A stretch of 58,222 nt of DNA from a virus (lineage: Duplodnaviria > Caudoviricetes), in the IMG/VR virus record IMGVR_UViG_3300037069_001350, positions 1 to 58,222 of that record; one strand, 5' to 3'. The first letter of the stretch is position 1. Every line of letters starts with the position of its first letter. Shown in pieces: positions 1 through 58,222 of the stretch. The notes below the pieces were generated by a model. That model was not told where the DNA came from. It saw only the letters and a program-made list of their open reading frames with translations, and did not search any database. Made by a program: the position numbers and the translations under genes.

Positions 1-1
1 A

Positions 2-127
2 CTGCGCGACCACCTGCACCTCGACACGACGACCTTGAAGGACGCGCTGGCCGCGGTCTACGGGGACGCCTACTCGTCCGGCGTGCTGGCCGGTCTGCAG
101 CTGGACGGCAGCGCGAACCCGGTGCCC
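2..127. repeat. Terminal direct repeat, left copy (assembly overlap of a circular contig)
   Basis: Bases 2-127 are identical to 58097-58222; base 1 (A) mismatches 58096 (C). Confidence 0.95.
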
Positions 128-1189
128 GGCGTCAACATCTCGATCCCGACGTCGGCGGAGGAGTGGGGCCAGTTCTGGTCGTCGTGGACGCCCGGCCAGG
201 CCACCACCTCGGCGCTGCTGAACTTCGGCGGGCTCGCGCGCCTGCTGGACCGGCAGAACATCACCATCCAGGGCATCACCGGAACCACCCTCGACCGGCT
301 CGGCACCGTGCTCGCCACGGGTGCTCGCACCGGCCAGTCGGTCGACTCGATCGCCCGCTCGATGCAGTCGATCGTCGCCGACCCGGCCCGCGCCCGCATG
401 ATCGCCACCACGGAGATCGCCCGCGCCATGACCGCCGGGTCCGCTGACCAGTACCGCCAGGACGGCATCACGAGGGTCGACCTGGTCACCTCGCCCGGCG
501 CGTGCCTGCACTGCCTGTCGATCGCCGCGGAGAACCCGCTGAAACTGCACGGCGACGGCATCGTCCCGGTGCACCCGAACTGCCGCTGCTCGCTGTCGCC
601 GGTGCTGAACACCCTGACCCCTGGCCCGGACCTGAACTCCGACCTGCTGACCCTGGCCGGTGCCGCCTCCCTCGGCGCTGCCGCCGCGGCGGAGGATGCC
701 GGGCTGGCCGGGCTCGAAGGCGAACACCTCGCACACGACACCGAGGGTGCCGCCGCCGAGGGCGAGGGCAAGCTGCACGAGTTCGTCGACCGCTACCGCA
801 TGACCGACTCGGGCAACGACAACGCGACCCGCGGCGACACGGGCCTGCTGTACCAGAACGACGCCCCGAACCGCGACTTCACGCAGGACCTGGAATACGG
901 CGACAACACCGGCGCGGGCATGAATCTGGACGAGGAGAACTTCGGCGGCACCGGCACGTCGATCCTCGACCGCAACACCGGCGCGGGCGGCAACGGCATG
1001 ACGTCCAACCAGGGCGGCTCGCTCGATGTCACCACGGAGAACAACGGCGAGGGCGACCCGGTCGACTACTTCGCCCCCGGCCTGATCCCGCCGTCCGAAC
1101 CGGCTGCAGTGCCTGCTGCAGCGCCTGCTGCGAAGCCGTCCACGAAGCGCACCCGCAAGCGCACCCGCCGCACCCCGTCGAAGGGCTGA
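2..1189 (+). CDS. MuF-like (SPP1 gp7 family) minor head protein, 3' part; the gene starts at 57980 across the junction
   Basis: RARMIATTEIARA and C-x2-C...VPVHPNCRCSL motifs; acidic, Gly/Asn-rich C-terminal extension ending in a basic tail. Confidence 0.85.
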   Translation: MRDHLHLDTTTLKDALAAVYGDAYSSGVLAGLQLDGSANPVPGVNISIPTSAEEWGQFWSSWTPGQATTSALLNFGGLARLLDRQNITIQGITGTTLDRLGTVLATGARTGQSVDSIARSMQSIVADPARARMIATTEIARAMTAGSADQYRQDGITRVDLVTSPGACLHCLSIAAENPLKLHGDGIVPVHPNCRCSLSPVLNTLTPGPDLNSDLLTLAGAASLGAAAAAEDAGLAGLEGEHLAHDTEGAAAEGEGKLHEFVDRYRMTDSGNDNATRGDTGLLYQNDAPNRDFTQDLEYGDNTGAGMNLDEENFGGTGTSILDRNTGAGGNGMTSNQGGSLDVTTENNGEGDPVDYFAPGLIPPSEPAAVPAAAPAAKPSTKRTRKRTRRTPSKG

Positions 1190-1191
1190 CC

Positions 1192-1605
1192 ATGCCTCGC
1201 TCGATCACCGCTCACGTCACCGGCGCACCGGCCCCGCAGGGCTCGAAGTCCGGCTTCGTGACGAAGTCCGGCAAGGTCAACATGGTCGAGTCGTCGAAGC
1301 GGGTGAAGCCCTGGCGCAAGGCCGTGCACGAGCAGATGAAGGCCGCGGTCGCCGAGCAGGGCTGGGCGACCGCGCAGGACGCCTGCTCGGTCCGCATCAC
1401 GTTCTTCCTGCCCCGCGGCAAGTCGGTGAAGCGTGACCTGCCGACGGTGACGCCGGACCTCGACAAGCTGGTCCGCTCGACGCTGGACGCGCTCACGTCC
1501 TCGCAGGTGATCGCCGACGACAAGCTGGTCTGCTCGATCACGACCAGCAAGGTCTACGACGACGACTACGCCGCGGGCGCGCTGATCACCGTCTCGGCGG
1601 ATTGA
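1192..1605 (+). CDS. rusA: RusA-family Holliday junction resolvase
   Basis: GAPAPQGSK N-terminus and PDLDKLVRSTLDALT...IADD catalytic motif; ATG at 1192. Confidence 0.9.
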   Translation: MPRSITAHVTGAPAPQGSKSGFVTKSGKVNMVESSKRVKPWRKAVHEQMKAAVAEQGWATAQDACSVRITFFLPRGKSVKRDLPTVTPDLDKLVRSTLDALTSSQVIADDKLVCSITTSKVYDDDYAAGALITVSAD

Positions 1606-1775
1606 TCAGCAACCGCCAGAACCGGGTCGCCCGCATGTCGGCAGTCCCGCACGAAGCACACGTCACCAGGTCAGCCTCGCTGACCTGCCAGTTCGACTCG
1701 GTGCAGCAGATCGGCAGTGGCAGCAGCCGCCTGATCCGCTCCCAGTCCCAACCCTCCCCCGAGGAGTTGATCGAC

Positions 1776-2156
1776 ATGCCGCAACGGTACCTGCTCGCGG
1801 TCGCATATCAGCCCGGCGTGGACACGCGCATCGAGAAGGGCGCGGACGGCCACCGGGACTTCTTCACCGAGGCCGAGTTGGAGAAGGCCGCGTGGTCGAT
1901 GCTGCTCGGCGGTGAGCCCGAGGTCGGGCTGTACCACGCCGACGGCACCGTCGGGCACGCGAAGGTCGTCGAGAGCTACGTCTACCGCGGCCCCGACTGG
2001 ACGCTCACCGCGGTCGACGGCTCGACGCAGGTGATCAAGTCCGGCACCTGGCTGACCGGCCTGCTGTGCGACGACATCGCGTGGCGAATGTACGAACGCG
2101 GCGAGGTGCAGGGCGTGTCCCTGCAGGGTGCCGCCCGACGGCGGAGGACCGCATGA
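1776..2156 (+). CDS. XkdF-like putative prohead protease domain protein
   Basis: DFFTEAELEKAAW...GLYH...VVESY...GTW...GVSLQG pattern; GAGGAG RBS; upstream of scaffold and capsid. Confidence 0.7.
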   Translation: MPQRYLLAVAYQPGVDTRIEKGADGHRDFFTEAELEKAAWSMLLGGEPEVGLYHADGTVGHAKVVESYVYRGPDWTLTAVDGSTQVIKSGTWLTGLLCDDIAWRMYERGEVQGVSLQGAARRRRTA

Positions 2157-2338
2157 CCACGACCCTGAACGACCGCCGCCGGGCCACGCAGAAGCGTGCG
2201 CCCCGGCGGACCCCGCACGCCTGCCTGGGGTGCGGCTCCCACAAGACCCGGATCGTCCGCAAGGCGATCCTGTGCCGCTCGTGCGGGACCTATTACCGGG
2301 TGCCCGCACACCTGATCCGCGAGGTGTTCCATGTCTGA
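2153..2338 (+). CDS. Small zinc-ribbon protein
   Basis: CLGC...CRSC; ATGA overlap with upstream gene; GGAGG RBS. Confidence 0.6.
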   Translation: MTTTLNDRRRATQKRAPRRTPHACLGCGSHKTRIVRKAILCRSCGTYYRVPAHLIREVFHV

Positions 2339-3902
2339 CCTGACCGAGACTCCCGACGCCGTCGAGGACGACGTCGAGGGCACCTGGCTCGCCGACGCCC
2401 AGATCGGTCGCATCGACCTGGTGCACAAGGGCGCGAACGGCCTGCCGTTCCTGATCGCGAAGGGCCAGGGCGGCTTCCTGCCGCCCGAGGCCGTGCAGGA
2501 CCTGCTCGACCGCAACGCGGTGCCGGACCCGGCACCCGTCACCACGCCGCGTGACGACGTCACTCTCACCGGCTCCCCCGCCGCGATCACGAAGATGATC
2601 TTCGACGCGGCCCAGCGGGCAAAGGCCCGTCCCACCGAGGAGAACGACATGACCGACGACGTCAGCAAGGCGAAGGCCGACCTGGACATCACCGAGCCGC
2701 TGTCCGGCGCAGGCGACGCCTCGCCGATGCCGGGCACCCCCGAGTGGGAGGAGGTGGACGCCGCGACCGCCTCGAAGTGGATCGGCGTCCTGGGTCGCGC
2801 GAAGAACGCGATCTGCCTGCTCGCCGAGCGCGAGATGCAGGAGGCCGCGGTCGGCGAGGTCGACGGCGCGGAGAACGCCATGAACCTCGGCGACGCATCG
2901 AGCGCGATCGACTGCGCGATCTCGATCCTCGCCCCGTACGCAGTCGGCGAGCAGATGGACGCCGACCAGGCGCAGCTGTCCGCGGTCGGCAAGGCGCTCG
3001 CCGGTGCCGACGAACCGCTCGACGTGATCGAGCGGCTGGCCCCCGTGGTCAAGGCCGGGCGGGTCCTGTCCGGCAAGAACGAGCAGGCGATCCGTGACGC
3101 CGTCACCGCCCTGCAGGGGGTGCTGGCCTCGCTGCCCGCTCCCATCGACGAGAGCGGCCAGCCGGTCGCGAAGGAGGCCGACATGGCTGCCAGTCCCACC
3201 ACCCTCGAAGTCGAGGTCACGCCGGTCGTCAAGGCCGTCGAACTCGACGCCGCGTCGGAGTTCCCGACCTTCACCCTCGGCACCGTCACGAAGGCGAAGG
3301 GTGACCCGGTCACCGTCGTGTTCAACGCCGACGGCAAGCTGATCGGCGTCATCGACCCCGCCGACCTCATGCCGGTGTCCGACACCGCCGCGAAGTCCGA
3401 CGACTCGTCCGACGACGCCGCGCCCGCCACCGACGACGCCGCCCCGGCGGACGACGCAGCTGCCGCTGCGCCCGCCGCGGACGCCGCCGACCAGGCCGCT
3501 GCCGCGGCCCCCGATGCCACCGCTGACGCCGCCGCGGCTCCCGCCGACGACGACGCCAACGTCCAGAAGTCCACGCAGTCCGACGGGGTCGCCGCCCTGT
3601 CCGCCCTGCTCAATGAGGCCCTGACCCCGATCGCGGAGAAGCTGGCGTCCAACGACCAGCTTGCGAGCGTGGTCAAGGGCCTGCAGGAGCGGGTCGAGCA
3701 GCTGGCGAAGATGCCCGACGACCGCAAGTCCCCGCTGCTCAACGGTGCGTTCGGCACCGGCGACGGCAACGAGGGCGCGGGCGATGCCCACGCCGAACTC
3801 CGCAAGGCGGTCGAGGACGCGAAGTCCGACGCCGAGCGGCGCGACGCTCTGCAGCGTCTCGCCTACGCCGAGGTCAAGGCCCGGTTCAACCCGACCGCCT
3901 GA
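2331..3902 (+). CDS. Capsid scaffold/maturation protein
   Basis: IGRIDLVHKGANGLPFLIAK N-terminal motif, Ala/Asp-rich linker, C-terminal coiled coil; immediately upstream of capsid gene. Confidence 0.6.
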   Translation: MSDLTETPDAVEDDVEGTWLADAQIGRIDLVHKGANGLPFLIAKGQGGFLPPEAVQDLLDRNAVPDPAPVTTPRDDVTLTGSPAAITKMIFDAAQRAKARPTEENDMTDDVSKAKADLDITEPLSGAGDASPMPGTPEWEEVDAATASKWIGVLGRAKNAICLLAEREMQEAAVGEVDGAENAMNLGDASSAIDCAISILAPYAVGEQMDADQAQLSAVGKALAGADEPLDVIERLAPVVKAGRVLSGKNEQAIRDAVTALQGVLASLPAPIDESGQPVAKEADMAASPTTLEVEVTPVVKAVELDAASEFPTFTLGTVTKAKGDPVTVVFNADGKLIGVIDPADLMPVSDTAAKSDDSSDDAAPATDDAAPADDAAAAAPAADAADQAAAAAPDATADAAAAPADDDANVQKSTQSDGVAALSALLNEALTPIAEKLASNDQLASVVKGLQERVEQLAKMPDDRKSPLLNGAFGTGDGNEGAGDAHAELRKAVEDAKSDAERRDALQRLAYAEVKARFNPTA

Positions 3903-4009
3903 TCGGCCAGCACCACCCCGCCCCACCCAACACCCGGATCGCCCCGCAACCAGCCGCGCACGAAGCGCCGCCGGGCGATACCCCATGCACTGAAAGGCAA
4001 GTGATCCAC

Positions 4010-5461
4010 ATGATCGACGAGAAGATCACCGCCGAGACCCTGGAACTGATCAAGAAGGCGACCACCGCCGGTGTGAACAGTTCGACGGGCATCGTCGGTG
4101 TCGACCTCTCCGACCTGATCTCCCTGATCCCGGTCAACACCCCGTTCCGCGACTCGCTCGCGCGCACGAAGCCGAAGATGGGCGCGAAGTTCGCCGAGTG
4201 GCGTGCCCTCGTGAACGTCAACAACACCCAGCCGAACCCGTTCACCGCGTTCGACTTCGCCGCCCCGCTGGCGAACATCGACGAGCAGGACGTCACCGCC
4301 CTGTACGCGAAGCTCGGCATGGGCTACACCGTCACGCAGGACGCGATCGACCTCGCCGGTGGCTACGCCGACGCGAAGGCCGTCGCCGTGATGAACGCCC
4401 TGAACCAGTTCAAGATCGGCGAGGACAAGGGCTCGATCGGCGGGCAGCTGTTCGCGCTCACCACGCCCGGCACCCCGACCGTGACCCAGTCCGACACCGG
4501 CGGCTCGATCGCCGCATCGACCGCGGTCAACGTGAAGGTCGCCGCCCGCACCGGCGCGAACTACTTCTGGGGCGGCTCGACCGTCGCCAGCGCGCAGGGC
4601 ACGGTCACCACGTCCACCGTCGCCGCGGCCACGCACTCCGCGACCGCCACGGTCGCCGCGGTCCGCGGTGCCGTCGCCTACGACTGGTTCGTCGGCGGCT
4701 TCTACTACACGACCACCACGGTCAACAAGGTCGTGATCACCTCGATCCCGACCGCGAACCAGGCCGTGCCGAACCTGCCGGACCTGTACCAGACCGCCCC
4801 GGCTGGCCCGCCCACCGCGGACTCGTCCGCCGGGTCGAACCAGTTCAACGGCCTGCTGGCCTCCCTCGCCGGTGACTACGCCACCGGCGGCGCGACCGGC
4901 CTGGTCACGCCGGGCTCGGGCACCCCGTCCGGCGCGTACTTCCACTCGCTCGACGGCAGCCCGCTGTCCGTCAGCGGTGCGGCGGTCGCCGAACTGGACA
5001 ACCTGAACCAGTCGATCTACGACACGGTCCGCCTGTCGCCCGACTGCTACATGATGTCCAGCCAGGAGGGCACGAAGCTGTCCAACGTGCTGCTCGGCTC
5101 GACCGTCTCCGAGACGTTCTTCCAGCCGAACCTCGCGGGCCGCTCCGAGGCCGTCCTCGGTTCGTTCGTCGGCTGGTACGTGAACAAGGCCGCGGGCGGC
5201 ACCCCGATCCGCGTCGAGGTCCACCCGCACATGCCGCCGGGCACCCTGATCGCCCGGACGGACCGCGTGCCGTTCCCGAACAGCAACATCACCAACACCT
5301 GCGAGATTCGTACGCTCCGCGACGTGAGCGACTACGACTACGCCGCGAACCGGGCCGCGGGCTCGGGCGGCGGTCCTCGCTTCGACGGTGAGACCTACGC
5401 CAACGAGGTGTTCATCAACAAGGCACCCGTCGCGATGGGCGTGCTGCAGAACATCGGCTGA
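4010..5461 (+). CDS. Major capsid protein with an internal Thr/Ala-rich beta-domain insertion
   Basis: LIPVNTPFRDSLAR N-terminus, IRVEVHPHMPPGTLI and AMGVLQNIG C-terminus; position; strong codon bias. Alternative start GTG 4001. Confidence 0.85.
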   Translation: MIDEKITAETLELIKKATTAGVNSSTGIVGVDLSDLISLIPVNTPFRDSLARTKPKMGAKFAEWRALVNVNNTQPNPFTAFDFAAPLANIDEQDVTALYAKLGMGYTVTQDAIDLAGGYADAKAVAVMNALNQFKIGEDKGSIGGQLFALTTPGTPTVTQSDTGGSIAASTAVNVKVAARTGANYFWGGSTVASAQGTVTTSTVAAATHSATATVAAVRGAVAYDWFVGGFYYTTTTVNKVVITSIPTANQAVPNLPDLYQTAPAGPPTADSSAGSNQFNGLLASLAGDYATGGATGLVTPGSGTPSGAYFHSLDGSPLSVSGAAVAELDNLNQSIYDTVRLSPDCYMMSSQEGTKLSNVLLGSTVSETFFQPNLAGRSEAVLGSFVGWYVNKAAGGTPIRVEVHPHMPPGTLIARTDRVPFPNSNITNTCEIRTLRDVSDYDYAANRAAGSGGGPRFDGETYANEVFINKAPVAMGVLQNIG

Positions 5462-5532
5462 CCGCCGGTCCTGCAGTAACAGGGCTCGGCTGGCCCTCGC
5501 TACGGCCCCCGGCGGGGGTCTCAGCCGACATC

Positions 5533-5579
5533 GAGCGCGTCCCAGTCGCCCGTCGCTACCTGGCGACTGGGGCGCGCTC
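5533..5579 (+). terminator. Strong hairpin after the capsid gene (terminator or mRNA stabiliser)
   Basis: GAGCGCGtCCCAGTCGCC ... GGCGACTGGGgCGCGCTC inverted repeat; no U-tract. Confidence 0.55.
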
Positions 5580-5615
5580 ACCTCTCCAACAACCACGACT
5601 CATAGGGGGTCTGCC

Positions 5616-6056
5616 ATGAGGATCGCAAACACCGACGGCGCGACGACGATGCAGCACGACGGCGTCGACTACGAGGCCGACAAGCACGGCATGTTCACCG
5701 TGCCCGAGCACATCGGCCAGGCGCTGATCAAGTTCCCGCACTGGGTGCAGGAGCACGTCGCCCTGGCCCGCGGCGAGGCGTCGAAGCTGGCGCACGACGT
5801 CCAGCCCGAGCACATCATCGAGCGCGTCACGCAGCTGGAAGGCGATCTCGCCGGGCTCGCCTCGAAGGTCGAGCAGCTGCTCGGCATCGTCGCGAAGGTC
5901 GCCCCCGAGGCCGCGGCTGCGATCTCGGTCGCCGACCCGGCTGCCGCCCCGGCTGCTGCCGCCGTCGCCGGTGCTGTCGAGGCGGCGAACGCCACCGTCG
6001 ACAAGGTCGCCGCGAAGGTCACGAAGGCCACGTCCGCGAAGGCCGCGGCGAAGTGA
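5616..6056 (+). CDS. Hypothetical virion-operon protein
   Basis: AGGGGG RBS and ATG; coiled coil followed by Ala/Lys-rich tail. Confidence 0.7.
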   Translation: MRIANTDGATTMQHDGVDYEADKHGMFTVPEHIGQALIKFPHWVQEHVALARGEASKLAHDVQPEHIIERVTQLEGDLAGLASKVEQLLGIVAKVAPEAAAAISVADPAAAPAAAAVAGAVEAANATVDKVAAKVTKATSAKAAAK

Positions 6057-6568
6057 CCGCCGGACCGTCGCTGACGGTCCTGCTGCCCTACACCGACGAG
6101 AAGCTGGACCCGCGCTGCGTCGAACTGCTGCAGCGCCACGTCTGCACCGTCCGGCGCTACGCGGGCAGCTTCAAGGCCGTCCGGCTCGACCCTCGCGACA
6201 CGTCCGCCTACTTCCGGCTGGTCGAGTCCGAGTGGTCGCAGCCGGGCGACCTGGTGATCGTCGAGCACGACATCGGCATCCACCGCCACGTCATGCCCGC
6301 CTTCCTGGCCTGCCGCGAGCCCTGGTGCGGCAACGCTTACGCGATCGGCGAGCAGATGCTCGTGTGCCTCGGCTGCACCCGCTTCACCGCCGAGTTGAAG
6401 GCCGCGGAGCCGGACCTGCTCAACGAGGTCGGCCAGGTCGGCAACGACGGCCTGCAGGCCCGCGACTGGCGTCGCCTCGACGTCCGCCTGGCCGACGCCC
6501 TGCACAAGCGCGGCTACCAGCACCACGAGCACACCCCGCCCGTGACGCACTACCACGAGTACCAGTGA
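6053..6568 (+). CDS. Small glycosyltransferase-like (GT-A fold) protein
   Basis: Hydrophobic strand ending in DLVIVEHDI (DxD-like), LGCTRF, C-terminal VTHYH; GTGA overlap. Confidence 0.55.
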   Translation: MTAGPSLTVLLPYTDEKLDPRCVELLQRHVCTVRRYAGSFKAVRLDPRDTSAYFRLVESEWSQPGDLVIVEHDIGIHRHVMPAFLACREPWCGNAYAIGEQMLVCLGCTRFTAELKAAEPDLLNEVGQVGNDGLQARDWRRLDVRLADALHKRGYQHHEHTPPVTHYHEYQ

Positions 6569-6578
6569 GGACCCGGCC

Positions 6579-7481
6579 ATGACCACGCCCGCCGCCGTCG
6601 CCCCGTACGTAGCCACCTACGCGAACCGCGTCCCGTACATCACGGTCGACGAGTTCCTGAACGCCCCGACCGGCGTCGACACCTCGCAGATCAAGCCCGG
6701 CTCGACGCCCACGGAGAACCGCGCCGCGCTCGCCCAGCTGATCCTGCGCGCATCGAGCGAGGCCGACAACATCGCCCGCCAGGTGCTCGCCGCCTCGACC
6801 GACATCCAGATCGGGCAGTACCGGGTCCGCTCGAACGGAACGATCCGCGTGCCCGTCGACTACACGCCACTGGTCGCCGTCACCGGCGTGAAGATCGGCA
6901 CCTCGCCGTCGAACCTGGCCGCGCTGACCGACCTGACCGGCCTGTGGCTGCAGCGCAAGGTCGCCTCGATCCCCGTCTACGGCCCGAGCTACACCCGCCA
7001 GATGGACAACCCGACGGCGACCGCCGACGTCGGCAAGGTCTACGCCCAGGTCACCTACGTCAACGGCTTCGCGAACACCTCGCTGGCCGCGGACGCCGCC
7101 CAGGGCGCGACCTCGATCACGCCGAAGGACACGACCGGCATCTGCCCCGGCCTGCAGCTGACCATCTACGACGCCACCGCGGCCTCGTGGGAGACCGTGA
7201 CGGTCGATCCGAGCTACACCTACGGCTCGGCCACCGTCCCGCTCACTTCGGCGCTGCAGTTCGCCCACACGTCCGGCACGGCGGTCTCCGCCTTCCCCGG
7301 CGACGTAAAACAGGCCGTCATCCACCTGACCACGTTCCTGATCAAGACGCGCGGCGCGGAAGCGATCGCCGTCGACGGCTACGGCTCCGAGCCCGGCCAC
7401 ACCGTCTCCGCGGAGGCGGGCGGCATCGAGGAGTACGACTGGGCCGTCGACCTGCTCGAACCGAAGCGGAGGGTCTGGTGA
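6579..7481 (+). CDS. Head-to-tail adaptor
   Basis: PYITVDEF...ILRASSEAD N-terminus, PGDVKQAVI...LLEP C-terminus; position. Confidence 0.7.
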   Translation: MTTPAAVAPYVATYANRVPYITVDEFLNAPTGVDTSQIKPGSTPTENRAALAQLILRASSEADNIARQVLAASTDIQIGQYRVRSNGTIRVPVDYTPLVAVTGVKIGTSPSNLAALTDLTGLWLQRKVASIPVYGPSYTRQMDNPTATADVGKVYAQVTYVNGFANTSLAADAAQGATSITPKDTTGICPGLQLTIYDATAASWETVTVDPSYTYGSATVPLTSALQFAHTSGTAVSAFPGDVKQAVIHLTTFLIKTRGAEAIAVDGYGSEPGHTVSAEAGGIEEYDWAVDLLEPKRRVW

Positions 7482-7996
7482 GTACCGCAACGGTGCGCGC
7501 CGCCGTCGCCGACTTCGTCACGACCGCCGCCGTGCCCGGTGTCGGCAAGGTGTACCGCGCGATCCCGTACTGGGCCGACGGTGCCGACTGGAAGCTGGAC
7601 TCGAAGCTGGGCAACGGCGCAGTGGTCGCCGTGCACATCGTCGAGGACGCCGAGCGGCGCAACACGCTGCCCGCGATCACCGGCCAGAAGCGCGTCGACT
7701 ACACCGTCGGCCTGGCGATCTACTACCAGTGGCTGATCCCGTCGGCCAGCCAGGCGTCGCACTCGACCGACGACTGGGTGGACGGGCTCGACCAGATCAT
7801 CGACGCCTTGAAGGCGGCGATCCGGCAGGCCCCCACGCTCAACGACTCGACGGTGATCTTCCAGGCCGGTCAGGGTCGCATCCACGAGACCATGCCGGAC
7901 CTCACCACGAAGCAGGGGATGCCCCGCCGCGGCGAGGGCAAGGTGCTCTGCTGGTCGGTCGTCGAACTCGGGGTCACCGAGATCATCGAGGGGTGA
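7478..7996 (+). CDS. Putative tail terminator / head-tail joining protein
   Basis: GTGA overlap with GGAGG RBS; size and position before the tail tube gene. Confidence 0.55.
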   Translation: MSTATVRAAVADFVTTAAVPGVGKVYRAIPYWADGADWKLDSKLGNGAVVAVHIVEDAERRNTLPAITGQKRVDYTVGLAIYYQWLIPSASQASHSTDDWVDGLDQIIDALKAAIRQAPTLNDSTVIFQAGQGRIHETMPDLTTKQGMPRRGEGKVLCWSVVELGVTEIIEG

Positions 7997-8000
7997 CGTC

Positions 8001-8573
8001 ATGGCGAAGCGACGCCGTCACCATCGCAAGCACTACCACTTGAAGCACAAGCGGAAGCGGTCGCGCCGTCGGCATCACCGGCGGCACTACCACTTGAAGC
8101 ACAAGCGACGCCGCGCCCACCTGAAACACCGCCGCCACCGGCGACGTCACAAGGGCAAGATCAAGCGCCACCGGCACGCCCGGCACCGGCGCAAGGTCAA
8201 ACGGCATCGCAAGCGTCACCGTCGCCGCCACCACGGCAAGCTGCGGAAGCGGCGGCACCGGCATCGGCACAGGCGGCACCGCCGCCGGGCTCGGAGGCAT
8301 CATCGCCGCCACTACCACTTGCGTCACAAGCGGCACTACCGCGGACGGCGGCACTACCACTTGAAGCACAAGCGCCGCTCGAAGCTGTCGCACACGAAGA
8401 AGCGGGTCAAGCGCGCCCGCAACGCGATCGGGCATCACCGCCACCAGCGCAACCACCTGCGGCATCTGCACCAGGGCCACATCCGGCACAAGGCCGCGGC
8501 GGTCCACACGAAGCATCACAAGCTGCGGAAGGCCCGCGTCTCGCGGTTCCGCAGCAGCCTGGGCCACCTGTAA
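8001..8573 (+). CDS. Protamine-like Arg/His/Lys-rich protein
   Basis: GAGGGG RBS; fills the gap between neighbouring genes exactly; about 72% R/H/K, no D/E; four HYHL(K/R)HKR repeats. Confidence 0.75.
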   Translation: MAKRRRHHRKHYHLKHKRKRSRRRHHRRHYHLKHKRRRAHLKHRRHRRRHKGKIKRHRHARHRRKVKRHRKRHRRRHHGKLRKRRHRHRHRRHRRRARRHHRRHYHLRHKRHYRGRRHYHLKHKRRSKLSHTKKRVKRARNAIGHHRHQRNHLRHLHQGHIRHKAAAVHTKHHKLRKARVSRFRSSLGHL

Positions 8574-8587
8574 CCGAGGAGATCGAC

Positions 8588-8839
8588 ATGCCCCGCTACC
8601 AGTACACCGACGTGCACGAGCGCGTCCTGACCGGGCTCGCGCACGGCGTGAACGCCAGCGTGACCCGCGACGGTGAACCGCTCGACGAGCAGGGCACCGT
8701 CGTCGCCCGACTCGGTGACGAGATCACCACGAACGACCCCTACGAGCACGCCTTCCTGGCCCTGCTCGACAAGCCCACGCCCCGGCGTCGCCGCGGCCAG
8801 AACGACGACACGGGCAGCGGCCCGGACACCCAGGAGTAA
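8588..8839 (+). CDS. Small hypothetical tail-region protein
   Basis: GAGGAG RBS; operon packing. Confidence 0.7.
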   Translation: MPRYQYTDVHERVLTGLAHGVNASVTRDGEPLDEQGTVVARLGDEITTNDPYEHAFLALLDKPTPRRRRGQNDDTGSGPDTQE

Positions 8840-8842
8840 GCC

Positions 8843-9829
8843 ATGACCACCACGTACTACCCCTCGAACCTGCAGTGGTTCGGGCTGGCGAAGGAAGCCA
8901 CGCCGGGCACCGCCGAGTCGATCCCGACCATCTGGGTGCCGGTCGACACCCCGAAGTGGTCGCCGAAGCTGACCATGCACACCGACCAGGCGATGCGCGG
9001 CTTCATGGGCGACGACTACCAGCAGGTCGCCGGGATGCGCTACGACGAGATCACCTACAAGACCTACGTCTACATGGACTCGATCTTCCCGCACCTGCTC
9101 GCCCTGCTCGGCCACGCCGACGTCGTCACCGGCACCGCCGACCCGGCCACGCACAAGACCGCGCTGAACAACGGCACCGGCACCGACAACGCCCAGCCCC
9201 CGACCTACACCGGCTTCTACTTCGACGCCGCCGGGAAGTGCTGGCAGGTGCCGGGCATGGTCATGGCCGAGTTGAAGCTGGACACGAAGGTCGACGAACT
9301 CGACACCGTCGATGTCACCTGGCACGGCCTGCCCGCCACCGCGATCGCCGCCCCGACCAACACCCCGACCACGAGCAAGCCGATGCCCGCCTGGAACTCG
9401 GTCATCTCGATCGGCGGCTCCGCGGTCTCGGCGTACTCCGAGGTGTCGCTGGACTACAAGCGCAACACGAAGCCGGTGAACACGATCAACGACTCGCAGA
9501 GCCCGCTCGGCATCTACGGCGGCGGGGTCTCGATCACCGGCACGCTCACCGCGGTCTACCAGGGCAGCACCGACTCGAACCTGGTCGACTTCCTGGCGAA
9601 CACCCAGCCGTCGCTGACGGTGAAGTGGTCGCCGGTCGGCGACGCGACCCACAACCTGACCCTGCAGCACTCGGTGGTCGCCTACGACTCCGCCGACCCG
9701 CAGGGCAGCGGCGACTGGATGGAGATTCAGTCGAACATCAAGGCGCTGATGAACGCCACCGACGCGCTCGACTCGAAGCTGTCGCCCGCGCAGGTCGTGT
9801 TCCTGACGCCCACCATCGCTCCGTTCTAA
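8843..9829 (+). CDS. Major tail (tube) protein
   Basis: FGLAKEATPGT N-terminus, QPPTYT motif; upstream of chaperone and tape measure genes. Confidence 0.8.
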   Translation: MTTTYYPSNLQWFGLAKEATPGTAESIPTIWVPVDTPKWSPKLTMHTDQAMRGFMGDDYQQVAGMRYDEITYKTYVYMDSIFPHLLALLGHADVVTGTADPATHKTALNNGTGTDNAQPPTYTGFYFDAAGKCWQVPGMVMAELKLDTKVDELDTVDVTWHGLPATAIAAPTNTPTTSKPMPAWNSVISIGGSAVSAYSEVSLDYKRNTKPVNTINDSQSPLGIYGGGVSITGTLTAVYQGSTDSNLVDFLANTQPSLTVKWSPVGDATHNLTLQHSVVAYDSADPQGSGDWMEIQSNIKALMNATDALDSKLSPAQVVFLTPTIAPF

Positions 9830-9855
9830 CCGATCAACCCAGGGGGCCACCCACC

Positions 9856-10359
9856 ATGATCAAGATTCACATTCCCGACGGCGAAGCCAGCATCCGTACC
9901 CTCGCCAACGAGGTCAGCCCGCGCCGTCGCCGCGAGATCGAACTGATCGCCGCGCGGCTCGGGCAGGTCCTGCCCGCCGTCCAGTCCGCCGCCCGCATCC
10001 TCGTCGACGGCGACGTCATGGACGACCGCTCGAAGCAGCGGCACAAGCAGGGGCCGCGCAAGGGCAAGCCGGTGTTCACCGGCGCGGACGTCGACCTCAC
10101 CGTGAAGCAGCTGCGCCTGCTGTCCGACCTCAACGACGCGATCGTCTGGTCACTGCTCGACGGCTGGACGCTGGACCTGCCGCTGCCGCGCACGCCCGAC
10201 GACCTGCTCGACCTGCCCGGCGACGTCTACGACGCGCTGCGCGAGCAGTGCTCGGCGGTCTACCTCGGCATCGACCCGACCGGCGGCTTCGGCCCCGGCG
10301 CACTGCCCGAGCCCGGCTCCGACGAGCCGCTGGACACGACGTCCCCTACTTCGGCCTGA
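9856..10359 (+). CDS. Tail assembly chaperone (gpG-like)
   Basis: AGGGGG RBS and ATG 9856; WTLDLP...LLDLP...YDAL motif; ends ...SPTSA. Confidence 0.75.
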   Translation: MIKIHIPDGEASIRTLANEVSPRRRREIELIAARLGQVLPAVQSAARILVDGDVMDDRSKQRHKQGPRKGKPVFTGADVDLTVKQLRLLSDLNDAIVWSLLDGWTLDLPLPRTPDDLLDLPGDVYDALREQCSAVYLGIDPTGGFGPGALPEPGSDEPLDTTSPTSA

Positions 10360-10577
10360 GACGCCTGCGCCGGGCGTATCAGGCCAAACGGTCCGGCGGT
10401 GAGCCGGGCGACCTCGACCCGCTCACCGCGGCAATGCTCCGCGAGAAGCGGTACCGCGAACTGATCCCCATGACTCACGAGCAGTACCTGGACGAGCCGT
10501 GGGACGTCATCGAGTGGACGTTGCGGATCGACAACATCCAGAGGGAGTTCGGTCATGGCGGTCGCGAATCTCAATGA
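10344..10577 (+). CDS. Tail assembly chaperone gpT-like extension, reached by -1 frameshift
   Basis: Open -1 frame with no convincing start of its own; TCC CCT ACT near the gpG stop; THEQYLDEPW motif. Confidence 0.6.
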   Translation, partial: PYFGLRRLRRAYQAKRSGGEPGDLDPLTAAMLREKRYRELIPMTHEQYLDEPWDVIEWTLRIDNIQREFGHGGRESQ

Positions 10578-10989
10578 GGTGATGGGGGCGATCGACCGGC
10601 TGCAGAAGAAGCAGTCGGTTATCGCCCGCATGACCGTCACCCGCGCCGCGGCCCGCGTCGAGGCGGTGGCGAAGAAGAACTTCGAGGGCGCGCACAAGCG
10701 CGGCGAGCCGCACGTCGGCGGTGCCTCGCCGAATGTCGTGAGCGGCACGCTGCGCCGCTCGATCACCCGCACCCAGGTGTTCCGCCTCGGCGAGACCGAC
10801 TGGGGCACGAAGGTCGGCCCGGCGACCGTCTACGCCCGCCGCATCGAACTGGGCTACCCCGGCGGCGGTCACGGACCGGGCCACCAGCGCACCCGAGCCT
10901 TCCCCTACTTCAAGCCAGCAGTGGACAAGGTCATCCCCGAGTTCCACGACATCGCCGCCGAGACCTGGAACCTGTACTTGCGGCACTAG
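10555..10989 (+). CDS. HK97 gp10-like tail completion protein
   Basis: PNVVSGTLRRSI...VGPATVYARRIELG...PYFKPA motifs. Confidence 0.75.
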   Translation: MAVANLNEVMGAIDRLQKKQSVIARMTVTRAAARVEAVAKKNFEGAHKRGEPHVGGASPNVVSGTLRRSITRTQVFRLGETDWGTKVGPATVYARRIELGYPGGGHGPGHQRTRAFPYFKPAVDKVIPEFHDIAAETWNLYLRH

Positions 10990-11001
10990 GAGTGACCCAT
11001 C

Positions 11002-14000
11002 ATGGCCGAAGGCGGCGCGGGTCTGATCCCCCCTGTAGTGGTAACCCTCCGGGCGAAGGCCGGGGAACTGTTCAGCGAGTTCGGCAAGGTCAAGGACGAG
11101 ATCAAGCGCCTCGACCACGAGACCGAGGGCGGTCTGACCCGCGGCCAGAAGGCCATGCACGGCCTCGAAGCCGCTGGTCGCAAGCTGACCCTGGGCCTGG
11201 CCGGTGCCGCGATCGGCGGCGCTGCCGCCGCGGTGAAGCTGTCCGGCAACTTCGAGGAGGCGACGACCCAGCTGGTCACCGGCGCGGGCGAGTCCGAGGC
11301 GAAGATCGAGGACGTCCGCAAGGGCCTGCTGTCCCTCGCCCCCGCCGTCGGCCAGGGGCCGGAAGCACTCGCGAAGGGTATGTACCTGGTCGAGTCCGCG
11401 GGCTACCACGGCGCGCAGGGCCTCATGGTGATGAAGGCCGCGGCGCAGGGTGCCACGGTCGGTGCGACCGACACGGCCACCGTCGCCGACGCTCTCACCA
11501 CGGTGCTCACCGACTACGGCATCAAGGCCAACCAGGCGGGTGTCGTCACCTCGAAGCTGGTCGCCACCGTCGCGTCCGGCAAGACCACGATGGGCGACCT
11601 CGCGGGCTCCCTGCACAACGTGGTGCAGCGCGCCGCGTCCGCCGGTGTCGGGCTGAACCAGGTCCTCGGTGCTATGGCGACGATGACCTCCCAGGGCATC
11701 TCCGCCGACCAGGCGTCGCAGGACCTCGCCAACGCGATCCAGTCCCTCGAAAACCCGACCCAGGGTCAGACGAAGGAGATGCAGCAGCTGGGGTTGAAGT
11801 CCGCGGACATCTCCCACAACCTCGGCAAGCGCGGCCTGACCGGCACGCTCGGCATCCTCGAAGGCGCTCTCGCGAAGCACATGCACGCGGGCTCGGTGTG
11901 GATGTCGACCTACAACAATCTCGCCGAGGAGACCGGCAAGGTCAACACGATGTTGAAGGCGCTGCCGCCTTCGATGCAGGGCATCGCTCGCGAGTACGCG
12001 AACGGCACGGTCACCTCGAAGCAGTGGCGTCACGCCATGATGGGGATGAACGTCGAGCAGAAGCAGCTGGCCCAGCAGTTCGCCGCCGGGGTGAACCGCA
12101 CCCGCGGCTTCAACTCGACGCTGACCGCGTCCGGCCCGTCGGCCCAGACCTTCGGCGCGGCGCTGGCGAAGCTGACCGGCGGCGCGACCGGCATGAACGT
12201 GGCCCTCGCGATCGGCGGGCAGCACGCCTCGACCTTCGCCGCCAACGTGAAGAACCTGGGCAGCACCACCACCGAGGCCGGTGGCAACGTGAAGGGCTTC
12301 GGGCTCGCCTCGAAGGACTTCAACTTCCAGCTGGCGCAGCTGTCCGCGGCTGCCCAGGCGCTCGCGATCAAGGTCGGCGACAAGCTGATCCCGGTGATCA
12401 TGTCGGTGGTCAACTTCTTCAAGTCGCACCGCTCGGCCACCATCGCCCTCGCTGCTGCGATCGGCGGCATCATGGTGCTCGCGATCGGCGCGTACATCTT
12501 GAAGCTGGCCCGCGCCGCGAAGGAAACGGTCACCTCCTACGGGAAGATGATCAAGGGCGGGTACGAGTGGCTGGCTAAGCTGATCAGCGGTAAGACCCAG
12601 GCGACCGCCGCCGAGAACAAGGCGGTCGCGAGCAAGGAGACCGCGGCCAGCCGCTCGGTCGAAGCCGACAAGGCCATGAGCGACGCGCAGAAGCGCGCCG
12701 CGATGATCGCCCAGCAGACCGCCGAGCAGCAGGCTCAGGCCGCGAGCATGGTCGCCGAGTCGCAGGCCAGCATGGCGACCGCCGCCGCGGAGTCGGCAGC
12801 GGCCCAGGAGGGCTCCGCCGCTGCCGTCGTCGGCGCTGACGAGGGCATGGCTGCCGCCGCCGAGACCACCGCTCCCGCGATCGAGACCGCAATGGGTCCG
12901 ATCGGCCTCGCGATCGGTGCGATCGGCCTCGTCGCGATGCTGCTCATGTCGCACTGGAAGCAGGTCTGGGGCGCGATCAAGGACGTCACGCGCATGGCGT
13001 GGAACGACGTGTTGAAGCCGGTGTTCGGCTTCATCATGGACGTCGCGATCAAGCCGATGATGGAGCAGATCAAGGTCCTGCAGGGCATCTGGAACACCGT
13101 GTGGGACACGATCTCCTCGGTGATCAAGGCCGTGTGGGATGACGGCATCAAGCCGGTGTTCGACTTCATCAAGAACAACTGGAAGCTGCTGCTGGAAGTC
13201 CTCGGCGGTGGCCTGGTCCTGCTGATCACGCACTGGAAGCAGGTGTGGGGCGCGATCGAGCGGGTCGCCCGCATGGTCTGGAACGACGTGTTGAAGCCGG
13301 TGTTCCACTTCATCTACGAGGTGGGCATCCGACCCGTCATGTCCGCCCTGGACTGGCTCGGTCGGGGCTGGTCGAACATCTGGAACGGCATCGGCAGCGT
13401 CGCGAGCGACGTGTGGAACAACGTCGTCAAGCCGGTGTTCGACTTCATCAACAACTACGGCATCCAGCCGATCGCCTCGGTGATCCAGTGGTTCGGCAAC
13501 CTCTGGCACTCGATCTGGAACGACGTCGGCCAGGTGATTCAGGACGTCTGGAACTGGATCAAGCCGATCATCGACACCATCAAGTCGGCCTTCGACGGGG
13601 TGATGTCGGTCGTGCACTCGGTCGGCAGCTTCATCGGCGGTGTCGGGCACGCGGTCGGCAGCTTCCTGGGCCTCGACACTGGTGGCCCGGTGCCGGGCGC
13701 TGTCGGTTCGCCTGTCCCGGCGATCGTGCACGGCGGGGAGTACATGCTCTCCGCGAACATGCTGTCCGGCAAGGCCCCGATCGACCCGCACGTCGTCGGT
13801 GCAGTCATGGCGAACGCCGCGGCTGACCCGGTCGCCGCGGCGCATCTCTCGAAGTCGGCCAGCTACGGCGGCGGCTCCGCGGGTGCACTGCTCGGCGGCG
13901 GGCACGGCGGCGGCTCGGGCGGCTCCGGTGGCGGCGGTTCGACCGTCGTCGTCCAGGGCTCGGTGATCGACATGCAGGGTCTGTTCCAGGCCATGCAGAC

Positions 14001-14061
14001 CGCGGCGCTTCGCCACGGCACTCAGAACGCCCAGACCTGGGCACCGTTCAAGCGGGGGTAG
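11002..14061 (+). CDS. Tape measure protein
   Basis: 1019 aa, Ala-rich helical; periodic Trp repeats with an internal 93-aa duplication (12952 and 13231); GGPVPG...AIVHGGEY motif. Confidence 0.92.
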   Translation: MAEGGAGLIPPVVVTLRAKAGELFSEFGKVKDEIKRLDHETEGGLTRGQKAMHGLEAAGRKLTLGLAGAAIGGAAAAVKLSGNFEEATTQLVTGAGESEAKIEDVRKGLLSLAPAVGQGPEALAKGMYLVESAGYHGAQGLMVMKAAAQGATVGATDTATVADALTTVLTDYGIKANQAGVVTSKLVATVASGKTTMGDLAGSLHNVVQRAASAGVGLNQVLGAMATMTSQGISADQASQDLANAIQSLENPTQGQTKEMQQLGLKSADISHNLGKRGLTGTLGILEGALAKHMHAGSVWMSTYNNLAEETGKVNTMLKALPPSMQGIAREYANGTVTSKQWRHAMMGMNVEQKQLAQQFAAGVNRTRGFNSTLTASGPSAQTFGAALAKLTGGATGMNVALAIGGQHASTFAANVKNLGSTTTEAGGNVKGFGLASKDFNFQLAQLSAAAQALAIKVGDKLIPVIMSVVNFFKSHRSATIALAAAIGGIMVLAIGAYILKLARAAKETVTSYGKMIKGGYEWLAKLISGKTQATAAENKAVASKETAASRSVEADKAMSDAQKRAAMIAQQTAEQQAQAASMVAESQASMATAAAESAAAQEGSAAAVVGADEGMAAAAETTAPAIETAMGPIGLAIGAIGLVAMLLMSHWKQVWGAIKDVTRMAWNDVLKPVFGFIMDVAIKPMMEQIKVLQGIWNTVWDTISSVIKAVWDDGIKPVFDFIKNNWKLLLEVLGGGLVLLITHWKQVWGAIERVARMVWNDVLKPVFHFIYEVGIRPVMSALDWLGRGWSNIWNGIGSVASDVWNNVVKPVFDFINNYGIQPIASVIQWFGNLWHSIWNDVGQVIQDVWNWIKPIIDTIKSAFDGVMSVVHSVGSFIGGVGHAVGSFLGLDTGGPVPGAVGSPVPAIVHGGEYMLSANMLSGKAPIDPHVVGAVMANAAADPVAAAHLSKSASYGGGSAGALLGGGHGGGSGGSGGGGSTVVVQGSVIDMQGLFQAMQTAALRHGTQNAQTWAPFKRG

Positions 14062-14063
14062 CT

Positions 14064-15038
14064 ATGAGTTCCACCCTCGTGTACCCGTCGCGGCTGGTGA
14101 AGGTCGGCATCGGGAAGGAGTCGACCTTCGGCACCGCCGTCGCCCCTGCCGCGGGGCTGGCGGTGGCCGCGCCGGGCGTCAGCGACAAGCACGCGACGAT
14201 CGTCGACACCGGGTGGCGGCAGTCGACCGCAGCCAGCTACGGGCACCAGCCCGGCCCGCTGGATTCGGCTGTCTCCCTCGGTGGCCCGGCGTTCGTCGAC
14301 GCGCTCGGGTGGCCGCTGGCGGGCGTGCTCGGTGATCACACGGTCACCGGCACGACCGCCCCGTACACGCACACCCTGGCCCTGCTGAACAGCGGCTCGA
14401 TGCAGCCGTCGAGCTACACGGTGACGCTCGACGACCCGGTCGGCGCGCTCGCCTACCCCGGCTGCCGCTGGTCCGGCTTCACGCTCACCGCGAACGCCGA
14501 CGGCCTGCTCACCTGGGGCGGCACCCTCGCCGGGCTCAACCCCGGCGCAGGCAGCGTCCCCCCGGCCCCCGCAGTGGTGCTGCCGATGCCCGGCTGGTCC
14601 GGCGTCGTCACCATCGGCGGGTCGGTCGAGTCGCGCGTGCTCGACCTCAGCGTGTCGATCACCCGGCAGCTGACCGCGAAGCGCAACACGAACGGCCAGC
14701 AGACCCCGAACAACATCCAGGCTGGGGCGCTCGCCGTCAGCGGGCAGGCGACACTGCTGATCCACAACGACAACTACCGCAGCAGCCTGCTCAACGCGAG
14801 CAGCCTCGCGATCGACGCGACCTGGTCGCAGGGTGCGGGCGCTGCCTCGCAGCAGATCACCCTGCACTCGTCCGCCTGCGTGCTCGACGCGGCCAGCCGC
14901 GCCTACGTGGGCGACTGGGTCGAGGTGCAGCTGGGCTGGACGGCGGACGCGAACACGACCGACGCCGGTGCCTCCGGTGGCAAGTCCCCCATCAAGGCCA
15001 CCCTGATCAATGCGGTCGGGGCCGGTCTCTACACGTAG
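14064..15038 (+). CDS. Second tail-tube-like protein (paralog of 8843-9829)
   Basis: YPS...GIGKESTFGTA; LG..VTGT..P.TH..AL.N; QPSSYT; PMPGW; similar length. Confidence 0.7.
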   Translation: MSSTLVYPSRLVKVGIGKESTFGTAVAPAAGLAVAAPGVSDKHATIVDTGWRQSTAASYGHQPGPLDSAVSLGGPAFVDALGWPLAGVLGDHTVTGTTAPYTHTLALLNSGSMQPSSYTVTLDDPVGALAYPGCRWSGFTLTANADGLLTWGGTLAGLNPGAGSVPPAPAVVLPMPGWSGVVTIGGSVESRVLDLSVSITRQLTAKRNTNGQQTPNNIQAGALAVSGQATLLIHNDNYRSSLLNASSLAIDATWSQGAGAASQQITLHSSACVLDAASRAYVGDWVEVQLGWTADANTTDAGASGGKSPIKATLINAVGAGLYT

Positions 15039-15051
15039 AGGAGTCACGGCG

Positions 15052-18000
15052 ATGACGTCGAACTGGCCGCTGATCGAGGAGTCCATCGGCTTCGCGATGG
15101 GTCCGGGCACCCCGACGACGGAGTGGATCACCCCCGACAACAGGGCGAACTACTACGGCGTGTCGCTCGCGACGTCCGGCCTGTTCCTGAACCTCACTCC
15201 GCGCACCGAGGGCACCTGGACGTGCACCCGCGGTCGGCAGTACGAACTCGACCAGGTGCAGGCGGGCTCCGCGTCGTCGACGATGAACAACATCGACGGC
15301 GCGCTCGACCCGACCAACACGTCCTCGCCGTTCTACCCCCAGGTCAAGATGTACCGGGCCTACCGCCGCCGGGCGCAGTACCCGGCGAGCAAGAACCTGC
15401 TGTCGCTCGACCAGGTCACCGGCGGCAACGACCCGTCGGGCGCGTTCGGCGCGAACATGGGTCGCTACGTCACCCCGTCCGCCGTGTTCCCGATCTCCTT
15501 CCTGGGCAACACCCCGTCGGGCTCGACCGGCCAGATGGTCGAGATCGGCGGCTGGGCCGTCAGCCCCGGCGTCTCGCACGCCGCGCAGATGAACTGGTAC
15601 TCGACGACCGCCTCGATCTCCTACTACCTGCAGTTCCGCTGGTATGACGTGAGCGGCAACCTGATCAGCACCACGAACGGCAGCATCGTCCCGACCGGCG
15701 CGGGCGGTGGCGGTGCCACCGCCACCGTTGTCGGCACGCCGCCTGCGGGCTGCGCCGGTGCCACGATCGCCGCGGTGATGACCTCCGGTCCGAGCGTGTC
15801 CTCGTTCGTCCAGTGGAACATCGCGCAGGTCGAACTCGGCTCGGCCCCGACCACGTACGCCACCCCCGGCACCTGGTATGACCTGTTCACCGGCTTCATC
15901 AACGGCTGGCCGCAGACCTGGGACGGGCAGGGCACGTACGGCGTCTCGAACCTCTCGGTCACCGACGCCTTCGGCTACCTCTCGCAGCACCCGATCCTCG
16001 CGCCCGGCTATCAGGAGATTCTGGCCGCGGTAAACGGTGTGCAGTTCGGGGCGACCTTGGGCTGGTTCTTCCCGCTCGACGAGGCCCAGAACTCGACCCA
16101 GTGGCTCGATCTCACCGGCAACCTGTCGCCGATGCAGCGCATCCTGCTCAGTGCTGGTGCACCCTCGCAGTGCACCGCGGGCAACCAGCTGAACACGGTG
16201 CCGATCGACAAGTTCATCTCGTCCGGATTCGGCTACACCCGCGGCTTCCAGCCCACCTCGATCGGCGGGCCGGTCACCTCGTTCAGCAATGACGGCCACA
16301 CCGGCGCGGCGGTGCTCGACCTCGGGGCGGCGAAGCAGCAGATCGGCCCCGGCGACTCCGGGGCCTGGTCGATGGTGTTCATGGTCTACATGCCCGCCAC
16401 CGCGACGCCGGGTAGCAACACCGACCTGCAGACCGTCTGGGGCTGCTACAACAACTACCCCGCGGGCGGTGTGCAGTCGATCGAGTTGTACGGCACCCCC
16501 ACGTCGTTCTACAAGTTGAAGATCATCGCCAACGGCACGACGATGATGGACACCTCGTTCCCGTCCACCGCGGGCTACCCCGCGAACGACGGGGCGTGGC
16601 ACCTGCTGATCGTCACCATGTCCAGTGACGGCAAGACCGTCACCCTCACCTCGGACACGAACGCGACCACGGTCGTCACGAACGCCTCCGACATGCACCC
16701 GCAGTTCCAGATGTACGGGTACGCCGGATGGGAGGTGCTGGGCGGGCACCAGATCGGCTACAACCAGGTCGAGCACGGCTGGACCGGCTCGCTGGCCTGC
16801 GTCGGGTACATCCCGGAAGACCTGCACGACTACTCGCCGCTGCAGTCGGGCACCGTCGTCGACCAGCCGTCGATCTCGAACCTGGTGAACACCCTGACGA
16901 GGAACACGAACGGCAACTGGCTGGGAAGCACCGGGCTGATCACCAGCGACTCGGGGCAGCGGGCGCTCGACATCCTGCGCTGGGCCGGATGGAAGGGCGA
17001 CCGCAACGTCCACCGCCTGATCCCGAACAACGGCGACACCTACGGACCGGGCACCTGCTGGGCCTACGGTGCGCCGAGCGAGTACGTGGCCGACACGTCC
17101 AGCACCGGCACCGACGTCGTCACCGCACTGCAGACCGTCACCGACACGGAGAACGGCACGCAGTACGTCGACGCTGGTGGCCGGGTCACCTTCAAGCTGC
17201 GCCGGGACCGCTACAACCAGCAGGTGTCCCTCGTGTTCGGCGAGGGCGCGACCGGCCCGTACCGGACCAACCTGTGCGTCGACCCCTCGTTCGAGGTGGA
17301 CGTCGCCGGGTGGACCGGCGGCGGGGCGACGATCGCCTTCGACAACACCCGCTCGTGGTACGGCTTCGCCTGCGCGAAGATCACCGGCGCGAACGCTGCG
17401 GCGGCTCCGGGTGTCACGGCGAAGGTGCCGGTCACCGCGGGCCAGTTCTACGCGGTGAGTGCCTACCTGAACCCGAACGTGGCCCTGGCGACCGCCGCGG
17501 CCCCGCTGTGGATCAGCTGGTTCACCAACACGGGCACGCTGATCTCGACGCAGCTGGCCCCGACGAGCAAGCTCACCGGGACGACCGGCGTTTGGACCCG
17601 CTACATCCTCATGGGGCAGGCCCCGAGCAACGCCGCCACGGCGACGTTCGGCGTGCTCAACACGACGAGCCTGCTCAACACCGAGATCGTCGGGCTCGAC
17701 TGTGTGCTGTTCGAGCAGACCGGCGTGCCCGGCGGGTACTTCGACGGCTCGGGCGACCCCGGCTTCGCGCAGGCGAACTTCACCTACGCCTGGACCGGGA
17801 CCGCGAACGAGTCGACGTCGACGATGACCGCGGTCGAGGTGCCCTACACGACGGTGCGGCCCGCGTTCGATCCGGTCAAGCTGGTTGACGATGTCAAGCT
17901 GACGCAGACGTCGTCGGGAAACTCGTTCCGGCAGATCAACCAGACCTCGGTGCAGCAGTACGGCGACGTGCAGCTGCAGCGCAACGTCAACACGCTGAAC

Positions 18001-18339
18001 ACCTACGAGATCAACGACGGCGCGACGTTCCTGCTCGACCGCTACGACAACGCCGTGCAGCGGATCGAGTCGATCACCGTCGACGTCGCCGCGACGAACT
18101 CGTGGGCAGCTGTCCTTCCGCTCGAACTGGGCTCGGTCGTGCGCGTCATGCGCCGCCCCCCGTCCCCGGCCCCGGCGATCATGTTCGACGGCTTCGTCGA
18201 GCAGATCATCTGGTCGCAGGACGACCAGGGCAACGCCACCGTCACCCTGCAGCTGTCGCCGCTCGGCAACCTGCAGTTCTGGCAGCTGGACTCCAACCAG
18301 TTCGGCGTGCTCGGCGTGACCACCATCTGCGGCTACTGA
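15052..18339 (+). CDS. Large minor tail protein with LamG-like and carbohydrate-binding-like domains
   Basis: TRGRQYELDQVQAG...NIDGALDP, FPLDE, NDGAWHLL and TNLCVDPSFE motifs; GAGGAG RBS before ATG 15052. Confidence 0.8.
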   Translation: MTSNWPLIEESIGFAMGPGTPTTEWITPDNRANYYGVSLATSGLFLNLTPRTEGTWTCTRGRQYELDQVQAGSASSTMNNIDGALDPTNTSSPFYPQVKMYRAYRRRAQYPASKNLLSLDQVTGGNDPSGAFGANMGRYVTPSAVFPISFLGNTPSGSTGQMVEIGGWAVSPGVSHAAQMNWYSTTASISYYLQFRWYDVSGNLISTTNGSIVPTGAGGGGATATVVGTPPAGCAGATIAAVMTSGPSVSSFVQWNIAQVELGSAPTTYATPGTWYDLFTGFINGWPQTWDGQGTYGVSNLSVTDAFGYLSQHPILAPGYQEILAAVNGVQFGATLGWFFPLDEAQNSTQWLDLTGNLSPMQRILLSAGAPSQCTAGNQLNTVPIDKFISSGFGYTRGFQPTSIGGPVTSFSNDGHTGAAVLDLGAAKQQIGPGDSGAWSMVFMVYMPATATPGSNTDLQTVWGCYNNYPAGGVQSIELYGTPTSFYKLKIIANGTTMMDTSFPSTAGYPANDGAWHLLIVTMSSDGKTVTLTSDTNATTVVTNASDMHPQFQMYGYAGWEVLGGHQIGYNQVEHGWTGSLACVGYIPEDLHDYSPLQSGTVVDQPSISNLVNTLTRNTNGNWLGSTGLITSDSGQRALDILRWAGWKGDRNVHRLIPNNGDTYGPGTCWAYGAPSEYVADTSSTGTDVVTALQTVTDTENGTQYVDAGGRVTFKLRRDRYNQQVSLVFGEGATGPYRTNLCVDPSFEVDVAGWTGGGATIAFDNTRSWYGFACAKITGANAAAAPGVTAKVPVTAGQFYAVSAYLNPNVALATAAAPLWISWFTNTGTLISTQLAPTSKLTGTTGVWTRYILMGQAPSNAATATFGVLNTTSLLNTEIVGLDCVLFEQTGVPGGYFDGSGDPGFAQANFTYAWTGTANESTSTMTAVEVPYTTVRPAFDPVKLVDDVKLTQTSSGNSFRQINQTSVQQYGDVQLQRNVNTLNTYEINDGATFLLDRYDNAVQRIESITVDVAATNSWAAVLPLELGSVVRVMRRPPSPAPAIMFDGFVEQIIWSQDDQGNATVTLQLSPLGNLQFWQLDSNQFGVLGVTTICGY

Positions 18340-18364
18340 CCGCGTCTCCCCGAAAGGCACGATC

Positions 18365-18904
18365 ATGGTCCTCGCTGTCCCCACTCAGCGGACGTGGAAC
18401 ACCTACGACATCACCACCGCGGCGATGATGAACGCCAACGTCCGTGACGCGGTCAACTTCCTGTCGGCACCGCCGCTGTTCATCGCCCTGCAGCAGACCG
18501 CGCAGTCGATCCCGAACGCCTTCGGTGGCGGCACGCCGCTCACCTTCGGTGACCCCGGCGGCATCGTCGTCGACTCCTACAACGGGCACTCGACGTCGAC
18601 CAACCCCACGCGGTACGTGGCGCAGGTGGCGGGCTGGTATCTGGTGGAAGGCCGGTCCGGCTGGGCACCCAGCGCCACGGGCCTGCGAATCGCTGGCACG
18701 TCGGTCAACGGCGCGGTCCAGAAGTACGGCACGTCGGCCCCGGTCGGGGGGAGCAACTGGCTCGCCTCGGTCAGCGACATCCTGTACCTGAACGTGGGCG
18801 ACTACGTCGAGCTCTTGGGCTACCAGACCAGCGGCGGCGCTCTCAACACGAACTCCGGGGCCGCTTACCAGTCCTCGCTGATGGTCCTCTGGGTCCACTC
18901 GTAA
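18365..18904 (+). CDS. Minor tail protein (receptor-binding-like beta-sandwich)
   Basis: TAAMMNANVRD N-terminus; TRYVAQVAGWY and LNVGDYVEL...YQTSGGALNT. Confidence 0.7.
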   Translation: MVLAVPTQRTWNTYDITTAAMMNANVRDAVNFLSAPPLFIALQQTAQSIPNAFGGGTPLTFGDPGGIVVDSYNGHSTSTNPTRYVAQVAGWYLVEGRSGWAPSATGLRIAGTSVNGAVQKYGTSAPVGGSNWLASVSDILYLNVGDYVELLGYQTSGGALNTNSGAAYQSSLMVLWVHS

Positions 18905-18932
18905 CCAACCACCCACGAAGGGGGCAGCCGTC

Positions 18933-19880
18933 ATGGCTCTCTACGCCTTCGACGGCGCGTCGCCGTCGTTCGACCTGGCCGCGAGCAAGGCCGCGGGCGG
19001 CATCGTCGTCTCGGTCTACGTCGTCGGCAACCCTGGCGGCATGGCCCACGCCGACGCCGCCCGTGTCGCTGCGATCCGGGCGGCTGGCATGGGCGCACTG
19101 CCGAACTGGGAGCGCGCCGCTGGCTACTTCGACACCTGCACCGTCGCCGAGGCGAAGGCTGCCGGGGTCGAGGCGCTGGCCGCGTGCAAGTCGCTCGGCT
19201 TCCCCGCCGACGGCTCGATCGCCTGCGCGTTCAGCTTCGACTTCGACTGCCCGGCGTCCCGGTTCGCCGAGATGGGCGCGAAGGTCGACGCGGTCACCGC
19301 CGGGCTCACCGGCGCGTACCTCGTCATGGTCTACGCGCAGCAGGACCTGATCGACTACCTGGTCGCGCACGGGCACCTGCACGGCAAGCAGTGGCTTATG
19401 GCCTCGACCTGGGGCAATCCCTACCACCCGTCCGACGCGAACGTCTGCGTCGTTCAGGGCCACGACGTGAACGGCAACTGGGTGAACGACCCGGTCGTCA
19501 GCACCGACATCAACACGGTCACCGACCCGCACGCGCTGCGGGCCTGGTGGCCGGATAACTCGCCCTACGGAGGCACCATCATGGACGCAGCAACCGCCGC
19601 CCGCTTCGACAAGATCGACGAGCGCCTGACCGCGCTGTTCGCGACCGACACCGACGGCAGCGGCAAGCCCGAGGTCACCGGCACCGTGCAGGGCGCGATC
19701 AAGTACACCGTGCCCGGCGAACTCGCCGCCGCACTCGCGCCGGTGCTCGCCGCGCTCGCCAGCCTGCAGTCGGCGGTCACCGACCTGCAGGCCGCGGTCG
19801 CGAGGGTGCAGACCGGCGGTGTCGACCCGGTCGCGCTGGCCGAGGCGATCGCGCAGCACATCAAGCTGGCCCCGCAGTAG
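18933..19880 (+). CDS. Endolysin, DUF1906/GH25-like glycoside hydrolase
   Basis: LGFPADGSIACAFSFDFD motif, DIN near the domain end, C-terminal helical region; position after tail genes. Confidence 0.75.
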   Translation: MALYAFDGASPSFDLAASKAAGGIVVSVYVVGNPGGMAHADAARVAAIRAAGMGALPNWERAAGYFDTCTVAEAKAAGVEALAACKSLGFPADGSIACAFSFDFDCPASRFAEMGAKVDAVTAGLTGAYLVMVYAQQDLIDYLVAHGHLHGKQWLMASTWGNPYHPSDANVCVVQGHDVNGNWVNDPVVSTDINTVTDPHALRAWWPDNSPYGGTIMDAATAARFDKIDERLTALFATDTDGSGKPEVTGTVQGAIKYTVPGELAAALAPVLAALASLQSAVTDLQAAVARVQTGGVDPVALAEAIAQHIKLAPQ

Positions 19881-19906
19881 GGCTTCATCGGAAGGGGGCG
19901 ACCGCC

Positions 19907-20413
19907 ATGAGCGACGTCGTCGAAGCCCACGACCAGGGCATCACTCACTCGTACGTGGTCCACTACCCGCCGCACCCGCCGCGGACGGACGACCCGCACT
20001 ACAAGGACTTCAACCACTACCACCGGACGAACGGGCCGACCGCGCGCTGCGCGCTCGCGGTGCACGCGACGCTCGACGGTGACGCCGACCCGGTCCGGCA
20101 GGACGCGAAGCCGCACCGGCTGATCGGTGCCGGTGAGCAGCGCGCCGGGTGCGACGTCACCTCGCCGTTGGAACTGCACCACTCGCACATCGAGTTCAGC
20201 CTGCAGAACGGCGTCGACCTGGCCCTGCTCGAACGCGACTACCCCGGCATCTCCAACGCCGAGGAGGTCGGGGCCTGGGTCGAGAGCGCGGACAACCTGA
20301 CCTGGTACTGCGTGTTCCACCACCGCGGTCCCGGCGGAGCACACACGGCTGCCGCCAGCGACTTCGAGGCGGAGAAGTACGTCCGGGGTCTGATCTCCGG
20401 GCGGGCGAAGTGA
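19907..20413 (+). CDS. His/Cys-rich protein in lysis module (possibly HNH-like)
   Basis: LELHH...NLTWYCVFHHRG...H pattern. Confidence 0.55.
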   Translation: MSDVVEAHDQGITHSYVVHYPPHPPRTDDPHYKDFNHYHRTNGPTARCALAVHATLDGDADPVRQDAKPHRLIGAGEQRAGCDVTSPLELHHSHIEFSLQNGVDLALLERDYPGISNAEEVGAWVESADNLTWYCVFHHRGPGGAHTAAASDFEAEKYVRGLISGRAK

Positions 20414-20688
20414 AGCTGAACGACCGCGTCGCGTTGAAGATCACCGGCGCGGTCGGGACCATGCCCACCGCCTACCTGTTCGCCGTGCTCGCGCTCGTGT
20501 CGCTGCCCGGTGCGCTCGCCTCGGGCTCGGCGCTGATCATCGTCGGCTGGCTGGCTCAGACGTTCCTGCAGCTGGTGCTGCTGCCGATCATCATGGTCGG
20601 CCAGCGCCTGCAGCAGACCAGCCACGAGGACCTGCACGACAAGATCGACAAGATGCACGCCCACCTCGGCATCGGGGGTGAGTCGTGA
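20410..20688 (+). CDS. Two-TM membrane protein, holin candidate
   Basis: Two hydrophobic segments; WLAQTFLQLVLLPIIMVGQ; GTGA overlap. Confidence 0.6.
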   Translation: MKLNDRVALKITGAVGTMPTAYLFAVLALVSLPGALASGSALIIVGWLAQTFLQLVLLPIIMVGQRLQQTSHEDLHDKIDKMHAHLGIGGES

Positions 20689-21074
20689 TGCACGCATTCG
20701 GCACTGACGTCATCGCCAGCATCGTCTCCGGTATCGCGGTACTGCTGATCGCCTACATCGCCCGCCAGGCATGGAAGGCGGTGCGCTCGATCGGCCAGGA
20801 CAAGGTTCAGCGCGAGAAAGACCACCTCGAAGTGATCCGTCGGCTCGACCAGCAGGACGAGAAGCTGGTCAACATCGAGCACGAGACGCACCTGAACTCG
20901 GGCACCAGCTTGAAGGACGCCACGATGCGGACCGAGGCCCGCGTGGCGAAGCTGGACACCGCCCTCGAAGAACACCTCCGCGACGCGAAGTACCAGCAGG
21001 GCAAGCTGGACGCCTACTTCGCCCAGCTGACCGGCTCGCCGACGATCTCGGTCAACGCACCGCCGCCCGCATGA
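20685..21074 (+). CDS. Single-TM membrane protein with coiled coil (lysis module)
   Basis: N-terminal TM segment; NSGTSLKD motif. Confidence 0.65.
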   Translation: MMHAFGTDVIASIVSGIAVLLIAYIARQAWKAVRSIGQDKVQREKDHLEVIRRLDQQDEKLVNIEHETHLNSGTSLKDATMRTEARVAKLDTALEEHLRDAKYQQGKLDAYFAQLTGSPTISVNAPPPA

Positions 21075-21079
21075 CACAG

Positions 21080-21118
21080 AAGCGCCCCGCCTCCCTCACG
21101 GGAGACGGGGCGCTTTCT
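21080..21118. terminator. Bidirectional intrinsic terminator between convergent operons
   Basis: AAGCGCCCCG-CTCCC TCAC GGGAG-CGGGGCGCTT followed by TCTT. Confidence 0.85.
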
Positions 21119-21145
21119 TGCGTTTGCAGGGCCAGCCGTCGTCGT

Positions 21146-21307
21146 TCAACTGGCTCGGTAGTGCAGCGCCTCGGTGCGCTTCGCGACGCGGGCCTTGCGG
21201 ATCTCGCCGTTCGTCCACACCGAGATCAGGATGAACCGCTGCGGGCTCGCGGTGCGCACCTTGTCACCGGCGGGCGTCGTGATCGTGCGGGCGCTGTTGC
21301 GGCTCAT
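21146..21307 (-). CDS. Small hypothetical protein
   Basis: ATGA overlap with the upstream ORF. Confidence 0.5.
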   Translation of the reverse strand: MSRNSARTITTPAGDKVRTASPQRFILISVWTNGEIRKARVAKRTEALHYRAS

Positions 21308-21519
21308 GACGCGCTCGCGCTCGGGCGCTTGACGTAGGACACACGGACGTCGAACGCCGTTCCGCCCCGACGGGTGCGGGCTACGGCCAGCGGACCGATC
21401 TTCGTCACGTCCCAGCCGTACTGACCCAGGAAGTCGGCAGCGCGCTGTGCGATCTGCTCGTCTGACGGGCGCGAGCCCATGAAGCGGATGGTCTCGGTGC
21501 GGCGTGGCTGGCGAGGCAT
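21304..21519 (-). CDS. Small hypothetical protein
   Basis: AGGGAG RBS and ATG. Confidence 0.6.
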   Translation of the reverse strand: MPRQPRRTETIRFMGSRPSDEQIAQRAADFLGQYGWDVTKIGPLAVARTRRGGTAFDVRVSYVKRPSASAS

Positions 21520-21573
21520 GTCGTTCTCCCTGTCTGGGTGAGATTGCTTGTCCCGGCCCTTGCGAGCCGGTCA

Positions 21574-21606
21574 CTAGGTATAACGCCCTGCGCGCCGGTT
21601 CATTCC
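21574..21606 (-). promoter_or_regulatory. SigR/SigH-type ECF promoter
   Basis: GGAAT(21606-02)-N17-GTT(21584-82)-N7-GTG. Confidence 0.6.
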
Positions 21607-21632
21607 ATCGCTGGGTGACTATCAGTCGCGTC

Positions 21633-21860
21633 TCAGGCGAGACCGTCGAACGCTTCGAGCCCGTCGATGAGGCGGTCGGACGCGGCGCGCAGCATGTCCT
21701 CGCCGTCGTACAAGTTGATCAACCACTCGGGACACACGCCGATCCTCGGCGGGTTGGGGACCTTCGCTCGATCGAGCGCCCGCATCGCCCGACCGATATG
21801 CCGGACGGCCTGCACGAGTTCGCGGTGCTGCCGGTCGGTGAGGGTGAGGTCTGCGCTCAC
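21633..21860 (-). CDS. Hypothetical protein
   Basis: GTGA overlap; operon packing. Confidence 0.55.
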   Translation of the reverse strand: MSADLTLTDRQHRELVQAVRHIGRAMRALDRAKVPNPPRIGVCPEWLINLYDGEDMLRAASDRLIDGLEAFDGLA

Positions 21861-22300
21861 GAGTCACCCCGACCCGGCACCCGTTCGAGCGGGCCGGTGC
21901 GGTTGCGCCGGACCATGCCGTACAGGGCCTCGATCTGACTGCGGATCAGCCACTCGGGCAGCCCGTTGCGCTCGGCTGCGAACTTCGCCGCCCGGCGCAG
22001 CAGGGTGTCCCAGCGGTTGCGGCTGATCAGGTCGCCGCAGGTGTCGCACGCCGCCCAGGCCCCGACCGACATCTCGCCGACGGGGTTGATGAACGTCTCG
22101 CACGGCAGCTGCCACGACGGGAAGTCGGCGTTGCAGAAGTCGCAGCGCCCGATCGCCTCGATCTCGTCGAGGGTCACGGGCACCGCCGGGTGATCTTCGG
22201 TCAGCTGGTCGTGCGCGCCATGCTGGTATCCGTAGCCAGTCCGGTAGTCGAGCATCCGACCGCAGACCGCGCACGCCCTGAACTCGTGCGGCGCGGTCAC
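21857..22300 (-). CDS. Zinc-binding hypothetical protein
   Basis: CAVC, CDFC and WAACDTC motifs; GTGA overlap at 22300. Confidence 0.65.
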   Translation of the reverse strand: MTAPHEFRACAVCGRMLDYRTGYGYQHGAHDQLTEDHPAVPVTLDEIEAIGRCDFCNADFPSWQLPCETFINPVGEMSVGAWAACDTCGDLISRNRWDTLLRRAAKFAAERNGLPEWLIRSQIEALYGMVRRNRTGPLERVPGRGDS

Positions 22301-22524
22301 TGGCGACACCGCCGCTCGGCGGCGAGGTGGGCCTGGTCCTGCGCGAGCAGCCGCGCGGTGTTGCAGAGCGGGTCGTGCACGCCGCGGGCCACCTCGGAGA
22401 TCGGCACCCGCGGTCCGGCGATGCACGCGATGCGGTGCACCTCGCGCAGCAGCTGCGCCACGGGCATCTCCTCGCTTCCGGGCTCGCCGAGTTCGGCGTC
22501 GACGTCAGGGTAGTAGCTACTCAC
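22297..22524 (-). CDS. Hypothetical protein
   Basis: Overlapping operon packing. Confidence 0.55.
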   Translation of the reverse strand: MSSYYPDVDAELGEPGSEEMPVAQLLREVHRIACIAGPRVPISEVARGVHDPLCNTARLLAQDQAHLAAERRCRQ

Positions 22525-22783
22525 CGTTCGCCCCCCTGATCATCGCCAGCATGGCCCGTTTCTCGGCTTCCAGCTTGTCGCGGTCGATCTCGAAGTGCTG
22601 GGCCAGCAGGTCCTGCAGGTCGCCGCCCCAGGGCACGAACGTCCGGCCCGTGCCGTAGTCCTCGAACTGGACGTGGTGCCCGAGCATGATGCCCTGGGTG
22701 CCCAGCCAGTCGACGAACTCGCCGATCGCCTGGGACTCGCGCTGGATCGCCTGCAGCTTGCCGTGCTCCGGGTAGTCGCTCAC
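22517..22783 (-). CDS. Hypothetical protein
   Basis: YPEHGKL...SQAIGEFVDWL; typical codon bias. Confidence 0.7.
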   Translation of the reverse strand: MSDYPEHGKLQAIQRESQAIGEFVDWLGTQGIMLGHHVQFEDYGTGRTFVPWGGDLQDLLAQHFEIDRDKLEAEKRAMLAMIRGANGE

Positions 22784-22926
22784 CGCGGCACCCCACCCTT
22801 CCCCCAGCGTTCGAGGAAGCGGTTCACCGCGGCGGACACCGAGGTGGCCTCGCGCTCGGCGCGGTCCTGTGCCGCCTTCCAGCGGTCGTCCGGCACCCGG
22901 ATGCCGCGGATCGTGGTCTCAGCCAT
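22780..22926 (-). CDS. Ribbon-helix-helix DNA-binding protein
   Basis: IRGIRVPDDRWKAAQDRA...SVSAAVNRFLERW pattern. Confidence 0.7.
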   Translation of the reverse strand: MAETTIRGIRVPDDRWKAAQDRAEREATSVSAAVNRFLERWGKGGVPR

Positions 22927-23095
22927 GACGCGCCCCCCGGTTCTCGTAGTTCTCCGCAGGGAACGGCCCGATCTCGGAGCCCCCGAGGTCGAGGTAGATG
23001 CCGTCGGCCTCGACGCGGGTGACCTCACGCGGGTCCAGCTGGCCGGACTTGTGATCAGCCCAGTCGCCGACCTCGAAGGTGGTCTCGGTCGTCAC
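22919..23095 (-). CDS. Small SH3-like hypothetical protein
   Basis: FEVGDW start; GTGA overlap with the clamp gene. Confidence 0.55.
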   Translation of the reverse strand: MTTETTFEVGDWADHKSGQLDPREVTRVEADGIYLDLGGSEIGPFPAENYENRGARHG

Positions 23096-24249
23096 GCTGC
23101 CACCGCCTCGGCGTCGGGCAGCTTGATCACCATGATCAGGTAGACGCACTCGTAGCCTTCCTGCAGCCCGGCACGCTCGCCGCGGATCATGTGCGGCTTC
23201 CGCCCGGTGTGCGCGGTGATCGACACGGTGTCCGAGGTGAACGCGGCCAGGCCGTCGGCCAGGTACTTCGGATTGAACCCGGTCAGCCACTCGTCCGAGC
23301 CGCGGCGGTCGGTGTCGATCGGGCGCGAGCCCTGCACGGTGACGCTCTCGCCGAAGGTGATGCGGACCGGCTGGCCCTTGTCCACCACGCAGCCCGCGGC
23401 CTTGACGTCGGCCAGCAGGTCCTTCCGGTCGACGTCCCAGATGGTCGGGGTCTCGACCGGGATCAGCGACTGGTAGGCCGGGAAGGTCGAGTCGAGCGGG
23501 CGGATCACCAGCGCGTCGGTGCCGTTGCGGATCACGACGGTGTTCTCCGTGCGGTGCACCGAGAGCAGGCCCGTCATGGCCTTGATCGCCGGGAGGGTGT
23601 CGCCGGGCAGGTTGAACCCGAACTCGGCCTCGACGAAGCCGGGGCACTCGGTGACGGCCAGCCGGTAGCGGTCGGTGGCCGCGAACGAGAGCGTGCCGGG
23701 CGTGATGCCCTCGACCCGGATGCAGGTGAGCATCGGCAGCGTGTCGTCCTTCCCGCGGGCGGTCGCGGCGAACGCGAGCGCCTGATTCAGTGCGGGCGCG
23801 TCGACGGTGGCGATGATGCCTTCGTCGGGCAGGGTCGGGAGCGACGGGTACTCCTCCGGGTCGTTGCGCGCGTCGTCGCTGACCTGCAGGGTGCGCCCGA
23901 AGCCGAGCAGCTTGACGACGCCGCCGTACTGGCCCTCGCCGGGCTCGTAGGAGATGGTGACGACCTCGCCCGCGGCCTTGCGCGGGGTGGTTGCGCCACG
24001 GATGCCGCGCAGCGCGTCGCGCAGCGCGTGGGTCGGCAGCAGGGCGTCGGGGCCGAACACCTCGAAGCCGCCCGTGCCGAGCACGGTGTAGGTGTCGAGG
24101 TTGGTGCTGACGATCTTGCCGTCGGCCAGCTTCGCGTAGGCGAGGATCGGCAGGGACGTGCGGGTGAGCGTGGTGTGCGCGAGACGGTTGAACGTGTCGA
24201 CGAGGCCCGAGTAGGGGCCGGTCAGGGTGGTAGCGGTCAAGATGATCAA
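23092..24249 (-). CDS. dnaN: DNA polymerase III beta sliding clamp-like protein
   Basis: DDTLPMLT, AATDRYRLA, FPAYQSLIP, GFNPKYLADGL and YLIMVIKL motifs. Confidence 0.85.
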   Translation of the reverse strand: MIILTATTLTGPYSGLVDTFNRLAHTTLTRTSLPILAYAKLADGKIVSTNLDTYTVLGTGGFEVFGPDALLPTHALRDALRGIRGATTPRKAAGEVVTISYEPGEGQYGGVVKLLGFGRTLQVSDDARNDPEEYPSLPTLPDEGIIATVDAPALNQALAFAATARGKDDTLPMLTCIRVEGITPGTLSFAATDRYRLAVTECPGFVEAEFGFNLPGDTLPAIKAMTGLLSVHRTENTVVIRNGTDALVIRPLDSTFPAYQSLIPVETPTIWDVDRKDLLADVKAAGCVVDKGQPVRITFGESVTVQGSRPIDTDRRGSDEWLTGFNPKYLADGLAAFTSDTVSITAHTGRKPHMIRGERAGLQEGYECVYLIMVIKLPDAEAVAA

Positions 24250-24275
24250 TCCTTTCGAGGTGGGATGATGTTCAT
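24246..24275 (-). CDS. Putative leaderless 9-aa uORF (MNIIPPRKD) coupled to the dnaN-like gene
   Basis: ATG 7 nt after the promoter GTT; its TGA overlaps the TTG at 24249. Confidence 0.4.
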   Translation of the reverse strand: MNIIPPRKD

Positions 24276-24308
24276 ACAGTCAAACGGCGGACGACGTCAA
24301 GTCATTCC
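24275..24308 (-). promoter_or_regulatory. SigR/SigH-type ECF promoter
   Basis: GGAAT(24308-04)-N18-GTT(24285-83)-TGACTGT-ATG. Confidence 0.75.
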
Positions 24309-24508
24309 GCACGCGATGCCGGGTAGCGGGCGAAGAACTCGGCGTTCAGCCGGGCCGCGGTGAAGTCGCGGGCCAGGTGCAGCCAGCGGGCGAACATCTC
24401 GGCGTCGAAGTCCCGAGCCGGTGCGGGCGGCTCCGGTGCCGGTGCCGGGGTGGCTACCGGGGCCGGGGTGGACCGGATGCCGGGCAGTCGGATGGTCGGT
24501 GCGCTCAC
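24302..24508 (-). CDS. Pro-rich hypothetical protein
   Basis: GTGA overlap. Confidence 0.5.
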   Translation of the reverse strand: MSAPTIRLPGIRSTPAPVATPAPAPEPPAPARDFDAEMFARWLHLARDFTAARLNAEFFARYPASRAE

Positions 24509-24774
24509 TTGATCACCCCCCTGCGGTGCACGGTGCGGACACGGTCGGGCCGGAACGAACGGAACCCGACGTGGCCGGGCTGGATGACGTCGATCCACTC
24601 GACGCCGTCGTCGCGCCGGACGTGCTGCACGAACTCGACGCGGCCACGGACGCCGGTGATCGAGAGCGGGGTGCCAGGCTCGACCCGGCGACCGTTGATC
24701 GACGTCTCGGTCGAGACCTTCCAGTCGGCGGGCAGCGGCTTCGGGGGCACCCGCTTACGAGGCTGCAGCAGCAT
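24505..24774 (-). CDS. SH3-like hypothetical protein
   Basis: PGTPLSITGVRGR...EWIDV...FRSFRPDRV pattern. Confidence 0.65.
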   Translation of the reverse strand: MLLQPRKRVPPKPLPADWKVSTETSINGRRVEPGTPLSITGVRGRVEFVQHVRRDDGVEWIDVIQPGHVGFRSFRPDRVRTVHRRGVIK

Positions 24775-25021
24775 CGGCGCTCACCCCCAGGGTGGCCGCG
24801 AACTGCCGGGCGTCGGCGTAGGCCAGGTCGATCGAGGTGTGCACCTCGTAGGGCTCGTGCTCGGCGTCGTTCGGGGTGAAGCGCCACTCGCTGAACCGGC
24901 GACCGTAGCTGCCGATGAAGCGACGGCCCTGCTCGATCCAGCCGACAACGGTGGACGTGCCTTCGAGGCGCAGTTCGCGCGTCTCGCCGTCCTCGTCGAA
25001 GCTGACGGAGAAATGGATCAT
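24755..25021 (-). CDS. Hypothetical protein
   Basis: GGGAG RBS; ATGA overlap. Confidence 0.6.
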   Translation of the reverse strand: MIHFSVSFDEDGETRELRLEGTSTVVGWIEQGRRFIGSYGRRFSEWRFTPNDAEHEPYEVHTSIDLAYADARQFAATLGVSADAAAAS

Positions 25022-25251
25022 GCGGTACTCCCTTCGGTGATCTTGTGGACGACGTGGTCCGCCGCGAGCGCGAGGCGGGCGGTGAACGCCTCGCCGCGCC
25101 CCTCGGGCAACGTCATGGATTCGGCGACGTCGGCGTGGACCTGGTCGCCATGCTCGGAGTAGGTGGCTTCGAGCACGAGGACGGCGAACATGCCGACGAT
25201 GTAGGTGTCGCCGGGCCGCAGTTCCGCGGCCCGGACCTCGGTGGTCGTCAC
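25018..25251 (-). CDS. Hypothetical protein
   Basis: VRAAELRPGD start; GTGA overlap. Confidence 0.55.
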   Translation of the reverse strand: MTTTEVRAAELRPGDTYIVGMFAVLVLEATYSEHGDQVHADVAESMTLPEGRGEAFTARLALAADHVVHKITEGSTA

Positions 25252-25484
25252 GGCAGCAACGCCCGCCCCTCGCGGGTGATCCGGTAGCAGACGTGGCCGT
25301 CGATGTCGCGGCCCTTCGCGACGAGCCCGCGGCTCACCAGCGAGGCCGCGGTCTGCGTCGCACCCTGCGGAGTCCGGTGGTTCCGGTACAGGACGCGGGC
25401 CAGGTCGCCGCCGGTGAACCAGAGGCCCTGGTTCGCATCGAGTAGTAGCAGCATGTCGCGCTGCGCGGAGGTCAGCTTGTTCAC
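25248..25484 (-). CDS. Winged-helix protein
   Basis: LTSAQRDML...SLVSRGLV...YRITREGRALL; GGAGG RBS. Confidence 0.7.
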   Translation of the reverse strand: MNKLTSAQRDMLLLLDANQGLWFTGGDLARVLYRNHRTPQGATQTAASLVSRGLVAKGRDIDGHVCYRITREGRALLP

Positions 25485-25915
25485 GCCGCCACCTCCCGGC
25501 GCTCGGCGCGAGCAACCTCGCTGCAGGGGCGCAGGTGGGCCGGGGCGACCTCGTGCTCCCAGAGGTAGACCCACTCGGGGTCGTCGCCCCGACGGAAGCC
25601 GTCGATCAGGTGCAGGCGCAGCACCGAGGCGATCGGCTCCTCGACGACACCGATGCGGTCATGCAGCGGAGTGCCGAGCCAGGTCGCCTGCGAGGTGACC
25701 CGGACGAGGTCGCCGTGGGTCGGCTCGGTGACGAACTGGACCTCGACGACGTCGGTGTCGAGCCCGTGGGCCTCGATGCAGGCGACGGCGTCCATGAGGG
25801 TGTCGAACTTGTGCGGGACCTCCGACGAGGGCGACCAGACACACAGGCCGTCGTTGTCGAAGTCCGAGACGTACAGGTCGTCCTGGTCGTGGATCACGTA
25901 GTAGGTGGCGGTCAT
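25481..25915 (-). CDS. Hypothetical protein
   Basis: ATGA overlap; acidic composition. Confidence 0.6.
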   Translation of the reverse strand: MTATYYVIHDQDDLYVSDFDNDGLCVWSPSSEVPHKFDTLMDAVACIEAHGLDTDVVEVQFVTEPTHGDLVRVTSQATWLGTPLHDRIGVVEEPIASVLRLHLIDGFRRGDDPEWVYLWEHEVAPAHLRPCSEVARAERREVAA

Positions 25916-26304
25916 CCCGAGATCACCTCGTAGCGGTCCGAGAGGTTGGCCTCGTCGTTTCCGTCGGCGAAGCTGACGAACCGCCGTCCGGGGTAGCCGA
26001 AGCCGGTGATCGCCAGGACTCGTCCGCGGCCAGCGACGACGTCGCCGACCTTCAAGTTCCACACGGCGACGAGGGTGGTCTCCGCCTTGCCGACATTGCG
26101 GTGCTGGCGCGAGGTGTAGGAGAGCGCGCCGCCCTGGCGCTTGCACACCGGGGTGGTGCTGGCGAGCGCGGGCCGGTCGAACGACGGCTCGTGGTGGACC
26201 TGGGTCCGACGGGCGGAGCCCGAGTCGATGTGGGTCTGGAAGTTGTAGGTCATGTAGATCAGTTCCCTTCGAGTGATGTGACGCCGCTGGTCCGCGGTGT
26301 TCAT
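25912..26304 (-). CDS. Hypothetical protein (leaderless start 26304 or internal ATG 26253)
   Basis: In-frame ATG 7 nt after the promoter GTT. Confidence 0.6.
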   Translation of the reverse strand: MNTADQRRHITRRELIYMTYNFQTHIDSGSARRTQVHHEPSFDRPALASTTPVCKRQGGALSYTSRQHRNVGKAETTLVAVWNLKVGDVVAGRGRVLAITGFGYPGRRFVSFADGNDEANLSDRYEVISG

Positions 26305-26337
26305 ACGTGTCAACCGGCGCTGTATGCACGCTATTCC
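26304..26337 (-). promoter_or_regulatory. SigR/SigH-type ECF promoter
   Basis: GGAAT(26337-33)-N18-GTT(26314-12)-GACACGT-ATG. Confidence 0.75.
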
Positions 26338-26342
26338 GCTGC

Positions 26343-26357
26343 TTGACAATCTGTCAA
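26343..26357. promoter_or_regulatory. Operator TTGAC-N5-GTCAA, also supplying divergent TTGACA -35 boxes
   Basis: TTGAC AATCT GTCAA; possible -10 boxes CAATGT (+ strand, 17-nt spacer) and TAGCGT (- strand, 18-nt spacer). Confidence 0.7.
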
Positions 26358-26378
26358 TCGCCGGGCAATGTCTCATAC

Positions 26379-26582
26379 GTGACCAGCCACGAGGAGACCT
26401 ACGAGGTCGAGGTCGACGTCGCCCTGGCGCGACCGCCCCGCGTGGACGCCACGGTGTTCGTCACGGTCGCCGCCAGCACCAGGACCGAGGCTGAGCTAGT
26501 CGCCTGCCAGATCGCCCAGTGCGACCGGCGGGTGGTCATGGCCGTCGGGTCGCGAGTTACTAGCGGACCAGGTACGGAATGA
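26379..26582 (+). CDS. Small hypothetical protein, probably leaderless
   Basis: GTG 7 nt after the putative -10 box; typical codon usage. Confidence 0.55.
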   Translation: MTSHEETYEVEVDVALARPPRVDATVFVTVAASTRTEAELVACQIAQCDRRVVMAVGSRVTSGPGTE

Positions 26583-26609
26583 AACTCGGTCAAGCGTCGT
26601 TTGACTGTA
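26576..26609 (+). promoter_or_regulatory. SigR/SigH-type ECF promoter
   Basis: GGAAT(26576-80)-N18-GTT(26599-601)-TGACTGT-ATG. Confidence 0.75.
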
Positions 26610-26764
26610 TGAACAACCGAACACGAGAGGAAGTGCTACACCACATGTTGATCTTCACCGCAATGCTGGGGGTCGGGCTCACGCTCGCCTTCCCGCCGCT
26701 CGGCCTGGCGATCCTCGGCATCTCGCTGATCGTCGCCGGTAGCAAGTCCCGCTCAACCAACTAA
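26609..26764 (+). CDS. Small membrane protein
   Basis: Hydrophobic hairpin; leaderless ATG 26609. Confidence 0.55.
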   Translation: MNNRTREEVLHHMLIFTAMLGVGLTLAFPPLGLAILGISLIVAGSKSRSTN

Positions 26765-26787
26765 CCCATCACCCAGGAGGCCACACA

Positions 26788-27816
26788 ATGTCCCACGAGA
26801 TCGAGATTCACGCCGACGGCTCCGCCGCCTTCATCAGCGCCCGCGAGGACGCCTGGCACCGACTCGGCACCGTCGTCCCCAGCGAGTTCACCGCGCAGGA
26901 GGCCCTGCAGGTCGCGAAGCTGGGCGACTGGAAGGTCGAGAAGCTGCCCGTCTACACCCGCGTGCTCACCAGCACCGGCTACGTCGAGGTCGCGCTGCCC
27001 GACACCTACACGACGGGCCGGTTCAACCCGGTCACCGGCGACCAGGAGGTCATCGGTGTCCAGACCGGCAACCACGGCACGGTCGGCAAGGTCTACGACC
27101 CGTTCCAGAACGAGCAGCTGTGCGACTTCATCGACGCCCTCGTCGACGAGTCCGGCGCACACCTGCAGACCGCGGGCTCGCTGCGTAGCGGCGCGGACAT
27201 CTTCGTCACGGCGAAGCTGCCCGAGGACCTGCTGATCGGCGGGGTCGACCCGATCAACCTGAACATCGCGGTGCTGAACAACCACACCGGCAACGCGGCG
27301 ATCCGGGCTCTGATCACCCCGACCCGCATCGTCTGCGCGAACACGCAGGCCGCGGCGCTCCGCAACGCGAAGGCCACCTTCAAGATCAGGCACACGTCCA
27401 CCGCGGCGGGCCGGGTCGAGGAGGCCCGGCAGGCGCTCGGGCTGACCTGGAAGTACGTCGACCAGTTCCAGACCGAGGCGGAGAAGCTGATCGAGAAGTC
27501 GATCACCGACGCGAAGTTCAACGAGATCGTCGGCCAGCTGTGGACGCCGGTCGACGCCGACACGACGGGCCGCGCCCTGACCCTGCAGACGACTCGCAAC
27601 GACGACCTGAACCGCCTGTTCAGCGACGCCGAGACGAACGCGAACATCCGGGGCACGGCATGGGCCGGGTACCAGGCGATCACCGAGTACCTGGACCACT
27701 TCACCCCGGTCCGCGGTCGCGGTGTCGACAAGGACCTCGCTCGCGCCGAGCGCGCCGCGACGGGTGCCTACGACGACGTCAAGTCGAAGGCGTTCAGCCT
27801 GTTCGCCGCGGTCTGA
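26788..27816 (+). CDS. DUF932/DUF945-family phage/plasmid protein
   Basis: AWHRLG, QNEQ, TAGSL..G, NNHTG, TPTRIVCANT, IRHT and GTAWAGYQAITEYLDH motifs; AGGAGG RBS. Confidence 0.88.
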   Translation: MSHEIEIHADGSAAFISAREDAWHRLGTVVPSEFTAQEALQVAKLGDWKVEKLPVYTRVLTSTGYVEVALPDTYTTGRFNPVTGDQEVIGVQTGNHGTVGKVYDPFQNEQLCDFIDALVDESGAHLQTAGSLRSGADIFVTAKLPEDLLIGGVDPINLNIAVLNNHTGNAAIRALITPTRIVCANTQAAALRNAKATFKIRHTSTAAGRVEEARQALGLTWKYVDQFQTEAEKLIEKSITDAKFNEIVGQLWTPVDADTTGRALTLQTTRNDDLNRLFSDAETNANIRGTAWAGYQAITEYLDHFTPVRGRGVDKDLARAERAATGAYDDVKSKAFSLFAAV

Positions 27817-27832
27817 TCAACCGCACCACGGA

Positions 27833-27856
27833 GCCCCCGCCCACTCGGGCGGGGGC
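27833..27856. terminator. GC-rich hairpin terminator between convergent genes
   Basis: GCCCCCGCCC ACTC GGGCGGGGGC. Confidence 0.7.
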
Positions 27857-27884
27857 CTTCGTGCGTTCGAGCCCAGGAAACATC

Positions 27885-27934
27885 GGTGGTCGACAACGGT
27901 GACTCACGTTCGTGAGTCGGCCTAAACGTCCCAC
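27885..27934. other. Candidate attP site
   Basis: GACTCACG-TT-CGTGAGTC dyad in the only intergenic gap next to the integrase; could instead be a terminator hairpin. Confidence 0.4.
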
Positions 27935-29343
27935 ACGGGTACGGGCGTGATCACCGGCTCCCGACCGGCGGTCACCTCGACGTGGCGCAGCAGCTGGCGC
28001 AGCATCTCGCGCCGCCGCTCGACGTCGAGGATGTCCCAGTCGGCCAGCAGGTCAGCTGCGAGCCGCCGTGGTCGGGTGGCGACGCCGTCGGCCTCGGCCT
28101 GCTTCATGCGCCGGGCCAGGATGTCGCGCTGGCCGGTGATCTGGTCGCGGGCGGCTGCGTAGGCGGCGGGCGGCACGAGCCCGGACGTGAGGTGCATGGT
28201 GAGGTCGGCCAGCTGCCGATCGAGCGCGGTGATCTCGCGGGCTAGGTTCTCGGCGTCGATCTTGCGGCGGGCGTTGTGGCTCTCGCGGGCCAGGTCGGCG
28301 TCGGCGTTCGAGGTCACCTCCGCCGCCGCGTCGGTTCGTAGCCAGTCGAGCACGGCGGCTTCGACGGGTGCCATGCCGATGCTCGCGTCGGGGTGCCGGA
28401 CCGGCGCGCTGCAGCGCCAGCGGTTGCGCTTCGAGTCGCACTGCGCCCACATCGGCGCACCGCACCGGCAGACCACCAGGCCCGAGAGCGGGTACGGCGA
28501 CACGTCGCCCCGTCGGCGCTGCCTGCGCGAGTCGCGTGCCGCCTGGTAGCTCACCCACTCCCCTTCGGTGATCACCGGCTCGTGCGCGCCGGGCAGGTGT
28601 TCGCCTTTCACGCAGAGCAGGCCCGCGCCGAACCCGGAGTCGAGCGTGTAGCGCAGCGTCTGCTTCGACCACTGGCCGCGCCAGTCGGCGACGTAGCCGC
28701 GGACCGTCGGCCAGCCGTTCGTGTTCAGCCAGCTAACCAGGGAGTCGATCGACTCGCCCGCGGTGTAGCGGCGGTAGAGGTCGGCGAGCACCGGCCCGGT
28801 CTCCGGGTCGATGGTGAACGGGACGCCGGGCCGGTATCCGAACCGTGGCTTGCCGTGGGCGGGTAGCCCGGCCTTGATCCGGCGGGCCTGCACCTCGCGC
28901 CACACGTCGCCGATCCGGTCGGACTCGAACGCGGCTAGCTCGGCGAGCATCCCGCGGGTGAACCGCCCGGTGGAAGTGGTCGCGTCGACCGATTCGGTCG
29001 CGGATTCGAGTCGCCCCCCTACGCCTTCGATCCGGTCGACGGCGACTGCCCAGTCTTTCCGGTTGCGCGCGACACGCGACCACTTCCACGTCACGATGAC
29101 GTCCGCGCCGCCGGACTCGATCATCTGCACGGCCTGCTCGATCGAGCGGCGCGTCCAGAGACGCCCGGTCATGTCGAGGTCGGTCAGCGTGTCGACGACG
29201 ACGTAGCCGCGGCTGGCGCAGTAGTCGTTGATCGCCGTGCGCTGCAGTTCGGGCGAGATCGAGTCGTCGTGCGTGCGGGACTGTCGGATGTAGGCGACGG
29301 CGCGCAGCGGCGCGTCGGGTACGGATGCGAGGCGGCGGGCCAC
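27922..29343 (-). CDS. int: Large serine integrase
   Basis: YIRQS catalytic Ser, WKWSRVAR, RFGY recombinase domain, LSGLVVCRCGAPM zinc ribbon, coiled coil. Confidence 0.95.
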   Translation of the reverse strand: MARRLASVPDAPLRAVAYIRQSRTHDDSISPELQRTAINDYCASRGYVVVDTLTDLDMTGRLWTRRSIEQAVQMIESGGADVIVTWKWSRVARNRKDWAVAVDRIEGVGGRLESATESVDATTSTGRFTRGMLAELAAFESDRIGDVWREVQARRIKAGLPAHGKPRFGYRPGVPFTIDPETGPVLADLYRRYTAGESIDSLVSWLNTNGWPTVRGYVADWRGQWSKQTLRYTLDSGFGAGLLCVKGEHLPGAHEPVITEGEWVSYQAARDSRRQRRRGDVSPYPLSGLVVCRCGAPMWAQCDSKRNRWRCSAPVRHPDASIGMAPVEAAVLDWLRTDAAAEVTSNADADLARESHNARRKIDAENLAREITALDRQLADLTMHLTSGLVPPAAYAAARDQITGQRDILARRMKQAEADGVATRPRRLAADLLADWDILDVERRREMLRQLLRHVEVTAGREPVITPVPVWDV

Positions 29344-29344
29344 G

Positions 29345-29866
29345 TCAGCCGATGATCCGGGCCTTCGCCGCGGTGAACTCCGCGTCCGTGAGCGCGCCTG
29401 CGGCGTGCAGACCGGCGAGGTGGGCCAGTTGGTCCCCGACGTCGGTCTGGGGCGCTACGGGCTGCGACGCGACCGGCGCGGGCCGGTCATCATGGAACAC
29501 CGCCTTGTGTTCCTGCATCCACGGACCGATCTTGCCGCGGACCCGCATGGGGTCGACGCGGTCCACCTCGAACACGACCTGCTCGGCCTTGTCGGTGTGC
29601 ACGATGACGTACGTGCGGGACTCGGTGGCCTTCGTGGCGAGCGCGCCCACCCCAAGCATCACCGCGGCCCCGGCGCGGGACTTCGCGACGTCGCCGCCGA
29701 CCACCTCGATCGACATGATCCGCTCGATGTCGACGCCGACCTTCATCTTGCGGAACCCGGTGATGCCGACGGCGTCGTCGGTGAACCGCAGGTTGCCGCC
29801 GATCTTCTTCGTCACGCCCGGCGCTCCGCCGAGGTAGGTGCCGAAGGTGAAGCTGACTTCGTTCAT
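29345..29866 (-). CDS. SHOCT-domain protein
   Basis: C-terminal LAHLAGLHAAGALTDAEFTAAKARI. Confidence 0.8.
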   Translation of the reverse strand: MNEVSFTFGTYLGGAPGVTKKIGGNLRFTDDAVGITGFRKMKVGVDIERIMSIEVVGGDVAKSRAGAAVMLGVGALATKATESRTYVIVHTDKAEQVVFEVDRVDPMRVRGKIGPWMQEHKAVFHDDRPAPVASQPVAPQTDVGDQLAHLAGLHAAGALTDAEFTAAKARIIG

Positions 29867-30351
29867 GCCTGTCTCCGGTGTGGAAGGGTCCGGCCTGGTG
29901 TGCAGCCTGCGCCGGACCGGGCCAGCTTGCGGTTGTGGCGCAGCGCCGCGCCGAGTTCGGCAACCTCGTCGTCGGTGAGGCAGTCGATCCTGTCTACAAG
30001 TACACCGCGCGCTACACCCAGAGTGTCGGCAGCGTCGAGGATGTCGAGGTCGTGCAGCGCGCGGCCCATCGCGGCGACGTCGGGCAGCATGAATCGGGCG
30101 GTCGCGTGCCGGACGACCAGTTCGTCGGCGGGGTTGCTCCCGAGCCGCAGGTCGATGTGCATGAGTTCGTGGGCGAGGGTGCAGCGTCGCTGCGGTCGGC
30201 CCAGGTCGTAGGCGAGGTAGATGATCGTTTCGTCGCCGTACCAGACGGTCTGTCCCCATCGGTCGTCGAGGTCGGACCGGAAGCGGACCTTGACGTTGGG
30301 GTGCCGGTCAGCCAGGAAGGCCCAGGGGTCGGCCTCGTACTTGCGGTACAC
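29863..30351 (-). CDS. ImmA/IrrE-family metallopeptidase (anti-repressor)
   Basis: RRCTLAHELMH HExxH motif; lies between repressor and integrase. Confidence 0.88.
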   Translation of the reverse strand: MYRKYEADPWAFLADRHPNVKVRFRSDLDDRWGQTVWYGDETIIYLAYDLGRPQRRCTLAHELMHIDLRLGSNPADELVVRHATARFMLPDVAAMGRALHDLDILDAADTLGVARGVLVDRIDCLTDDEVAELGAALRHNRKLARSGAGCTPGRTLPHRRQA

Positions 30352-30462
30352 CCATGCCGTCCTTCGTGTGAATGTTGCGTGAGGGGTGGATGCACCCTAG
30401 TGAGCGGACGGTGTACGGGACAAGCGTCGTTTCATGGGCAATCTTCCCGAAGTCTCAGTGGA

Positions 30463-30846
30463 TCAACGACGACGTTCGGACTTCGGCGGGGCCGAGGCTG
30501 CTACGGCGAGTCGCCGGGTGGCCGAGGCGGTCAGGCCGAGGCGTCGCGCGAGTTCGGCGACCAGCACCTCGTCGCTGAGTTGATCCGGGCTCGGCGCGGT
30601 CACGTTGCCGACCGGCACGCCGAAGGCGGCAGCCGCGGCCCGGTAGATCAGCGCGTCGTCCATGCGGAATGCCCAGGCGAGCGCGCGCAGCGTGTCACGT
30701 TTCGGCATGGCGTCGATGTACTCGCGGTCATCACTGAGTAGCTGGGACACCAGCTGGGGCGAAAGGTTCGCCGCTTTCGCCAGGTCGGCGGGCCTCCACC
30801 CGCGTTGATCCATCTCGTCCGTGATCAGTCGTCGCAATGCGTGCAA
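30463..30846 (-). CDS. Immunity repressor (XRE HTH)
   Basis: RGWRPADLAKAANLSPQLVSQLL HTH; GGGGGAG RBS before TTG 30846; divergent from cro. Confidence 0.85.
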   Translation of the reverse strand: MHALRRLITDEMDQRGWRPADLAKAANLSPQLVSQLLSDDREYIDAMPKRDTLRALAWAFRMDDALIYRAAAAAFGVPVGNVTAPSPDQLSDEVLVAELARRLGLTASATRRLAVAASAPPKSERRR

Positions 30847-30920
30847 TGTAGCTCCCCCGAAGGCTGGTCTGCTGTTAGCCAGCCTCCCATGTAAATGCGC
30901 CGCGGCCCCACCCGCGCTGA

Positions 30921-30935
30921 TTGACGTGCTGTCAA
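30921..30935. promoter_or_regulatory. Operator TTGAC-N5-GTCAA
   Basis: TTGAC GTGCT GTCAA in the repressor/cro intergenic region. Confidence 0.75.
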
Positions 30936-31020
30936 GCGGAAGGTAACAGCGCCCGTCCCAAATGTCCAAATATTCACGCCCAGTGACGAGGTGTGACTCG
31001 GCGTAGCAGTAACTACACGC

Positions 31021-31048
31021 TTGACATCTCGTCAAGTCGCATTAGAGT
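31021..31048 (+). promoter_or_regulatory. Early rightward promoter with overlapping operator
   Basis: TTGACA-N16-TAGAGT containing TTGAC ATCTC GTCAA. Confidence 0.75.
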
Positions 31049-31085
31049 CGGTGTTGCCAGTCACACGAACCCCCGAGGAGTACCG

Positions 31086-31322
31086 ATGCGGTTACGCAGC
31101 CCCGAAACGCTGGCCCGGCACATGGCCGAGGCCGACTGTTCGCAGGCCCGTCTCGCACGCGGAGCGAAGTGTTCGAGGCAGTTCGTGCACCAGCTGGTGA
31201 AGGGTCACGCGGGCGGCTGCAGCGTCGAAACTGCCCGCTCGATCGAAGGACTGCTCGGCGTCGCCCCCGGCACCTTGTTCGTGCCCGGAGAGTCGCCCGC
31301 CGATGGATCGACCGTCGCATGA
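31086..31322 (+). CDS. Cro-like HTH protein
   Basis: SQARLARGAKCSRQFVHQLVKG; GAGGAG RBS. Confidence 0.85.
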   Translation: MRLRSPETLARHMAEADCSQARLARGAKCSRQFVHQLVKGHAGGCSVETARSIEGLLGVAPGTLFVPGESPADGSTVA

Positions 31323-31513
31323 CGGGCGTCGATCGGGCGTCCGCCCTCGCTGCCGCCGGTACGTGTCTCGCTGACGCGACCCGGCAGCTGTTCGACCTGC
31401 CCGTGGCCGAGGCCGCGCGGCGGGCCTACACCCCGACCGGCCCGTCGCTGGCCGAGTTGGAGGCACGCATCCGTGCGCGCCGCGCAGGCAACGGCAAGCC
31501 CGTCGCTGCCTGA
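31319..31513 (+). CDS. Hypothetical protein
   Basis: ATGA overlap; EAARRAYTPTGPS. Confidence 0.6.
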   Translation: MTGVDRASALAAAGTCLADATRQLFDLPVAEAARRAYTPTGPSLAELEARIRARRAGNGKPVAA

Positions 31514-31543
31514 CCAATCCCCTACCGACCACGAAAGGTCGCC

Positions 31544-31969
31544 ATGCTCGATCCGAACGAACCGCTGGACGCGGCACAGACCGCACTGCTCGCCGACGGT
31601 GTCCGTGACGCCGTCGCCCTGATCCGGGCCAGTCTGGTCCAGGACTTCGCCGCCACGAAGGCGATCATCAACGCCCAGGGCAACGAGGACGGCGAGCGGG
31701 ACGGCAAGACCTACGCCGCACTGCTGCTCGGCGTCATCAGCGTCGCCTCGTCGGCCCTGATGACCGTGGCCGCGAACCTCGAAGTGAACCCGCTGGACGT
31801 CCTCGACGCCTTCCGTGAGGGCTACGAGCAGATGATCCAGCAGCACCAGTCCGGCGCGGTGTCGACCCCGACCATCAACCTCGACCTGCCCGAAGGGGCG
31901 GACGGGGTCGAGGAGTGGCTGCGCCGCAACTTCACGCCCGACCCGGAACCGGAGGCCCCCAGTGAGTGA
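31544..31969 (+). CDS. Hypothetical protein
   Basis: GAAAGG RBS. Confidence 0.65.
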   Translation: MLDPNEPLDAAQTALLADGVRDAVALIRASLVQDFAATKAIINAQGNEDGERDGKTYAALLLGVISVASSALMTVAANLEVNPLDVLDAFREGYEQMIQQHQSGAVSTPTINLDLPEGADGVEEWLRRNFTPDPEPEAPSE

Positions 31970-32711
31970 GCTGATCCAGACGCCGATCTTCGCGGTCGAA
32001 CTTCCGCAGTCCGGCGAGATCGACAAGATCATCCCGGCGTTGATCGCCGCGCAGGACAAGTTCACCCCGGCGGTCGCCGACGTGCTGAACCCGCACTTCA
32101 ACCACAAGTATGTCGACCTGTCCGGCGTGCTTGCCGCGGTCGGCGGCGCGCTGCGCGATCACAACATCGCGATCGTCCAGCAGCCGATCCTCGTCGACAG
32201 CAAGGTGGTCCTGCTGACCCGCCTGGTGCACGAGTCGGGCCAGTGGCTCGGCGCGCTGTACCCGGTGAACCCGGTCAAGCAGGACCCGCAGGGGCTCGGC
32301 GCTGCGCTCACCTACGCGCGGCGCTACTCCCTCATGGCGATCGTCGGCATCGCACCCGAGGACGACGACGGCAACTACGCCAGCGGGCGCAGCCAGGACG
32401 AGCGCCCGCAGGGTCGCCAGCAGCGCCAGCAGTCACAGGAGGAGCCGCCGCCCGCGCCGCCGTCCGACGGTGAGCAGGCCGCGGCCCGCGCCGCCTACGA
32501 CCAGTACGCGGCCCGGCTGCGTGACGCGAAGTCGACGGAGGAGTGCACCGCGATCGGCTCCGAGATCGCCGGTGACCGCCGCCTGCCGCGGGAGGCGTCG
32601 ACCCAGTTGAAGGGTCTGTTCGACGCGCGCATGAGGGCGCTCACGGCACCGGCGGACCCGCCCGCGGAGCCCCCGGCCAACGGCAAGGCGAACGGGAGGG
32701 CGAAGGCGTGA
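31962..32711 (+). CDS. ERF-family single-strand annealing protein
   Basis: NPHFNHKY, TRLVHESGQW, PQGLGAALTYARRYSL...EDDDG. Confidence 0.92.
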   Translation: MSELIQTPIFAVELPQSGEIDKIIPALIAAQDKFTPAVADVLNPHFNHKYVDLSGVLAAVGGALRDHNIAIVQQPILVDSKVVLLTRLVHESGQWLGALYPVNPVKQDPQGLGAALTYARRYSLMAIVGIAPEDDDGNYASGRSQDERPQGRQQRQQSQEEPPPAPPSDGEQAAARAAYDQYAARLRDAKSTEECTAIGSEIAGDRRLPREASTQLKGLFDARMRALTAPADPPAEPPANGKANGRAKA

Positions 32712-32965
32712 TCATCCCGAACACCCGCGTCTACTCGTCGCCCCGCGCAACGGTCGCGCACCTGCTGCCCGAGGACGTGTCGCCGAACAGCAACTTCCCC
32801 GCCGCGTGCGGCGGTACGCCCCGCGGCCCGTACTGGTACGGAACCGGGAACTGGGACGAGCACCAGCACGCCCAGGACCTGATCTTGTGCCTGCGCTGCG
32901 CCGCCGCGCTCGGGCTCGGGCGTGACGGCTTCCCGAAGTCCCGGCTGTCCCGGTGGGCAGCCTGA
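32708..32965 (+). CDS. Small Cys-containing protein
   Basis: H...ACG...CLRC; GTGA overlap. Confidence 0.55.
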   Translation: MIIPNTRVYSSPRATVAHLLPEDVSPNSNFPAACGGTPRGPYWYGTGNWDEHQHAQDLILCLRCAAALGLGRDGFPKSRLSRWAA

Positions 32966-33077
32966 TGTGGCCGTCGTGCCCGCAGCACGGCGGGAAGCTG
33001 CGCCGGTTCTGCACCGTCCGCGGGGTGCTCTGGCACTACTGCACCGGCGCGGGCTGGCACGCCCCGAGGGGGCTCGC

Positions 33078-33995
33078 GTGACGGCGCTCGACCGGGTCAC
33101 CCCCGGCGACCTGTCCCCGTGGCGCACCGGCGTCATCACCGGCTCGCGCATCGCGAAGGTGCTCGACTGCTCGACGTTCGGCGGGCCGGACGACGTGCTG
33201 CGCGAGATGGTGCGCGAGCACTTCGGTGCCGAGCCCGAGTTCACCGGCAACATGATCACCGACTTCGGCCAGGAGCACGAGCCTGCCGCGATCAAGCTGT
33301 ACGAGCGCGAGACCGGCTACTGGACCTACGCCACCGGCGAGGACCAGCGGTTCATCCCGCACCCGACGATCCACTGGCTCGGCGTCACGCCGGACGGCCT
33401 GATCGGCGGCGACGGCATGGTCGAGGTGAAGGTGCCGTGGCGGGCGAAGTACGTGCACATCTCGCAGCGGCCCGGCTACGAGGTGCAGATCAGGCTGCAG
33501 CTGGAATGCGCGCAGCGCGAGTGGTGCGACTTCGCCGTCTACCGCCCCGACCTGCCGCCCGAGAGTCAGCTGTGGCTCTCGCAGGTTCAGCATGACCCGG
33601 CCTGGCTGCCGTCGGTGATGCCGAAGCTGCAGGCGTTCATGGACCGCTACCACGCGATCATCGCCGACGAGGCGAAGGCGCAGCCGTACCTCGAACCGCT
33701 GCAGGACGTCCGCGACGATATCGAGTGGATCGAGGCCGCGGCCACCTACCAGGAAGCCCTCGCGACCCTCCGCGCCGCCGAGGCCGACCTGGTCGAGCCG
33801 AGGCAGCGGCTGATCGACCTGTCGAACGGCAAGACCTCGGTCGGCTTCGGCATCCGGGTGCAGCACTCGGAGCGCAAGGGCTCGATCGACTACAAGGCCC
33901 TCTCGGCGAAGCACGCACCCGATGCCGACCCCGAGGACTTCCGCAAGGACCCGACGCCCGTCGTGTCCGTCAACCTCACCGGAGGACGCAAGTGA
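33078..33995 (+). CDS. YqaJ/lambda-exonuclease family recombination nuclease
   Basis: WRTGVITGS, FGQEHEP, GVTPDG, VEVKVP and Y..QI..QL motifs. Confidence 0.9.
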   Translation: MTALDRVTPGDLSPWRTGVITGSRIAKVLDCSTFGGPDDVLREMVREHFGAEPEFTGNMITDFGQEHEPAAIKLYERETGYWTYATGEDQRFIPHPTIHWLGVTPDGLIGGDGMVEVKVPWRAKYVHISQRPGYEVQIRLQLECAQREWCDFAVYRPDLPPESQLWLSQVQHDPAWLPSVMPKLQAFMDRYHAIIADEAKAQPYLEPLQDVRDDIEWIEAAATYQEALATLRAAEADLVEPRQRLIDLSNGKTSVGFGIRVQHSERKGSIDYKALSAKHAPDADPEDFRKDPTPVVSVNLTGGRK

Positions 33996-34363
33996 CCGAA
34001 ACGATCAACGACGAGGTGCGGGGCGGCGACGTCACCAGCGACGGCACGCCGCACCTGTTCTTCCTGCAGCAGCCGCACCCGGACGACTGCCGCCACCAGG
34101 GCCTCACCGATGCCCAGGTGACACTCGGCAAGGTGTTCGCCAACGTCCAGCCCGTCGACCGCGGCAACATGGTCTCGTGGCTGGACATCTGGTCGACCAC
34201 CGAGCGCGCGACCGGCAAGCAGACCGCCGTCGTGGTGCTGCGCCAGGCGATCAGCGACGACGACGGCTACGTCCAGTCCGAGCGCGTCCGCCCGATCGCC
34301 GTGATGCTCGACCCGGACGACAACAACGTCGACCGCTTCGACCTCGACCGCGGGCAGGGCTGA
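33992..34363 (+). CDS. Hypothetical protein
   Basis: GGAGG RBS; GTGA overlap. Confidence 0.6.
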
Positions 34364-34364
34364 C

Positions 34365-34865
34365 ATGGCAGGCGAAACGATCATCACCGTCGTCGGCAAC
34401 CTGACCGCCGACCCGGAACTGCGGTTCACCCCGAACGGGGCCGCGGTCGCCAACTTCACCATCGCTGCGACGCCGCGGACCTTCGACCGCACGTCGAACG
34501 AGTGGAAGGACGGCGAGGCGCTGTTCCTGCGCTGCTCGCTCTGGAAGCAGGCCGGGGAGAACGTCGCCGAGTCGCTGACCCGCGGCACCCGCGTCATCGC
34601 GCAGGGCCGGTTGAAGCAGCGCAGCTACGAGACTCGCGAGGGCGAGAAGCGCACCGTCATCGAACTCGAAGTCGACGAGATCGGCCCGTCGTTGAAGTAC
34701 GCGACGGCGAAGGTCATGCGCGCCCAGAGGTTCGGCGCGTCCGGCGGCGGCTCGCAGCAGCAGTCGTCGTCGAGCCAGTCGAGCGGCGGCAACGACGACC
34801 CGTGGGGTACGCCCGCGCCGTCCGGCGGCTGGGGCTCCGCCCCCTCGGACGAACCGCCGTTCTAG
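34365..34865 (+). CDS. ssb: Single-stranded DNA-binding protein, actinobacterial type
   Basis: [27 protein letters not shown]-terminus; DEPPF C-terminus. Confidence 0.97.
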
Positions 34866-34871
34866 TGAGCC

Positions 34872-34909
34872 GGGGCGACGCCGGGTAGTAGGGGGCTCGG
34901 CGTCGCCCC
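34872..34909 (+). terminator. Hairpin after ssb
   Basis: GGGGCGACGCCG ... CGGCGTCGCCCC. Confidence 0.6.
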
Positions 34910-34934
34910 TCCCCCTTCATCGAGACAGGACAGA

Positions 34935-35333
34935 GTGATGACCGAAACGACGACCGCCGAGGGCGCGGCACCGCACACCCCGATCGAGGTGGAACGGATG
35001 CTGGCCGACGTCACGGCGAAGATGCAGCAGCTGCGCGACGATCTCGCCGCGGCCCGCATCGCCGAGCGTGACGCGAAGCGGGCGCACGAGATCGCGAAGG
35101 TGCACGCCGCCGCGGACCCGTGGTGCCCGAAGGTCGAGCGCGGCGGTGCGACCGTCGGCGAGCGGCAGGCATGGATCGACGAGCGCGTGCTCGACGAACT
35201 GCTCGCACTGCAGGACGCGACCACGCTGCGCCAGATCGCCTCCGAGGCGCTGCACTCGGTGCACAAGGAACTGGAAGCACTGCAGTCGATCGGGGCCTCT
35301 GTGCGGGCCTCGTACCGCTCGCCGTACTCGTGA
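34935..35333 (+). CDS. Coiled-coil hypothetical protein
   Basis: AGGA RBS; LEALQSIGASVRASY C-terminus. Confidence 0.65.
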   Translation: MMTETTTAEGAAPHTPIEVERMLADVTAKMQQLRDDLAAARIAERDAKRAHEIAKVHAAADPWCPKVERGGATVGERQAWIDERVLDELLALQDATTLRQIASEALHSVHKELEALQSIGASVRASYRSPYS

Positions 35334-35351
35334 GAACTTCGTATGCACAAA

Positions 35352-35372
35352 GAGTCGCATGACATGCGACTC
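35352..35372. promoter_or_regulatory. Perfect palindrome, putative protein-binding site
   Basis: GAGTCGCATG-A-CATGCGACTC in an AT-richer intergenic gap. Confidence 0.5.
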
Positions 35373-35413
35373 CCGATCTAACATCACTTGACAGAGTGAG
35401 TGGAGTCGAGTCC

Positions 35414-35776
35414 ATGAAGCGCACCGAACTGGCGCGGCGCACGCCGCTGCCGCCCCGTCGCGCCCGGCTGACCGCGACCACCTCGCCGCACCGCACGACC
35501 CGGATCAACCCGGTGTCGGCGAAGCGGCAGGCCGCGAACCGGGTGCGGGCGAAGCGGGTGGCGGAGATGCGCGCCGAGGACCCGCGGTGCGCGATGTGCG
35601 GGCGCGATGACGTCATCACCCACGGGCACGAGCGGCTGGCCCGCTCCCAGGGTGGCGACATCACGAACCCCGACTGCCTGCTCTGCAACCGCTGCAACAC
35701 ATGGTGCGAGGACAACCCTCGCGAGGCAGCCCGACTGGGCTGGAAGATCAGCAGGAAGTGGGACCAGGGTGAGTAG
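35414..35776 (+). CDS. HNH endonuclease
   Basis: CAMC...HERLARSQGG...LCNRCN. Confidence 0.8.
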   Translation: MKRTELARRTPLPPRRARLTATTSPHRTTRINPVSAKRQAANRVRAKRVAEMRAEDPRCAMCGRDDVITHGHERLARSQGGDITNPDCLLCNRCNTWCEDNPREAARLGWKISRKWDQGE

Positions 35777-36317
35777 TTGGCAGGAGCAGTCGGCGTGCAA
35801 GACCGCCGACCCGGCGCTGTTCGCGTCGCAGGGATTCTTCGAGAAGCAGACCGACCTGAGCGATCGGGTCATGTACGCCACCGCCCACTACTGCGACCGC
35901 TGCCCGGTGCAGCGCGCGTGCCGCCAGTGGGCCGAGAACAACCACGCCGAGGGCGTGTGGGGCGGTGAACTGTTCCTGCCCACGCCGAGGCCGCGTGACC
36001 GCAAGGGGCAGCCGTGCGGCACCGAGGCGGGCTACCGCCGCCACGTCCTGAACGAGAAGTCGATCCCCTGCGTCGACTGCGTGGCCGCGCACGAGGAGGC
36101 GAACCTGGTCGGCAAGGGGTTGAAGCCCTGCGGCACGCTCGCCGCCTACCGCCGCCACAACCGCCACCACGAGGAGCCGTGCGGGCCGTGCAAGCGCGCC
36201 CACGCCGACTCCGTGCGCGAGCGCATCGCCCGCAACGGGCGCAAGCCGCGCAAGTACGCCGAGGAGAAGGCTCGCCGCTTCGAGCGGCAGCGTCTCGCCG
36301 CCAGTTCGGCTGCGTGA
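35769..36317 (+). CDS. WhiB-family regulator with two extra CGT..Y.RH..C..C repeats
   Basis: WQEQSAC...DPALF...CDRCPVQRAC...GVWGG. Confidence 0.85.
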   Translation: MSSWQEQSACKTADPALFASQGFFEKQTDLSDRVMYATAHYCDRCPVQRACRQWAENNHAEGVWGGELFLPTPRPRDRKGQPCGTEAGYRRHVLNEKSIPCVDCVAAHEEANLVGKGLKPCGTLAAYRRHNRHHEEPCGPCKRAHADSVRERIARNGRKPRKYAEEKARRFERQRLAASSAA

Positions 36318-36321
36318 CCTC

Positions 36322-37305
36322 ATGCCTCGTGGGGAACTGACGATCAGTCTGTCGGTGCACTACGCCGACGACCCGAAGCTGGCCGGGCTCGCCGAGTGGC
36401 CGGACGACGCCTGCGCCGCCCGCGACCTGTACCTGCAGATGATCTGCTACTGCAAGATCAACATGACCGACGGTATGGTGCCCCGCGCCCTGCTGGCGAA
36501 GCTGGGCTACCCGTCCGCGCCCGCCGACACCGCCCGCCGCGCTGTGATGCTCACCGAGGTCGGCTCGATCCAGCAGACCGCCGACGGCTGGTACGTGCCC
36601 GCGTTCTTGAAGCGCAACAAGTCCCGCGAGGAGGTCACCGGCACCGGCGAGATCGCCAGCGTCGCAGGCAGCCGCGGCAATCACCTGCGTTGGCACGTTC
36701 GTCGTAACACTGTCGACCCGACGTGCTCGTTCTGCTGGGGTCTCGACGGAGAAGAAAGTCCTGAGAGCGTCGGTGCGCCGCGCCCGTCGGGTAACCCGAT
36801 GAAAGCGATCGGGTCACCCGATAGAACGGCCCCGGATTCAGCATCCACTCAGGAAGTGTCCGATTCGCCCTGGTCTGGTATCGGGTCGTCGGGTGTCATC
36901 GGGTCACCCGATCGGGTACCGATCGGGGTAGGTGTCGCTGACTTAGACTTAGACTTAGACCTTGACACTGGACCCGATCGACCCGATCGGGCTCCGAGTA
37001 GCCGCAAGCGCGACGCGCTCTGGGACTCGGTGATCAACGCCTGCGGTATCGAGCAGAACGAGATCACGAAGTCGATGCGCGGTTCGATCAATGCCGCGCT
37101 GCGCGATCTCCGCGAGGTCGGTGCCACCGCCCCCGAGGTCGGTGTCCGCGCCCGGCGCTACCGCCGCCGCTGGCCCAACGTCTCGCTGACCCCGACCGCT
37201 CTCGCGAAGCAGTGGGCCACGCTCACCGCCGACACCGAGCCGACCTCTCGCGAGGAGCCGCGGATCAAGCCGCGCCGCGGTAACACCCTGGCAGCTGCCC
37301 GGTGA
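36322..37305 (+). CDS. Replication initiator protein (lambda O-like organisation)
   Basis: N-terminal DDPK...LY...YC...TDG domain, GNHLRWH motif, low-complexity iteron-coded linker; upstream of helicase. Confidence 0.7.
   Translation: MPRGELTISLSVHYADDPKLAGLAEWPDDACAARDLYLQMICYCKINMTDGMVPRALLAKLGYPSAPADTARRAVMLTEVGSIQQTADGWYVPAFLKRNKSREEVTGTGEIASVAGSRGNHLRWHVRRNTVDPTCSFCWGLDGEESPESVGAPRPSGNPMKAIGSPDRTAPDSASTQEVSDSPWSGIGSSGVIGSPDRVPIGVGVADLDLDLDLDTGPDRPDRAPSSRKRDALWDSVINACGIEQNEITKSMRGSINAALRDLREVGATAPEVGVRARRYRRRWPNVSLTPTALAKQWATLTADTEPTSREEPRIKPRRGNTLAAAR
36786..36991. repeat. ATCGGGT/ACCCGAT iteron cluster 1 (putative origin) with (GACTTA)3
   Basis: ATCGGGTCACCCGAT at 36808 and 36898, variant at 36786, several half-sites. 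Confidence 0.8.
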
Positions 37306-37616
37306 GCGCCCGCGGCACGACGAACCGCAACGACCGCGGCTCGACCGAGTCCCGCCGCCGTCGGCGCGAGTGGCTGGTCGAGACCTACCGGGCCGACGAG
37401 GACGTGGTGATCAGCCTGGACACGATGGAGCAGGTGCCTGCCTGCCGCTGCTACCGCTGCGGTCGCCTGCTGACCGTCGACACGGTGACCGTCGACCGGA
37501 TCAGGCCCGGCTGCAAGGGCGGCACCTACCGGCGCGACAACATCCGGCCCGCCTGCGGTCGCTGCAACTCGATCACCGGCGTGCAGGTCCGCGAGGCCAT
37601 GCGGAGGTCCGCATGA
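37302..37616 (+). CDS. HNH endonuclease
   Basis: CYRCG...TVDRIRP...GGTY...NIRPACGRCN. Confidence 0.85.
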   Translation: MSARGTTNRNDRGSTESRRRRREWLVETYRADEDVVISLDTMEQVPACRCYRCGRLLTVDTVTVDRIRPGCKGGTYRRDNIRPACGRCNSITGVQVREAMRRSA

Positions 37617-37813
37617 TCAACGGCAGCACGCTGCACCAGGTGTTCACCGCGGTACGCGGGCACGGCGTCACCTCGCTCGACGAGATCGCCGAGCGCACCG
37701 GCAACCATGCGCACCAGATCGCCCCGGTCGCCTGGTGGCTGGCCCAGCGCGGGTGGCTGGCCGAGGTCGGCGACCGCTACGTCGAGCCGCGGCTGGCGAG
37801 GTGGGCGCAGTGA
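37613..37813 (+). CDS. Small winged-helix protein
   Basis: SLDEIAERTG...LAQRGWL; ATGA overlap. Confidence 0.55.
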   Translation: MINGSTLHQVFTAVRGHGVTSLDEIAERTGNHAHQIAPVAWWLAQRGWLAEVGDRYVEPRLARWAQ

Positions 37814-39039
37814 GCGACGGCGAGTTCACGATCCCGCGCGACGAGCAGGCCGAACGCGCCGTGCTCGGCATCTGCCTGGTCAACCCGAACGCCTACCGCG
37901 AGGCGGCGAAGATCGTCGGCCACGCCGACTTCTACTACCCGCGCAACGCCCGCATCTGGGAGCACATCGGTCGCTGCATCGAGGCGCAGGGCGTCGCCGA
38001 CCCGGTCGTCGTGCACGACTCGATCCGCTCCGCCGGTGACCTGCACCTGGTCCCGCAGGCAGGCCCGTACCTGGCGACCCTGTACGGCACCGCGTCGCCG
38101 TTCGGTGTCGCACCCTACGCCCGCATCGTCGCCGAACTCGCTGTCCGCCGCCGCCTGATCATGGCCGGGCAGCGCATGATCCAGCGCGCCGAGTCCGGCG
38201 AGGGCGAGATCGCCGACCTGCTCGACGGCGCGGCCACCGACGTCCGCGACGCCCGCGACTCGCACGCCGGGGTCGAGGTGCTGTCGGTGCCGATCGCCGA
38301 GTTCATGGCGACCCGCGCCGAGGAGCCGACCTGGGTGATCCCCGGCTTGCTGGCCCGGCAGGACCGCCTGGTGCTCACCGGCAACGGCGGGCTCGGCAAG
38401 TCGACCCTGCTGCAGCAGATCGCCGTCTGCGCCGCGTCCGGCATCCAGCCCTTCGACTGGCACAAGGGCCGCTGCTACGACCCGGCGAAGGTGCTGATCA
38501 TCGACTGCGAGAACCCCGACCACGACCTGCAGACGCGCCTCTGGAAGTTGATGCACCTGGCCGAGCAGCGCAGTGACGGCGACGGCGTCGCCGACCGGCT
38601 GACCGTCGCGGGTCACGGCAACCCGATCGACCTGTTCGACGGCCCGTCGGCCATGTCGATCCTCGCCACCGTCGAACACGATCAGCCCGACCTGGTCTAC
38701 ATCGGCCCGTACTACAAGCTGCACAACGACGACCCGGACAAGGAAACGACGGTCAAGAAGGTGACCGGCGTGATCGACCAGATTCGCGCGATGGGCTGCT
38801 CCGTGATCATGGAGGCGCACATCAACAAGGAGGGCAAGCGCGGCGGCTCGATGGAACCGTCCGGCTCGAATATGTGGAACTGGTGGCCCGAGTTCGGTAT
38901 CGGCCTGCGGCTCGACGACGACGCCCCCGAGGCGATGCGTCTGTGCGTGCTCGAACGCTGGCGCATCGACCGCGTCCAGCGCGACTGGCCCGACGCGATC
39001 GAGCAGGGCGGCAGCTGGCCGTGGCGGAGGTCCGCGTGA
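37810..39039 (+). CDS. DnaB-like replicative helicase (DnaB N-domain plus RecA-type ATPase)
   Basis: AERAVLG...DFY.P.N..IW N-terminus; Walker A GNGGLGKST; IDCEN. Confidence 0.88.
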   Translation: MSDGEFTIPRDEQAERAVLGICLVNPNAYREAAKIVGHADFYYPRNARIWEHIGRCIEAQGVADPVVVHDSIRSAGDLHLVPQAGPYLATLYGTASPFGVAPYARIVAELAVRRRLIMAGQRMIQRAESGEGEIADLLDGAATDVRDARDSHAGVEVLSVPIAEFMATRAEEPTWVIPGLLARQDRLVLTGNGGLGKSTLLQQIAVCAASGIQPFDWHKGRCYDPAKVLIIDCENPDHDLQTRLWKLMHLAEQRSDGDGVADRLTVAGHGNPIDLFDGPSAMSILATVEHDQPDLVYIGPYYKLHNDDPDKETTVKKVTGVIDQIRAMGCSVIMEAHINKEGKRGGSMEPSGSNMWNWWPEFGIGLRLDDDAPEAMRLCVLERWRIDRVQRDWPDAIEQGGSWPWRRSA

Positions 39040-39209
39040 TCATCTACACCGTCACGCTCCGCCTGCCGTGCCCCGCCTGCAAGCGCGAGGTCACCTGGCA
39101 CGGCTCCCGTGTCGCGCTCGGGCGCGAGGCTGGCACCACGTACCGAATCCCCTGCGAGAACTGCGACTCGGGCAAGCAACTGATCCCCGCGAGTGAGGCG
39201 ACGAAGTGA
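39036..39209 (+). CDS. Small zinc-ribbon protein
   Basis: CPAC...CENC; GGAGG RBS. Confidence 0.55.
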   Translation: MIIYTVTLRLPCPACKREVTWHGSRVALGREAGTTYRIPCENCDSGKQLIPASEATK

Positions 39210-39985
39210 CCCAGGCAATCTGCCAGTGCTACTGCCACGTCAACGACGGGGCCAGCTGCACGATCGACACCGGCTACGGCGCACCCGGCACCCCGTACTG
39301 CGGCCCGCACCTGTCCGGCCCGCTGTGCCTGCTCGCGCACGGCTGGCAGCCCGACGGTCACCCCCGCTACAAGCAGGCCGAGGTCGGGCACCTGTGCGGC
39401 CAGCACCGGCACTGGCTCGACAACGTGCTGTTGGAGATCGAGATGCTGCTGATCGACCTGGGTCGCTGCATCGAGTCCGGGGTGACGCCGCGCGAGATCA
39501 ACGAGGGCCGTACCGAGCACCGCAAGCTGGCCGACGAGAAGCCGGTGCCGATCAACCTCGACTACCTCGTGCTGACCGACCCGCGGTCCGGCGGGGCTCG
39601 CGACCACGGCATCACCGCCGAGGACCCGATCGGCCTGGTGAAGCTGTTCAACTACTGGCTGGCTCGGCACGACGGCAGGCGTTGCCGCACGATCTACGGC
39701 GCGCTCGACGAGTTGCGCCTGCTGCACGACACGATCGCCATGACGCCCGGCGTCGTCGAGTACATCGACGAGATGGTCAACGTCCGCACCATCCTGCGTC
39801 GCACGGTGAACGACAGGAAGTTCCGCCGCATCGGAATCTGCCGCGAGATCAACGAGTTGAACCGGGCATGTGGCGGAGCACTGCTGGCAGAGAACGGCAC
39901 CGGCGTCGTGCACTGCCAGGTGTGCGGCGGTCGCTGGTCGACACCCGAAGAACTGGCCCGCCTCTCGCTGCGGGTGACGGAGTGA
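39206..39985 (+). CDS. Zinc-finger protein, candidate late-gene regulator
   Basis: IGIC...CGGAL...VHCQVCGGRW; position at the end of the replication operon. Confidence 0.55.
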   Translation: MTQAICQCYCHVNDGASCTIDTGYGAPGTPYCGPHLSGPLCLLAHGWQPDGHPRYKQAEVGHLCGQHRHWLDNVLLEIEMLLIDLGRCIESGVTPREINEGRTEHRKLADEKPVPINLDYLVLTDPRSGGARDHGITAEDPIGLVKLFNYWLARHDGRRCRTIYGALDELRLLHDTIAMTPGVVEYIDEMVNVRTILRRTVNDRKFRRIGICREINELNRACGGALLAENGTGVVHCQVCGGRWSTPEELARLSLRVTE

Positions 39986-40170
39986 ATCGCCGCGTCCCGA
40001 TCGACGTCGCCGCGAAGATCGCCGGGGTCTCCCAGGCCACGATCCGGTCCTGGGTGCACCGCAAGCTGATCACTCGCCACTGGGACGGCTTCGACGTGAA
40101 GGACCTGATCGACCGGGTCGACACCCGCGATCCGAAGATGACCGAGTTACGCCAGAGGAGGCGGACATGA
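39982..40170 (+). CDS. MerR/Xis-like HTH protein
   Basis: AAKIAGVSQATIRSWVHRKLI. Confidence 0.75.
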   Translation: MNRRVPIDVAAKIAGVSQATIRSWVHRKLITRHWDGFDVKDLIDRVDTRDPKMTELRQRRRT

Positions 40171-40418
40171 ACAAGCGAACTGACTGGACGACATGCCTGA
40201 CCCAGCTATCGCGCAACCGCGAGGTGCGCGGCCTGCTGGCCGAGTTGAAAGGCTTCGGCTTCGAGGGTCGGATCAGCGGCGGGTCCCACATCCAGCTGCG
40301 GCACCCGAGGATGACCGGGCTGATCACGGTCGCCTCGACGCCGTCGGAGTACCGCAGCACGAAGAACTCGCGAGCACAGATCAAACGGGCGATGCGTGCT
40401 GCCCACATCATCGCGTAG
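40167..40418 (+). CDS. HicA-like toxin
   Basis: GF...GGSHIQLRHP...ITVASTPS. Confidence 0.75.
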   Translation: MNKRTDWTTCLTQLSRNREVRGLLAELKGFGFEGRISGGSHIQLRHPRMTGLITVASTPSEYRSTKNSRAQIKRAMRAAHIIA

Positions 40419-40465
40419 CGCGCGACAAGGATTCGTGCAACACTTGACCTCGCACCACTCTGTCC

Positions 40466-40507
40466 AACGGACCCGCCCTGCTGACTCGACTCCGGGGCGG
40501 GTCCGTT
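40466..40507 (+). terminator. Hairpin upstream of the nucleotide-metabolism operon
   Basis: AACGGACCCGCCC ... GGGCGGGTCCGTT followed by TCGCATT. Confidence 0.65.
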
Positions 40508-40529
40508 TCGCATTCCCACGGAGGTCGTT

Positions 40530-40784
40530 GTGTCGCTCGCTGAACGCTTCGCCGAGCCGCCCGAGGCGCGCTTGCAGTGCAAGGTCCGTGACATCCTCGA
40601 CGGGCTCACCGAGAGCGAGCGCAAGGTTCTGACCGGCGTGCTCGACTCGCCCCGCCCGTCCGAGGGTGGCGTCTGGTCGGACTCGAAGATCGTCGAGGCC
40701 CTGCGCGCCGAAGGCTGGACCGTCGGCCCGTCCGTGATCGAGCGGCACCGCAAACACACCTGCCGCTGCCCGGTGAAGTCGTGA
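40530..40784 (+). CDS. Small HTH-like protein
   Basis: GGAGG RBS; CKV...IERHRKHTCRC. Confidence 0.65.
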   Translation: MSLAERFAEPPEARLQCKVRDILDGLTESERKVLTGVLDSPRPSEGGVWSDSKIVEALRAEGWTVGPSVIERHRKHTCRCPVKS

Positions 40785-41812
40785 GCATCGAGGAGCGGTT
40801 CTCCGAGGAGGGCCGCGTGAAGGACGAGGAGATCGCCGAACTGCGCCGGGCGCTCCGCACCTCGCAGCGCCAGCTGATCAAGGCGAAGGACCGCGGCGAC
40901 CAGCTGCGTACCGCCCTGGCCGAAGCCGCCCGCGACGCGATCCTCACCCTCGGCCCGCTGCCCCCGGTCAACGCCCCGAAGATCGAGTCGAAGCGCGGCA
41001 AGCCCGAGGTGGCCCTGCTGCACACGACCGACTGGCAGGCCGCGAAGATCACCCCGAGCTATAACTCTGGCGTTCTGGTCGACCGCCTCGACCTGCTGCG
41101 TGCGAAGGTCGCGAAGCTGGTGAAGATTCACCGCTCCGACCGCCCGGTGAACGAGTGCGTGATCGCCTTCGGCGGCGACATCATCGAGGGCCTGTTCAAC
41201 TACCCGGCGCAGCTGGCGCAGATCGACGCGACGCTGTTCGAGCAGTGGACCTTCGCCTCGACCGAGTGCGCGAAGCTGGTGCGCTGGGCGCTGTCGGTGT
41301 TCGACCACGTCACCGTCGTGCCCGAGTGGGGCAACCACGGGCGCATCGGCTCGAAGCGTGCCGAGGTCCCGAAGTCCGACAACTTCGACCGGATGGTTTA
41401 CGAGCACGCCCGCCTCATGCTGGCCGGTGAGAAGCGTCTGACGTGGCTCGACTGCCCCGAGGGCATCCAGCGCATCGAGATCGGCGCGTACCGCGCGCTG
41501 CTGATCCACGGCGACGAGATCGGGCGCAACGGCTTCGCCTCCCCCATGACGATCGTCCGGCACGCGAACCAGTGGCGCTCCGGTGCGTACCCGTGGGAGT
41601 TCCGCGACGTCTACGTCGGGCACTACCACACGCACAACGAGTGGGCTATGGCGAACGGCGAGGGCACGGTCTACCAGACCGGCTCGACCGAGTCGGACAA
41701 CCTGTACGCCCGCGAGGGCATGGCGTCCTCGGCGATCCCGTCGCAGCGCCTGCACTTCATTGACCCGGTCAAGGGTCTGGTCACCGCGCAGTACAAGGTG
41801 ATCTTGGGATGA
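40781..41812 (+). CDS. Metallophosphoesterase (MRE11-like)
   Basis: TDWQ, GGDIIEG, GNHGR, HGD and GHYH motifs. Confidence 0.88.
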   Translation: MSIEERFSEEGRVKDEEIAELRRALRTSQRQLIKAKDRGDQLRTALAEAARDAILTLGPLPPVNAPKIESKRGKPEVALLHTTDWQAAKITPSYNSGVLVDRLDLLRAKVAKLVKIHRSDRPVNECVIAFGGDIIEGLFNYPAQLAQIDATLFEQWTFASTECAKLVRWALSVFDHVTVVPEWGNHGRIGSKRAEVPKSDNFDRMVYEHARLMLAGEKRLTWLDCPEGIQRIEIGAYRALLIHGDEIGRNGFASPMTIVRHANQWRSGAYPWEFRDVYVGHYHTHNEWAMANGEGTVYQTGSTESDNLYAREGMASSAIPSQRLHFIDPVKGLVTAQYKVILG

Positions 41813-42126
41813 AGGGCTGGCCCGATCTCCCTCGCCGCCTGCGTATCGGCGGTGGCCGCTGGGACGTCAGGGTCCGCCGCCTGCGCGGCAAGTACGGCGA
41901 GACGCAGCTGAACCAGTCCGTCGTCACGCTCGACCCTGACCAGTCGACGGTCGTCGCCCGCGACACCCTGCTGCACGAGGTGCTGCACGCGGTGATCGCC
42001 AACACCTCGCTCGGGCTCGGTCGCAAGGCCGAGGAGCGCCTGATCCGAACCCTCTCCCCGCAGCTGCTGGCTGTCCTCCGGGACAACCCGCAGCTGGTCC
42101 TGTTCCTGACCCGCTACGACGACTAG
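41809..42126 (+). CDS. Small HExxH metallopeptidase-like protein
   Basis: DTLLHEVLHA. Confidence 0.75.
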   Translation: MKGWPDLPRRLRIGGGRWDVRVRRLRGKYGETQLNQSVVTLDPDQSTVVARDTLLHEVLHAVIANTSLGLGRKAEERLIRTLSPQLLAVLRDNPQLVLFLTRYDD

Positions 42127-42138
42127 GAAGTCACCCGC

Positions 42139-42339
42139 ATGGACCTGCTCGCTGGCATCACCTCCCCGGTGTCGACCCTTCCGGTCGGCGACTCGATGTA
42201 CCAGATGCATGTGCTGCACGCGATGCAGCGCAGCCGTCACATCTACGCGGGCACGGTGCCCGAGCATGTGATCGCCACCCGCCGCCGCCGCAACCGCGCG
42301 GCCCGCGTGTCTCGTCGCATCAACCGGGGGCAGCGGTGA
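42139..42339 (+). CDS. Small basic hypothetical protein
   Basis: HIYAGTV...RRRRNRAARVSRRINR. Confidence 0.6.
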   Translation: MDLLAGITSPVSTLPVGDSMYQMHVLHAMQRSRHIYAGTVPEHVIATRRRRNRAARVSRRINRGQR

Positions 42340-42884
42340 AGGTCGGCTTCGACTGCGACGGCGTGCTGTACGACTTCGCCGACTCCGTGCGCCAGTACCT
42401 GATCGAGCGGTACGGCTGGCCGCTCACCGCGTTCACCCCGCCGGTGCGCTGGGGGTTCTACGAGGACTGGGGTCTGAGCCTCGACGACTTCCTGGCGATC
42501 TGCAACGACGGCGTGAACTACGGGGTGATCTTCAACTACGGCGAGCCGCACTTCGGCTCGTTCGAGGCGATCCGCGAGGTCCGCGAGGCCGGGCACTCGA
42601 CGCACCTGATCACCGACCGTTCGTTCGGCTGGCCCGGTCAGGCCGCGAAGCAGACCTACGGCTGGCTGCACCGCCACGGGCTCGTGTTCGACTCGGTCAC
42701 CTTCACCTCGGACAAGACGATCGCCGCCGTCGACATGATGATCGACGACAAGATCGAGAACTACGACGTGCTGGACAACTCGTGCGACGTCTACCTGCTC
42801 GACCGTCCCTGGAACCAGGACGACGGCAGCCGCCGCCGGATCACCTCGCTCGACCAGTACGTCCGGCTGGTGCTCGGTGAGTAG
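42336..42884 (+). CDS. HAD-family 5'(3')-deoxyribonucleotidase
   Basis: FDCDGVL, ITDR, DK...MIDD and RPWN motifs. Confidence 0.88.
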   Translation: MKVGFDCDGVLYDFADSVRQYLIERYGWPLTAFTPPVRWGFYEDWGLSLDDFLAICNDGVNYGVIFNYGEPHFGSFEAIREVREAGHSTHLITDRSFGWPGQAAKQTYGWLHRHGLVFDSVTFTSDKTIAAVDMMIDDKIENYDVLDNSCDVYLLDRPWNQDDGSRRRITSLDQYVRLVLGE

Positions 42885-43419
42885 GCCGCACCTGATCGGC
42901 CTGTCCGGCTACGCCCGCAGCGGCAAGGACACCGTCGCCTCGTTCCTCTGCACCGAGGCTGGCTACCAGCGGGTCGCCTTCGCCGACGCACTGCGTGAGG
43001 TCGCGCTCGATCTCGACCCGACCATCGACGCCCCGTCCGCGGGTCGCCCGATTGCGCTCCGCCGCCTGATCGACGTCTACGGCTGGGAGTACGCGAAGGA
43101 CGCCTGGCCGGACGTGCGCCGCCTGCTGCAGCGCCTCGGCACCGAGGTCGGTCGCAGGCACTTCGGCACGAACGTCTGGGTCGACCTCGCCATGCGGAAG
43201 GTCGACGGCCCGACCGTGTTCACCGACTGCCGCTTCCCGAACGAGGCCGACGCGATCCGGGCGAGCGGCGGTGCCGTGTGGCGCATCGAGCGGCCCGGCT
43301 TCGGCCCGGTCAACGACCACCCGTCCGAGCACGCGCTCGACGACTACCCGTTCACCCGCGTGATCCACAACGACTCGACGCCCGACGAACTCCGCCGGGC
43401 CGTGCTGCTGGGAGGCTGA
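42877..43419 (+). CDS. Deoxynucleoside monophosphate kinase
   Basis: IGLSGYARSGKDT, FADALR, LQRLGTE, TDCRFPNE, HPSE. Confidence 0.9.
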   Translation: MSRPHLIGLSGYARSGKDTVASFLCTEAGYQRVAFADALREVALDLDPTIDAPSAGRPIALRRLIDVYGWEYAKDAWPDVRRLLQRLGTEVGRRHFGTNVWVDLAMRKVDGPTVFTDCRFPNEADAIRASGGAVWRIERPGFGPVNDHPSEHALDDYPFTRVIHNDSTPDELRRAVLLGG

Positions 43420-43420
43420 C

Positions 43421-43927
43421 ATGCCCACGGTTCCCCGCATGGGCGAGATCGGCGTGACGCCGTCGCACGGCTTCCCGGCCTGGGTGATCCGCAAGGTGAC
43501 CCGCTCGCCCTACGCTCACGCCTTCATCGCCACCGGCAACGGCGACGAGATCATCGAGGCCGAGCCGAACGGTGCCCGCATCGGCCACGCATCGGAGTAC
43601 CGCACCGTCGTGTGGCTCCGCGGCCTGACCGACGGCCTGAACGGCGCGCAGCGCGTGCTGATCGTCGCCTGGGCTCGGCGGCACCTCGGCACCCCGTACT
43701 CGTGGATCGACGACGCCATGATCGGCTTCGCCGACCTGTTCCACTGGGCACCGCGCTGGATGCGCCCGCGGCTCGCCAGCGACTCGACCCTCATGTGCAG
43801 TCAGCTGTGCGTCGCCGCGGTCGAGGCGGGCGGTCGCGACCTGTTCCCGAACAGCCCGGACGGCGCAGTGTCGCCCGGCGACCTGGCCCGCGCCAACGAG
43901 GCGCTGACGAAGGGCGCGAAGCCGTGA
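43421..43927 (+). CDS. Permuted papain-like NlpC/P60 (YiiX-type) amidase/peptidase
   Basis: SPYAHAFI precedes LGTPY and CSQL; VSPGDL. Confidence 0.8.
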   Translation: MPTVPRMGEIGVTPSHGFPAWVIRKVTRSPYAHAFIATGNGDEIIEAEPNGARIGHASEYRTVVWLRGLTDGLNGAQRVLIVAWARRHLGTPYSWIDDAMIGFADLFHWAPRWMRPRLASDSTLMCSQLCVAAVEAGGRDLFPNSPDGAVSPGDLARANEALTKGAKP

Positions 43928-44445
43928 CCACCTGCAGCACCCCGAACTGCGGACAGGACGCCGTGCTGCAGTGGCAGCGCGCCGGGGGCGACTCCGAGCA
44001 CGACGCCTACATGACCCACCTGGGTGACAGCATGGCGAGCGCCCGCGACGCCCGCCTGGTCAACATGACCGCCACCGTCGCGCAGCTGCAGGCGGCGCAC
44101 GCCGCGTTCCCGAACACTCTCGACGGCAACCGGCTACGGGCTCGCACGCAGCGCCAGATCGACGCCGTGACCGCCGACATCGCCGCGGTCATGGCCGAGC
44201 CCGGCCCGGACCTGTCCGCACTGCCCGCGACCACGGTCGCCGTGTTCGGCTGCGCCACCCATGCGCCGAGCCCCGACGCCGCGGCGCAGCTGCACGACAC
44301 TCACTGCAGCACCACCCCGACCGGCTGCGGCTGCGCGCTGCCGGTCATCCCCCCCTCGGCGATGGAGCCGTCGCTGTCTCCGCCTCCGCCCCCGACGACG
44401 ACGCCCACCCCGCCGCCGCCTCCCACCCACGCCATGATCAAGTAA
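43924..44445 (+). CDS. Cys/Pro-rich hypothetical protein
   Basis: C...CG..AVLQWQR...AVFGC..H; Pro-rich tail. Confidence 0.6.
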   Translation: MTTCSTPNCGQDAVLQWQRAGGDSEHDAYMTHLGDSMASARDARLVNMTATVAQLQAAHAAFPNTLDGNRLRARTQRQIDAVTADIAAVMAEPGPDLSALPATTVAVFGCATHAPSPDAAAQLHDTHCSTTPTGCGCALPVIPPSAMEPSLSPPPPPTTTPTPPPPPTHAMIK

Positions 44446-44456
44446 GGGGCCACACC

Positions 44457-45176
44457 ATGAGCAACGCAGTGCAGGAAGAACTGGTCGACGTCACCCGCGC
44501 GAAGCTGGTCGCCGAGGCACGCAAGCTGGACGCCGAGGCACGCAAGGCCGAGGCCGAGGCAGAGAACGCCCGGCTGGGCTCGGAGTTCCAGCAGGTGAGC
44601 CTCGACATGTCGAAGCTGCAGCTGGCCGAGATGGAGTACACCGCGAAGGCGGAGCAGGCCCGCGACGAGCGGCATCACGTCTACTGGTTCACCGGCGTGG
44701 TCACCGACACCGCGGTGAAGGCGTGCATCGCCCGGCTCACCCAGTGGGACCGGCTCGACCCGACCTGCGACATCAAGATCGTGTTCAACTCGCCCGGCGG
44801 CTCGGTGGTCGACGGCATGGCGCTGTTCGACTTCATCGTCGCCCTCCGCGAGCGGCACCACGTCACGACCGAGGTCCGCGGCTACGCCGCGAGCATTGCC
44901 GGGATTCTGCTGCAGGCGGGCACGAAGCGCGTCATCGGCCCCGAGTCCTACCTGATGATCCACGAGATCAGCGCCGGGACGATGGGCAAGATCGGCGAAA
45001 TCAAGGACTCGGTGAAGTTCTACGACATGGTCTGCGCCCGCGTCGTCGACATCTTCGTCAACCGCTCCGGTGGCCGGTGCTCGAAGGAGCACTTCAAGGC
45101 CAACTGGGAGCGCATCGACTGGTGGCTGACCAGCGAGGAGGCCGTGGCCCTCGGCTTCGCCGACGAGGTCGGGTGA
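44457..45176 (+). CDS. clpP: ClpP-like serine protease with N-terminal coiled coil
   Basis: NSPGGSV..G, AASIA, LMIHE and DWWLTSEEAVALGFAD (full catalytic triad). Confidence 0.9.
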   Translation: MSNAVQEELVDVTRAKLVAEARKLDAEARKAEAEAENARLGSEFQQVSLDMSKLQLAEMEYTAKAEQARDERHHVYWFTGVVTDTAVKACIARLTQWDRLDPTCDIKIVFNSPGGSVVDGMALFDFIVALRERHHVTTEVRGYAASIAGILLQAGTKRVIGPESYLMIHEISAGTMGKIGEIKDSVKFYDMVCARVVDIFVNRSGGRCSKEHFKANWERIDWWLTSEEAVALGFADEVG

Positions 45177-45296
45177 ACGAAGCGCAGGTCAAGCAGCACG
45201 CGAAGCCGTGGGCACAGGTGCATGACGAGGCCGTGTCCACGCTTCGCGGGCTCGATGCGTGGCTGGCGAAGGTGGACGCGCTGCTGACTGAAACGA

Positions 45297-45327
45297 CACT
45301 TGACACAGAGTCAAGTGACGCTAGACT
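45297..45327 (+). promoter_or_regulatory. Promoter-operator, near copy of the cro promoter
   Basis: CACTTGAC ACAGA GTCAAGTG; TTGACA-N16-TAGACT. Confidence 0.75.
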
Positions 45328-45360
45328 CGGCATCACATCACACCCGACCCAGGAGGCCAC

Positions 45361-45783
45361 ATGCTCGACCCCGTCAGCCAGCTGACCAGCCCCAGCGACC
45401 GTCGCTACGAGCACGGCTACGCGACCGGCTTCGAGACCGGCAAGGTGGAAGGCACCCGCACCGCGCTGCTCACGATGGGCGCGCAGGTGGAGGAGAACAA
45501 CCGCCTGCACGGCTGGTACGACGACGAGCGCAGCTTCGCCGAGGACATCGCCCTGCTGCACTCCGAGGTCAGCGAGGCGCTGGACGCCTGGCGCGAGATC
45601 GGCTTCGACGAGCGGACCAGCGAGGGCGGCAAGCCCGACGACGTCGCCTCGGAACTGGCCGACGTCCTGATCCGCCTGCTCGACATCTGCCAGCGCCGCG
45701 GCATCGACCTGCGGGCCGAGTACGAGCGCAAGATGCGCTTCAACCTCTCGCGCCCGTACCGGCACGGAGGCAAGCGCCTGTGA
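45361..45783 (+). CDS. MazG-like nucleotide pyrophosphohydrolase
   Basis: ALLHSEVSEALDAWR...ELADVLIRLLD...RPYRHGGK; AGGAGG RBS. Confidence 0.88.
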   Translation: MLDPVSQLTSPSDRRYEHGYATGFETGKVEGTRTALLTMGAQVEENNRLHGWYDDERSFAEDIALLHSEVSEALDAWREIGFDERTSEGGKPDDVASELADVLIRLLDICQRRGIDLRAEYERKMRFNLSRPYRHGGKRL

Positions 45784-47853
45784 CCATCGCCCCCACCACG
45801 ATCTCGCAGGACCTGTGCCGGTGCGGCCACCCTGCGAACGAGCACGCCGACGGCGAGGGCGCGTGCGCGCCCTGCGCCGCGGTCGCTCGCGGTCGCGTGT
45901 GGGGTCAGCTGGCCGCGTGCCGCCGCTTCACCTGGTCCTTCCAGTGGGCAGGCGGTGCACCGTGCCGCTGACCGCCACCTGCCACCACTGCGGCCATGAC
46001 CGCCTCAACCCGACGGCCATGACCCTCGACGACACCACGCAACGCTGCCCGCACGGCTGCTGCTTCCTCGACTGCTGCGCCGCTTGTGGCCGCGGCCTGT
46101 CGTCGTGGGGTCCGGTCGCCTGCAAGTGCGACGACTTCGAGGCGATCAAGTGAAGCGCCCGCCCGCCTACCTCTGCGACCACCCGAACTGGGTTCACCGC
46201 CGCCAGCCGAACTGCAAGCGCCGGACCACGAAGGTCTGCGAAGCGTGCGGTGTGCCGACCTGCGGGGTGCACCTGCGCCTGCCGAACCGCGACGGCAAGC
46301 TGTACTGCCAGCGGTGGCGCTGCCGGGACCGGCGCGTAAAGGCGGTGCTGTCGGCATGATGAAGGCGAAGCACCACACCGTCTGCTCGAACTGCGACGAC
46401 AACATCGAGCCCGGCGACCCGATCCACCAGACGGTCTCGGGCTGGGTGCACGTCACCTGCCCGGACGACGATCTCGCGGTGCTGGCCGAGGTCATCCCGA
46501 TGCACCAGGTCTGCGGTCGCTGCTTCTGCCGTCACGCAGGTGACTGCTGATGACCCGTAGCCAGTTCGCGTTCCAGGTGATGCTGACCATGCTGCTCTCG
46601 CTGCTCGTGGTGCTGCTGATCCTGGCGAGCCCGGAGCACGTCGCCGCACCGCCGCCGCCGATCCCGTTCAACATCCACTTCGGGCCGGTGCACCCGTGAC
46701 CGAGGCCCTGTCGCTGTTCCCCGAGATCGTCGAGCCCGACGGCAAGGCGAAGCTGACCGCGGGCGACCGCCTGCGCCGTCGCCACGACGCGAAGATCGCC
46801 CAGGGGATGCACCCGATCACCGGGCTACGCCTGCGCGGCGACGACGAGACCTGTGGCAGTTGCGCGCACCGCGTGCTCGTGCACGGCGGCAGCCGCGGCT
46901 GGCCGAAGTGCGAACTGTCCGTGATGACCCACGGCCCGGCAACCGACTGCCTGGCCCGCTTTCCTGCCTGCTCGGGATGGGAGCCCGCCGCATGACTCAC
47001 GACCTCTGCTACCACGGCGACCTGCCCTGGTGGCGTCGCCGCTACCACCTCGGTCGCACCCGCGGCTTCACCGCTCGCGGGACGCACCGCATGGCCGACC
47101 GCGCTGCCCGCTGGGAGCAGCAGCTGAAGGCGCTGCCTAGCCGCTGGCATCTGCCCACTGAGGACGACTACGACGAGCAGGTGCAGCGGTGAAGATGTGG
47201 GCCGTGGACCCCGGCATCACCCGCCGCGACGTCATCTGGTGCGCGGTCTGGTCCCTGGTGCTGGTGATCATGTCGGCGTCGATGTCGCCGTTGATCGTGC
47301 CGCTGTCGATCATCTGGCTGTCGCTCTGGTGGGCGACCCTGGCCTACGGCGAGCGCCTGCAGCGCCGGGCCGACGCCGAGGAGGACTGGCTGCGCGGGCG
47401 CATGGCCGACATCCTGACCCGCACCGCGAACGCCTTGAAGGGCGAGCCGGACGGCATCTACTCCCACGACTGGTCGGACCTCCCCGACGTCGCCGCCCGG
47501 CTTCGTAGCGAACTGGCTGACCGTCGCCGCGGCCTCGCGGTCTCCTCGGTACCGCCGGTGAACGTCCACGCCTCGTGCGCGCCTGGCGAGTGCGGGGTCT
47601 GCTCGCCGCCGGTCTCGCTCTGCCCTGGCTGCGACTACTGCGGGACACCCGCATGACCGCCCCGCTGCCCGCGTCCGAGGTCGAGCACGTCGCGACCGCG
47701 TTCGAGCACCCGGACGGCGGCTGGGCCTACGCCTGCCTCTGCGGCTACGAGTCGCACCCGCACCTGACGCAGCGGCTGGCCGAGCGGTTCGCCGCGAACC
47801 ACGACGGGCGCTCCGTAAGCGCACCGCTGAACTCTGACGAAGTGAAGGGCTGA
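45780..47853 (+). other. Run of about nine small overlapping ORFs, mostly CxxC-rich (starts 45780, 45962, 46150, 46356, 46550, 46696, 46992, 47189, 47653)
   Basis: Chain of short start/stop overlaps (mostly ATGA/GTGA); two ORFs carry TM segments. Confidence 0.55.
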
Positions 47854-47854
47854 C

Positions 47855-48547
47855 ATGAAGCGTGGCATCCTCTGCTCGATGCGGTTCAGCCACTTCGCGG
47901 GCTCGTTCCGCGTGTGGCGCTGCGACGGCTGCGGTCGCGAGCACACCCGCGTGAAGCCGCTGCCCCATCACCCCGACCACGCCTGCTTCAAGGCGAGCGA
48001 CGGGACGGTGGTCACGTTCAACGGCGAGTCGGCTCGGGACGTGCGCGACGCCTTCGCCTGCTCGTACGCAGCTGGCGTCGGGATGGTCGACGAGTACCTG
48101 ACCCTCCGCGAGCGCGAGTCCGAGTGGGCGGCTGACTGGGGCGAGCGCGAGCACGCCGGACCCTCGGCCCCGAACCCCTGGGACCTGGCCGAGCGGTACG
48201 AAGCCGAGATCGGCAAGCTGCACGAGGACGCCGCCGCCACCGACGACCAGGTCGATGCCATGCGCCAGGCGATCCTCTCGATCGCCGAGCCCGGAGGGGC
48301 GGACAACGAGATCGAGCCCAGGGCGGACGCCACTGTCGACACCTACCGGGTGGTCATCAACCACCACTCGGAGCAGATGCGTCTCCTCGGTGTACCGCGG
48401 GACCTGACGAACATCCGGCTGGCCGCAACCGCCGCGGGTCACCGCCCGGATCACCTGGCCCACGATCTCCGCCTGGCCGTCGCCGCCTTCAACCGCAGGC
48501 AGCGCCTGGCCTCCCTGCTGTCCATGTCCCCCCTCGGTCGCTTCTGA
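47855..48547 (+). CDS. Hypothetical protein
   Basis: GAAGGG RBS; typical codon usage. Confidence 0.55.
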   Translation: MKRGILCSMRFSHFAGSFRVWRCDGCGREHTRVKPLPHHPDHACFKASDGTVVTFNGESARDVRDAFACSYAAGVGMVDEYLTLRERESEWAADWGEREHAGPSAPNPWDLAERYEAEIGKLHEDAAATDDQVDAMRQAILSIAEPGGADNEIEPRADATVDTYRVVINHHSEQMRLLGVPRDLTNIRLAATAAGHRPDHLAHDLRLAVAAFNRRQRLASLLSMSPLGRF

Positions 48548-48550
48548 CCC

Positions 48551-48660
48551 ATCGGGTCATCGGGTCGTCATCGGGTACCCGATCGCCACCCGATACCCGA
48601 CCCGATACCCGATCCGTCGGGTCATCGCCCCTCGATCGGGTCACCCGATCTCGCCCCGAT
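48551..48660. repeat. ATCGGGT/ACCCGAT cluster 2, intergenic, just upstream of terS
   Basis: About 11 half-sites; ATCGGGTCACCCGAT at 48635. Confidence 0.85.
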
Positions 48661-48690
48661 GCCAGAATCTCGCGCGTGTAGGAGCACCCC

Positions 48691-49323
48691 ATGAATCCCG
48701 GTTCGCTCTGCGACCGCTGCCTGCAGGTTCACCTGCGGTGCGGCGCGCACAACCGCGAGGGCGGACCCTGCAACCGCTGGCCGAAGAAGGGTGCGCCGGT
48801 CTGCTGGAAGCATGGCGGCGCGACCCCGCAGGTGCGGGCTGCCGCGGAGGCCCGCGTGGTCGAGGCGCAGCTGGCTGCCGCGGCGCAGACGTTCGGTGTG
48901 CGCCGCGACATCTCGCCGGGCGAGGCGCTGATCGAGGACGTGCAGTGGACGGCGGGTCACGTCGAGTGGCTGCGCGCCCAGGTGCAGGCCCTCGAAGCGG
49001 AGCAGCTGACCTGGGGCACCTCGAAGGAAACTGACCAGCAGTCCGGTCAGGGTCGGCAGGGCACGGACACGGTGCGCGAGGCCCGCCTGAACGGCCTGGT
49101 CGACCTGTACCAGCGGGAGCGCAAGCACCTGGTGGACGTGTCGGCTGCGACGCTGCGCGCCGGTGTCGAGGTGAAGCGTCTGGAACTGGCGCAGCAGGCC
49201 GGTCAGACGTACGCGGCGATGATGCGCGCCGTCCTGTCCGATAGCCAGCTGGCCTTGACCCCGGAGCAGCTGCAGGTGGCGCACGAGGTCGTGGTCCGCC
49301 ACATGAAGGGCCTGAACCCGTGA
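48691..49323 (+). CDS. terS: Terminase small subunit (HGGxSTG-type)
   Basis: CGAHNREGGPC...VCWKHGGATP; LYQRER..L; AGGAG RBS. Confidence 0.75.
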   Translation: MNPGSLCDRCLQVHLRCGAHNREGGPCNRWPKKGAPVCWKHGGATPQVRAAAEARVVEAQLAAAAQTFGVRRDISPGEALIEDVQWTAGHVEWLRAQVQALEAEQLTWGTSKETDQQSGQGRQGTDTVREARLNGLVDLYQRERKHLVDVSAATLRAGVEVKRLELAQQAGQTYAAMMRAVLSDSQLALTPEQLQVAHEVVVRHMKGLNP

Positions 49324-49366
49324 GCACGGGAGGAGTGATCGACATGCCTGACAAGAGACTGGACTG

Positions 49367-52134
49367 GTGGTGGTAGCGATGGAGTGGCACTGCACCACGG
49401 ACGGCGTCACCTGGCCCGGTTGTGGCCGGTGCGGTCCGTGCCGCGACGCCGCCCCGGACGTGTTCGCCGAGGCTGCCCGCCTGCGCCGTGAACTGAGCGA
49501 GACACGGCTGGCGCTTCACCACGAGCGCCGCCGTCGCCAGCAGGCCGAGCGCGCCACCCTGCACCTGCGGCTGGCATCCCGGTGAGCACCCGCGCCGAAC
49601 GCAAGGCCCGCCGCAACGCCGCCCGCTGCCGGAACTGCGGCGAGTTCGGCAGGCACTACGCCCCGCCCACCGCCGGGTCGCCCGGCGTCTACATCTGCGA
49701 GCCGCCCCGGTGCGGCTTCACTGGCACCTTCGCCGAGCATCGAGCGATGGGCTGCTGCACCGCCCCGAGGCGAGCCGTCTACCAGTGCGTCTGTGTCCAC
49801 GACGACGCGGTCCGCCTCTGCCACGGCGACCGCCCGGTCTGCTGGGACAACGGGAACGGCACCCCGCCAGTGTCGGCAACCAGTAGGAGCATGAAGGCAT
49901 GACGCAGACCGATCTCCCCCGGTGCCACGACCGCATGTGCAGGAACCGCGCCCGGTACCAGGTCGCCCCCGGCATCGACTCGGACACCGGCAAGCCGCTG
50001 CCCGAGGTGCCGATGTGCGGGACGCACCGGAACGTCCAGGCCCCGGAGACCGCCCGCGCGCTGCAGCGGTTCGAGTACCGCCAGCGCGCCGCCGCCGCCG
50101 ACGTCCTCCGCGAGCAGCTGCACGACGCCTTCCAGCGCGAGGCCGGGCTCGACATCGACTTCACCCACGGCCCCGGCGCTCGGTACGTGCAGCTGCCGAT
50201 CGCCGACGCCCGTCGCCTGTTGGAGTGGCTGTCGTGACCCAGACGATCGAGCGCGAGCAGACCTTCGTCATCGACGCCCCCGAGACCGACCTGGCCGACC
50301 GCGGCGCGAACCCGGACGACCTGGCGCACTACGTCGACCAGCGGCTCGACCAGGACGTCACCGCCGCCATGATCGAGGGCACCGAGGTGGTCGCGCTCTG
50401 CGGCTACCGCTGGGTGCCGTACCGCGACCCGAACCGCTGCAAGGTCTGTCCCCCGTGCGTGGCTGCGTTGGAGGCGATCGTCAGTGGGTGACGCCCCGAT
50501 CCCCAGCTGGGACAACCCGCCGTACGGCAAGGTCGTCTGCCCGGTGCACGGTCAGTGGCCCGCGGTCGACCGCGACCAGTACGCGGTCCTCGCCGCCGCG
50601 CACGCCGACTGCCGGGTCATCGAGTCGACAGGTGAACGGCTCGCCCGCCTGGGACGCGAGCCCCTGACCACGCTGGACGTCGCCCCGCCGCTGCGCTACA
50701 TCGACCCGACGTCGCCGAGCATGTACGCCGCGACCCACGACTTCCCGCAGTACGCCGTCGCCCCGCGGCCCCTCGCGCACCAGTGCTCGATCGACAAGCC
50801 CTGCGGTGAGCAGCGCCGTCGCCCGGCCCGGAAGTCGAGGCGGCGCTGGTGACCTGCCGGTACGCGATCCCCGACCACTGCCAGCCGCACTACTGCGGCC
50901 CGTGCGGCTGGCCGCTCGACGAGCACCGCCGCCTCTGGCGCGCGCTGTCCTGGGTACGGAGGCGGGCATGGCGCTGATCAAGCCCGAGCGCCCGGCCTCG
51001 CTCGCCGAGCCGGTCGCCTGCTGGCACTGCGGCGGCATCTGCTGGTTCGAGACCGGCGTGCACCCCTGCTGCGAGTTCTGGGCCGCGACGATCGCTGCCA
51101 CCGGCAAGTGCCCGTCCTGCTCCGCCTCCCGTGGGGCTGCCTTCCAGCAGGCCGAGCGCCGCAAGCGCCACTGACTTCCGGGCCGGTCGACCGCCGACCG
51201 TGACCTCAACCGATCCAGACATCTCGCCCCGGCCCTGCGCCCGCTGATCACGGGCCACGCTCCGCGGGTCACAACCCCTGGATATGCGTCGCCTGCGTCC
51301 CAGGCGACCGGCCCGGATCACAACCGTTCCGCCCTCGGAACCATTGTTCGCAGGGAGCCCGCTATGACCTGGCCTCCCGAGGAGCGGATCGTGCCGCGCC
51401 CCGACCCCTGCATCTGGTGCAGCTGCCGCTGGTTCCGCCGCTGCGACTGGTGCGCCTCCGGGCGCATCGCCCTGGGCCACAAGGCCCGCTTCCACCGCAT
51501 CACCTGGCGCTACCGCGTGCACTTCCGCGAGGTCGAGCGCCAGGCCGTCACCCACCGCTTCGACGACTGAAAGGGCCACGCCCGTGTCCGACACGAACGG
51601 CCTGACCACCGACCCGCCGGACTTCGACTCCCTGGGCATCTCGGCGCGGAGGGCGGTCGAGCAGATGCGCGACGGCTTCGCCCGGATCGCCGCGGCGCTG
51701 GCTGACTCGCTGCGCCCCGGCCTGACCGCGGTCGCGCACGAACTGGGCTTCCGGGCACGCGCTCGGGTGTCCGGCGAGCGGCTGTGCCCGGCGAACCGGA
51801 TGCACGCCGACGTGGCGGACCAGCCGCACTTCGCCCTCACCGGCAAGTGCCCGACCTGCGGGGCCGAGGTATGAGCCCGGCCCGGCAGCCCGCTGCCCGC
51901 CCGGATCACCGCATCTACGTCGTCGCTCGTACGCGGGCACAGTTCAACGCCTGGTGCTTCGAGCAGGGCTGGAATGCCCGCGACCCGCGGCTGCGTCAGG
52001 TGATCGAGCCGGACACGCTGCGCGGCCTGAACAGCGCCGACGTCCGGGTGCTCGACTTCCCCCGCGGCACCACGACCTCGGTCGACGACTGGTCGAAGCT
52101 GATCGCCGAGGCCCGGAAGGACTGGACGTCGTGA
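49367..52134 (+). other. Run of small, mostly Cys-rich ORFs between terS and terL
   Basis: Overlapping ORFs starting near 49367, 49582, 49899, 50234, 50484, 50968, 51364, 51584 and 51871. Confidence 0.55.
50234..50491 (+). CDS. DUF3039-family protein
   Basis: AHYV...AMIEGTEVVALCG..WVP.RDP...VCPPC. Confidence 0.8.
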   Translation: MTQTIEREQTFVIDAPETDLADRGANPDDLAHYVDQRLDQDVTAAMIEGTEVVALCGYRWVPYRDPNRCKVCPPCVAALEAIVSG

Positions 52135-52301
52135 CCGCCCGCCGCACCCCTGGCTGGGTCACGGTCGCCCACGACCTGGCGTCGCCCCGCGATCCTCTGC
52201 CGCGGCTGCCTGCGCCTCCGCTGGCGCTACGCCCGCGTCCCTCTCGGCTGCCCGCCCTACTGGGTCGGGTGGCGCATCCTCACGAGCCCTCGGAGGCATG
52301 G

Positions 52302-52739
52302 ATGACCGACAAGCTGATCCTGACCGTCGCCGACGGCGGGCGCTTCCGCACGATGCTCGACCTCGGCGCGGTCGTCCGCCTCGCACCTGGTCGGGTATCG
52401 GGTCCTGATCGGGTACCCGAATCGGGTCGCATCGGGTCACCCGATACGCACCCGATACCCGATGCCGACGTCACGCCGGAACTGGTCGACCTGATCGACT
52501 CCGCCCACCCCGGCTGCGAGGTGATCGAGACGAAGCACAACCTGCAGGGCCTCGTCAGCCGCCGCCGCTGCGACCTGCCCGCCGTGTGGGCGATCCGCAC
52601 CCAGTGCGTCTGCCAGGTGGTCGCGATCGACCTGCTCTGCGCCGACCACTACGAGCGGCTGTTCAACCACCTGATCTACACCTGCCCGTCGTGCGGCAAG
52701 CGCGACGACGTGATCTCCCGCGTCCCGTCGCGGCTGTAA
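52302..52739 (+). CDS. Cys-rich hypothetical protein carrying an in-frame iteron cluster
   Basis: GGAGG RBS; CDLPAVW...LLCADH...CPSCG. Confidence 0.55.
   Translation: MTDKLILTVADGGRFRTMLDLGAVVRLAPGRVSGPDRVPESGRIGSPDTHPIPDADVTPELVDLIDSAHPGCEVIETKHNLQGLVSRRRCDLPAVWAIRTQCVCQVVAIDLLCADHYERLFNHLIYTCPSCGKRDDVISRVPSRL
52390..52463. repeat. ATCGGGT/ACCCGAT cluster 3, about 300 bp upstream of terL
   Basis: About 9 half-sites; ATCGGGTCACCCGAT at 52431. Confidence 0.85.
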
Positions 52740-52755
52740 CCGACCGGAGCCTGCC

Positions 52756-54207
52756 GTGGCCGAGCCTTACGACGCCCGGCACATGCGCGACATTCACGAC
52801 GCCGCCCTGGCCGCGCTGATCCCGGCCCGCCTCGTCCGACCGTGGAAGCTGCTGGCCCGCCCGGAGCAGGTCGCCCCGGACGGCGAGTGGCTGGTCTGGA
52901 TATTCCTGGCCGGACGCGGCGCGGGTAAGACACGCTCCGCCGCGGAGCAGGTGTGCGAGTGGGCCGAGGATCACCCCGGCTGCCGCATCGCCCTGGTGGG
53001 CCGCACACCCGCCGACGTCCGTGACGTGATGATCGAGGGCGAGTCCGGCATCCTCGCCTGCTCCGACGACGAGCACCGGCCCGTCTACGAGCCGACGAAG
53101 CGCCGCCTGACCTGGCCGAACGGCTCGACCGCCACCGCCTACTCCGCCGAGGTGCCGTCGGCGCTGCGCGGCCCGCAGCACCACTTCGCCTGGGCCGACG
53201 AGAACGCCGCCTGGTCGGAGGCCCCGAAGGGCGACGTCGTCGACACGGCGTGGAACAACCTCATGCTGGGCCTGCGCCTCGGCCAGTCTCCGCGGTGCAT
53301 CGTCACCACGACCCCGAAGCCGAACCGGCTGATCCGCGACATCCTCGGTCGACGGTCCACCGTCGTCTCGCGCGGGACCACCTACGACAACCTGTCGAAC
53401 CTGGCCCCCGCCTTCCGCGAGCAGGTGCTCGCCACCTACGAAGGCACCCGCATCGGGCGGCAGGAACTGCAGGGCGAACTGCTCGACGACGTCGAGGGTG
53501 CCCTCTGGGGGTCGGCCATGATCGAGGACCACCGCATCCTGCACGGCGACCCGGTACCGGACATGCGCCGCATCGTCGTCGGTGTGGACCCGTCCGGCGG
53601 CTCCGGTCCCGAGAACGACGAGCAGGGCATCGTCGTGGCAGGCATCGGGGTGGACGGCGAGTTCTACGTGCTCGACGACAAGTCCTGCAAGCTGTCGCCG
53701 CACGGCTGGGGCTCACGCGCTGTCGGTGCCTTCGAGCAGTGGGGCGGCGACCGGATCGTGGCCGAGAAGAACTACGGCGGCGAGATGGTGCTGTCGACGA
53801 TCAAGCAGGTCGACTCGAAGGTGCCGGTGAAGCTGGTGTCGGCGAGCCGCGGCAAGGCGGTCCGCGCCGAGCCGATCGCCGCCCTGTACGAGCAGGGCAA
53901 GGTGCACCACGTCGGGTCGTTCCCGCAGTTGGAGGACGAACTGACCACCTGGGCTCCGTTCGACGCGGCCCAGAAGGACTCACCGAACCGGCTGGACGCG
54001 CTCGTGTGGGCGCTGACCGACCTCGCCTTCAACGGCGGGCAGGGCCGGGCGTTCATCGAGCACTGGAAGCGGCAGACCGCGCCCGACCCGGCTGACACCT
54101 CGGCCACCCCCGTGCGTAGCTCGGCACGGAACTGGCGCGAGATCGCCGACCAGATCAAGAAGGAACGCGGCGGTCAGCCGCGCACACGGGAGGACGGACA
54201 TGGCTAA
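52756..54207 (+). CDS. terL: Terminase large subunit
   Basis: AGRGAGKT Walker A, LRGPQ...WADE, TTTP, VGVDPS, EKNYGG and DSPNRLDAL. Confidence 0.96.
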   Translation: MAEPYDARHMRDIHDAALAALIPARLVRPWKLLARPEQVAPDGEWLVWIFLAGRGAGKTRSAAEQVCEWAEDHPGCRIALVGRTPADVRDVMIEGESGILACSDDEHRPVYEPTKRRLTWPNGSTATAYSAEVPSALRGPQHHFAWADENAAWSEAPKGDVVDTAWNNLMLGLRLGQSPRCIVTTTPKPNRLIRDILGRRSTVVSRGTTYDNLSNLAPAFREQVLATYEGTRIGRQELQGELLDDVEGALWGSAMIEDHRILHGDPVPDMRRIVVGVDPSGGSGPENDEQGIVVAGIGVDGEFYVLDDKSCKLSPHGWGSRAVGAFEQWGGDRIVAEKNYGGEMVLSTIKQVDSKVPVKLVSASRGKAVRAEPIAALYEQGKVHHVGSFPQLEDELTTWAPFDAAQKDSPNRLDALVWALTDLAFNGGQGRAFIEHWKRQTAPDPADTSATPVRSSARNWREIADQIKKERGGQPRTREDGHG

Positions 54208-56032
54208 GAACCGCAACCGCCGCCCTGCCGCTCGGGCGCAGGTCGTGAAGAACACCGCGGTCGTGTCGAGCCCGCAGACGCCGCCGGACGTCGAGCAGGC
54301 GCTCGTGGCGCAGGGCATGACCTCGACGTCGCCGTTCGGGCCGGGTACGCCGCTGCGCCCCTACATCGGCATCTCGGTGCCGCCGCGGGTCAACGACTAC
54401 CCGGTCGGCGTGAACATCGCCGTCCGCACCCGCCAGTCGTGGAACCTGATGTCGTTCGACACGATCAAGGCCCTGATCGACGGCTATGACGTGGCCCGCA
54501 TGTGCATCAACCACAAGATCGACGAACTGCGCTCGATGGAACCGATGTTCGTCCCCGCCGACGGGCACTCCGGTGCCGCCGTCGACGCAGCCTGCGACAC
54601 CGCCCGCGCCGCGATGGAGTTCCCTGATAGGGAACTGCCGTTCGACGGGTGGCTGAACAAGCTGATGGAGAACGCGCTGCGCTACGACACCCCGACGCTG
54701 TATCGCCGCCGCAACCTCAACGGCGACGTGATCGGGCTCGACGTCATCGACGGCACCACGATCTACCCCTACATCGACGAGCGTGGCCGCAAGCCCCGGC
54801 CCCCGGCCCCCGCCTACTACCAGCTGATCCACGGCACCGTCTGGGACCACTTCACCTCGAACGACCTGATCTACCAGCCGTTCCGCCCGCAGTCGAACCA
54901 CCCGTACGGCCTCGCGCCGATGGAGTCGCTGCTGCTCACCGCCAACACCGACATCCGGTTCCAGTGGCACTTCATGCAGATGTTCACCGACGGCTCGATC
55001 CCCGGTGGCTTCGTCGAGGTGCCGCCGGACATCTCCTCCCCGGACCAGGTCGCGGAGTGGCAGGACTACTGGGACGCGATGGTCCTCGGCGACCAGGCGA
55101 AGATGCACCAGCTGCTCGCCGTCCCGAACGGCACGAAGGTGACCGGCACGAAGCCGGACGCCTTCGACTCGTCCTTCCCCGAATACCTCATGGCCCGCAC
55201 CTGCGCCGCGTTCGGCGTGGTCCCGCAGGACCTGGGTCTGGTGAAGGACGTGAACCGGGCGAACGGCGAGACGCAGGTCGACATCCAGTTCCGCGTCAAC
55301 ACCCTGCCCTGGGTCCGTTGGATCGAGGGAATCGCCACCCGCTACCTCCGGTATGACCTGGGTCTGCCGGTGAAGATGCAGCTGGACACGGGCCGCGACA
55401 AGGAAGATCGACTGTCCGAGGCGCAGGCGTGGCAGATTTACGTGCAGTCCGGCTTCGCCTCCGCTGACGAGGCCCGGCAGGAACTGCTCGGCTTGGAGAT
55501 CGACTCCGAGCGCCCGGTGCCCCGCTTCGTGCTCGACCCCCGCACGGGTCCGATCCCGCTGGCGAACATCGAGGCGATCGCCGGTCGCATCGACCCGGAG
55601 ACTGCCGCGCCGGTCGACGACCAGCCGCTGCCCACGGAGCCGTTCAACGGTGCCGAGGGTGTGCTGCCGGACAAGGCCCCCGGCGGGACGCAGTTCAAGC
55701 GCGCCCCGATCAACCCGGACGAGCCCCGCTTCCCCGAGATGGAGAAGCCGATCCCCGGCACCGACGTCGTCGGCACCCGGCCCGGCACCCCTGTCATCGG
55801 CGACCCCGGCGTCACGGAGGACTCGAAGCTGACCGAGCCGGTCGGCAAGGCCCTCGACCCGGCTGCCGCGGAGATGCAGGCGTTCAGCCGGTTCTGCAAG
55901 GCGCGCGCCCGTGCTGGCCGCTGGCGCGACTTCGAGTTCGAGCACGTCCCCGCGGGGATCGCTCGGGCGCTGAACGAGCACCACCGCGAGAGGATCACGA
56001 AGGCGGCTGATGCCGCCCCTTTCGCCCGGTAG
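54200..56032 (+). CDS. Portal protein
   Basis: IDGTTI.P, YGLAPME, FTDGSIP and AFGVVPQDLG...DVNRA motifs; follows terL. Confidence 0.92.
   Translation: MAKNRNRRPAARAQVVKNTAVVSSPQTPPDVEQALVAQGMTSTSPFGPGTPLRPYIGISVPPRVNDYPVGVNIAVRTRQSWNLMSFDTIKALIDGYDVARMCINHKIDELRSMEPMFVPADGHSGAAVDAACDTARAAMEFPDRELPFDGWLNKLMENALRYDTPTLYRRRNLNGDVIGLDVIDGTTIYPYIDERGRKPRPPAPAYYQLIHGTVWDHFTSNDLIYQPFRPQSNHPYGLAPMESLLLTANTDIRFQWHFMQMFTDGSIPGGFVEVPPDISSPDQVAEWQDYWDAMVLGDQAKMHQLLAVPNGTKVTGTKPDAFDSSFPEYLMARTCAAFGVVPQDLGLVKDVNRANGETQVDIQFRVNTLPWVRWIEGIATRYLRYDLGLPVKMQLDTGRDKEDRLSEAQAWQIYVQSGFASADEARQELLGLEIDSERPVPRFVLDPRTGPIPLANIEAIAGRIDPETAAPVDDQPLPTEPFNGAEGVLPDKAPGGTQFKRAPINPDEPRFPEMEKPIPGTDVVGTRPGTPVIGDPGVTEDSKLTEPVGKALDPAAAEMQAFSRFCKARARAGRWRDFEFEHVPAGIARALNEHHRERITKAADAAPFAR
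56017..56023 (+). other. -1 slippery heptamer C CCT TTC
   Basis: X XXY YYZ in the portal frame, two codons before its TAG; the -1 frame is the Nudix ORF. Confidence 0.7.
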
Positions 56033-57321
56033 CCGCCGGGCTCGCCGTGCAGGCCGCGGACACGGGTCGTGTCCTCATGCTGCAGCGGTCGATGAACGAC
56101 CCGTCGACCGCTACGGCAGGCATGTGGGAGTTCCCCGGCGGCTGCCTCGAAGCGGGTGAGTCCACCCGCGTCGGGGCGATGCGCGAATGGTGCGAGGAGG
56201 TCGGCCAGCTGCTGCCTCGTGGCGAACTGGCTGGCAGCTGGCGCACGCAGGTCTACGAGGGCCACGTCTGGTCGATCCCGTCCGAGGACGACATCGACCT
56301 GCTGGACCGGGACACGGTGAGCAACCCGGACGACCCGGACGGCGACGACATCGAGTCGATCGCCTGGTGGTCCCCGGAGCACCTGATCGGCAACCCCGCG
56401 GTCCGCACCGAACTGGCTGCGAGCCTCGACGTGGTGCTGCCCACCCTCGGTGTCGACCCGGTCGAGAAGTCGACCGACGACGACTGGCACGCCCACCCTG
56501 ACCGGCACGTCGAGCAGGCCCTCACCGGCTTCCACTCGCAGAACGTGCACGCCGCGATGGGCGACATGGTCACGCTCGACCAGCTGCGCGAGGTGGCTCG
56601 TAGCTACCTGGCGATCCACCGCCAGCCGGTCGTGAAGTTCGACGGGCAGGCCCGCGACGCCAACGGCAGGTTCGCCGCTGGCGGCATGGGTGGCAACGAC
56701 TCGGGCTCGAAGTCGTCGGGCTCGGGCTCGGCAGGCTCGGGCTCGGCAGGCGGCTACGCGGAGATCACCGCCGCTGACCTGCAGGCTGGCGACGGGTCGG
56801 CGAACAGCCGGGCCGTGTCGTCGAGCGAGTTCCAGGCGCTCGCCGCCGAGGGTCACGCCTCGATGGACGCCCGGATCGCCGCCTCGTCCCCGCCCACGGG
56901 GATCAGCAGCAACCTGGACGCGGTGAAGGCCAGCAGCTACGCCTCGGTGCAGGAGTCGTGGGGCGGCACCACGATCGACGCCCACACCGGCGCGCCGGTC
57001 GCGAGCAACGGGGCGAACGCCTACGCGCTCTCGATCAAGCCCGCCGGGGTGGCCTCGGTCAGCATCCCCGAGAACGCCACCGCGGCCCAGTTCGGGTCGG
57101 CGATGGACTCGGCGATGTCGCAGTTCCATGACCAGCTGTCGATCGCTGGCGCTCACCTCGGCGTGTTCCACAACGACGCAGGCGGCACCATCGAGATCGA
57201 CCCGACCCTGGTGGTCGGATCGCTGCACGAGGTCGAGACGATCGGCGCGTACACGCACGCCGTCGGCGGCGCGTACAACTTCGCCGACGGCAACGGCTAC
57301 TGGCCCCCGCACGTCGCCTGA
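56017..57321 (+). CDS. Nudix hydrolase domain plus C-terminal domain of unknown function; probable frameshift extension of the portal (first in-frame start is GTG 56047)
   Basis: WEFPGGCLEAGE...AMREWCEEVG Nudix box; ARDANGRF motif; Gly/Ser linker. Confidence 0.8.
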   Translation, partial: PFRPVAAGLAVQAADTGRVLMLQRSMNDPSTATAGMWEFPGGCLEAGESTRVGAMREWCEEVGQLLPRGELAGSWRTQVYEGHVWSIPSEDDIDLLDRDTVSNPDDPDGDDIESIAWWSPEHLIGNPAVRTELAASLDVVLPTLGVDPVEKSTDDDWHAHPDRHVEQALTGFHSQNVHAAMGDMVTLDQLREVARSYLAIHRQPVVKFDGQARDANGRFAAGGMGGNDSGSKSSGSGSAGSGSAGGYAEITAADLQAGDGSANSRAVSSSEFQALAAEGHASMDARIAASSPPTGISSNLDAVKASSYASVQESWGGTTIDAHTGAPVASNGANAYALSIKPAGVASVSIPENATAAQFGSAMDSAMSQFHDQLSIAGAHLGVFHNDAGGTIEIDPTLVVGSLHEVETIGAYTHAVGGAYNFADGNGYWPPHVA

Positions 57322-57353
57322 CCGTAGTGTCATAACCGCTGGAAGGATCGACC

Positions 57354-57527
57354 ATGAGCGAGCGCATCGTCACGCACTTCAAGGGACCGGGGCAGTGGTA
57401 CGCCCAGGCCCGGAAGCTGCAGGAGGAGCACGCGCGCACCCACCCGGACGAGCGGCCCGCGCCGCGGATCGAGCACCAGCCCGAGCCGAGCGAGCCCCGC
57501 ACCTCGGAGGTCGACAGTGGCGACTGA
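57354..57527 (+). CDS. Small hypothetical protein
   Basis: GAAGGA RBS and ATG. Confidence 0.55.
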   Translation: MSERIVTHFKGPGQWYAQARKLQEEHARTHPDERPAPRIEHQPEPSEPRTSEVDSGD

Positions 57528-57681
57528 TACGGAACTGGCTGTCGATCGCTGCCCCGTCTGCGGGCATCGGTCGACGACCCTGGCGACCAGGCTGATCGGC
57601 GGGCTGATCGTGGCGCTGATCGCGGCGCTGGTCGTGCTCGGGCTCGGCGACCTGGTCGTCCTGGCAGCCAGCCACCTGTGA
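57517..57681 (+). CDS. Small CxxC membrane protein
   Basis: GGAGG RBS; CPVCG followed by a TM segment. Confidence 0.55.
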   Translation: MATDTELAVDRCPVCGHRSTTLATRLIGGLIVALIAALVVLGLGDLVVLAASHL

Positions 57682-57866
57682 GCAGGCCGCTGCCGCTCGT
57701 GATCGAGCGCGACCCGAGCCCCTGCACCTGGTGCGAGGGCTCGGGCACCTTCCCGGTGCTAGTCGACGGCGAACGCCGCGGTCAGCTGCGCTGGGCCGAC
57801 ACCCGGTGCCCGAACTGCTCGGGCACCGGCACGAAAGACGCGGGTGTGAGTACACCCGATCAGTGA
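57678..57866 (+). CDS. Small DnaJ-type zinc-finger protein
   Basis: CTWCEGSG and CPNCSGTG. Confidence 0.6.
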   Translation: MSRPLPLVIERDPSPCTWCEGSGTFPVLVDGERRGQLRWADTRCPNCSGTGTKDAGVSTPDQ

Positions 57867-57915
57867 CGCGCGTGATGCCGTCACCCGCAGTGCGCGCGAC
57901 GCCGCTGCAGCACCG

Positions 57916-57950
57916 ACGCCCCCCCGGCGGCTGAAACGCCGGGGGGGCGT
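57916..57950 (+). terminator. 14-bp perfect hairpin upstream of the MuF-like gene
   Basis: ACGCCCCCCCGGCG GCTGAAA CGCCGGGGGGGCGT. Confidence 0.6.
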
Positions 57951-57979
57951 TGCACTGTCCGCCTGGGGAGGGCTGCCGC

Positions 57980-58222
57980 ATGTCCGCACCGCAGCCGAAG
58001 CCCGACGCCGTACTGGAACAGCTGCCCGCCCCGCACGAGGCGAAGCCGCAGCCCGACGTCTCCGAGCCCGCCGAGGTCACCCGCGCCCGCGAGTTCCTGC
58101 GCGACCACCTGCACCTCGACACGACGACCTTGAAGGACGCGCTGGCCGCGGTCTACGGGGACGCCTACTCGTCCGGCGTGCTGGCCGGTCTGCAGCTGGA
58201 CGGCAGCGCGAACCCGGTGCCC
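57980..58222 (+). CDS. MuF-like minor head protein, 5' part (continues at the window start)
   Basis: GGGGAGGG RBS and ATG 57980; in frame with 35..1189 through the terminal repeat. Confidence 0.85.
   Translation, partial: MSAPQPKPDAVLEQLPAPHEAKPQPDVSEPAEVTRAREFLRDHLHLDTTTLKDALAAVYGDAYSSGVLAGLQLDGSANPVP
58097..58222. repeat. Terminal direct repeat, right copy
   Basis: Identical to bases 2-127. Confidence 0.95.

Follow-up and report, generated by a model that had tools for sequence, protein, structure and literature searches.

Can a tailed phage encode, among the genes of its own tail, a protein made largely of arginine, histidine and lysine, and what might such a protein do there? The question is raised by an open reading frame of a soil phage, in a viral record of 58,222 bp (69.5% G+C, completeness estimate 92%), the whole of which is referred to below as the window. 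The frame, its start signal and its most visible repeats are the following:

8001..8573, + strand: polybasic ORF, 190 aa (R62, H47, K27, no D/E)
7988..7993, + strand: RBS-like GAGGGG, 7 nt 5' of the ATG of the polybasic ORF, read from the sequence
8031..8054, + strand: repeat unit HYHLKHKR, copy 1, residues 11-18
8085..8108, + strand: repeat unit HYHLKHKR, copy 2, residues 29-36
8310..8333, + strand: repeat unit HYHLRHKR, variant copy, residues 104-111
8352..8375, + strand: repeat unit HYHLKHKR, copy 3, residues 118-125

Translation of 8001-8573(+) gives R/H/K at 136 of 190 residues (72%), histidine alone making up 25%, and no acidic residue, as the initial annotation had stated; the unit HYHL(K/R)HKR, which it placed at 8031, 8085, 8310 and 8352, was found at all four places. 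The estimated net charge of the protein is about +93 at pH 7 and about +132 at pH 5. For the other genes of the window (n=42), the R/H/K fraction has a median of 0.14 and a maximum of 0.24. At the DNA level, a 45-nt repeat family is present in six copies with spacings of 54, 144, 81, 42 and 102, each a multiple of 3. The stop codon of the upstream gene occupies 7994-7996 and the polybasic ORF begins 4 nt later; the downstream gene, preceded by GAGGAG, starts at 8588, 15 nt past the polybasic stop codon.

Gene neighbourhood

The genes surrounding the polybasic ORF are arranged as follows:

6579..7481, + strand: head-to-tail adaptor-like gene, 300 aa, 38-53% identical to the syntenic genes of relatives
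7478..7996, + strand: predicted tail-terminator-fold gene, 172 aa, AF2 model with pLDDT 85.8, Foldseek matches
8588..8839, + strand: small acidic beta-protein gene, 83 aa, net charge -6, conserved downstream neighbour
8843..9829, + strand: major tail (tube) protein gene, PF18906 Phage_tube_2, E 6.2e-19
11002..14061, + strand: tape measure protein gene, 1019 aa, net charge +5, PF10145, E 2e-29

The nearest cultured phages are the Arthrobacter phages Mufasa8 and Sonali, the major tail (tube) proteins of which are 52% identical to that of the window. Their counterparts of the 300-aa protein are annotated as head-to-tail adaptors; the protein itself has no match in Pfam or PHROGs. The 172-aa protein is predicted to possess a tail-terminator fold, its model matching, by Foldseek against the PDB, lambda gpU (3fz2, 3fzb), T5 p142 (8bcp), the R4C stopper-terminator complex (8gtf_k) and others, with E-values from 4e-5 to 1e-3 and TM-scores up to 0.55. 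About 60 aa of the 83-aa protein form a core that is conserved across 22 sequences; the AF2 model of the protein is all-beta (pLDDT 82), with no fold match in the PDB at E≤0.001. The acidic or Pro/Thr-rich tail of its homologues differs greatly in length, and the whole protein reaches 125 aa in the metagenome contig L066.

The tube gene is followed by a gene for a 144-aa protein and then by the tape measure gene. Upstream of the adaptor gene, in this permuted record, are the genes of the head (terminase, portal, NUDIX-domain protein, MuF-like, S78 protease and capsid). With a terminator-fold gene directly upstream and the tube gene after next, the polybasic gene therefore belongs to the tail module and not to the head-core genes, and the head "core protein" suggested in the initial annotation does not agree with this position. 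The assignment of an RBS-bearing ORF to a virion operon was sound: GAGGGG precedes the ATG, the terminator-fold gene lies upstream, and the GC pattern is coding-like.

Further observations concern other structural genes of the window. Right after the tape measure gene, at 14064-15038 (+), a second Phage_tube_2 protein is encoded (PF18906, E 2.4e-26), probably a distal tail protein on the tube fold. The gene at 56047-57321 (+) encodes 424 aa with a NUDIX domain at the N terminus (E 2e-14). Its neighbours are the portal gene (54200-56032) on one side and the MuF-like gene (35-1189, across the record ends) on the other, which places a hydrolase domain among the head genes. The Sonali annotation gives the portal and MuF-like portions as a single fusion protein. 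For the product of 18933-19880 (+), where the tail block ends, a weak Rv2525c-like glycoside-hydrolase-like match (E 3.8e-5, below cut-off) was obtained; this product may be a cell-wall-acting tail or lysis protein.

Occurrence of the polybasic gene in related phages

The loci fetched by tube-protein alignment comprise 23 viral contigs and 6 bacterial genomes or MAGs (Arthrobacter, Pseudarthrobacter, Marmoricola), and all of them share one gene order: adaptor, 172-aa protein, a variable gap, 83-aa protein and tube protein. After identical copies had been collapsed, 23 distinct junctions, the window included, were obtained from cultured phages, viral contigs and prophages. The gap holds an ORF of 94-216 aa in 21 of these 23, with 30-72% R/K/H, 0-2 acidic residues and a GC3 of 0.74-0.96. 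In Sonali the slot contains an unannotated ORF of 51 aa with 16% R/K/H (L001:8559-8714), a non-basic vestige consisting only of shortened end motifs and a Pro-rich linker. The slot of the contig L015 is empty (17-nt gap), and no copy of the gene was found elsewhere in that record (75% complete).

A second scan, of metagenome contigs, yielded 5 further junctions with a tube identity of 42-59%. The polybasic gene is present in two of them (L068 and L070) and absent in L065, L066 and L069; on the contig L067 a polybasic ORF is present and the terminator lies off the contig end. L066 is a contig of 2078 nt with 49% G+C, the adaptor, terminator and tube proteins of which are 43-59% identical to those of the window, and its terminator and 83-aa-like genes are adjacent. 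Across all junctions (n=28), an R/K/H-rich ORF with no or nearly no acidic residue occurs in 23, the 51-aa vestige in one, and nothing in four.

Among 23 more distant loci with 1 kb or more of DNA upstream and a tube identity of 27-36%, none contains an ORF of at least 60 aa that passed the composition filter. Thermoanaerobacterium phage THSA-485A has terminator-like and 83-aa-like genes that adjoin each other, the polybasic gene being absent. Since the 83-aa gene is kept even in this distant phage, it is an old part of the neck-tail module; the polybasic gene, missing in the distant relatives, is therefore an insertion confined to one clade of actinobacterial siphophages. It is dispensable, because several relatives are without it, and its absence from 4 of 28 junctions and from the distant relatives indicates that it is not required to build the tail.

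The position of the gene relative to the terminator is tightly kept. In each of the 22 distinct loci whose slot holds an ORF, counting the Sonali vestige, the start codon falls between 8 nt ahead of and 5 nt beyond the end of the terminator stop, and in 11 of the 22 it overlaps the upstream stop codon by 1 nt, as in coupled translation. The member from a cultured phage with a known host, Arthrobacter sp. ATCC 21022, is the following:

L002:8144-8617: Mufasa8 gene 10, annotated "hypothetical protein"

It contains ten tandem 27-nt (9-residue) repeats, nine of which encode PVYTHPRKK.

The tape measure proteins of the same phages were compared as well (18 distinct complete sequences). A polybasic stretch was found only in that of Sonali:

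L057:12194-16807: Sonali tape measure gene

The stretch is Pro/Lys/Val-rich and reaches a net charge of +15 over 40 aa at about 90% of the length (whole protein +72); the 40-aa peak of the other 17 proteins is at most +6. Compensation by tape measure charge for a missing polybasic gene was considered and set aside, as one of two phages lacking the gene against none of 16 bearing it is too small a number. The other phage without the gene (L015/L049) has no polybasic stretch in its tape measure protein. By the orientation seen in phage 80alpha, the Sonali stretch would also be near the distal tail end and not at the neck.

The polybasic protein family

Profile searches recovered 16 proteins from a set of 5.8 billion and 23 clusters among 1.84 billion representatives. 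The sole name among the family matches is "hypothetical protein", and no functional name occurs in the 23 clusters. Pooling the loci with the search matches gave 54 distinct sequences of 51-216 aa, of which the window protein has the highest R/H/K fraction (72%); 36 of the 54 contain no acidic residue. The members display characteristic features: (i) a basic N-terminal motif ending in HHRRYAGVRG, in the members that bear the C-terminal motif (22-sequence alignment); (ii) fast-changing middle repeats, of the types GYHVHRRKG/HPHKG, GRKKSxHKR/GLHRKFKGRK, Ala/Lys-rich H1-like, or PVYTHPRKK; (iii) a C-terminal SY(L/I/M)xMF at the exact end in 51 of 54 members, some with one extra G or S. The last motif was found in no other reading frame of the scanned loci. 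The repeat unit of the window (HYHLKHKR) is common to the search match P0014 (GYHLKHKR), with close variants in L004 and L027.

The number of histidines per protein ranges from 0 to 53 across the family and Arg+Lys stay high, so that pH or metal sensing, which the initial annotation had proposed on account of the histidines, does not characterise the family; His-richness marks some lineages only. Turnover of its repeats makes the gene evolve rapidly, as accessory or host-interaction genes do. The sequences represent a previously unnamed family of acid-free, R/K/H-rich, probably disordered proteins, with the window protein as its most extreme member.

Three members are without SY(L/I/M)xMF: the window protein, which ends in SSLGHL, and those of L005/6 and L017. 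A degenerate RRRHHRRHY of the window was aligned by MAFFT to the N-terminal motif HHRRYAGVRG at very low identity, and this trace is doubtful. A midpoint-rooted FastTree tree of adaptor, terminator and tube proteins from 20 loci places the window, L017, L005/6 and the gene-less L015 in one group (support 0.994); the motif-less, most basic forms and one loss of the gene therefore fall into one clade. Both end motifs appear to have been lost in this clade, the proteins of which may rely on charge alone.

Database searches with the family gave little else. Against the set of 5.8 billion proteins, the window protein produced 7207 candidates, none at E≤0.001, and in the ESM Atlas neither it nor one motif-bearing member had a usable match. 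In Pfam the window protein has no match at E≤0.1, and 22 members searched at E≤1 gave nothing except HC2 and one DUF; HC2 (PF07382) was matched weakly by two of the 22, with a best E of 0.005, below the gathering cut-off, and not by the window protein. No PHROGs family was found for the window protein or for 17 members, and no PDB sequence was matched at E≤1. Longer or fused forms of the family proteins were not found either, which is weak evidence. The earlier remark that such a protein is not a standard part of tailed phages agrees with the lack of Pfam, PHROGs, PDB-sequence and Atlas matches and with names that read only "hypothetical protein". No description of a disordered polycation in a siphophage tail module was found in the open-access literature, and, a few head-internal proteins aside, we know of none described as a regular part of that module.

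Coding status and selection

The ORF at 8001-8573 is very probably a real, late gene of the polybasic tail-module family. Its GC at the three codon positions is 0.72/0.45/0.88, a coding-like pattern for this genome. The GC3 of 0.88 compares with 0.93-0.98 in the neighbouring genes, CAT serves for 9 of 47 His codons (reference genes: 2%), and the neighbours show a stronger bias in their His and Arg codons; the weaker codon use and lower GC3 may therefore reflect relaxed constraint on the window copy. A frame open over 190 codons was obtained in 198 of 5000 mononucleotide shuffles (about 4%). Since the open frame by itself is weak evidence, the case for a gene is made by codon-position GC, synteny and selection in relatives.

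In 11 pairs of relatives, dN/dS in the polybasic frame is 0.22-0.75. When all six frames were compared in 7 pairs, the sense frame was always the lowest (0.22-0.51); four other frames gave 1.05-3.47, and the antisense frame sharing the wobble position gave 0.41-0.73. Frame and composition, the failure of which in syntenic relatives would, according to the initial annotation, have spoken against the gene, are accordingly kept in 23 of 28 junctions, with dN/dS lowest in frame. An opposite-strand ORF at 7983-8567 was rejected as the gene: its third position falls on the sense first position (GC 0.72), which makes a poorer fit, and dN/dS in its frame is above that of the sense frame in every pair of relatives tested.

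For the window type itself, the viral and metagenome scans with the tube protein gave no close relative suitable for dN/dS. The alignment-based metagenome scan contained relatives of the window at 59% identity or less only, and three soil DNA runs contain the window stretch without any difference. In the MAFFT alignment, identity to its first sequence (L027) is only 22-27% for the proteins of the window, L005/6 and L017, a level at which reliable alignment is not possible. The argument for selection is therefore compositional here. Together, the three proteins have no D/E in 610 residues and 61-72% R/H/K, with 190-216 codons open; since each His and Lys codon is one change away from Asp or Glu, selection on composition is indicated. 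A contig of one soil RNA library, about 86% identical, spans 8208-8479 free of gaps, a hint only, as DNA may be present in the library.

A search of Rfam over 7700-8900 gave no family near the gathering score, and a reading of the 8001-8573 region as RNA was set aside on this ground. No promoter-like site was found within 6000-10600 of the window, and terminator-like sites there are not commoner than in shuffles. In the contigs of the three soil DNA runs that match the window without difference, the repeat-rich first third of the ORF (8010-8192) has little or no cover: gaps extend over about 7888-8131 in run X4 and 7827-8192 in X5, and in X6 the depth is 0.33-1.4 over 8010-8131 with none over 8132-8192. 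These uncovered stretches carry no evidential weight. Short-read assemblies may often break or drop such repeat-rich genes.

Comparison with known polycationic proteins

The internal proteins of phage T4 vary between relatives. IPI, IPII and IPIII are presented, in the cited sections, as phage-encoded, dispensable virion cargo that leaves with the DNA (PMC9958956), and some T4 internal proteins as blocking host restriction (PMC9958956; PMC12373910). They share an accessory character with the polybasic family and constitute the nearest tailed-phage precedent for injected proteins. The T4 proteins are folded, encoded by head genes, provided with an N-terminal capsid-targeting sequence that is cut by the prohead protease, and present in about 360 copies each. 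In contrast, the polybasic protein is of low complexity, has no detectable similarity to them, and is encoded in the tail module, outside the portal-protease-capsid block.

The Arg-dominated proteins VII and Mu of adenovirus and P6.9 of baculovirus belong to animal and insect viruses of other capsid lineages. The cited parts of two papers describe them as very basic, acid-poor, low-complexity genome binders (PMC10548178, PMC5899202). The window protein differs in its 25% His, its place in a tail operon and its lack of Pfam membership. Chlamydial Hc2 is a DNA condenser; it has Ala/Lys/Arg-rich repeats like those of some members, and the matches to it (PF07382) are below cut-off and driven by composition.

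In the neck of phage 80alpha, as far as the cited sections describe it, gp56 and gp51 (tape measure N-termini, tail completion protein) are positive elements in a negative channel: the lining carries negative and the tape measure protein positive charge, and the tail completion protein, which presents a positive face to the DNA end, caps that end with aromatic and Arg side chains (PMC11661146). The polybasic family has a mix of basic and aromatic residues like these lumen components, and its gene adjoins the terminator. The 80alpha components are, however, helical, folded and of known families, whereas the polybasic protein has no predicted fold and its gene is additional to the tape measure gene. 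Histatins and histidine-rich glycoprotein are eukaryotic secreted His-rich binders of polyanions. Several members share His/Lys/Arg/Tyr-rich repeats (HPHKG, GYHxH) with such binders, a likeness of composition only, His-richness not being family-wide. Judged by its sequences, the family may be regarded as a new, unannotated one within the known viral polycationic nucleic-acid-associated proteins, with a putative function.

Putative function

The initial reading is thus supported in part: the product is a conserved polycation of the virion operon, its gene belongs to the tail module and not to a head core, and a His switch is no family trait. As for its role, we tentatively favour a dispensable virion polycation that would be located at the head-proximal tail or neck channel and bind the leading DNA end, a reading that is possible and not the only one. 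What suggests a place in the virion for the family proteins is the position of the gene, and what suggests DNA binding, condensation and nuclease shielding is composition. The 'neck' gene product of phage T5 is reported, in the section cited, at the tail tip (PMC11784142), so gene position can mislead.

According to the proposal, the abutting or overlapping genes would lead to joint synthesis of the polybasic protein and the terminator, and a few copies of the former would be built into the head-proximal tail end or the neck channel, the lining of which is negative in siphophage necks of known structure. Most members would be held there by the basic N-terminal motif and the exact C-terminal SY(L/I/M)xMF, with the polycationic middle bound to the packaged DNA at its leading end. 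At infection the protein would exit with the DNA or just before it, its first few hundred bp being neutralised or shielded; six copies of the window protein, at +89 each, would correspond to the phosphate charge of about 270 bp of DNA. In the window's clade, with the end motifs apparently gone, charge alone would have to act. Dispensability, repeat turnover and gains and losses would fit an accessory role, for example the protection of entering DNA. Counting against the proposal are the apparent lack of both putative docking motifs in the window's clade and the deletion of the gene in the sister lineage L015.

A bolder version appears rather unlikely. It would make the protein a tail "protamine", a few unstructured copies of which sit in the channel of the neck or upper tail, hold the leading end of the DNA fast, enter the cell and coat the first few hundred bp against nucleases or defence sensors. 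The repeat turnover, the gains and losses and the charge-only form would then be traces of an arms race with actinobacterial defences.

Other placements of the protein have to be weighed against the neck channel. A head-internal protein, condensing DNA or neutralising its charge and packaged in many copies with the genome like the T4 internal proteins or adenovirus VII/Mu, is unlikely. It would suit an extreme polycation without acidic residues, and could draw on the Ala/Lys repeats and weak PF07382 matches of some members and on T4 internal proteins, which the cited sections call likewise dispensable and injected (PMC9958956). Yet the gene follows the terminator in the tail part instead of lying among the portal, protease, scaffold and capsid genes, and in seven roughly complete genomes of 55.6-61.1 kb the net charge of the polybasic protein, between +4 and +89, does not visibly follow genome length. 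The tails of siphophages, moreover, assemble separately from the heads. A polycation exposed on the neck or tail surface, sticking the particle to anionic cell-wall polymers of actinobacterial hosts and so helping adsorption, is likewise unlikely: a folded anchoring or receptor-binding domain is absent, the gene is not close to the tail-tip or fibre genes, and an unbound polycation (+50 to +108), on a particle rich in DNA-binding surfaces, would more probably end up inside a negative channel. What speaks for it is presence/absence and fast repeat turnover like those of host-range genes, the restriction of the gene to a clade that includes actinobacterial phages and prophages, and the adjoining small beta protein with variable acidic or Pro-rich tails, as surface decorations often have.

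Nor is it likely that the late product acts outside the particle, for example by helping the negatively charged tube or terminator to assemble, by aiding packaging, or by condensing host or phage DNA inside infected cells. The composition fits any binder of nucleic acids or polyanions, and tail operons are known to encode chaperones absent from the virion; known tail chaperones, however, sit between the tube and tape measure genes, a slot that is occupied here too, and a strictly terminal C-end motif (51 of 54) suggests a docking peptide over a free condenser. For the window's clade, a drifting or decaying remnant with little or no function left, kept open by T-poor repeats that rarely yield stops, is decidedly unlikely. 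In its favour are the apparent loss of the end motifs from the window, L005/6 and L017, the absence of the gene from the fourth lineage in this well-supported clade, the shuffles that stay open by chance, and the poorer codon use of the window ORF. Against decay stand three diverged lineages with long open frames, no D/E in 610 residues and an R/H/K content of 61-72%, the retained RBS and tight spacing, and the RNA-library contig that is gap-free over 8208-8479. The tail-channel polycation remains our preferred reading.

The usual view is that tailed phages pack bare DNA with small counter-ions. The gene described here encodes a polycation, is selected clade-wide, and is annotated only as hypothetical or not at all, with a member in the tractable phage Mufasa8. 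Because virion proteomics with trypsin and homology searches with composition correction both largely miss proteins of this kind, similar genes may have been overlooked elsewhere. If the protein is present in the particle, it would bear on how the neck holds and releases the DNA end, on the protection of entering DNA, and on the origin and turnover of low-complexity proteins in phage structural operons.

Follow-up and report, generated by a model that had tools for sequence, protein, structure and literature searches.

The window analyzed here, a 58,222-nucleotide stretch of viral DNA, stems from a temperate phage whose host, a high-GC soil actinobacterium, is placed to phylum. The phage carries a WhiB-like gene, and all named homologues of its TerL and integrase are from Actinomycetota, in which, according to the literature drawn on here, SigR/SigH promoters have been described, and a search of sequencing runs found the stretch only in six soil DNA runs and in no RNA run. 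Between the lysis genes and the serine integrase lies a divergent module of 6.7 kb (21146-27816) comprising a DnaN-like clamp, a DUF932 protein, and ∼17 small genes (Table 1). These are the genes that a sequence-only reading of the DNA had placed behind four promoter-like sites, and the clamp, the DUF932 protein (by Pfam), and the small genes were confirmed. Site s1 heads the genes for a small membrane protein and the DUF932 protein, and s3 lies directly upstream of the clamp gene.

Table 1. Coordinates of genes, promoter-like sites, and operator-type palindromes.
Feature	Position	Strand	Remarks
Two small genes behind s4	21304-21519 and 21146-21307	-	71 aa and 53 aa; ATGA overlap
Site s4	21606-21582 (with downstream part 21572..21606)	-	GGAATG-N16-GTT (N17 counted from GGAAT)
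Six small genes downstream of clamp	21633..23095	-	
Post-clamp small gene	21633-21860	-	
Post-clamp small gene	21857-22300	-	Cys-rich
Post-clamp small gene	22297-22524	-	
Post-clamp small gene	22517-22783	-	phrog_21869
Post-clamp small gene	22780-22926	-	
Post-clamp small gene	22919-23095	-	
DnaN-like sliding clamp	23092..24240	-	382 aa from TTG 24240; PF02767 and PF02768 above cut-off
Site s3	24308-24283 (with downstream part 24269..24308)	-	GGAATG-N17-GTT-N5-GTATGAACA, promoter-like; = GGAAT-N18-GTT
Operon A, seven small genes	24302..26253	-	headed by s2
Operon A gene	24302-24508	-	
Operon A gene	24505-24774	-	DUF7246
Operon A gene	24755-25021	-	
Operon A gene	25018-25251	-	
Operon A gene	25248-25484	-	MarR-like winged helix, below Pfam cut-off
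Operon A gene	25481-25915	-	
Operon A gene	25912-26253	-	orphan
Site s2	26337-26312 (with downstream part 26298..26337)	-	GGAATA-N17-GTT-N5-GTATGAACA, promoter-like; = GGAAT-N18-GTT
Operator-type palindrome	26343..26357		TTGAC-N5-GTCAA; 5 nt upstream of s2 GGAAT
Previously unnoticed gene	26379..26582	+	67 aa; GC1/2/3 0.71/0.53/0.84
Site s1	26576-26601 (with downstream part 26576..26615)	+	GGAATG-N17-GTT-N5-GTATGAACA, promoter-like; = GGAAT-N18-GTT
Small membrane protein	26645..26764	+	39 aa from SD-led ATG; 51 aa if ATG 26609
DUF932 protein	26788..27816	+	PF06067, E 1.5e-59
XRE repressor	30463-30846	-	
Immunity-region operators	30921-30935, 31021-31035		TTGAC-N5-GTCAA; reference for palindrome at 26343
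SigA-type promoter	in 30921..31048		TTGACA-16-TAGAGT; between XRE repressor and cro-like gene
Cro-like gene	31086-31322	+	

Four sites of one layout and their likeness to SigR/SigH promoters

A motif scan recovered all four sites at the coordinates and with the spacers previously claimed for them, each co-oriented with the next downstream gene (4/4). The check proposed with the sequence-only reading, a comparison against shuffled sequence, also came out in their favor: GGAAT-N17/18-GTT occurs five times in the window, whereas 100 dinucleotide-preserving shuffles of it averaged 0.40 (sd 0.65, maximum 2) and never reached five. The fifth match, at 39833 (+), is within a gene; the other four are clustered in 5,030 bp, where ∼0.035 would be expected (arithmetic from the shuffle mean), and they account for four of the 13 GGAAT pentamers on both strands of the window. 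A one-mismatch scan of the window gave 40 matches, seven of them in or beside the crude intergenic set (s1-s4, one mirror of s4, and two GGAAG variants), and no additional convincing intergenic site. The sites had been called intergenic, which does not fully hold for s1 and s3: GGAATGA of the former overlaps the TGA stop of the 67-aa gene, and that of the latter overlaps the stop codon of 24302-24508, the gene upstream.

Sites s1-s3 stand in a single register, GGAAT-N18-GTT-N5-GTATGAACA, and exactly these three match this extended pattern in the window, which no shuffle matches. Site s4, with its N17 spacer and without the GTATGAACA box, is weaker. The start codon reported exactly 7 nt after GTT is present at all four sites (ATG in s1-s3, where the stretch indeed begins ATGAACA, and GTG in s4), and the 18-mer reported to be common to two of them was assigned to s1 and s3 by a repeat search. 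These two have an identical −35 block (CGGAATGA) and are identical at 18 of 18 positions in the −10/start block, but only 5 of 15 spacer positions are alike, which is the chance level (count on the site sequences). The sequence around +1 is usually not conserved in extracytoplasmic-function (ECF) promoters, and sigma recognition thus does not account for the 9-nt GTATGAACA box, which may mark a second factor.

The published consensuses, as far as the sources used here give them, are GGGAAT(G/C)-16 nt-(C/G)GTTG for SigR of S. coelicolor, (G/T)GGAA(C/T)A-16 nt-(C/G)GTT for SigH of M. tuberculosis, and (G/T)GGAATA-16-19 nt-(C/T)GTTGAA for SigH of C. glutamicum. In the last organism, GGAAT marks SigH-only promoters, whereas GGAAC marks the SigH/SigE class and is needed by SigE (PMC10012870); the promoters of mca, uvrD3, mshC, and trxB1 are confirmed as SigH-only. 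The −35 element of all four phage sites is GGAAT, with T at the fifth place, unlike the SigE-shared GGAAC. Together with its preceding base, the −10 element reads CGTT in s1, s3, and s4 and GGTT in s2, and the spacers of 18 nt (three sites) and 17 nt (s4) lie within the published range of 17-19. The flanking bases fit the published SigR/SigH forms as well: GGAAT is followed by G or A, GTT is preceded by C or G, and s2 reads GTTGA. Among the SigH-only promoters, those of mca and uvrD3 are identical in form to s1 and s3 (GGAATG-N17-GTT), and those of mshC and trxB1 to s2 (GGAATA-N17-GTT), which supports the SigR/SigH promoter form originally claimed. The sites thus share −35, −10, 18-nt spacer, and flanks with the promoters of the SigR (S. 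coelicolor) and SigH (Mycobacterium, C. glutamicum) regulons compared, the ECF class that responds to thiol-oxidative and heat stress. They differ in belonging to a phage, whose genome has four of them within 5 kb, in fronting a clamp gene, a DUF932 gene, and small ORFs and not thiol-homeostasis genes, in the extra conserved GTATGAACA box that three of them carry at the expected start, and in that their sigma dependence is a prediction.

Translation starts downstream of the sites

The ATG and GTG codons located 7 nt past GTT had been taken to be gene starts of leaderless mRNAs, which the present analysis does not support; mostly, they are not the true starts. Downstream of each of the four sites, at a distance of 35-55 nt, lies a Shine-Dalgarno (SD)-like element with a start codon: GAGAGGAAG before ATG 26645, GAAGGGAA before ATG 26253, GAAAGGA before TTG 24240, and GGGAGAA before ATG 21519. 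Most likely, the mRNAs have leaders of 35-55 nt and the genes start at these SD-led codons. That transcription instead begins at the A of ATG or at GTG, and translation proceeds without a leader, is improbable, even though the distance to GTT is constant at all four sites, ATGAACA is kept in three, and at both s1 and s2 the ATG shares the frame of its gene. The ATG of s3 (24275) opens an ORF of only nine codons, which ends at 24246, out of frame with the clamp gene and 5 nt before its TTG start at 24240, itself backed by seven aligned homologues in which M1 and T2 are invariant. At s4, GTG 21574 opens an off-frame ORF with a GC3 of 0.50-0.57, compared with 0.82 in the gene proper. At s1 (GC3 0.58, 4 of 12 codons rare) and s2 (GC3 0.76, 3 of 17), the in-frame extensions are rich in rare codons, and in a public protein collection the gene caller starts the s2 gene at its SD-led ATG, giving 113 aa. 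Moreover, the numbering in the published material, which places the T of GGAAT at −31 (PMC10012870), would put +1 of the phage sites one or two bases inside the ATG (arithmetic). A better candidate for a leaderless gene than the four starts claimed is the 67-aa gene, whose GTG follows a SigA-like −10 by 7 nt.

Operator-type palindromes and proposed control of the module

The palindrome TTGAC-N5-GTCAA occurs four times in the window (26343, 30921, 31021, and 45300), compared with 0.03 expected. The copies at 30921 and 31021 sit at the divergent promoters of the repressor and cro-like genes and overlap a TTGACA −35, as CI/Cro operators of the lambda type lie over divergent promoters; unlike in that system, one copy is found in the control region of the module, beside an ECF-type site. 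By eye, either strand has a TTGACA −35 hexamer that this copy overlaps, the readings being TTGACA-N17-CAATGT-N7-GTG(26379) for the plus strand and TTGACA-N18-TAGCGT for the minus strand. Repressor binding at the palindromes would fit this arrangement. The module had been considered partly outside the CI/Cro circuit, and the absence of a palindrome from s1, s3, and s4 agrees with this; at s2, however, a palindrome of the immunity-region form lies only 5 nt away, which weakens the claim, and the module does not appear clearly outside the circuit. Half-sites (TTGAC/GTCAA) number 64 in the window and 18 in its intergenic set, and 13 of these 18 belong to the four palindromes (8) or lie inside s1, s2, and s3 (5). 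Part of the similarity among the sites could thus belong to a repressor site.

As the sequence-only reading had stated, no phage-encoded sigma factor is apparent: in all six frames, PF04542 and TIGR02937 were without a match, TIGR02937 even when E values up to 10 were allowed, and 60 Pfam, 30 PHROG, and 10 PADLOC protein queries (100 family-scan queries) revealed none either. We consider it the best explanation, at a probability of roughly 55%, that s1-s4 are promoters of the ECF SigR/SigH class (group 4) with GGAAT as −35, an 18-nt spacer, and GTT as −10, which serve the divergent module. Because the phage encodes no recognizable sigma factor, they would be read by RNA polymerase with a host ECF sigma. 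On this model, s2 would start the leftward transcript, s3 and s4, neither of which is preceded by a gap for a terminator, would act as internal boosters before the clamp gene and the last two genes, and s1 would boost the rightward pair of membrane-protein and DUF932 genes. At the center of the divergent region, the CI/Cro-type operator lies on top of weak SigA-like −35 hexamers, so that the module probably receives input from both the immunity switch and the ECF sigma. Which sigma reads s1-s4 and when they fire in the phage life cycle we infer; their induction by disulfide (thiol) or heat stress is conjecture. If the SigR/SigH-type reading is true, the position of the sites before the gene block means that host stress could switch on phage genes of the module.

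The sites could also be ECF-type promoters with another reader, either a host sigma from another ECF group whose preference for AAT/GTT is similar or a phage protein that has diverged beyond recognition as a sigma factor, which we regard as unlikely. An AAC-type −35 with a CGT-type −10 is common to many ECF groups, and the SigH and SigE regulons overlap, but according to the same part of the literature SigE of C. glutamicum needs GGAAC and GGAAT is SigH-only (PMC10012870). Several phage proteins are without any family (e.g., 47855-48547), and the annotation of gp12 of phiC31 as “RNA polymerase sigma factor” implies that actinophages can encode one; against a phage protein speak, besides the failure of both sigma models, the results of an atlas search with 47855-48547, which returned no sigma-like neighbor (best feature score 0.81, all TM scores <0.3).

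It is quite unlikely that the boxes, instead of serving sigma recognition, are bound by a phage regulator, for which the XRE repressor, the cro-like protein, and the MarR-like protein encoded in the block are candidates, or are repeats at module boundaries, with the likeness to GGAAT and GTT partly coincidental. The GTATGAACA box at the expected start, which is outside the published ECF consensuses compared, the distribution of the half-sites, and the winged-helix gene in operon A would fit such a regulator. However, GGAAT and GTT are related neither as a dyad nor as a direct repeat, and the spacer is unconserved yet fixed in length, as in sigma-type promoters. In addition, TTGAC of s2 sits 1 nt off its place in s1 and s3, although GGAAT, GTT, and ATGAACA stay in register, which speaks for GTT and not TTGAC being the −10 unit that is conserved. 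That the sites are unusual housekeeping (SigA) promoters, or depend on an activator as in sigma appropriation, TATGAA serving as a poor −10, is very unlikely. By eye, s3 can be read as TTGACG-N18-TATGAA, and a WhiB-like gene in the early operon encodes a SigA-binding regulator; yet TATGAA does not end in T as the actinobacterial −10 (TANNNT) does, a −35-like hexamer is present only in s3, and none of the four sites came up in a sigma-70-type scan of 20-32 kb, whose sole promoter was the cro-side one at 31021.

Comparison with other genomes and known systems

Several homology searches found no relatives sharing the block. The nearest clamp relative (40% identity), which is the only full-length one in IMG/VR, has no such motif, and the DUF932 neighborhoods of three cultured actinophages contained no match (0). 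Among 28 TerL-related viral records, 18 matches in 1.31 Mb correspond to a background of one per 73 kb, and none of these records has a comparable cluster; single genomes of Streptacidiphilus and Arthrobacter had one match per 99 kb and one per 33 kb, respectively.

Phage phiC31 is, judging from its annotation, an actinophage that redirects transcription from plain SigA promoters, but it has an annotated sigma gene, of which the phage studied here has no recognizable counterpart, and its genome has no GGAAT-N17/18-GTT (neither of its two GGAA[TC] matches is GGAAT). Host control is known from staphylococcal prophages, whose int genes are reported to be controlled by the alternative sigma SigH of the host via a conserved untranslated region (PMC2869324). 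The likeness lies in a host alternative sigma acting on prophage genes; sigma family and phylum are different, as is the integrase target, the integrase operon of the present phage being without such a site. In C. glutamicum, the gene for a “putative phage-associated protein”, cg0378, is listed in the SigH/SigE regulon with the promoter GGAACA-N16-CGTT. Both cases thus concern phage-related genes behind an ECF-type promoter, but cg0378 is, as listed, just one gene on the chromosome, and its promoter has the GGAAC form (SigH and SigE), whereas the GGAAT sites described here form a cluster on a complete phage genome.

Sequence and distribution of the promoter-like sites

The pattern GGAAT-N17/18-GTT was found five times in the window, compared with a mean of 0.40 in 100 shuffled sequences, none of which reached five matches. 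Thus, the enrichment over shuffled DNA suggested as a check by the sequence-only reading was borne out, and the four sites which that reading had listed were all recovered where it had placed them (s1 to s4; see table). The four fall within 5,030 bp, for which simple arithmetic from the shuffle rate predicts ∼0.035 matches, and the window contains 13 GGAAT pentamers on both strands together. When one mismatch in GGAAT and spacers of 16–19 nt were allowed, 40 matches resulted. Seven of these lay in or beside a crude intergenic set (14% of the window), namely s1 to s4, the mirror image of s4, and two matches with GGAAG; the motif is therefore confined to the divergent module. In 28 terminase-related viral records (the longer ones among 80 TerL loci; 1.31 Mb) the pattern matched 18 times versus 4 times for the reversed control pattern; the corresponding numbers were 74 and 17 for a Streptacidiphilus genome (7.3 Mb), and 146 and 37 for an Arthrobacter genome (4.8 Mb). 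The cluster is real, non-random, and shaped like a set of promoters.

Sites s1, s2, and s3 fit the longer pattern GGAAT-N18-GTT-N5-GTATGAACA, which no shuffled sequence matched. Between s1 and s3, both CGGAATGA and an 18-mer reaching from CGTT through AACA are identical, whereas the spacer agrees at 5 of 15 positions, which is the chance level at this base composition. Conservation is therefore bipartite, with the length of the spacer fixed and its sequence free. Judged by sequence, this is the signature of a putative sigma-type promoter, and not of a recent duplication or of a dyad-symmetric protein-binding site. In s2, TTGAC is displaced by one base from its position in s1 and s3, while GGAAT, GTT, and ATGAACA keep their register, which identifies GTT as the conserved −10 unit. 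Site s4 is the weakest of the four because its spacer is 17 nt long and the downstream box is missing. The conserved GTATGAACA box could be start-site context, a leaderless mini-ORF, or the site of a second factor.

The consensus sequences listed in PMC3489674 are GGGAAT(G/C)-16 nt-(C/G)GTTG for SigR of S. coelicolor, (G/T)GGAA(C/T)A-16 nt-(C/G)GTT for SigH of M. tuberculosis, and (G/T)GGAATA-16–19 nt-(C/T)GTTGAA for SigH of C. glutamicum. According to PMC10012870, GGAAT together with GTT marks promoters read by SigH only, and GGAAC together with cGTT those read by both SigH and SigE. Of the promoters described there as SigH-only, confirmed in vivo and in vitro, mca and uvrD3 have the form GGAATG-N17-GTT, which is that of s1 and s3, and mshC and trxB1 the form GGAATA-N17-GTT, which is that of s2; s4 reads GGAATG-N16-GTT. 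The same source places cg0378, encoding a “putative phage-associated protein,” behind GGAACA-N16-CGTT. The consensus as stated in the sequence-only reading is therefore correct, and the sites match it in the flanking bases as well. Of all readings examined, the SigR/SigH class is the one that fits the cluster best.

Other sequences resembling parts of the motif were encountered in the window. The fifth match (39833–39858, +; GGAAT-N18-GTT) lies within a gene (39206–39985), has the −10 sequence GTTGAA found in the C. glutamicum consensus, and precedes by 125 nt a small ORF that comes after the stop codon of this gene. The product of the small ORF resembles, by eye, a helix-turn-helix protein, and a HicA-like ORF (Pfam score below the cut-off) is located there too; the match could be an internal promoter or due to chance. 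The 12-mer CAAGCGTCGTTT, taken from the spacer and −10 region of s1, recurs at 30419–30430 (+) between the IrrE-like and the repressor gene, there without a GGAAT at the right distance, and could be a remnant or a chance occurrence. A 25-nt word, GGAAC...GTGTT, is present in three copies within 13001–13439 (+), spaced 279 and 135 nt apart. These lie inside a 1019-aa gene (11002–14061), taken to be the tape measure gene from its size and position, and represent internal protein repeats that imitate the GGAAC form of the motif.

Translation starts behind the sites

A start codon is located 7 nt past GTT in four out of four sites, which had led to the proposal that the mRNAs are leaderless. This proposal turned out to be mostly wrong, as most of these codons are not where the genes begin. 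The ATG of s3 encodes MNIIPPRKD-stop, ending 5 nt short of the TTG (24240) of the DnaN-like clamp gene, which is read in a different frame. This TTG is preceded by GAAAGGA, and the resulting N-terminus matches that of seven homologues, M1 and T2 being invariant. The GTG of s4 opens an Arg/Pro-rich frame with a GC3 of 0.50–0.57; the real gene starts at 21519 behind GGGAGAA and has a GC3 of 0.82. The ATGs of s1 and s2 are in frame with the respective genes and would extend them by 12 and 17 codons. However, GC3 of these extensions is 0.58 and 0.76, versus 0.90 and 0.92 for the cores, and they contain four and three codons, respectively, that are used no more than twice per 1,000 in the long genes of this phage. 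ATGs led by a Shine–Dalgarno sequence are present at 26645 (behind s1) and at 26253 (behind s2), the latter also being the start of the public gene call (113 aa). In the numbering used in PMC10012870, the T of GGAAT is at −31; by arithmetic, a spacer of 18–19 nt would shift +1 into the ATG by one or two bases, and the 5′ AUG would be lost. Folding of the leaders was unremarkable (z-scores between −0.50 and +0.31), and no Rfam family was detected in the window.

Repressor operators and the candidate sigma factor

The palindrome TTGAC-N5-GTCAA occurs four times in the window, versus 0.03 expected, and the four copies are likely to serve the XRE repressor or the cro-like protein as operators, as far as their sequence and placement indicate. 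Two of them lie between the genes for these proteins, and one of this pair overlaps TTGACA-16-TAGAGT, the sole strong SigA-type promoter between 20 and 32 kb. A further copy, at 45300, is superimposed on TTGACA-16-TAGACT ahead of the MazG-like gene; this arrangement suggests that the repressor controls a second promoter far into the early region.

Features of the window, with coordinates
Feature	Coordinates	Strand	Remarks
Site s1	26576–26601	+	before small membrane protein and DUF932 genes
Site s2	26337–26312	−	heads leftward operon A
Site s3	24308–24283	−	before clamp gene
Site s4	21606–21582	−	before last two small genes
Palindromes	26343–26357, 30921–30935, 31021–31035, 45300–45314		each begins with TTGACA hexamer
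67-aa gene	26379–26582	+	GC1/2/3 0.71/0.53/0.84, good coding statistics; unlisted in the sequence-only reading
Terminase large subunit	52756–54207	+	
Portal	54200–56032	+	
Head, tail, lysis genes	after portal, up to 21074	+	
Divergent module	21146–27816		
Lysogeny operon	27922–30846	−	serine integrase, SHOCT-domain protein, IrrE/M78-type peptidase, XRE repressor
Serine integrase	27922–29343	−	
IrrE/M78-type peptidase	29863–30351	−	
XRE repressor	30463–30846	−	
Cro-like gene	31086–31322	rightward	early region comes next
Early region, genes		rightward	ERF, YqaJ-type exonuclease, SSB, WhiB-like protein, replication initiator, HNH
Early region, genes (continued)		rightward	DnaB-type helicase, nucleotidase, dNMP kinase, ClpP-like, MazG-like

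The remaining copy (26343) is central in the divergent control region of the module, with 5 nt between it and GGAAT in s2. Read rightward, it forms TTGACA-N17-CAATGT-N7-GTG (26379), and read leftward TTGACA-N18-TAGCGT, overlapping the GGAAT of s2; both are weak hexamer matches read by eye. The operator and the SigA-like hexamers at this position suggest that transcription probably enters the module in both directions through a SigA-type promoter under repressor control, with the ECF-type sites coming after it. The rightward GTG opens the 67-aa gene, whose TGA stop falls within the GGAATGA of s1. As this GTG follows the SigA-like −10 by 7 nt, with no room for a Shine–Dalgarno sequence, the gene is a candidate for leaderless translation; its product matched no PADLOC defence family.

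The notion that the block lies partly outside the CI/Cro circuit is weakened by the palindrome next to s2, but may hold for s1, s3, and s4, which lack the palindrome. However, half-sites are present in s1 to s3: of 18 intergenic TTGAC/GTCAA half-sites, eight belong to palindromes and five are single ones inside s1–s3. A sigma factor of the phage itself would be another candidate for reading the sites; the sequence-only reading had seen none, and none was found here by profile searches or protein family queries. In six-frame searches of the window, neither Sigma70_r2 nor the ECF model TIGR02937 (even at E up to 10) gave a match, while both models scored in control genomes, and no sigma family resulted from 60 Pfam, 30 PHROG, and 10 PADLOC protein queries, some short ORFs being covered for sigma only by the loose first look of the six-frame searches. 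A 230-aa protein without family (47855–48547), considered as a hidden sigma factor, had no sigma-like neighbor in an atlas search. Phage phiC31 differs in that it has a gene annotated as sigma factor and no GGAAT-type match. The best explanation of the cluster would be that an ECF sigma factor of the host reads the sites, to which we assign a probability of roughly 55%.

The sites may plausibly be induced by stress and act independently of the repressor. The full scenario is doubtful: the entire module, comprising the sliding clamp, DUF932, and about 17 small genes, would be handed to the thiol/heat-stress ECF sigma factor of the host, s1, s3, and s4 would escape the immunity repressor, and the prophage would sense redox state or heat directly and express genes within lysogeny. 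Leaderless mini-ORFs starting at the conserved 5′ AUGAACA could, in addition, adjust how the genes downstream of them are translated. Provided that the sites function in this way, the stress sensor of the host (the anti-sigma thiol switch) would be linked directly to genes of the phage, in parallel with the classical SOS/repressor route, and the sites would constitute four short, portable, stress-inducible promoters. Gene control in actinobacterial phages has been described almost wholly via SigA promoters, repressors, WhiB-like factors, and a few phage sigma factors. Control of phage genes by an alternative sigma factor of the host is of a kind already known, as are promoters of this well-described class; a set of actinophage operons read by SigR or SigH of the host was not found by a word search of the open-access literature, which is no proof of absence.

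Host and relatives of the phage

The record is linear (58,222 bp; completeness 92% according to CheckV), has a GC content of ∼0.70 along its whole length, and contains no tRNA genes. The genes are arranged as in a temperate siphovirus-like actinophage. Every named homologue of terminase and integrase stems from Actinomycetota, and the WhiB-like gene, of a family confined to Actinobacteria and their phages according to two abstracts, points to an actinobacterial host. The host is assignable to the phylum only. The lysogeny operon has the layout of protease-controlled (ImmR/ImmA-like) immunity, not that of RecA-mediated self-cleavage. Two stretches carry unusual cargo. Directly behind the portal gene (56047–57321, +), a protein of 424 aa is encoded that has a NUDIX domain at its N-terminus, and in the early region (43421–45176, +) the gene for an enoyl-CoA hydratase-like protein is followed, after a few hundred bases, by that for a ClpP-like protease.

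No relative close enough to test conservation was found. None of 50,697 phage records contained near-identical DNA. For the clamp, 76 phage matches were obtained, all <60% identical and none covering 80% of the protein. A single-protein query of IMG/VR returned no relatives of it, and a 7-sequence alignment returned 14 loci, of which only one (L023; 40% identity) was full-length and scored well above the others; this locus has no other block gene in common and no motif. Among the matches listed from metagenome contigs (80 loci), the best identity to the clamp was 38%, covering residues 129–382 only, and a public protein 87% identical is encoded on a contig of 1,599 nt. The first gene of operon A had no phage match, and among 1.84 billion representatives only itself and one weak 775-aa match. 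DUF932 and DUF7246 are common in actinophages (best identities 46% and 57%), usually near the right genome end, and GGAA[TC]-N16–19-GTT was absent from three DUF932 neighborhoods. PADLOC assigned no defence family to 10 block proteins.

Searching IMG/VR with the extended motif yielded 22 stretches, all with a GC content of 0.25–0.53 and dismissed as chance matches. None of the 28 terminase-related records had a motif cluster in high-GC DNA; the one with four matches has a GC content of 0.44, and its three matches in the retrieved locus (L060) are all inside ORFs. A genome scan with TerL gave 45 loci, two of them actinobacterial (Arthrobacter liuii, 66%; Streptacidiphilus, 70%). The prophages at these places (L201, L246, and L247 in A. 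liuii; L202 in Streptacidiphilus) share terminase, portal, and capsid genes at 42–70% identity and have none of the module genes from 21–28 kb; the head module is therefore mosaic across actinobacterial orders. Three motif matches near the end of the A. liuii prophage do not convincingly head genes.

The stretch is present in six soil sequencing runs, all of DNA. Full-length matching contigs from four soil DNA runs were identical to the window and thus offered no variation for comparison. One soil contig (run X5) joins two parts of the block (joint 24025/24804) via 39 differing letters, which include GGAATGAAAC, the −35 word of s1; this contig is short, and its source may be a related phage that has a site resembling s1.

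Follow-up and report, generated by a model that had tools for sequence, protein, structure and literature searches.

Based on sequence analysis, we propose that a −1 frameshift, which we infer to be programmed, probably yields two products from the portal gene of the window (the whole stretch of phage DNA analysed, 58,222 nt), namely the portal itself, of 610 aa, and a fusion of portal and Nudix, of 1040 aa.

Portal and neighbouring head genes

The following head genes were identified in the window.
52756-54207 (+), large terminase subunit (Pfam Terminase_6N, E 3.8e-21; Terminase_6C, E 2.7e-16)
54200-56032 (+), portal protein, 610 aa, the 0-frame product, ending at TAG 56030-32 (Pfam Phage_portal)
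57950-58222, across the contig ends into 128-1189 (+), start of a separate gene for a MuF-like minor head protein (terminal repeat and Pfam)
1602-2156 (+), prohead protease, XkdF-like S78, the next head gene (Pfam Peptidase_S78_2, E 2.1e-11)

The 610-aa ORF matched Phage_portal (PF04860) with an E of 8.6e-20 and 71.6 bits versus a curated cutoff of 39.1, and phrog_2662 with an E of 4e-43; it shared 45% identity with the portal part of Sonali gp3 and 53-66% with at least 25 metagenomic portals. Directly upstream is the large terminase gene, which overlaps the portal start. The contig ends overlap, bases 2-127 being the same as 58097-58222, and across them runs the MuF-like ORF, which by eye resembles the MuF modules of relatives and matched Phage_Mu_F (PF04233) over window positions 2-1186 with an E of 3.9e-4 and 21.6 bits, below the curated cutoff of 29.6. 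The phage is an uncultured soil phage, and megablast of 54200-57400 against cultured phages gave no match.

Slippery heptamer at the 3′ end of the portal gene

Around the portal stop codon, the following features were located.
56008-56010 (+), TGA closing the −1 frame just upstream (sequence reading)
56017-56023 (+), slippery heptamer C CCT TTC (in-frame heptamer scan and the motif of Sharma et al. 2014)
56023-57321 (+), −1 frame extension, 432 codons plus stop (Pfam NUDIX, AlphaFold model)
56047-56049 (+), GTG, the first ATG/GTG/TTG of the −1 frame and a rival initiation site (start-codon scan)

In the portal frame, 56012-56032 reads GCC GCC CCT TTC GCC CGG TAG, and the heptamer is in phase with the portal codons CCT (Pro) and TTC (Phe). 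Since the TGA closes the −1 frame, an earlier start of the −1 ORF is impossible, and the frame is open from 56011 to 57321 (436 codons). The third-position GC signal leaves the portal frame for the −1 frame at about 56015. Sequence reading thus confirmed the preliminary description, which had placed a canonical heptamer at the portal end and had the −1 frame, closed just upstream, running straight into the Nudix ORF; the read-through species that it put at roughly 1040 aa was computed to have exactly this length.

Heptamers of the form XXXYYYZ (Y = A or T) are rare in the window, which is 69.5% GC, with only three on the + strand and two on the − strand. An in-frame heptamer occurs at only 2 of the 21,913 codon positions of high-GC3 frames, that at the portal end being one of them. 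There are five codon positions where a slip could join both ORFs, and the probability of one heptamer falling within these by chance was about 2e-4 (our own arithmetic). The possibility of a second site was raised by another in-frame heptamer, G GGA AAC at 17916; this one is internal to an ORF of 1109 aa, its −1 frame runs for 168 codons with no coding sign, and it is probably a chance occurrence. Transcriptional slippage was rejected on established knowledge because the runs (C4 and T3) are too short. Sharma et al. 2014 (PMC4066793) list C_CC.U_UU.C as a motif that gives "high level frameshifting" in E. coli, where they report a background of roughly 0.05%.

The −1 frame encodes a predicted Nudix hydrolase

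The −1 frame extension is a predicted Nudix hydrolase. In it, a Nudix domain (about 56026-56445) is followed by a middle region, by a linker rich in Gly and Ser and by an uncharacterised C-terminal phage domain (about 56647-57318). Residues 6-128 of the stop-to-stop −1 frame (P0001) matched Pfam NUDIX (PF00293) with an E of 1.9e-15 and 57.5 bits versus a cutoff of 21.1. The Nudix box reads G-x5-E-x7-R-E-W-x-E-E-x-G, a Q standing where GX5EX7REUXEEXGU ends in a hydrophobic residue, and an AlphaFold model of residues 1-150 had a pLDDT of 87.6 and a pTM of 0.82. The last 224 aa of the extension share 53% identity with the C-terminal end of another portal (P0007); for this C-terminal domain, Pfam and PHROGs gave no family, and a Protein Atlas search yielded nothing beyond viral clusters without names, at scores of at most 0.85 and TM of at most 0.59.

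It may be supposed that portal and Nudix protein are products of two separate genes, the former ending at TAG 56030 and the latter arising by reinitiation or coupling at GTG 56047 or ATG 56077, with the heptamer being incidental. The GTG is only 14 nt downstream of the portal stop, a geometry that makes coupling possible, and the database gene caller, starting at ATG 56077, gave a stand-alone 414-aa protein (P0002). However, no Shine-Dalgarno-like run was found before either codon (best 3 of 6 matches to AGGAGG), while several ATG-start ORFs elsewhere in the window had 4-5 of 6 matches. Furthermore, the GTG is residue 13 of the stop-to-stop frame and the NUDIX match starts at residue 6, so the match begins upstream of the GTG. 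In the AlphaFold model, Nudix strand 1 consists of residues 8-15; a GTG start would therefore be predicted to remove five of its eight residues, and with a start at ATG 56077, strand 1 would be lost along with part of strand 2. The losses would include A9, G10 and A12, which are invariant in 14 of 14 aligned Nudix domains and are all encoded upstream of the GTG, and the 18 nt preceding the GTG still encode the conserved residues of the family in the −1 frame. These observations, together with the low probability of the heptamer's position by chance, make separate genes unlikely. They also agree with the earlier claim that the first start codon of the frame has no ribosome-binding site and falls inside the first Nudix strand.

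Frame change in independent assemblies

Logan contigs from four runs were compared over the site: X1 (possible source), X5 and X6 (neither flagged as source), and X7 (from another study). The X1, X5 and X6 contigs had 0 differences and 0 gaps across the site, and the X7 contig (55922-56349), about 95% identical with 23 substitutions, also had 0 gaps and kept the TGA, the heptamer and the TAG. An assembly or sequencing indel, with the true genome carrying an in-frame fusion, could be suspected since two short homopolymers adjoin at the site and no frame change is seen in the relatives (below). The occurrence of the same layout in three other samples, with a gapless variant among them, excludes such an indel for practical purposes, and we consider it extremely improbable; the concern over an indel, raised in the preliminary description, is answered by the independent assemblies (X5, X6 and X7).

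Between the heptamer and GTG 56047, the only change in X7 was 56025 C>T, which is synonymous in the −1 frame (CGC>CGT) and Ala>Val in the portal frame, a pattern that also speaks against two separate genes. Among the 12 X7 substitutions listed after 56047, 9 fell on the third codon position in the Nudix frame (binomial p of about 0.004, our own arithmetic), and this excess indicates continued purifying selection on that frame.

Relatives encode in-frame portal-cargo-MuF fusions

The Nudix ORF alone as query gave no relatives, and the portal was therefore used; 30 related phage and prophage loci were counted. Dropped from the counts were 1) L033-L037 and L051, with portals only 24% identical, 2) L030 and L050, with no junction on the contig, 3) duplicates, L019 being the same as L018 and L026 the same as L005, with L020 lying within L031 and L017 within L045, and 4) L039-L044 and L046-L049, which are the same contigs as viral-collection loci.

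A Nudix domain follows the portal in 20 of the 30 relatives and is in frame in every one of these 20, including the cultured Arthrobacter phages Sonali and Mufasa8; in-frame portal-Nudix fusions, which the preliminary description had suggested seeking in related genomes, do exist. The read-through product of the window is collinear with these fusions across the frame change, its linker having 11 extra nt relative to 10 relatives. Portal, Nudix and MuF were found in one polypeptide in 8 of 20 portal-frame ORFs scanned (e.g. L006, L008 and L011). In the window, MuF is a separate ORF and the portal joins Nudix only via the frame change, an arrangement that would work like a split version of the portal-effector-MuF polyvalent head protein family, with the three parts not in one polypeptide. 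Ordinary gene borders also occur at the modules of the family, as in L009, in which a GTG of the MuF gene overlaps the stop TAG, and in the window itself, with MuF starting from about 57950; such borders would be in keeping with two separate genes.

A frame change at the portal|Nudix junction was found in none of the 20 Nudix-bearing relatives, which counts against the frameshift reading. The extending layout of the window is lineage-specific at this junction and could be a tolerated mutation. In a rival reading, a recent real frameshift mutation in the C/T run would have split an ancestral in-frame fusion, leaving Nudix unexpressed or decaying, or rescued only by low adventitious slippage; homopolymer runs are prone to indels, one of which would leave a heptamer-like sequence behind. 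However, the difference from the relatives is 11 nt rather than 1 nt, the layout is kept in the roughly 5%-diverged X7 variant with its third-position substitutions, the 432-codon frame is intact with a GC3 of 0.8-1.0 and an intact Nudix box, and such C/T runs are almost absent from the genome. A recent mutation is thus rather improbable, and a programmed frameshift is the reading we retain.

Heptamers in the linkers of relatives

An in-frame shift-prone heptamer was found in the polyprotein linker of 26 of the 30 relatives, being C CCA AAA in 23, C CCT TTA in L008 and L028, and both C CCT TTT and C CCT TTA in L053; it was absent from the linker in L006, L012, L009 and L010. Of the Pro codons, 6.5% are CCA, and of the Lys codons, 12% are AAA, but among the 67 Pro-Lys dicodons, 21 are CCA AAA, and a codon ending in C precedes all 23 CCA AAA dicodons versus a background of 47%. 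The −1 frame stops 1-9 codons after the heptamer in 25 of the 26 relatives, compared with 12.3% of random positions. Counting against the frameshift reading, besides the four relatives with no linker heptamer, six in-frame heptamers were located outside linkers, and after one of these (codon 330 of L053) the −1 frame likewise stops in 9 codons or fewer. All four heptamer types are among those that Sharma et al. 2014 (PMC4066793) give as experimentally shift-prone.

In most relatives, the heptamer is located in the linker before the MuF module and not in the portal|Nudix linker, and judging from the reading frames, a slip there would cause truncation, not extension. In Sonali and Mufasa8, gp3 has about 995-1000 aa in full length, and the slip is predicted to end it about 9 codons after codon 737/738. 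The only relative with a heptamer in the portal|Nudix linker is L053, the Subtercola vilae DB165 prophage, which has C CCT TTT, also encoding Pro-Phe. An extending layout like that of the window was found among relatives only in L005/L026, sequences from two metagenomes that are 99.8% identical with 0 gaps, in which the 0 frame stops one codon after C CCA AAA in the pre-MuF linker and the −1 frame is a 523-codon MuF part. The preliminary description suggested seeking a conserved X XXY YYZ at the portal 3′ end of related genomes; such heptamers are conserved as a linker feature, with L053 as a case at the very junction, but their usual position is the pre-MuF linker. The occurrence of linker heptamers in these portal-cargo-MuF polyproteins is a new observation here.

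Predicted RNA structure downstream of the heptamer

RNA folding predicted two structures in the window.
56024-56041 (+), 7-bp GC-rich hairpin GCCCGGU/GCCGGGC, with the portal stop codon in the loop
56044-56089 (+), second stem-loop, in the 67-nt fold and in a 107-nt fold (z = −3.57)

The 67-nt fold had a z of −2.84, with 0 of 200 shuffles as stable. The first hairpin begins 0-1 nt after the heptamer and the second stem-loop about 20 nt after it; the usual heptamer-to-structure spacing is 5-9 nt. This spacing is poor for frameshift stimulation and would favour separate genes. Also counting against the frameshift reading, the local fold stability of the window was at the 17.5th percentile of control windows, and a 51-nt fold around the slip site was not significant (z = −0.28). 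An Rfam scan of 55800-56300 gave no match at E <= 1, frameshift elements included, which also counts against this reading.

In the relatives, the 40 nt downstream of the heptamer folded better than the median control window at 23 of 23 sites (median percentile 0.084, Wilcoxon p = 1.3e-5, the lineages not being independent). RNAalifold predicted 0 pairs in ten 43-nt stretches after the heptamer. There are at least two sequence classes of hairpin, which MAFFT leaves unaligned, and per-sequence folds against control windows were used in its place. Mononucleotide-shuffle z-scores over 60 nt were mostly weak, and for the region downstream of the L005 heptamer, dinucleotide shuffles gave z = −0.95 and 0.29, neither of them significant.

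Proposed mechanism

The portal gene and the Nudix ORF may be regarded as one recoded gene. Most ribosomes would read CCT TTC GCC CGG and stop at TAG 56030, producing the 610-aa portal, and a fraction would slip back one base on C CCU UUC, with tRNA-Pro moving from CCU to CCC and tRNA-Phe from UUC to UUU, and read 432 codons in the −1 frame to give the 1040-aa fusion of portal, Nudix and C-terminal domain. The portal consists of 12 subunits, the C-terminus of which faces the capsid interior; a few of the 12 would thus tether a Nudix hydrolase inside the head, from which it may be released and injected. The sequences themselves show the layout, the homology that continues over the junction, a genuine frame change, purifying selection on the Nudix frame and linker heptamers throughout the family; that ribosomes slip and how often they do so, that the fusion enters the virion, and any liberation of the enzyme by the prohead protease are what we infer for the steps of this scheme.

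On balance, and with some reservation, we favour extending this view to a family of actinobacterial phages and prophages (including Sonali, Mufasa8 and the Subtercola vilae prophage) encoding a modular portal-cargo-MuF polyprotein, in which conserved −1 cassettes in the linkers would set the number of cargo and MuF copies per 12 subunits, forming a previously unrecognised class of portal-gene recoding. The cargo would be Nudix, 2H phosphoesterase and others. Each cassette would combine a shift-prone heptamer, either C CCA AAA or C CCU UUN, with a 3′ hairpin and a stop close by in one frame or the other, and would occur in either layout, truncating in most lineages and extending in the window and L005/L026. 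Equal slip efficiency in all lineages would give opposite stoichiometries in the two layouts, which counts against the frameshift reading. The portal-Nudix frameshift of the preliminary description thus gains support from the computational checks, except that the conserved site is mostly in another linker and truncating there.

If true, the proposal would explain how head copy number is controlled for bulky enzymes and MuF fused to a 12-fold portal, and would provide a covalent, ratio-setting packaging route for injected effectors. For annotation, gene callers start the Nudix gene of the window at an internal ATG, losing part of the fold, and miss the predicted second, truncated portal product in relatives.

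Comparison with known systems

Known phage cases of programmed −1 frameshifting are those of tail chaperones and of certain capsid and tail proteins. We found no description of it in portal genes and no paper combining MuF-like, portal and slippery site in the literature searched; portal is not mentioned in the 300,000 characters searched of a 2016 recoding review. The G/GT-type −1 frameshift of phage tail assembly chaperones was reportedly described by Xu, Hendrix and Duda in 2004, a paper cited in PMC7302621. Lambda G/GT is similar to the window in having an X XXY YYZ near the 3′ end of a structural gene, a 0-frame stop a few codons on, and a minority extended product at a fixed short:long ratio; the window differs in that the gene encodes a portal, the extension is a predicted enzyme plus an uncharacterised domain, and the relatives mostly have a constitutive fusion.

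T7 10A/10B arises from a −1 frameshift in a phage major head gene, and Garcia et al. in 2004, a paper cited by PMC10885494 and PMC5009743, are said to have described another in the major head protein of Lactobacillus phage A2, the slip site of which is reportedly C CCA AAA, the heptamer dominant in the relatives of the window. In both, head proteins occur in two C-terminal forms via −1 slippage, but there it is the capsid subunit that is extended, whereas here the portal would be extended (in the relatives, truncated) and the variable part is cargo. E. coli dnaX (tau/gamma) uses A AAA AAG, an upstream SD-like element and a 3′ hairpin. It resembles the layout of the relatives in that a heptamer slip meets a −1 stop within a few codons, giving truncated and full-length products; the layout of the window is extending, the opposite. 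General rules for such sites are given in PMC4066793 and PMC5009743.

According to Iyer et al. 2017 (PMC5512222), Iyer et al. 2022 (PMC9503650) and Jacobs-Sera et al. 2020 (PMC7302621), T4 NudE-like Nudix and 2H phosphoesterase domains fused to portal or MuF are expected to enter the head with them and to be injected, and actinophage annotations contain portal-MuF fusions, Sonali gp3 being one. These polyvalent proteins have the same domain content as the window and its relatives, and the same sources treat them as single constitutive polypeptides; the word "frameshift" has 0 occurrences in the main text of PMC5512222. According to PMC6316719, SPP1 gp7, of the MuF family, is brought into the procapsid via the portal gp6 in few copies. 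This substoichiometric loading is like that which a frameshift would give; it is achieved there by non-covalent binding of separate proteins, whereas here a covalent link on a fraction of the subunits would apply.

Organization of the portal-Nudix junction

The window had a GC content of 69.5% over 58,222 nt, and its bases 2-127 were identical to bases 58097-58222 (a 126-nt overlap between the two ends of the record); the record is therefore an assembly of about 58,096 bp (~58.1 kb), either circular or circularly permuted.

Features of the window bearing on the portal-Nudix junction
52756-54207, large terminase, near the right end of the window
54200-56032, portal of 610 aa (PF04860)
56008-56010, TGA closing the -1 frame upstream
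56011-57321, open -1 frame (Nudix ORF; P0001 when read from stop to stop)
56017-56023, heptamer C CCT TTC, phased with the portal codons
56047, GTG, the first ATG, GTG or TTG of the -1 frame
56077, ATG chosen by the database gene caller, giving the 414-aa P0002
56647-57318, C-terminal domain, residues 213-436 of P0001, ending ...GNGYWPPHV
57950 across the record ends to 1189, MuF-like ORF, a separate gene in the window
1602-2156, prohead protease

The portal gene ended with GCC GCC CCT TTC GCC CGG TAG. The layout from which the preliminary description had proposed a programmed -1 frameshift, namely an in-phase heptamer, a TGA upstream and a -1 frame open into the Nudix ORF, was confirmed, and third-position GC (GC3) indicated that the portal frame gives way to the -1 frame at about 56015. 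Heptamers of the XXXYYYZ type (Y = A or T) numbered three on the + strand and two on the - strand of the whole window, and in the high-GC3 frames they were in phase at 2 of 21,913 codon positions, one being the junction site. There are only 5 codon positions at which a slip can join the portal and Nudix ORFs, and by our own arithmetic about 2e-4 such heptamers would be expected there by chance. The second in-phase heptamer (G GGA AAC, 17916-17922) lies within a 1109-aa ORF (15010-18339) and is followed by a -1 frame open for 168 codons; considered as another shift site, it looks incidental. On the + strand of the window, we saw no canonical heptamer marking a frameshift site of the tail-chaperone type.

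In the interval from the Nudix ORF to the MuF gene (57322-57950), GC3 indicated three short coding stretches in differing frames (~57336-57524, ~57545-57678 and 57678-57866), the last encoding a zinc-ribbon protein of 62 aa with a CxxC...CxxC pattern (phrog_6060, E = 6.6e-6). Comparable Cys-rich inserts were located in frame within the polyproteins of three relatives (L005, L023 and L045).

The frame change in independent metagenomes

Logan contigs of four soil-metagenome runs were compared with the window over 55600-56500. Run X1, flagged as a possible source, contained the entire stretch and did not differ from the window. The junction was also covered by X5 and X6, neither flagged as source, again with 0 differences and 0 gaps. 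Run X7 belongs to another study; over 55922-56349 it showed 23 substitutions and 0 gaps. None of the four runs listed an insertion or deletion relative to the window. Absence of gaps at the junction across independent runs, including the X7 variant, excludes an assembly indel, so that an assembly error, by which the two ORFs would have been parted artificially, is extremely improbable and the frame change is real.

TGA, heptamer and TAG were all retained in the X7 variant. The lone change of X7 between heptamer and GTG (56025 C>T) was synonymous in the -1 frame and replaced Ala by Val in the portal frame, and of the changes listed past 56047, 9 of 12 affected the third base of a Nudix-frame codon (p ~0.004 by our arithmetic, assuming equal use of positions). 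This predominance of third-position changes indicates purifying selection on the Nudix frame in a lineage having the layout of the window.

Portal, cargo and MuF modules are fused in frame in relatives

Using the portal, we scanned viral, metagenome and genome collections; duplicates, fragments and portals of 24% identity were left out before counting, and 30 relatives were analysed. Tblastn located the Nudix domain within gp3 of two cultured phages, Arthrobacter phage Sonali (995 aa, annotated as "portal and MuF-like fusion protein") and Mufasa8 (1000 aa). Sonali gp3 shared 45% identity with the window portal and 46% with the Nudix ORF, the latter match beginning at residue 9 of the stop-to-stop frame, upstream of the GTG. 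A Nudix domain followed the portal in 20 of the 30 relatives, these two phages included, and in every case in the same frame, which bears out the in-frame portal-Nudix fusions sought in related genomes. The other 10 had a 2H phosphoesterase-like module, another module or MuF alone, likewise in frame. Most fusion ORFs were 840-1330 aa long with the MuF domain last; the computed read-through product of the window, 1040 aa as estimated beforehand, was collinear with them.

The cargo position in portal fusions is modular. A 2H phosphoesterase/2'-5' RNA ligase-like module (PF13563, E = 2.7e-6 to 4.8e-4, mostly under the curated cutoff) replaced or supplemented Nudix, and loci with other cargo were L013, L018, L022, L027 and L031 (about 100 aa past the portal part), together with L014, L015, L016, L045 and again L031; some of these carried a module with a DGHHR motif, which may resemble ParB/sulfiredoxin-type domains. 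Some relatives sit in long bacterial contigs (L042 is on one of 490,514 nt), and L052-L054 are in genomes labelled Jatrophihabitantaceae, Subtercola and, for a MAG, Burkholderiaceae, so prophages, mostly of Actinobacteria, belong to the family.

None of the 30 relatives changed frame at exactly the portal-Nudix junction, and the linker DNA of the window was 11 nt longer than that of 10 relatives, the extra nucleotides including the heptamer. A tolerated frameshift mutation, which would have split a fused gene in the window lineage, has to be weighed against the retention of the junction and the third-position changes in X7, and we consider it improbable.

The Nudix domain begins upstream of the first start codon

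The Pfam Nudix match covered residues 6-128 of the stop-to-stop frame, placing the domain at the head of the -1 frame, and the Nudix box was intact. In an alignment of 14 Nudix domains, A9, G10, A12 and V13 were invariant; V13 is encoded by GTG 56047, so that the other three precede the first start codon. An AlphaFold model built from this alignment (pLDDT 87.6, pTM 0.82) assigned residues 8-15 to strand 1 and residues 21-25 to strand 2, in agreement with the earlier view that the GTG falls inside the first strand. On this model, a start at GTG 56047 would remove 5 of the 8 residues of strand 1, and one at ATG 56077 would remove strand 1 plus part of strand 2. As had been noted for the GTG, no Shine-Dalgarno-like run was found before either codon, in contrast to several other ORFs of the window.

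Independent initiation at GTG 56047, the main rival to frameshifting, would make the Nudix ORF a separate gene. Module borders can be ordinary gene borders, as in the MuF gene of the window itself and in the relative L009 (3700-3730), where MuF is a separate +1-frame gene whose GTG overlaps the TAG of the portal-Nudix ORF with no heptamer. With the invariant residues upstream of the GTG, we regard such initiation as unlikely, if less so than a tolerated mutation.

Past the Nudix domain, the -1 frame encodes a middle region, then a linker rich in Gly and Ser, and at the C terminus a domain of ~190-220 aa, for which no Pfam or PHROG family was found. The last 224 aa of P0001 shared 53% identity with the C-terminal extension of P0007, an unrelated portal of 711 aa, and related sequence also ends many proteins with N-terminal DUF7178, DUF7218 or L5_gp82. 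This domain has the look of a head-cargo or targeting module that has been shuffled.

Slippery heptamers in the linkers of relatives

A scan of portal-frame ORFs revealed an in-phase heptamer in a polyprotein linker in 26 of the 30 relatives: C CCA AAA in 23, C CCT TTA in L008 and L028, and both C CCT TTT and C CCT TTA in L053, a prophage of the isolate Subtercola vilae DB165; L006, L012, L009 and L010 had none in the linkers. The expected conservation of X XXY YYZ was thus found in the linkers, but mostly directly before the MuF module, where a conserved [VL]-A-K-A ... P-K motif leads up to the heptamer, and not at the portal 3' end, where only L053 had one. For 25 of these 26 relatives, a -1 stop lay 1-9 codons past the heptamer, a stop as near as that being met from 12.3% of random positions in these ORFs (median 56 codons). 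Among Pro codons 6.5% were CCA, and among Lys codons 12% were AAA; yet 21 of 67 Pro-Lys dicodons were CCA AAA, and the codon before CCA AAA ended in C in 23/23 cases (background, 47%). Given this codon usage, a chance origin of the pattern is unlikely. Six in-phase heptamers lay outside linkers; the -1 frame stayed open for 12-327 codons after five and stopped after 9 in the sixth.

At all 23 sites tested, the 40 nt 3' of the heptamer were more stable when folded than the median of control windows from the same ORF, with 12 sites below the 10th percentile (median percentile 0.084; Wilcoxon p = 1.3e-5, in which independence is overstated since the lineages are related). GC-rich hairpins of relatives typically begin 4-8 nt past the heptamer. 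The first hairpin of the window starts 0-1 nt past it, nearer than usual, and local stability there was unremarkable (17.5th percentile of controls).

In Sonali (MK411746.1, 4354-4360) and Mufasa8 (NC_049478.1, 4347-4353), C CCA AAA was in frame at codon 737/738 of the single portal-Nudix-MuF gene, with a -1 stop 9 codons on and a CCCTCC/GGAGGG hairpin from ~8 nt downstream. A truncated portal-Nudix product is predicted for both, whose annotation of this gene carries no frameshift.

Two cases tie this pattern to the window. 1) L005 and L026, from two metagenomes and 99.8% identical without gaps, had C CCA AAA at the pre-MuF linker in a window-like layout: the 0-frame stop is one codon on, and the -1 frame, which opens 19 nt before that stop, encodes a MuF part (PF04233) homologous to in-frame sequence of other relatives. 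2) L053 (NZ_QYRT01000022.1) had both heptamers (6231-6237 and 6687-6693) in one ORF: C CCT TTT, which specifies Pro-Phe like the heptamer of the window, was in the portal-Nudix linker and was followed by a -1 stop 2 codons on, and C CCT TTA was before MuF, with a -1 stop 1 codon on; three nested products are predicted. The window thus appears to have the extending form of a cassette whose form in most relatives is truncating. The two layouts would give opposite product ratios unless efficiencies differ.

It was also noticed that nearly every heptamer (L005-L054; e.g., L018, 6380-6416) was preceded by [VLM]-[AVTK]-K-A, 3-7 Gly/Asp/Ala-rich residues and then Pro-Lys; the window (55997-56023) had a motif of this type with Pro-Phe in place of Pro-Lys. 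This K-A...P-K motif may be where the prohead protease cuts, or else its DNA, of AAGGCGG-like sequence, may act from upstream as an SD-like stimulator.

Proposed mechanism and comparison with known systems

We propose that most ribosomes would pass C CCU UUC and terminate at the TAG two codons later, yielding the 610-aa portal, and that some would slip to -1 and add 432 residues comprising Nudix, linker and C-terminal domain. Portal C-termini point into the capsid interior, so the extension would lie inside the head on a subset of portal subunits. The prohead protease might, speculatively, release the cargo at a conserved [VL]AKA motif.

Reports of portal-MuF fusions and of Nudix fused to portal or MuF already exist (PMC7302621, PMC5512222, PMC9503650), and MuF-like/VIP2 joins appear among unannotated PRFect predictions (PMC10885494). 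No description of a portal-gene frameshift or of conserved slippery sites in portal-MuF fusions was found in the open-access main texts searched; "portal" is absent from the available part of a 2016 recoding review, and "frameshift" from PMC5512222. The window site is a predicted canonical -1 frameshift in a new gene, the portal, and apparently a family-wide device. All four heptamer types of the family belong to the set experimentally shift-prone in E. coli, C_CC.U_UU.C being named for "high level frameshifting" (PMC4066793). Portal- or MuF-fused Nudix and 2H domains have been predicted to be packaged and injected (PMC9503650, PMC5512222), with which the proposed packaged Nudix extension is consistent. 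Its proposed partial loading would parallel SPP1, in which the MuF-family gp7 is brought in by the portal in a few copies (PMC6316719).
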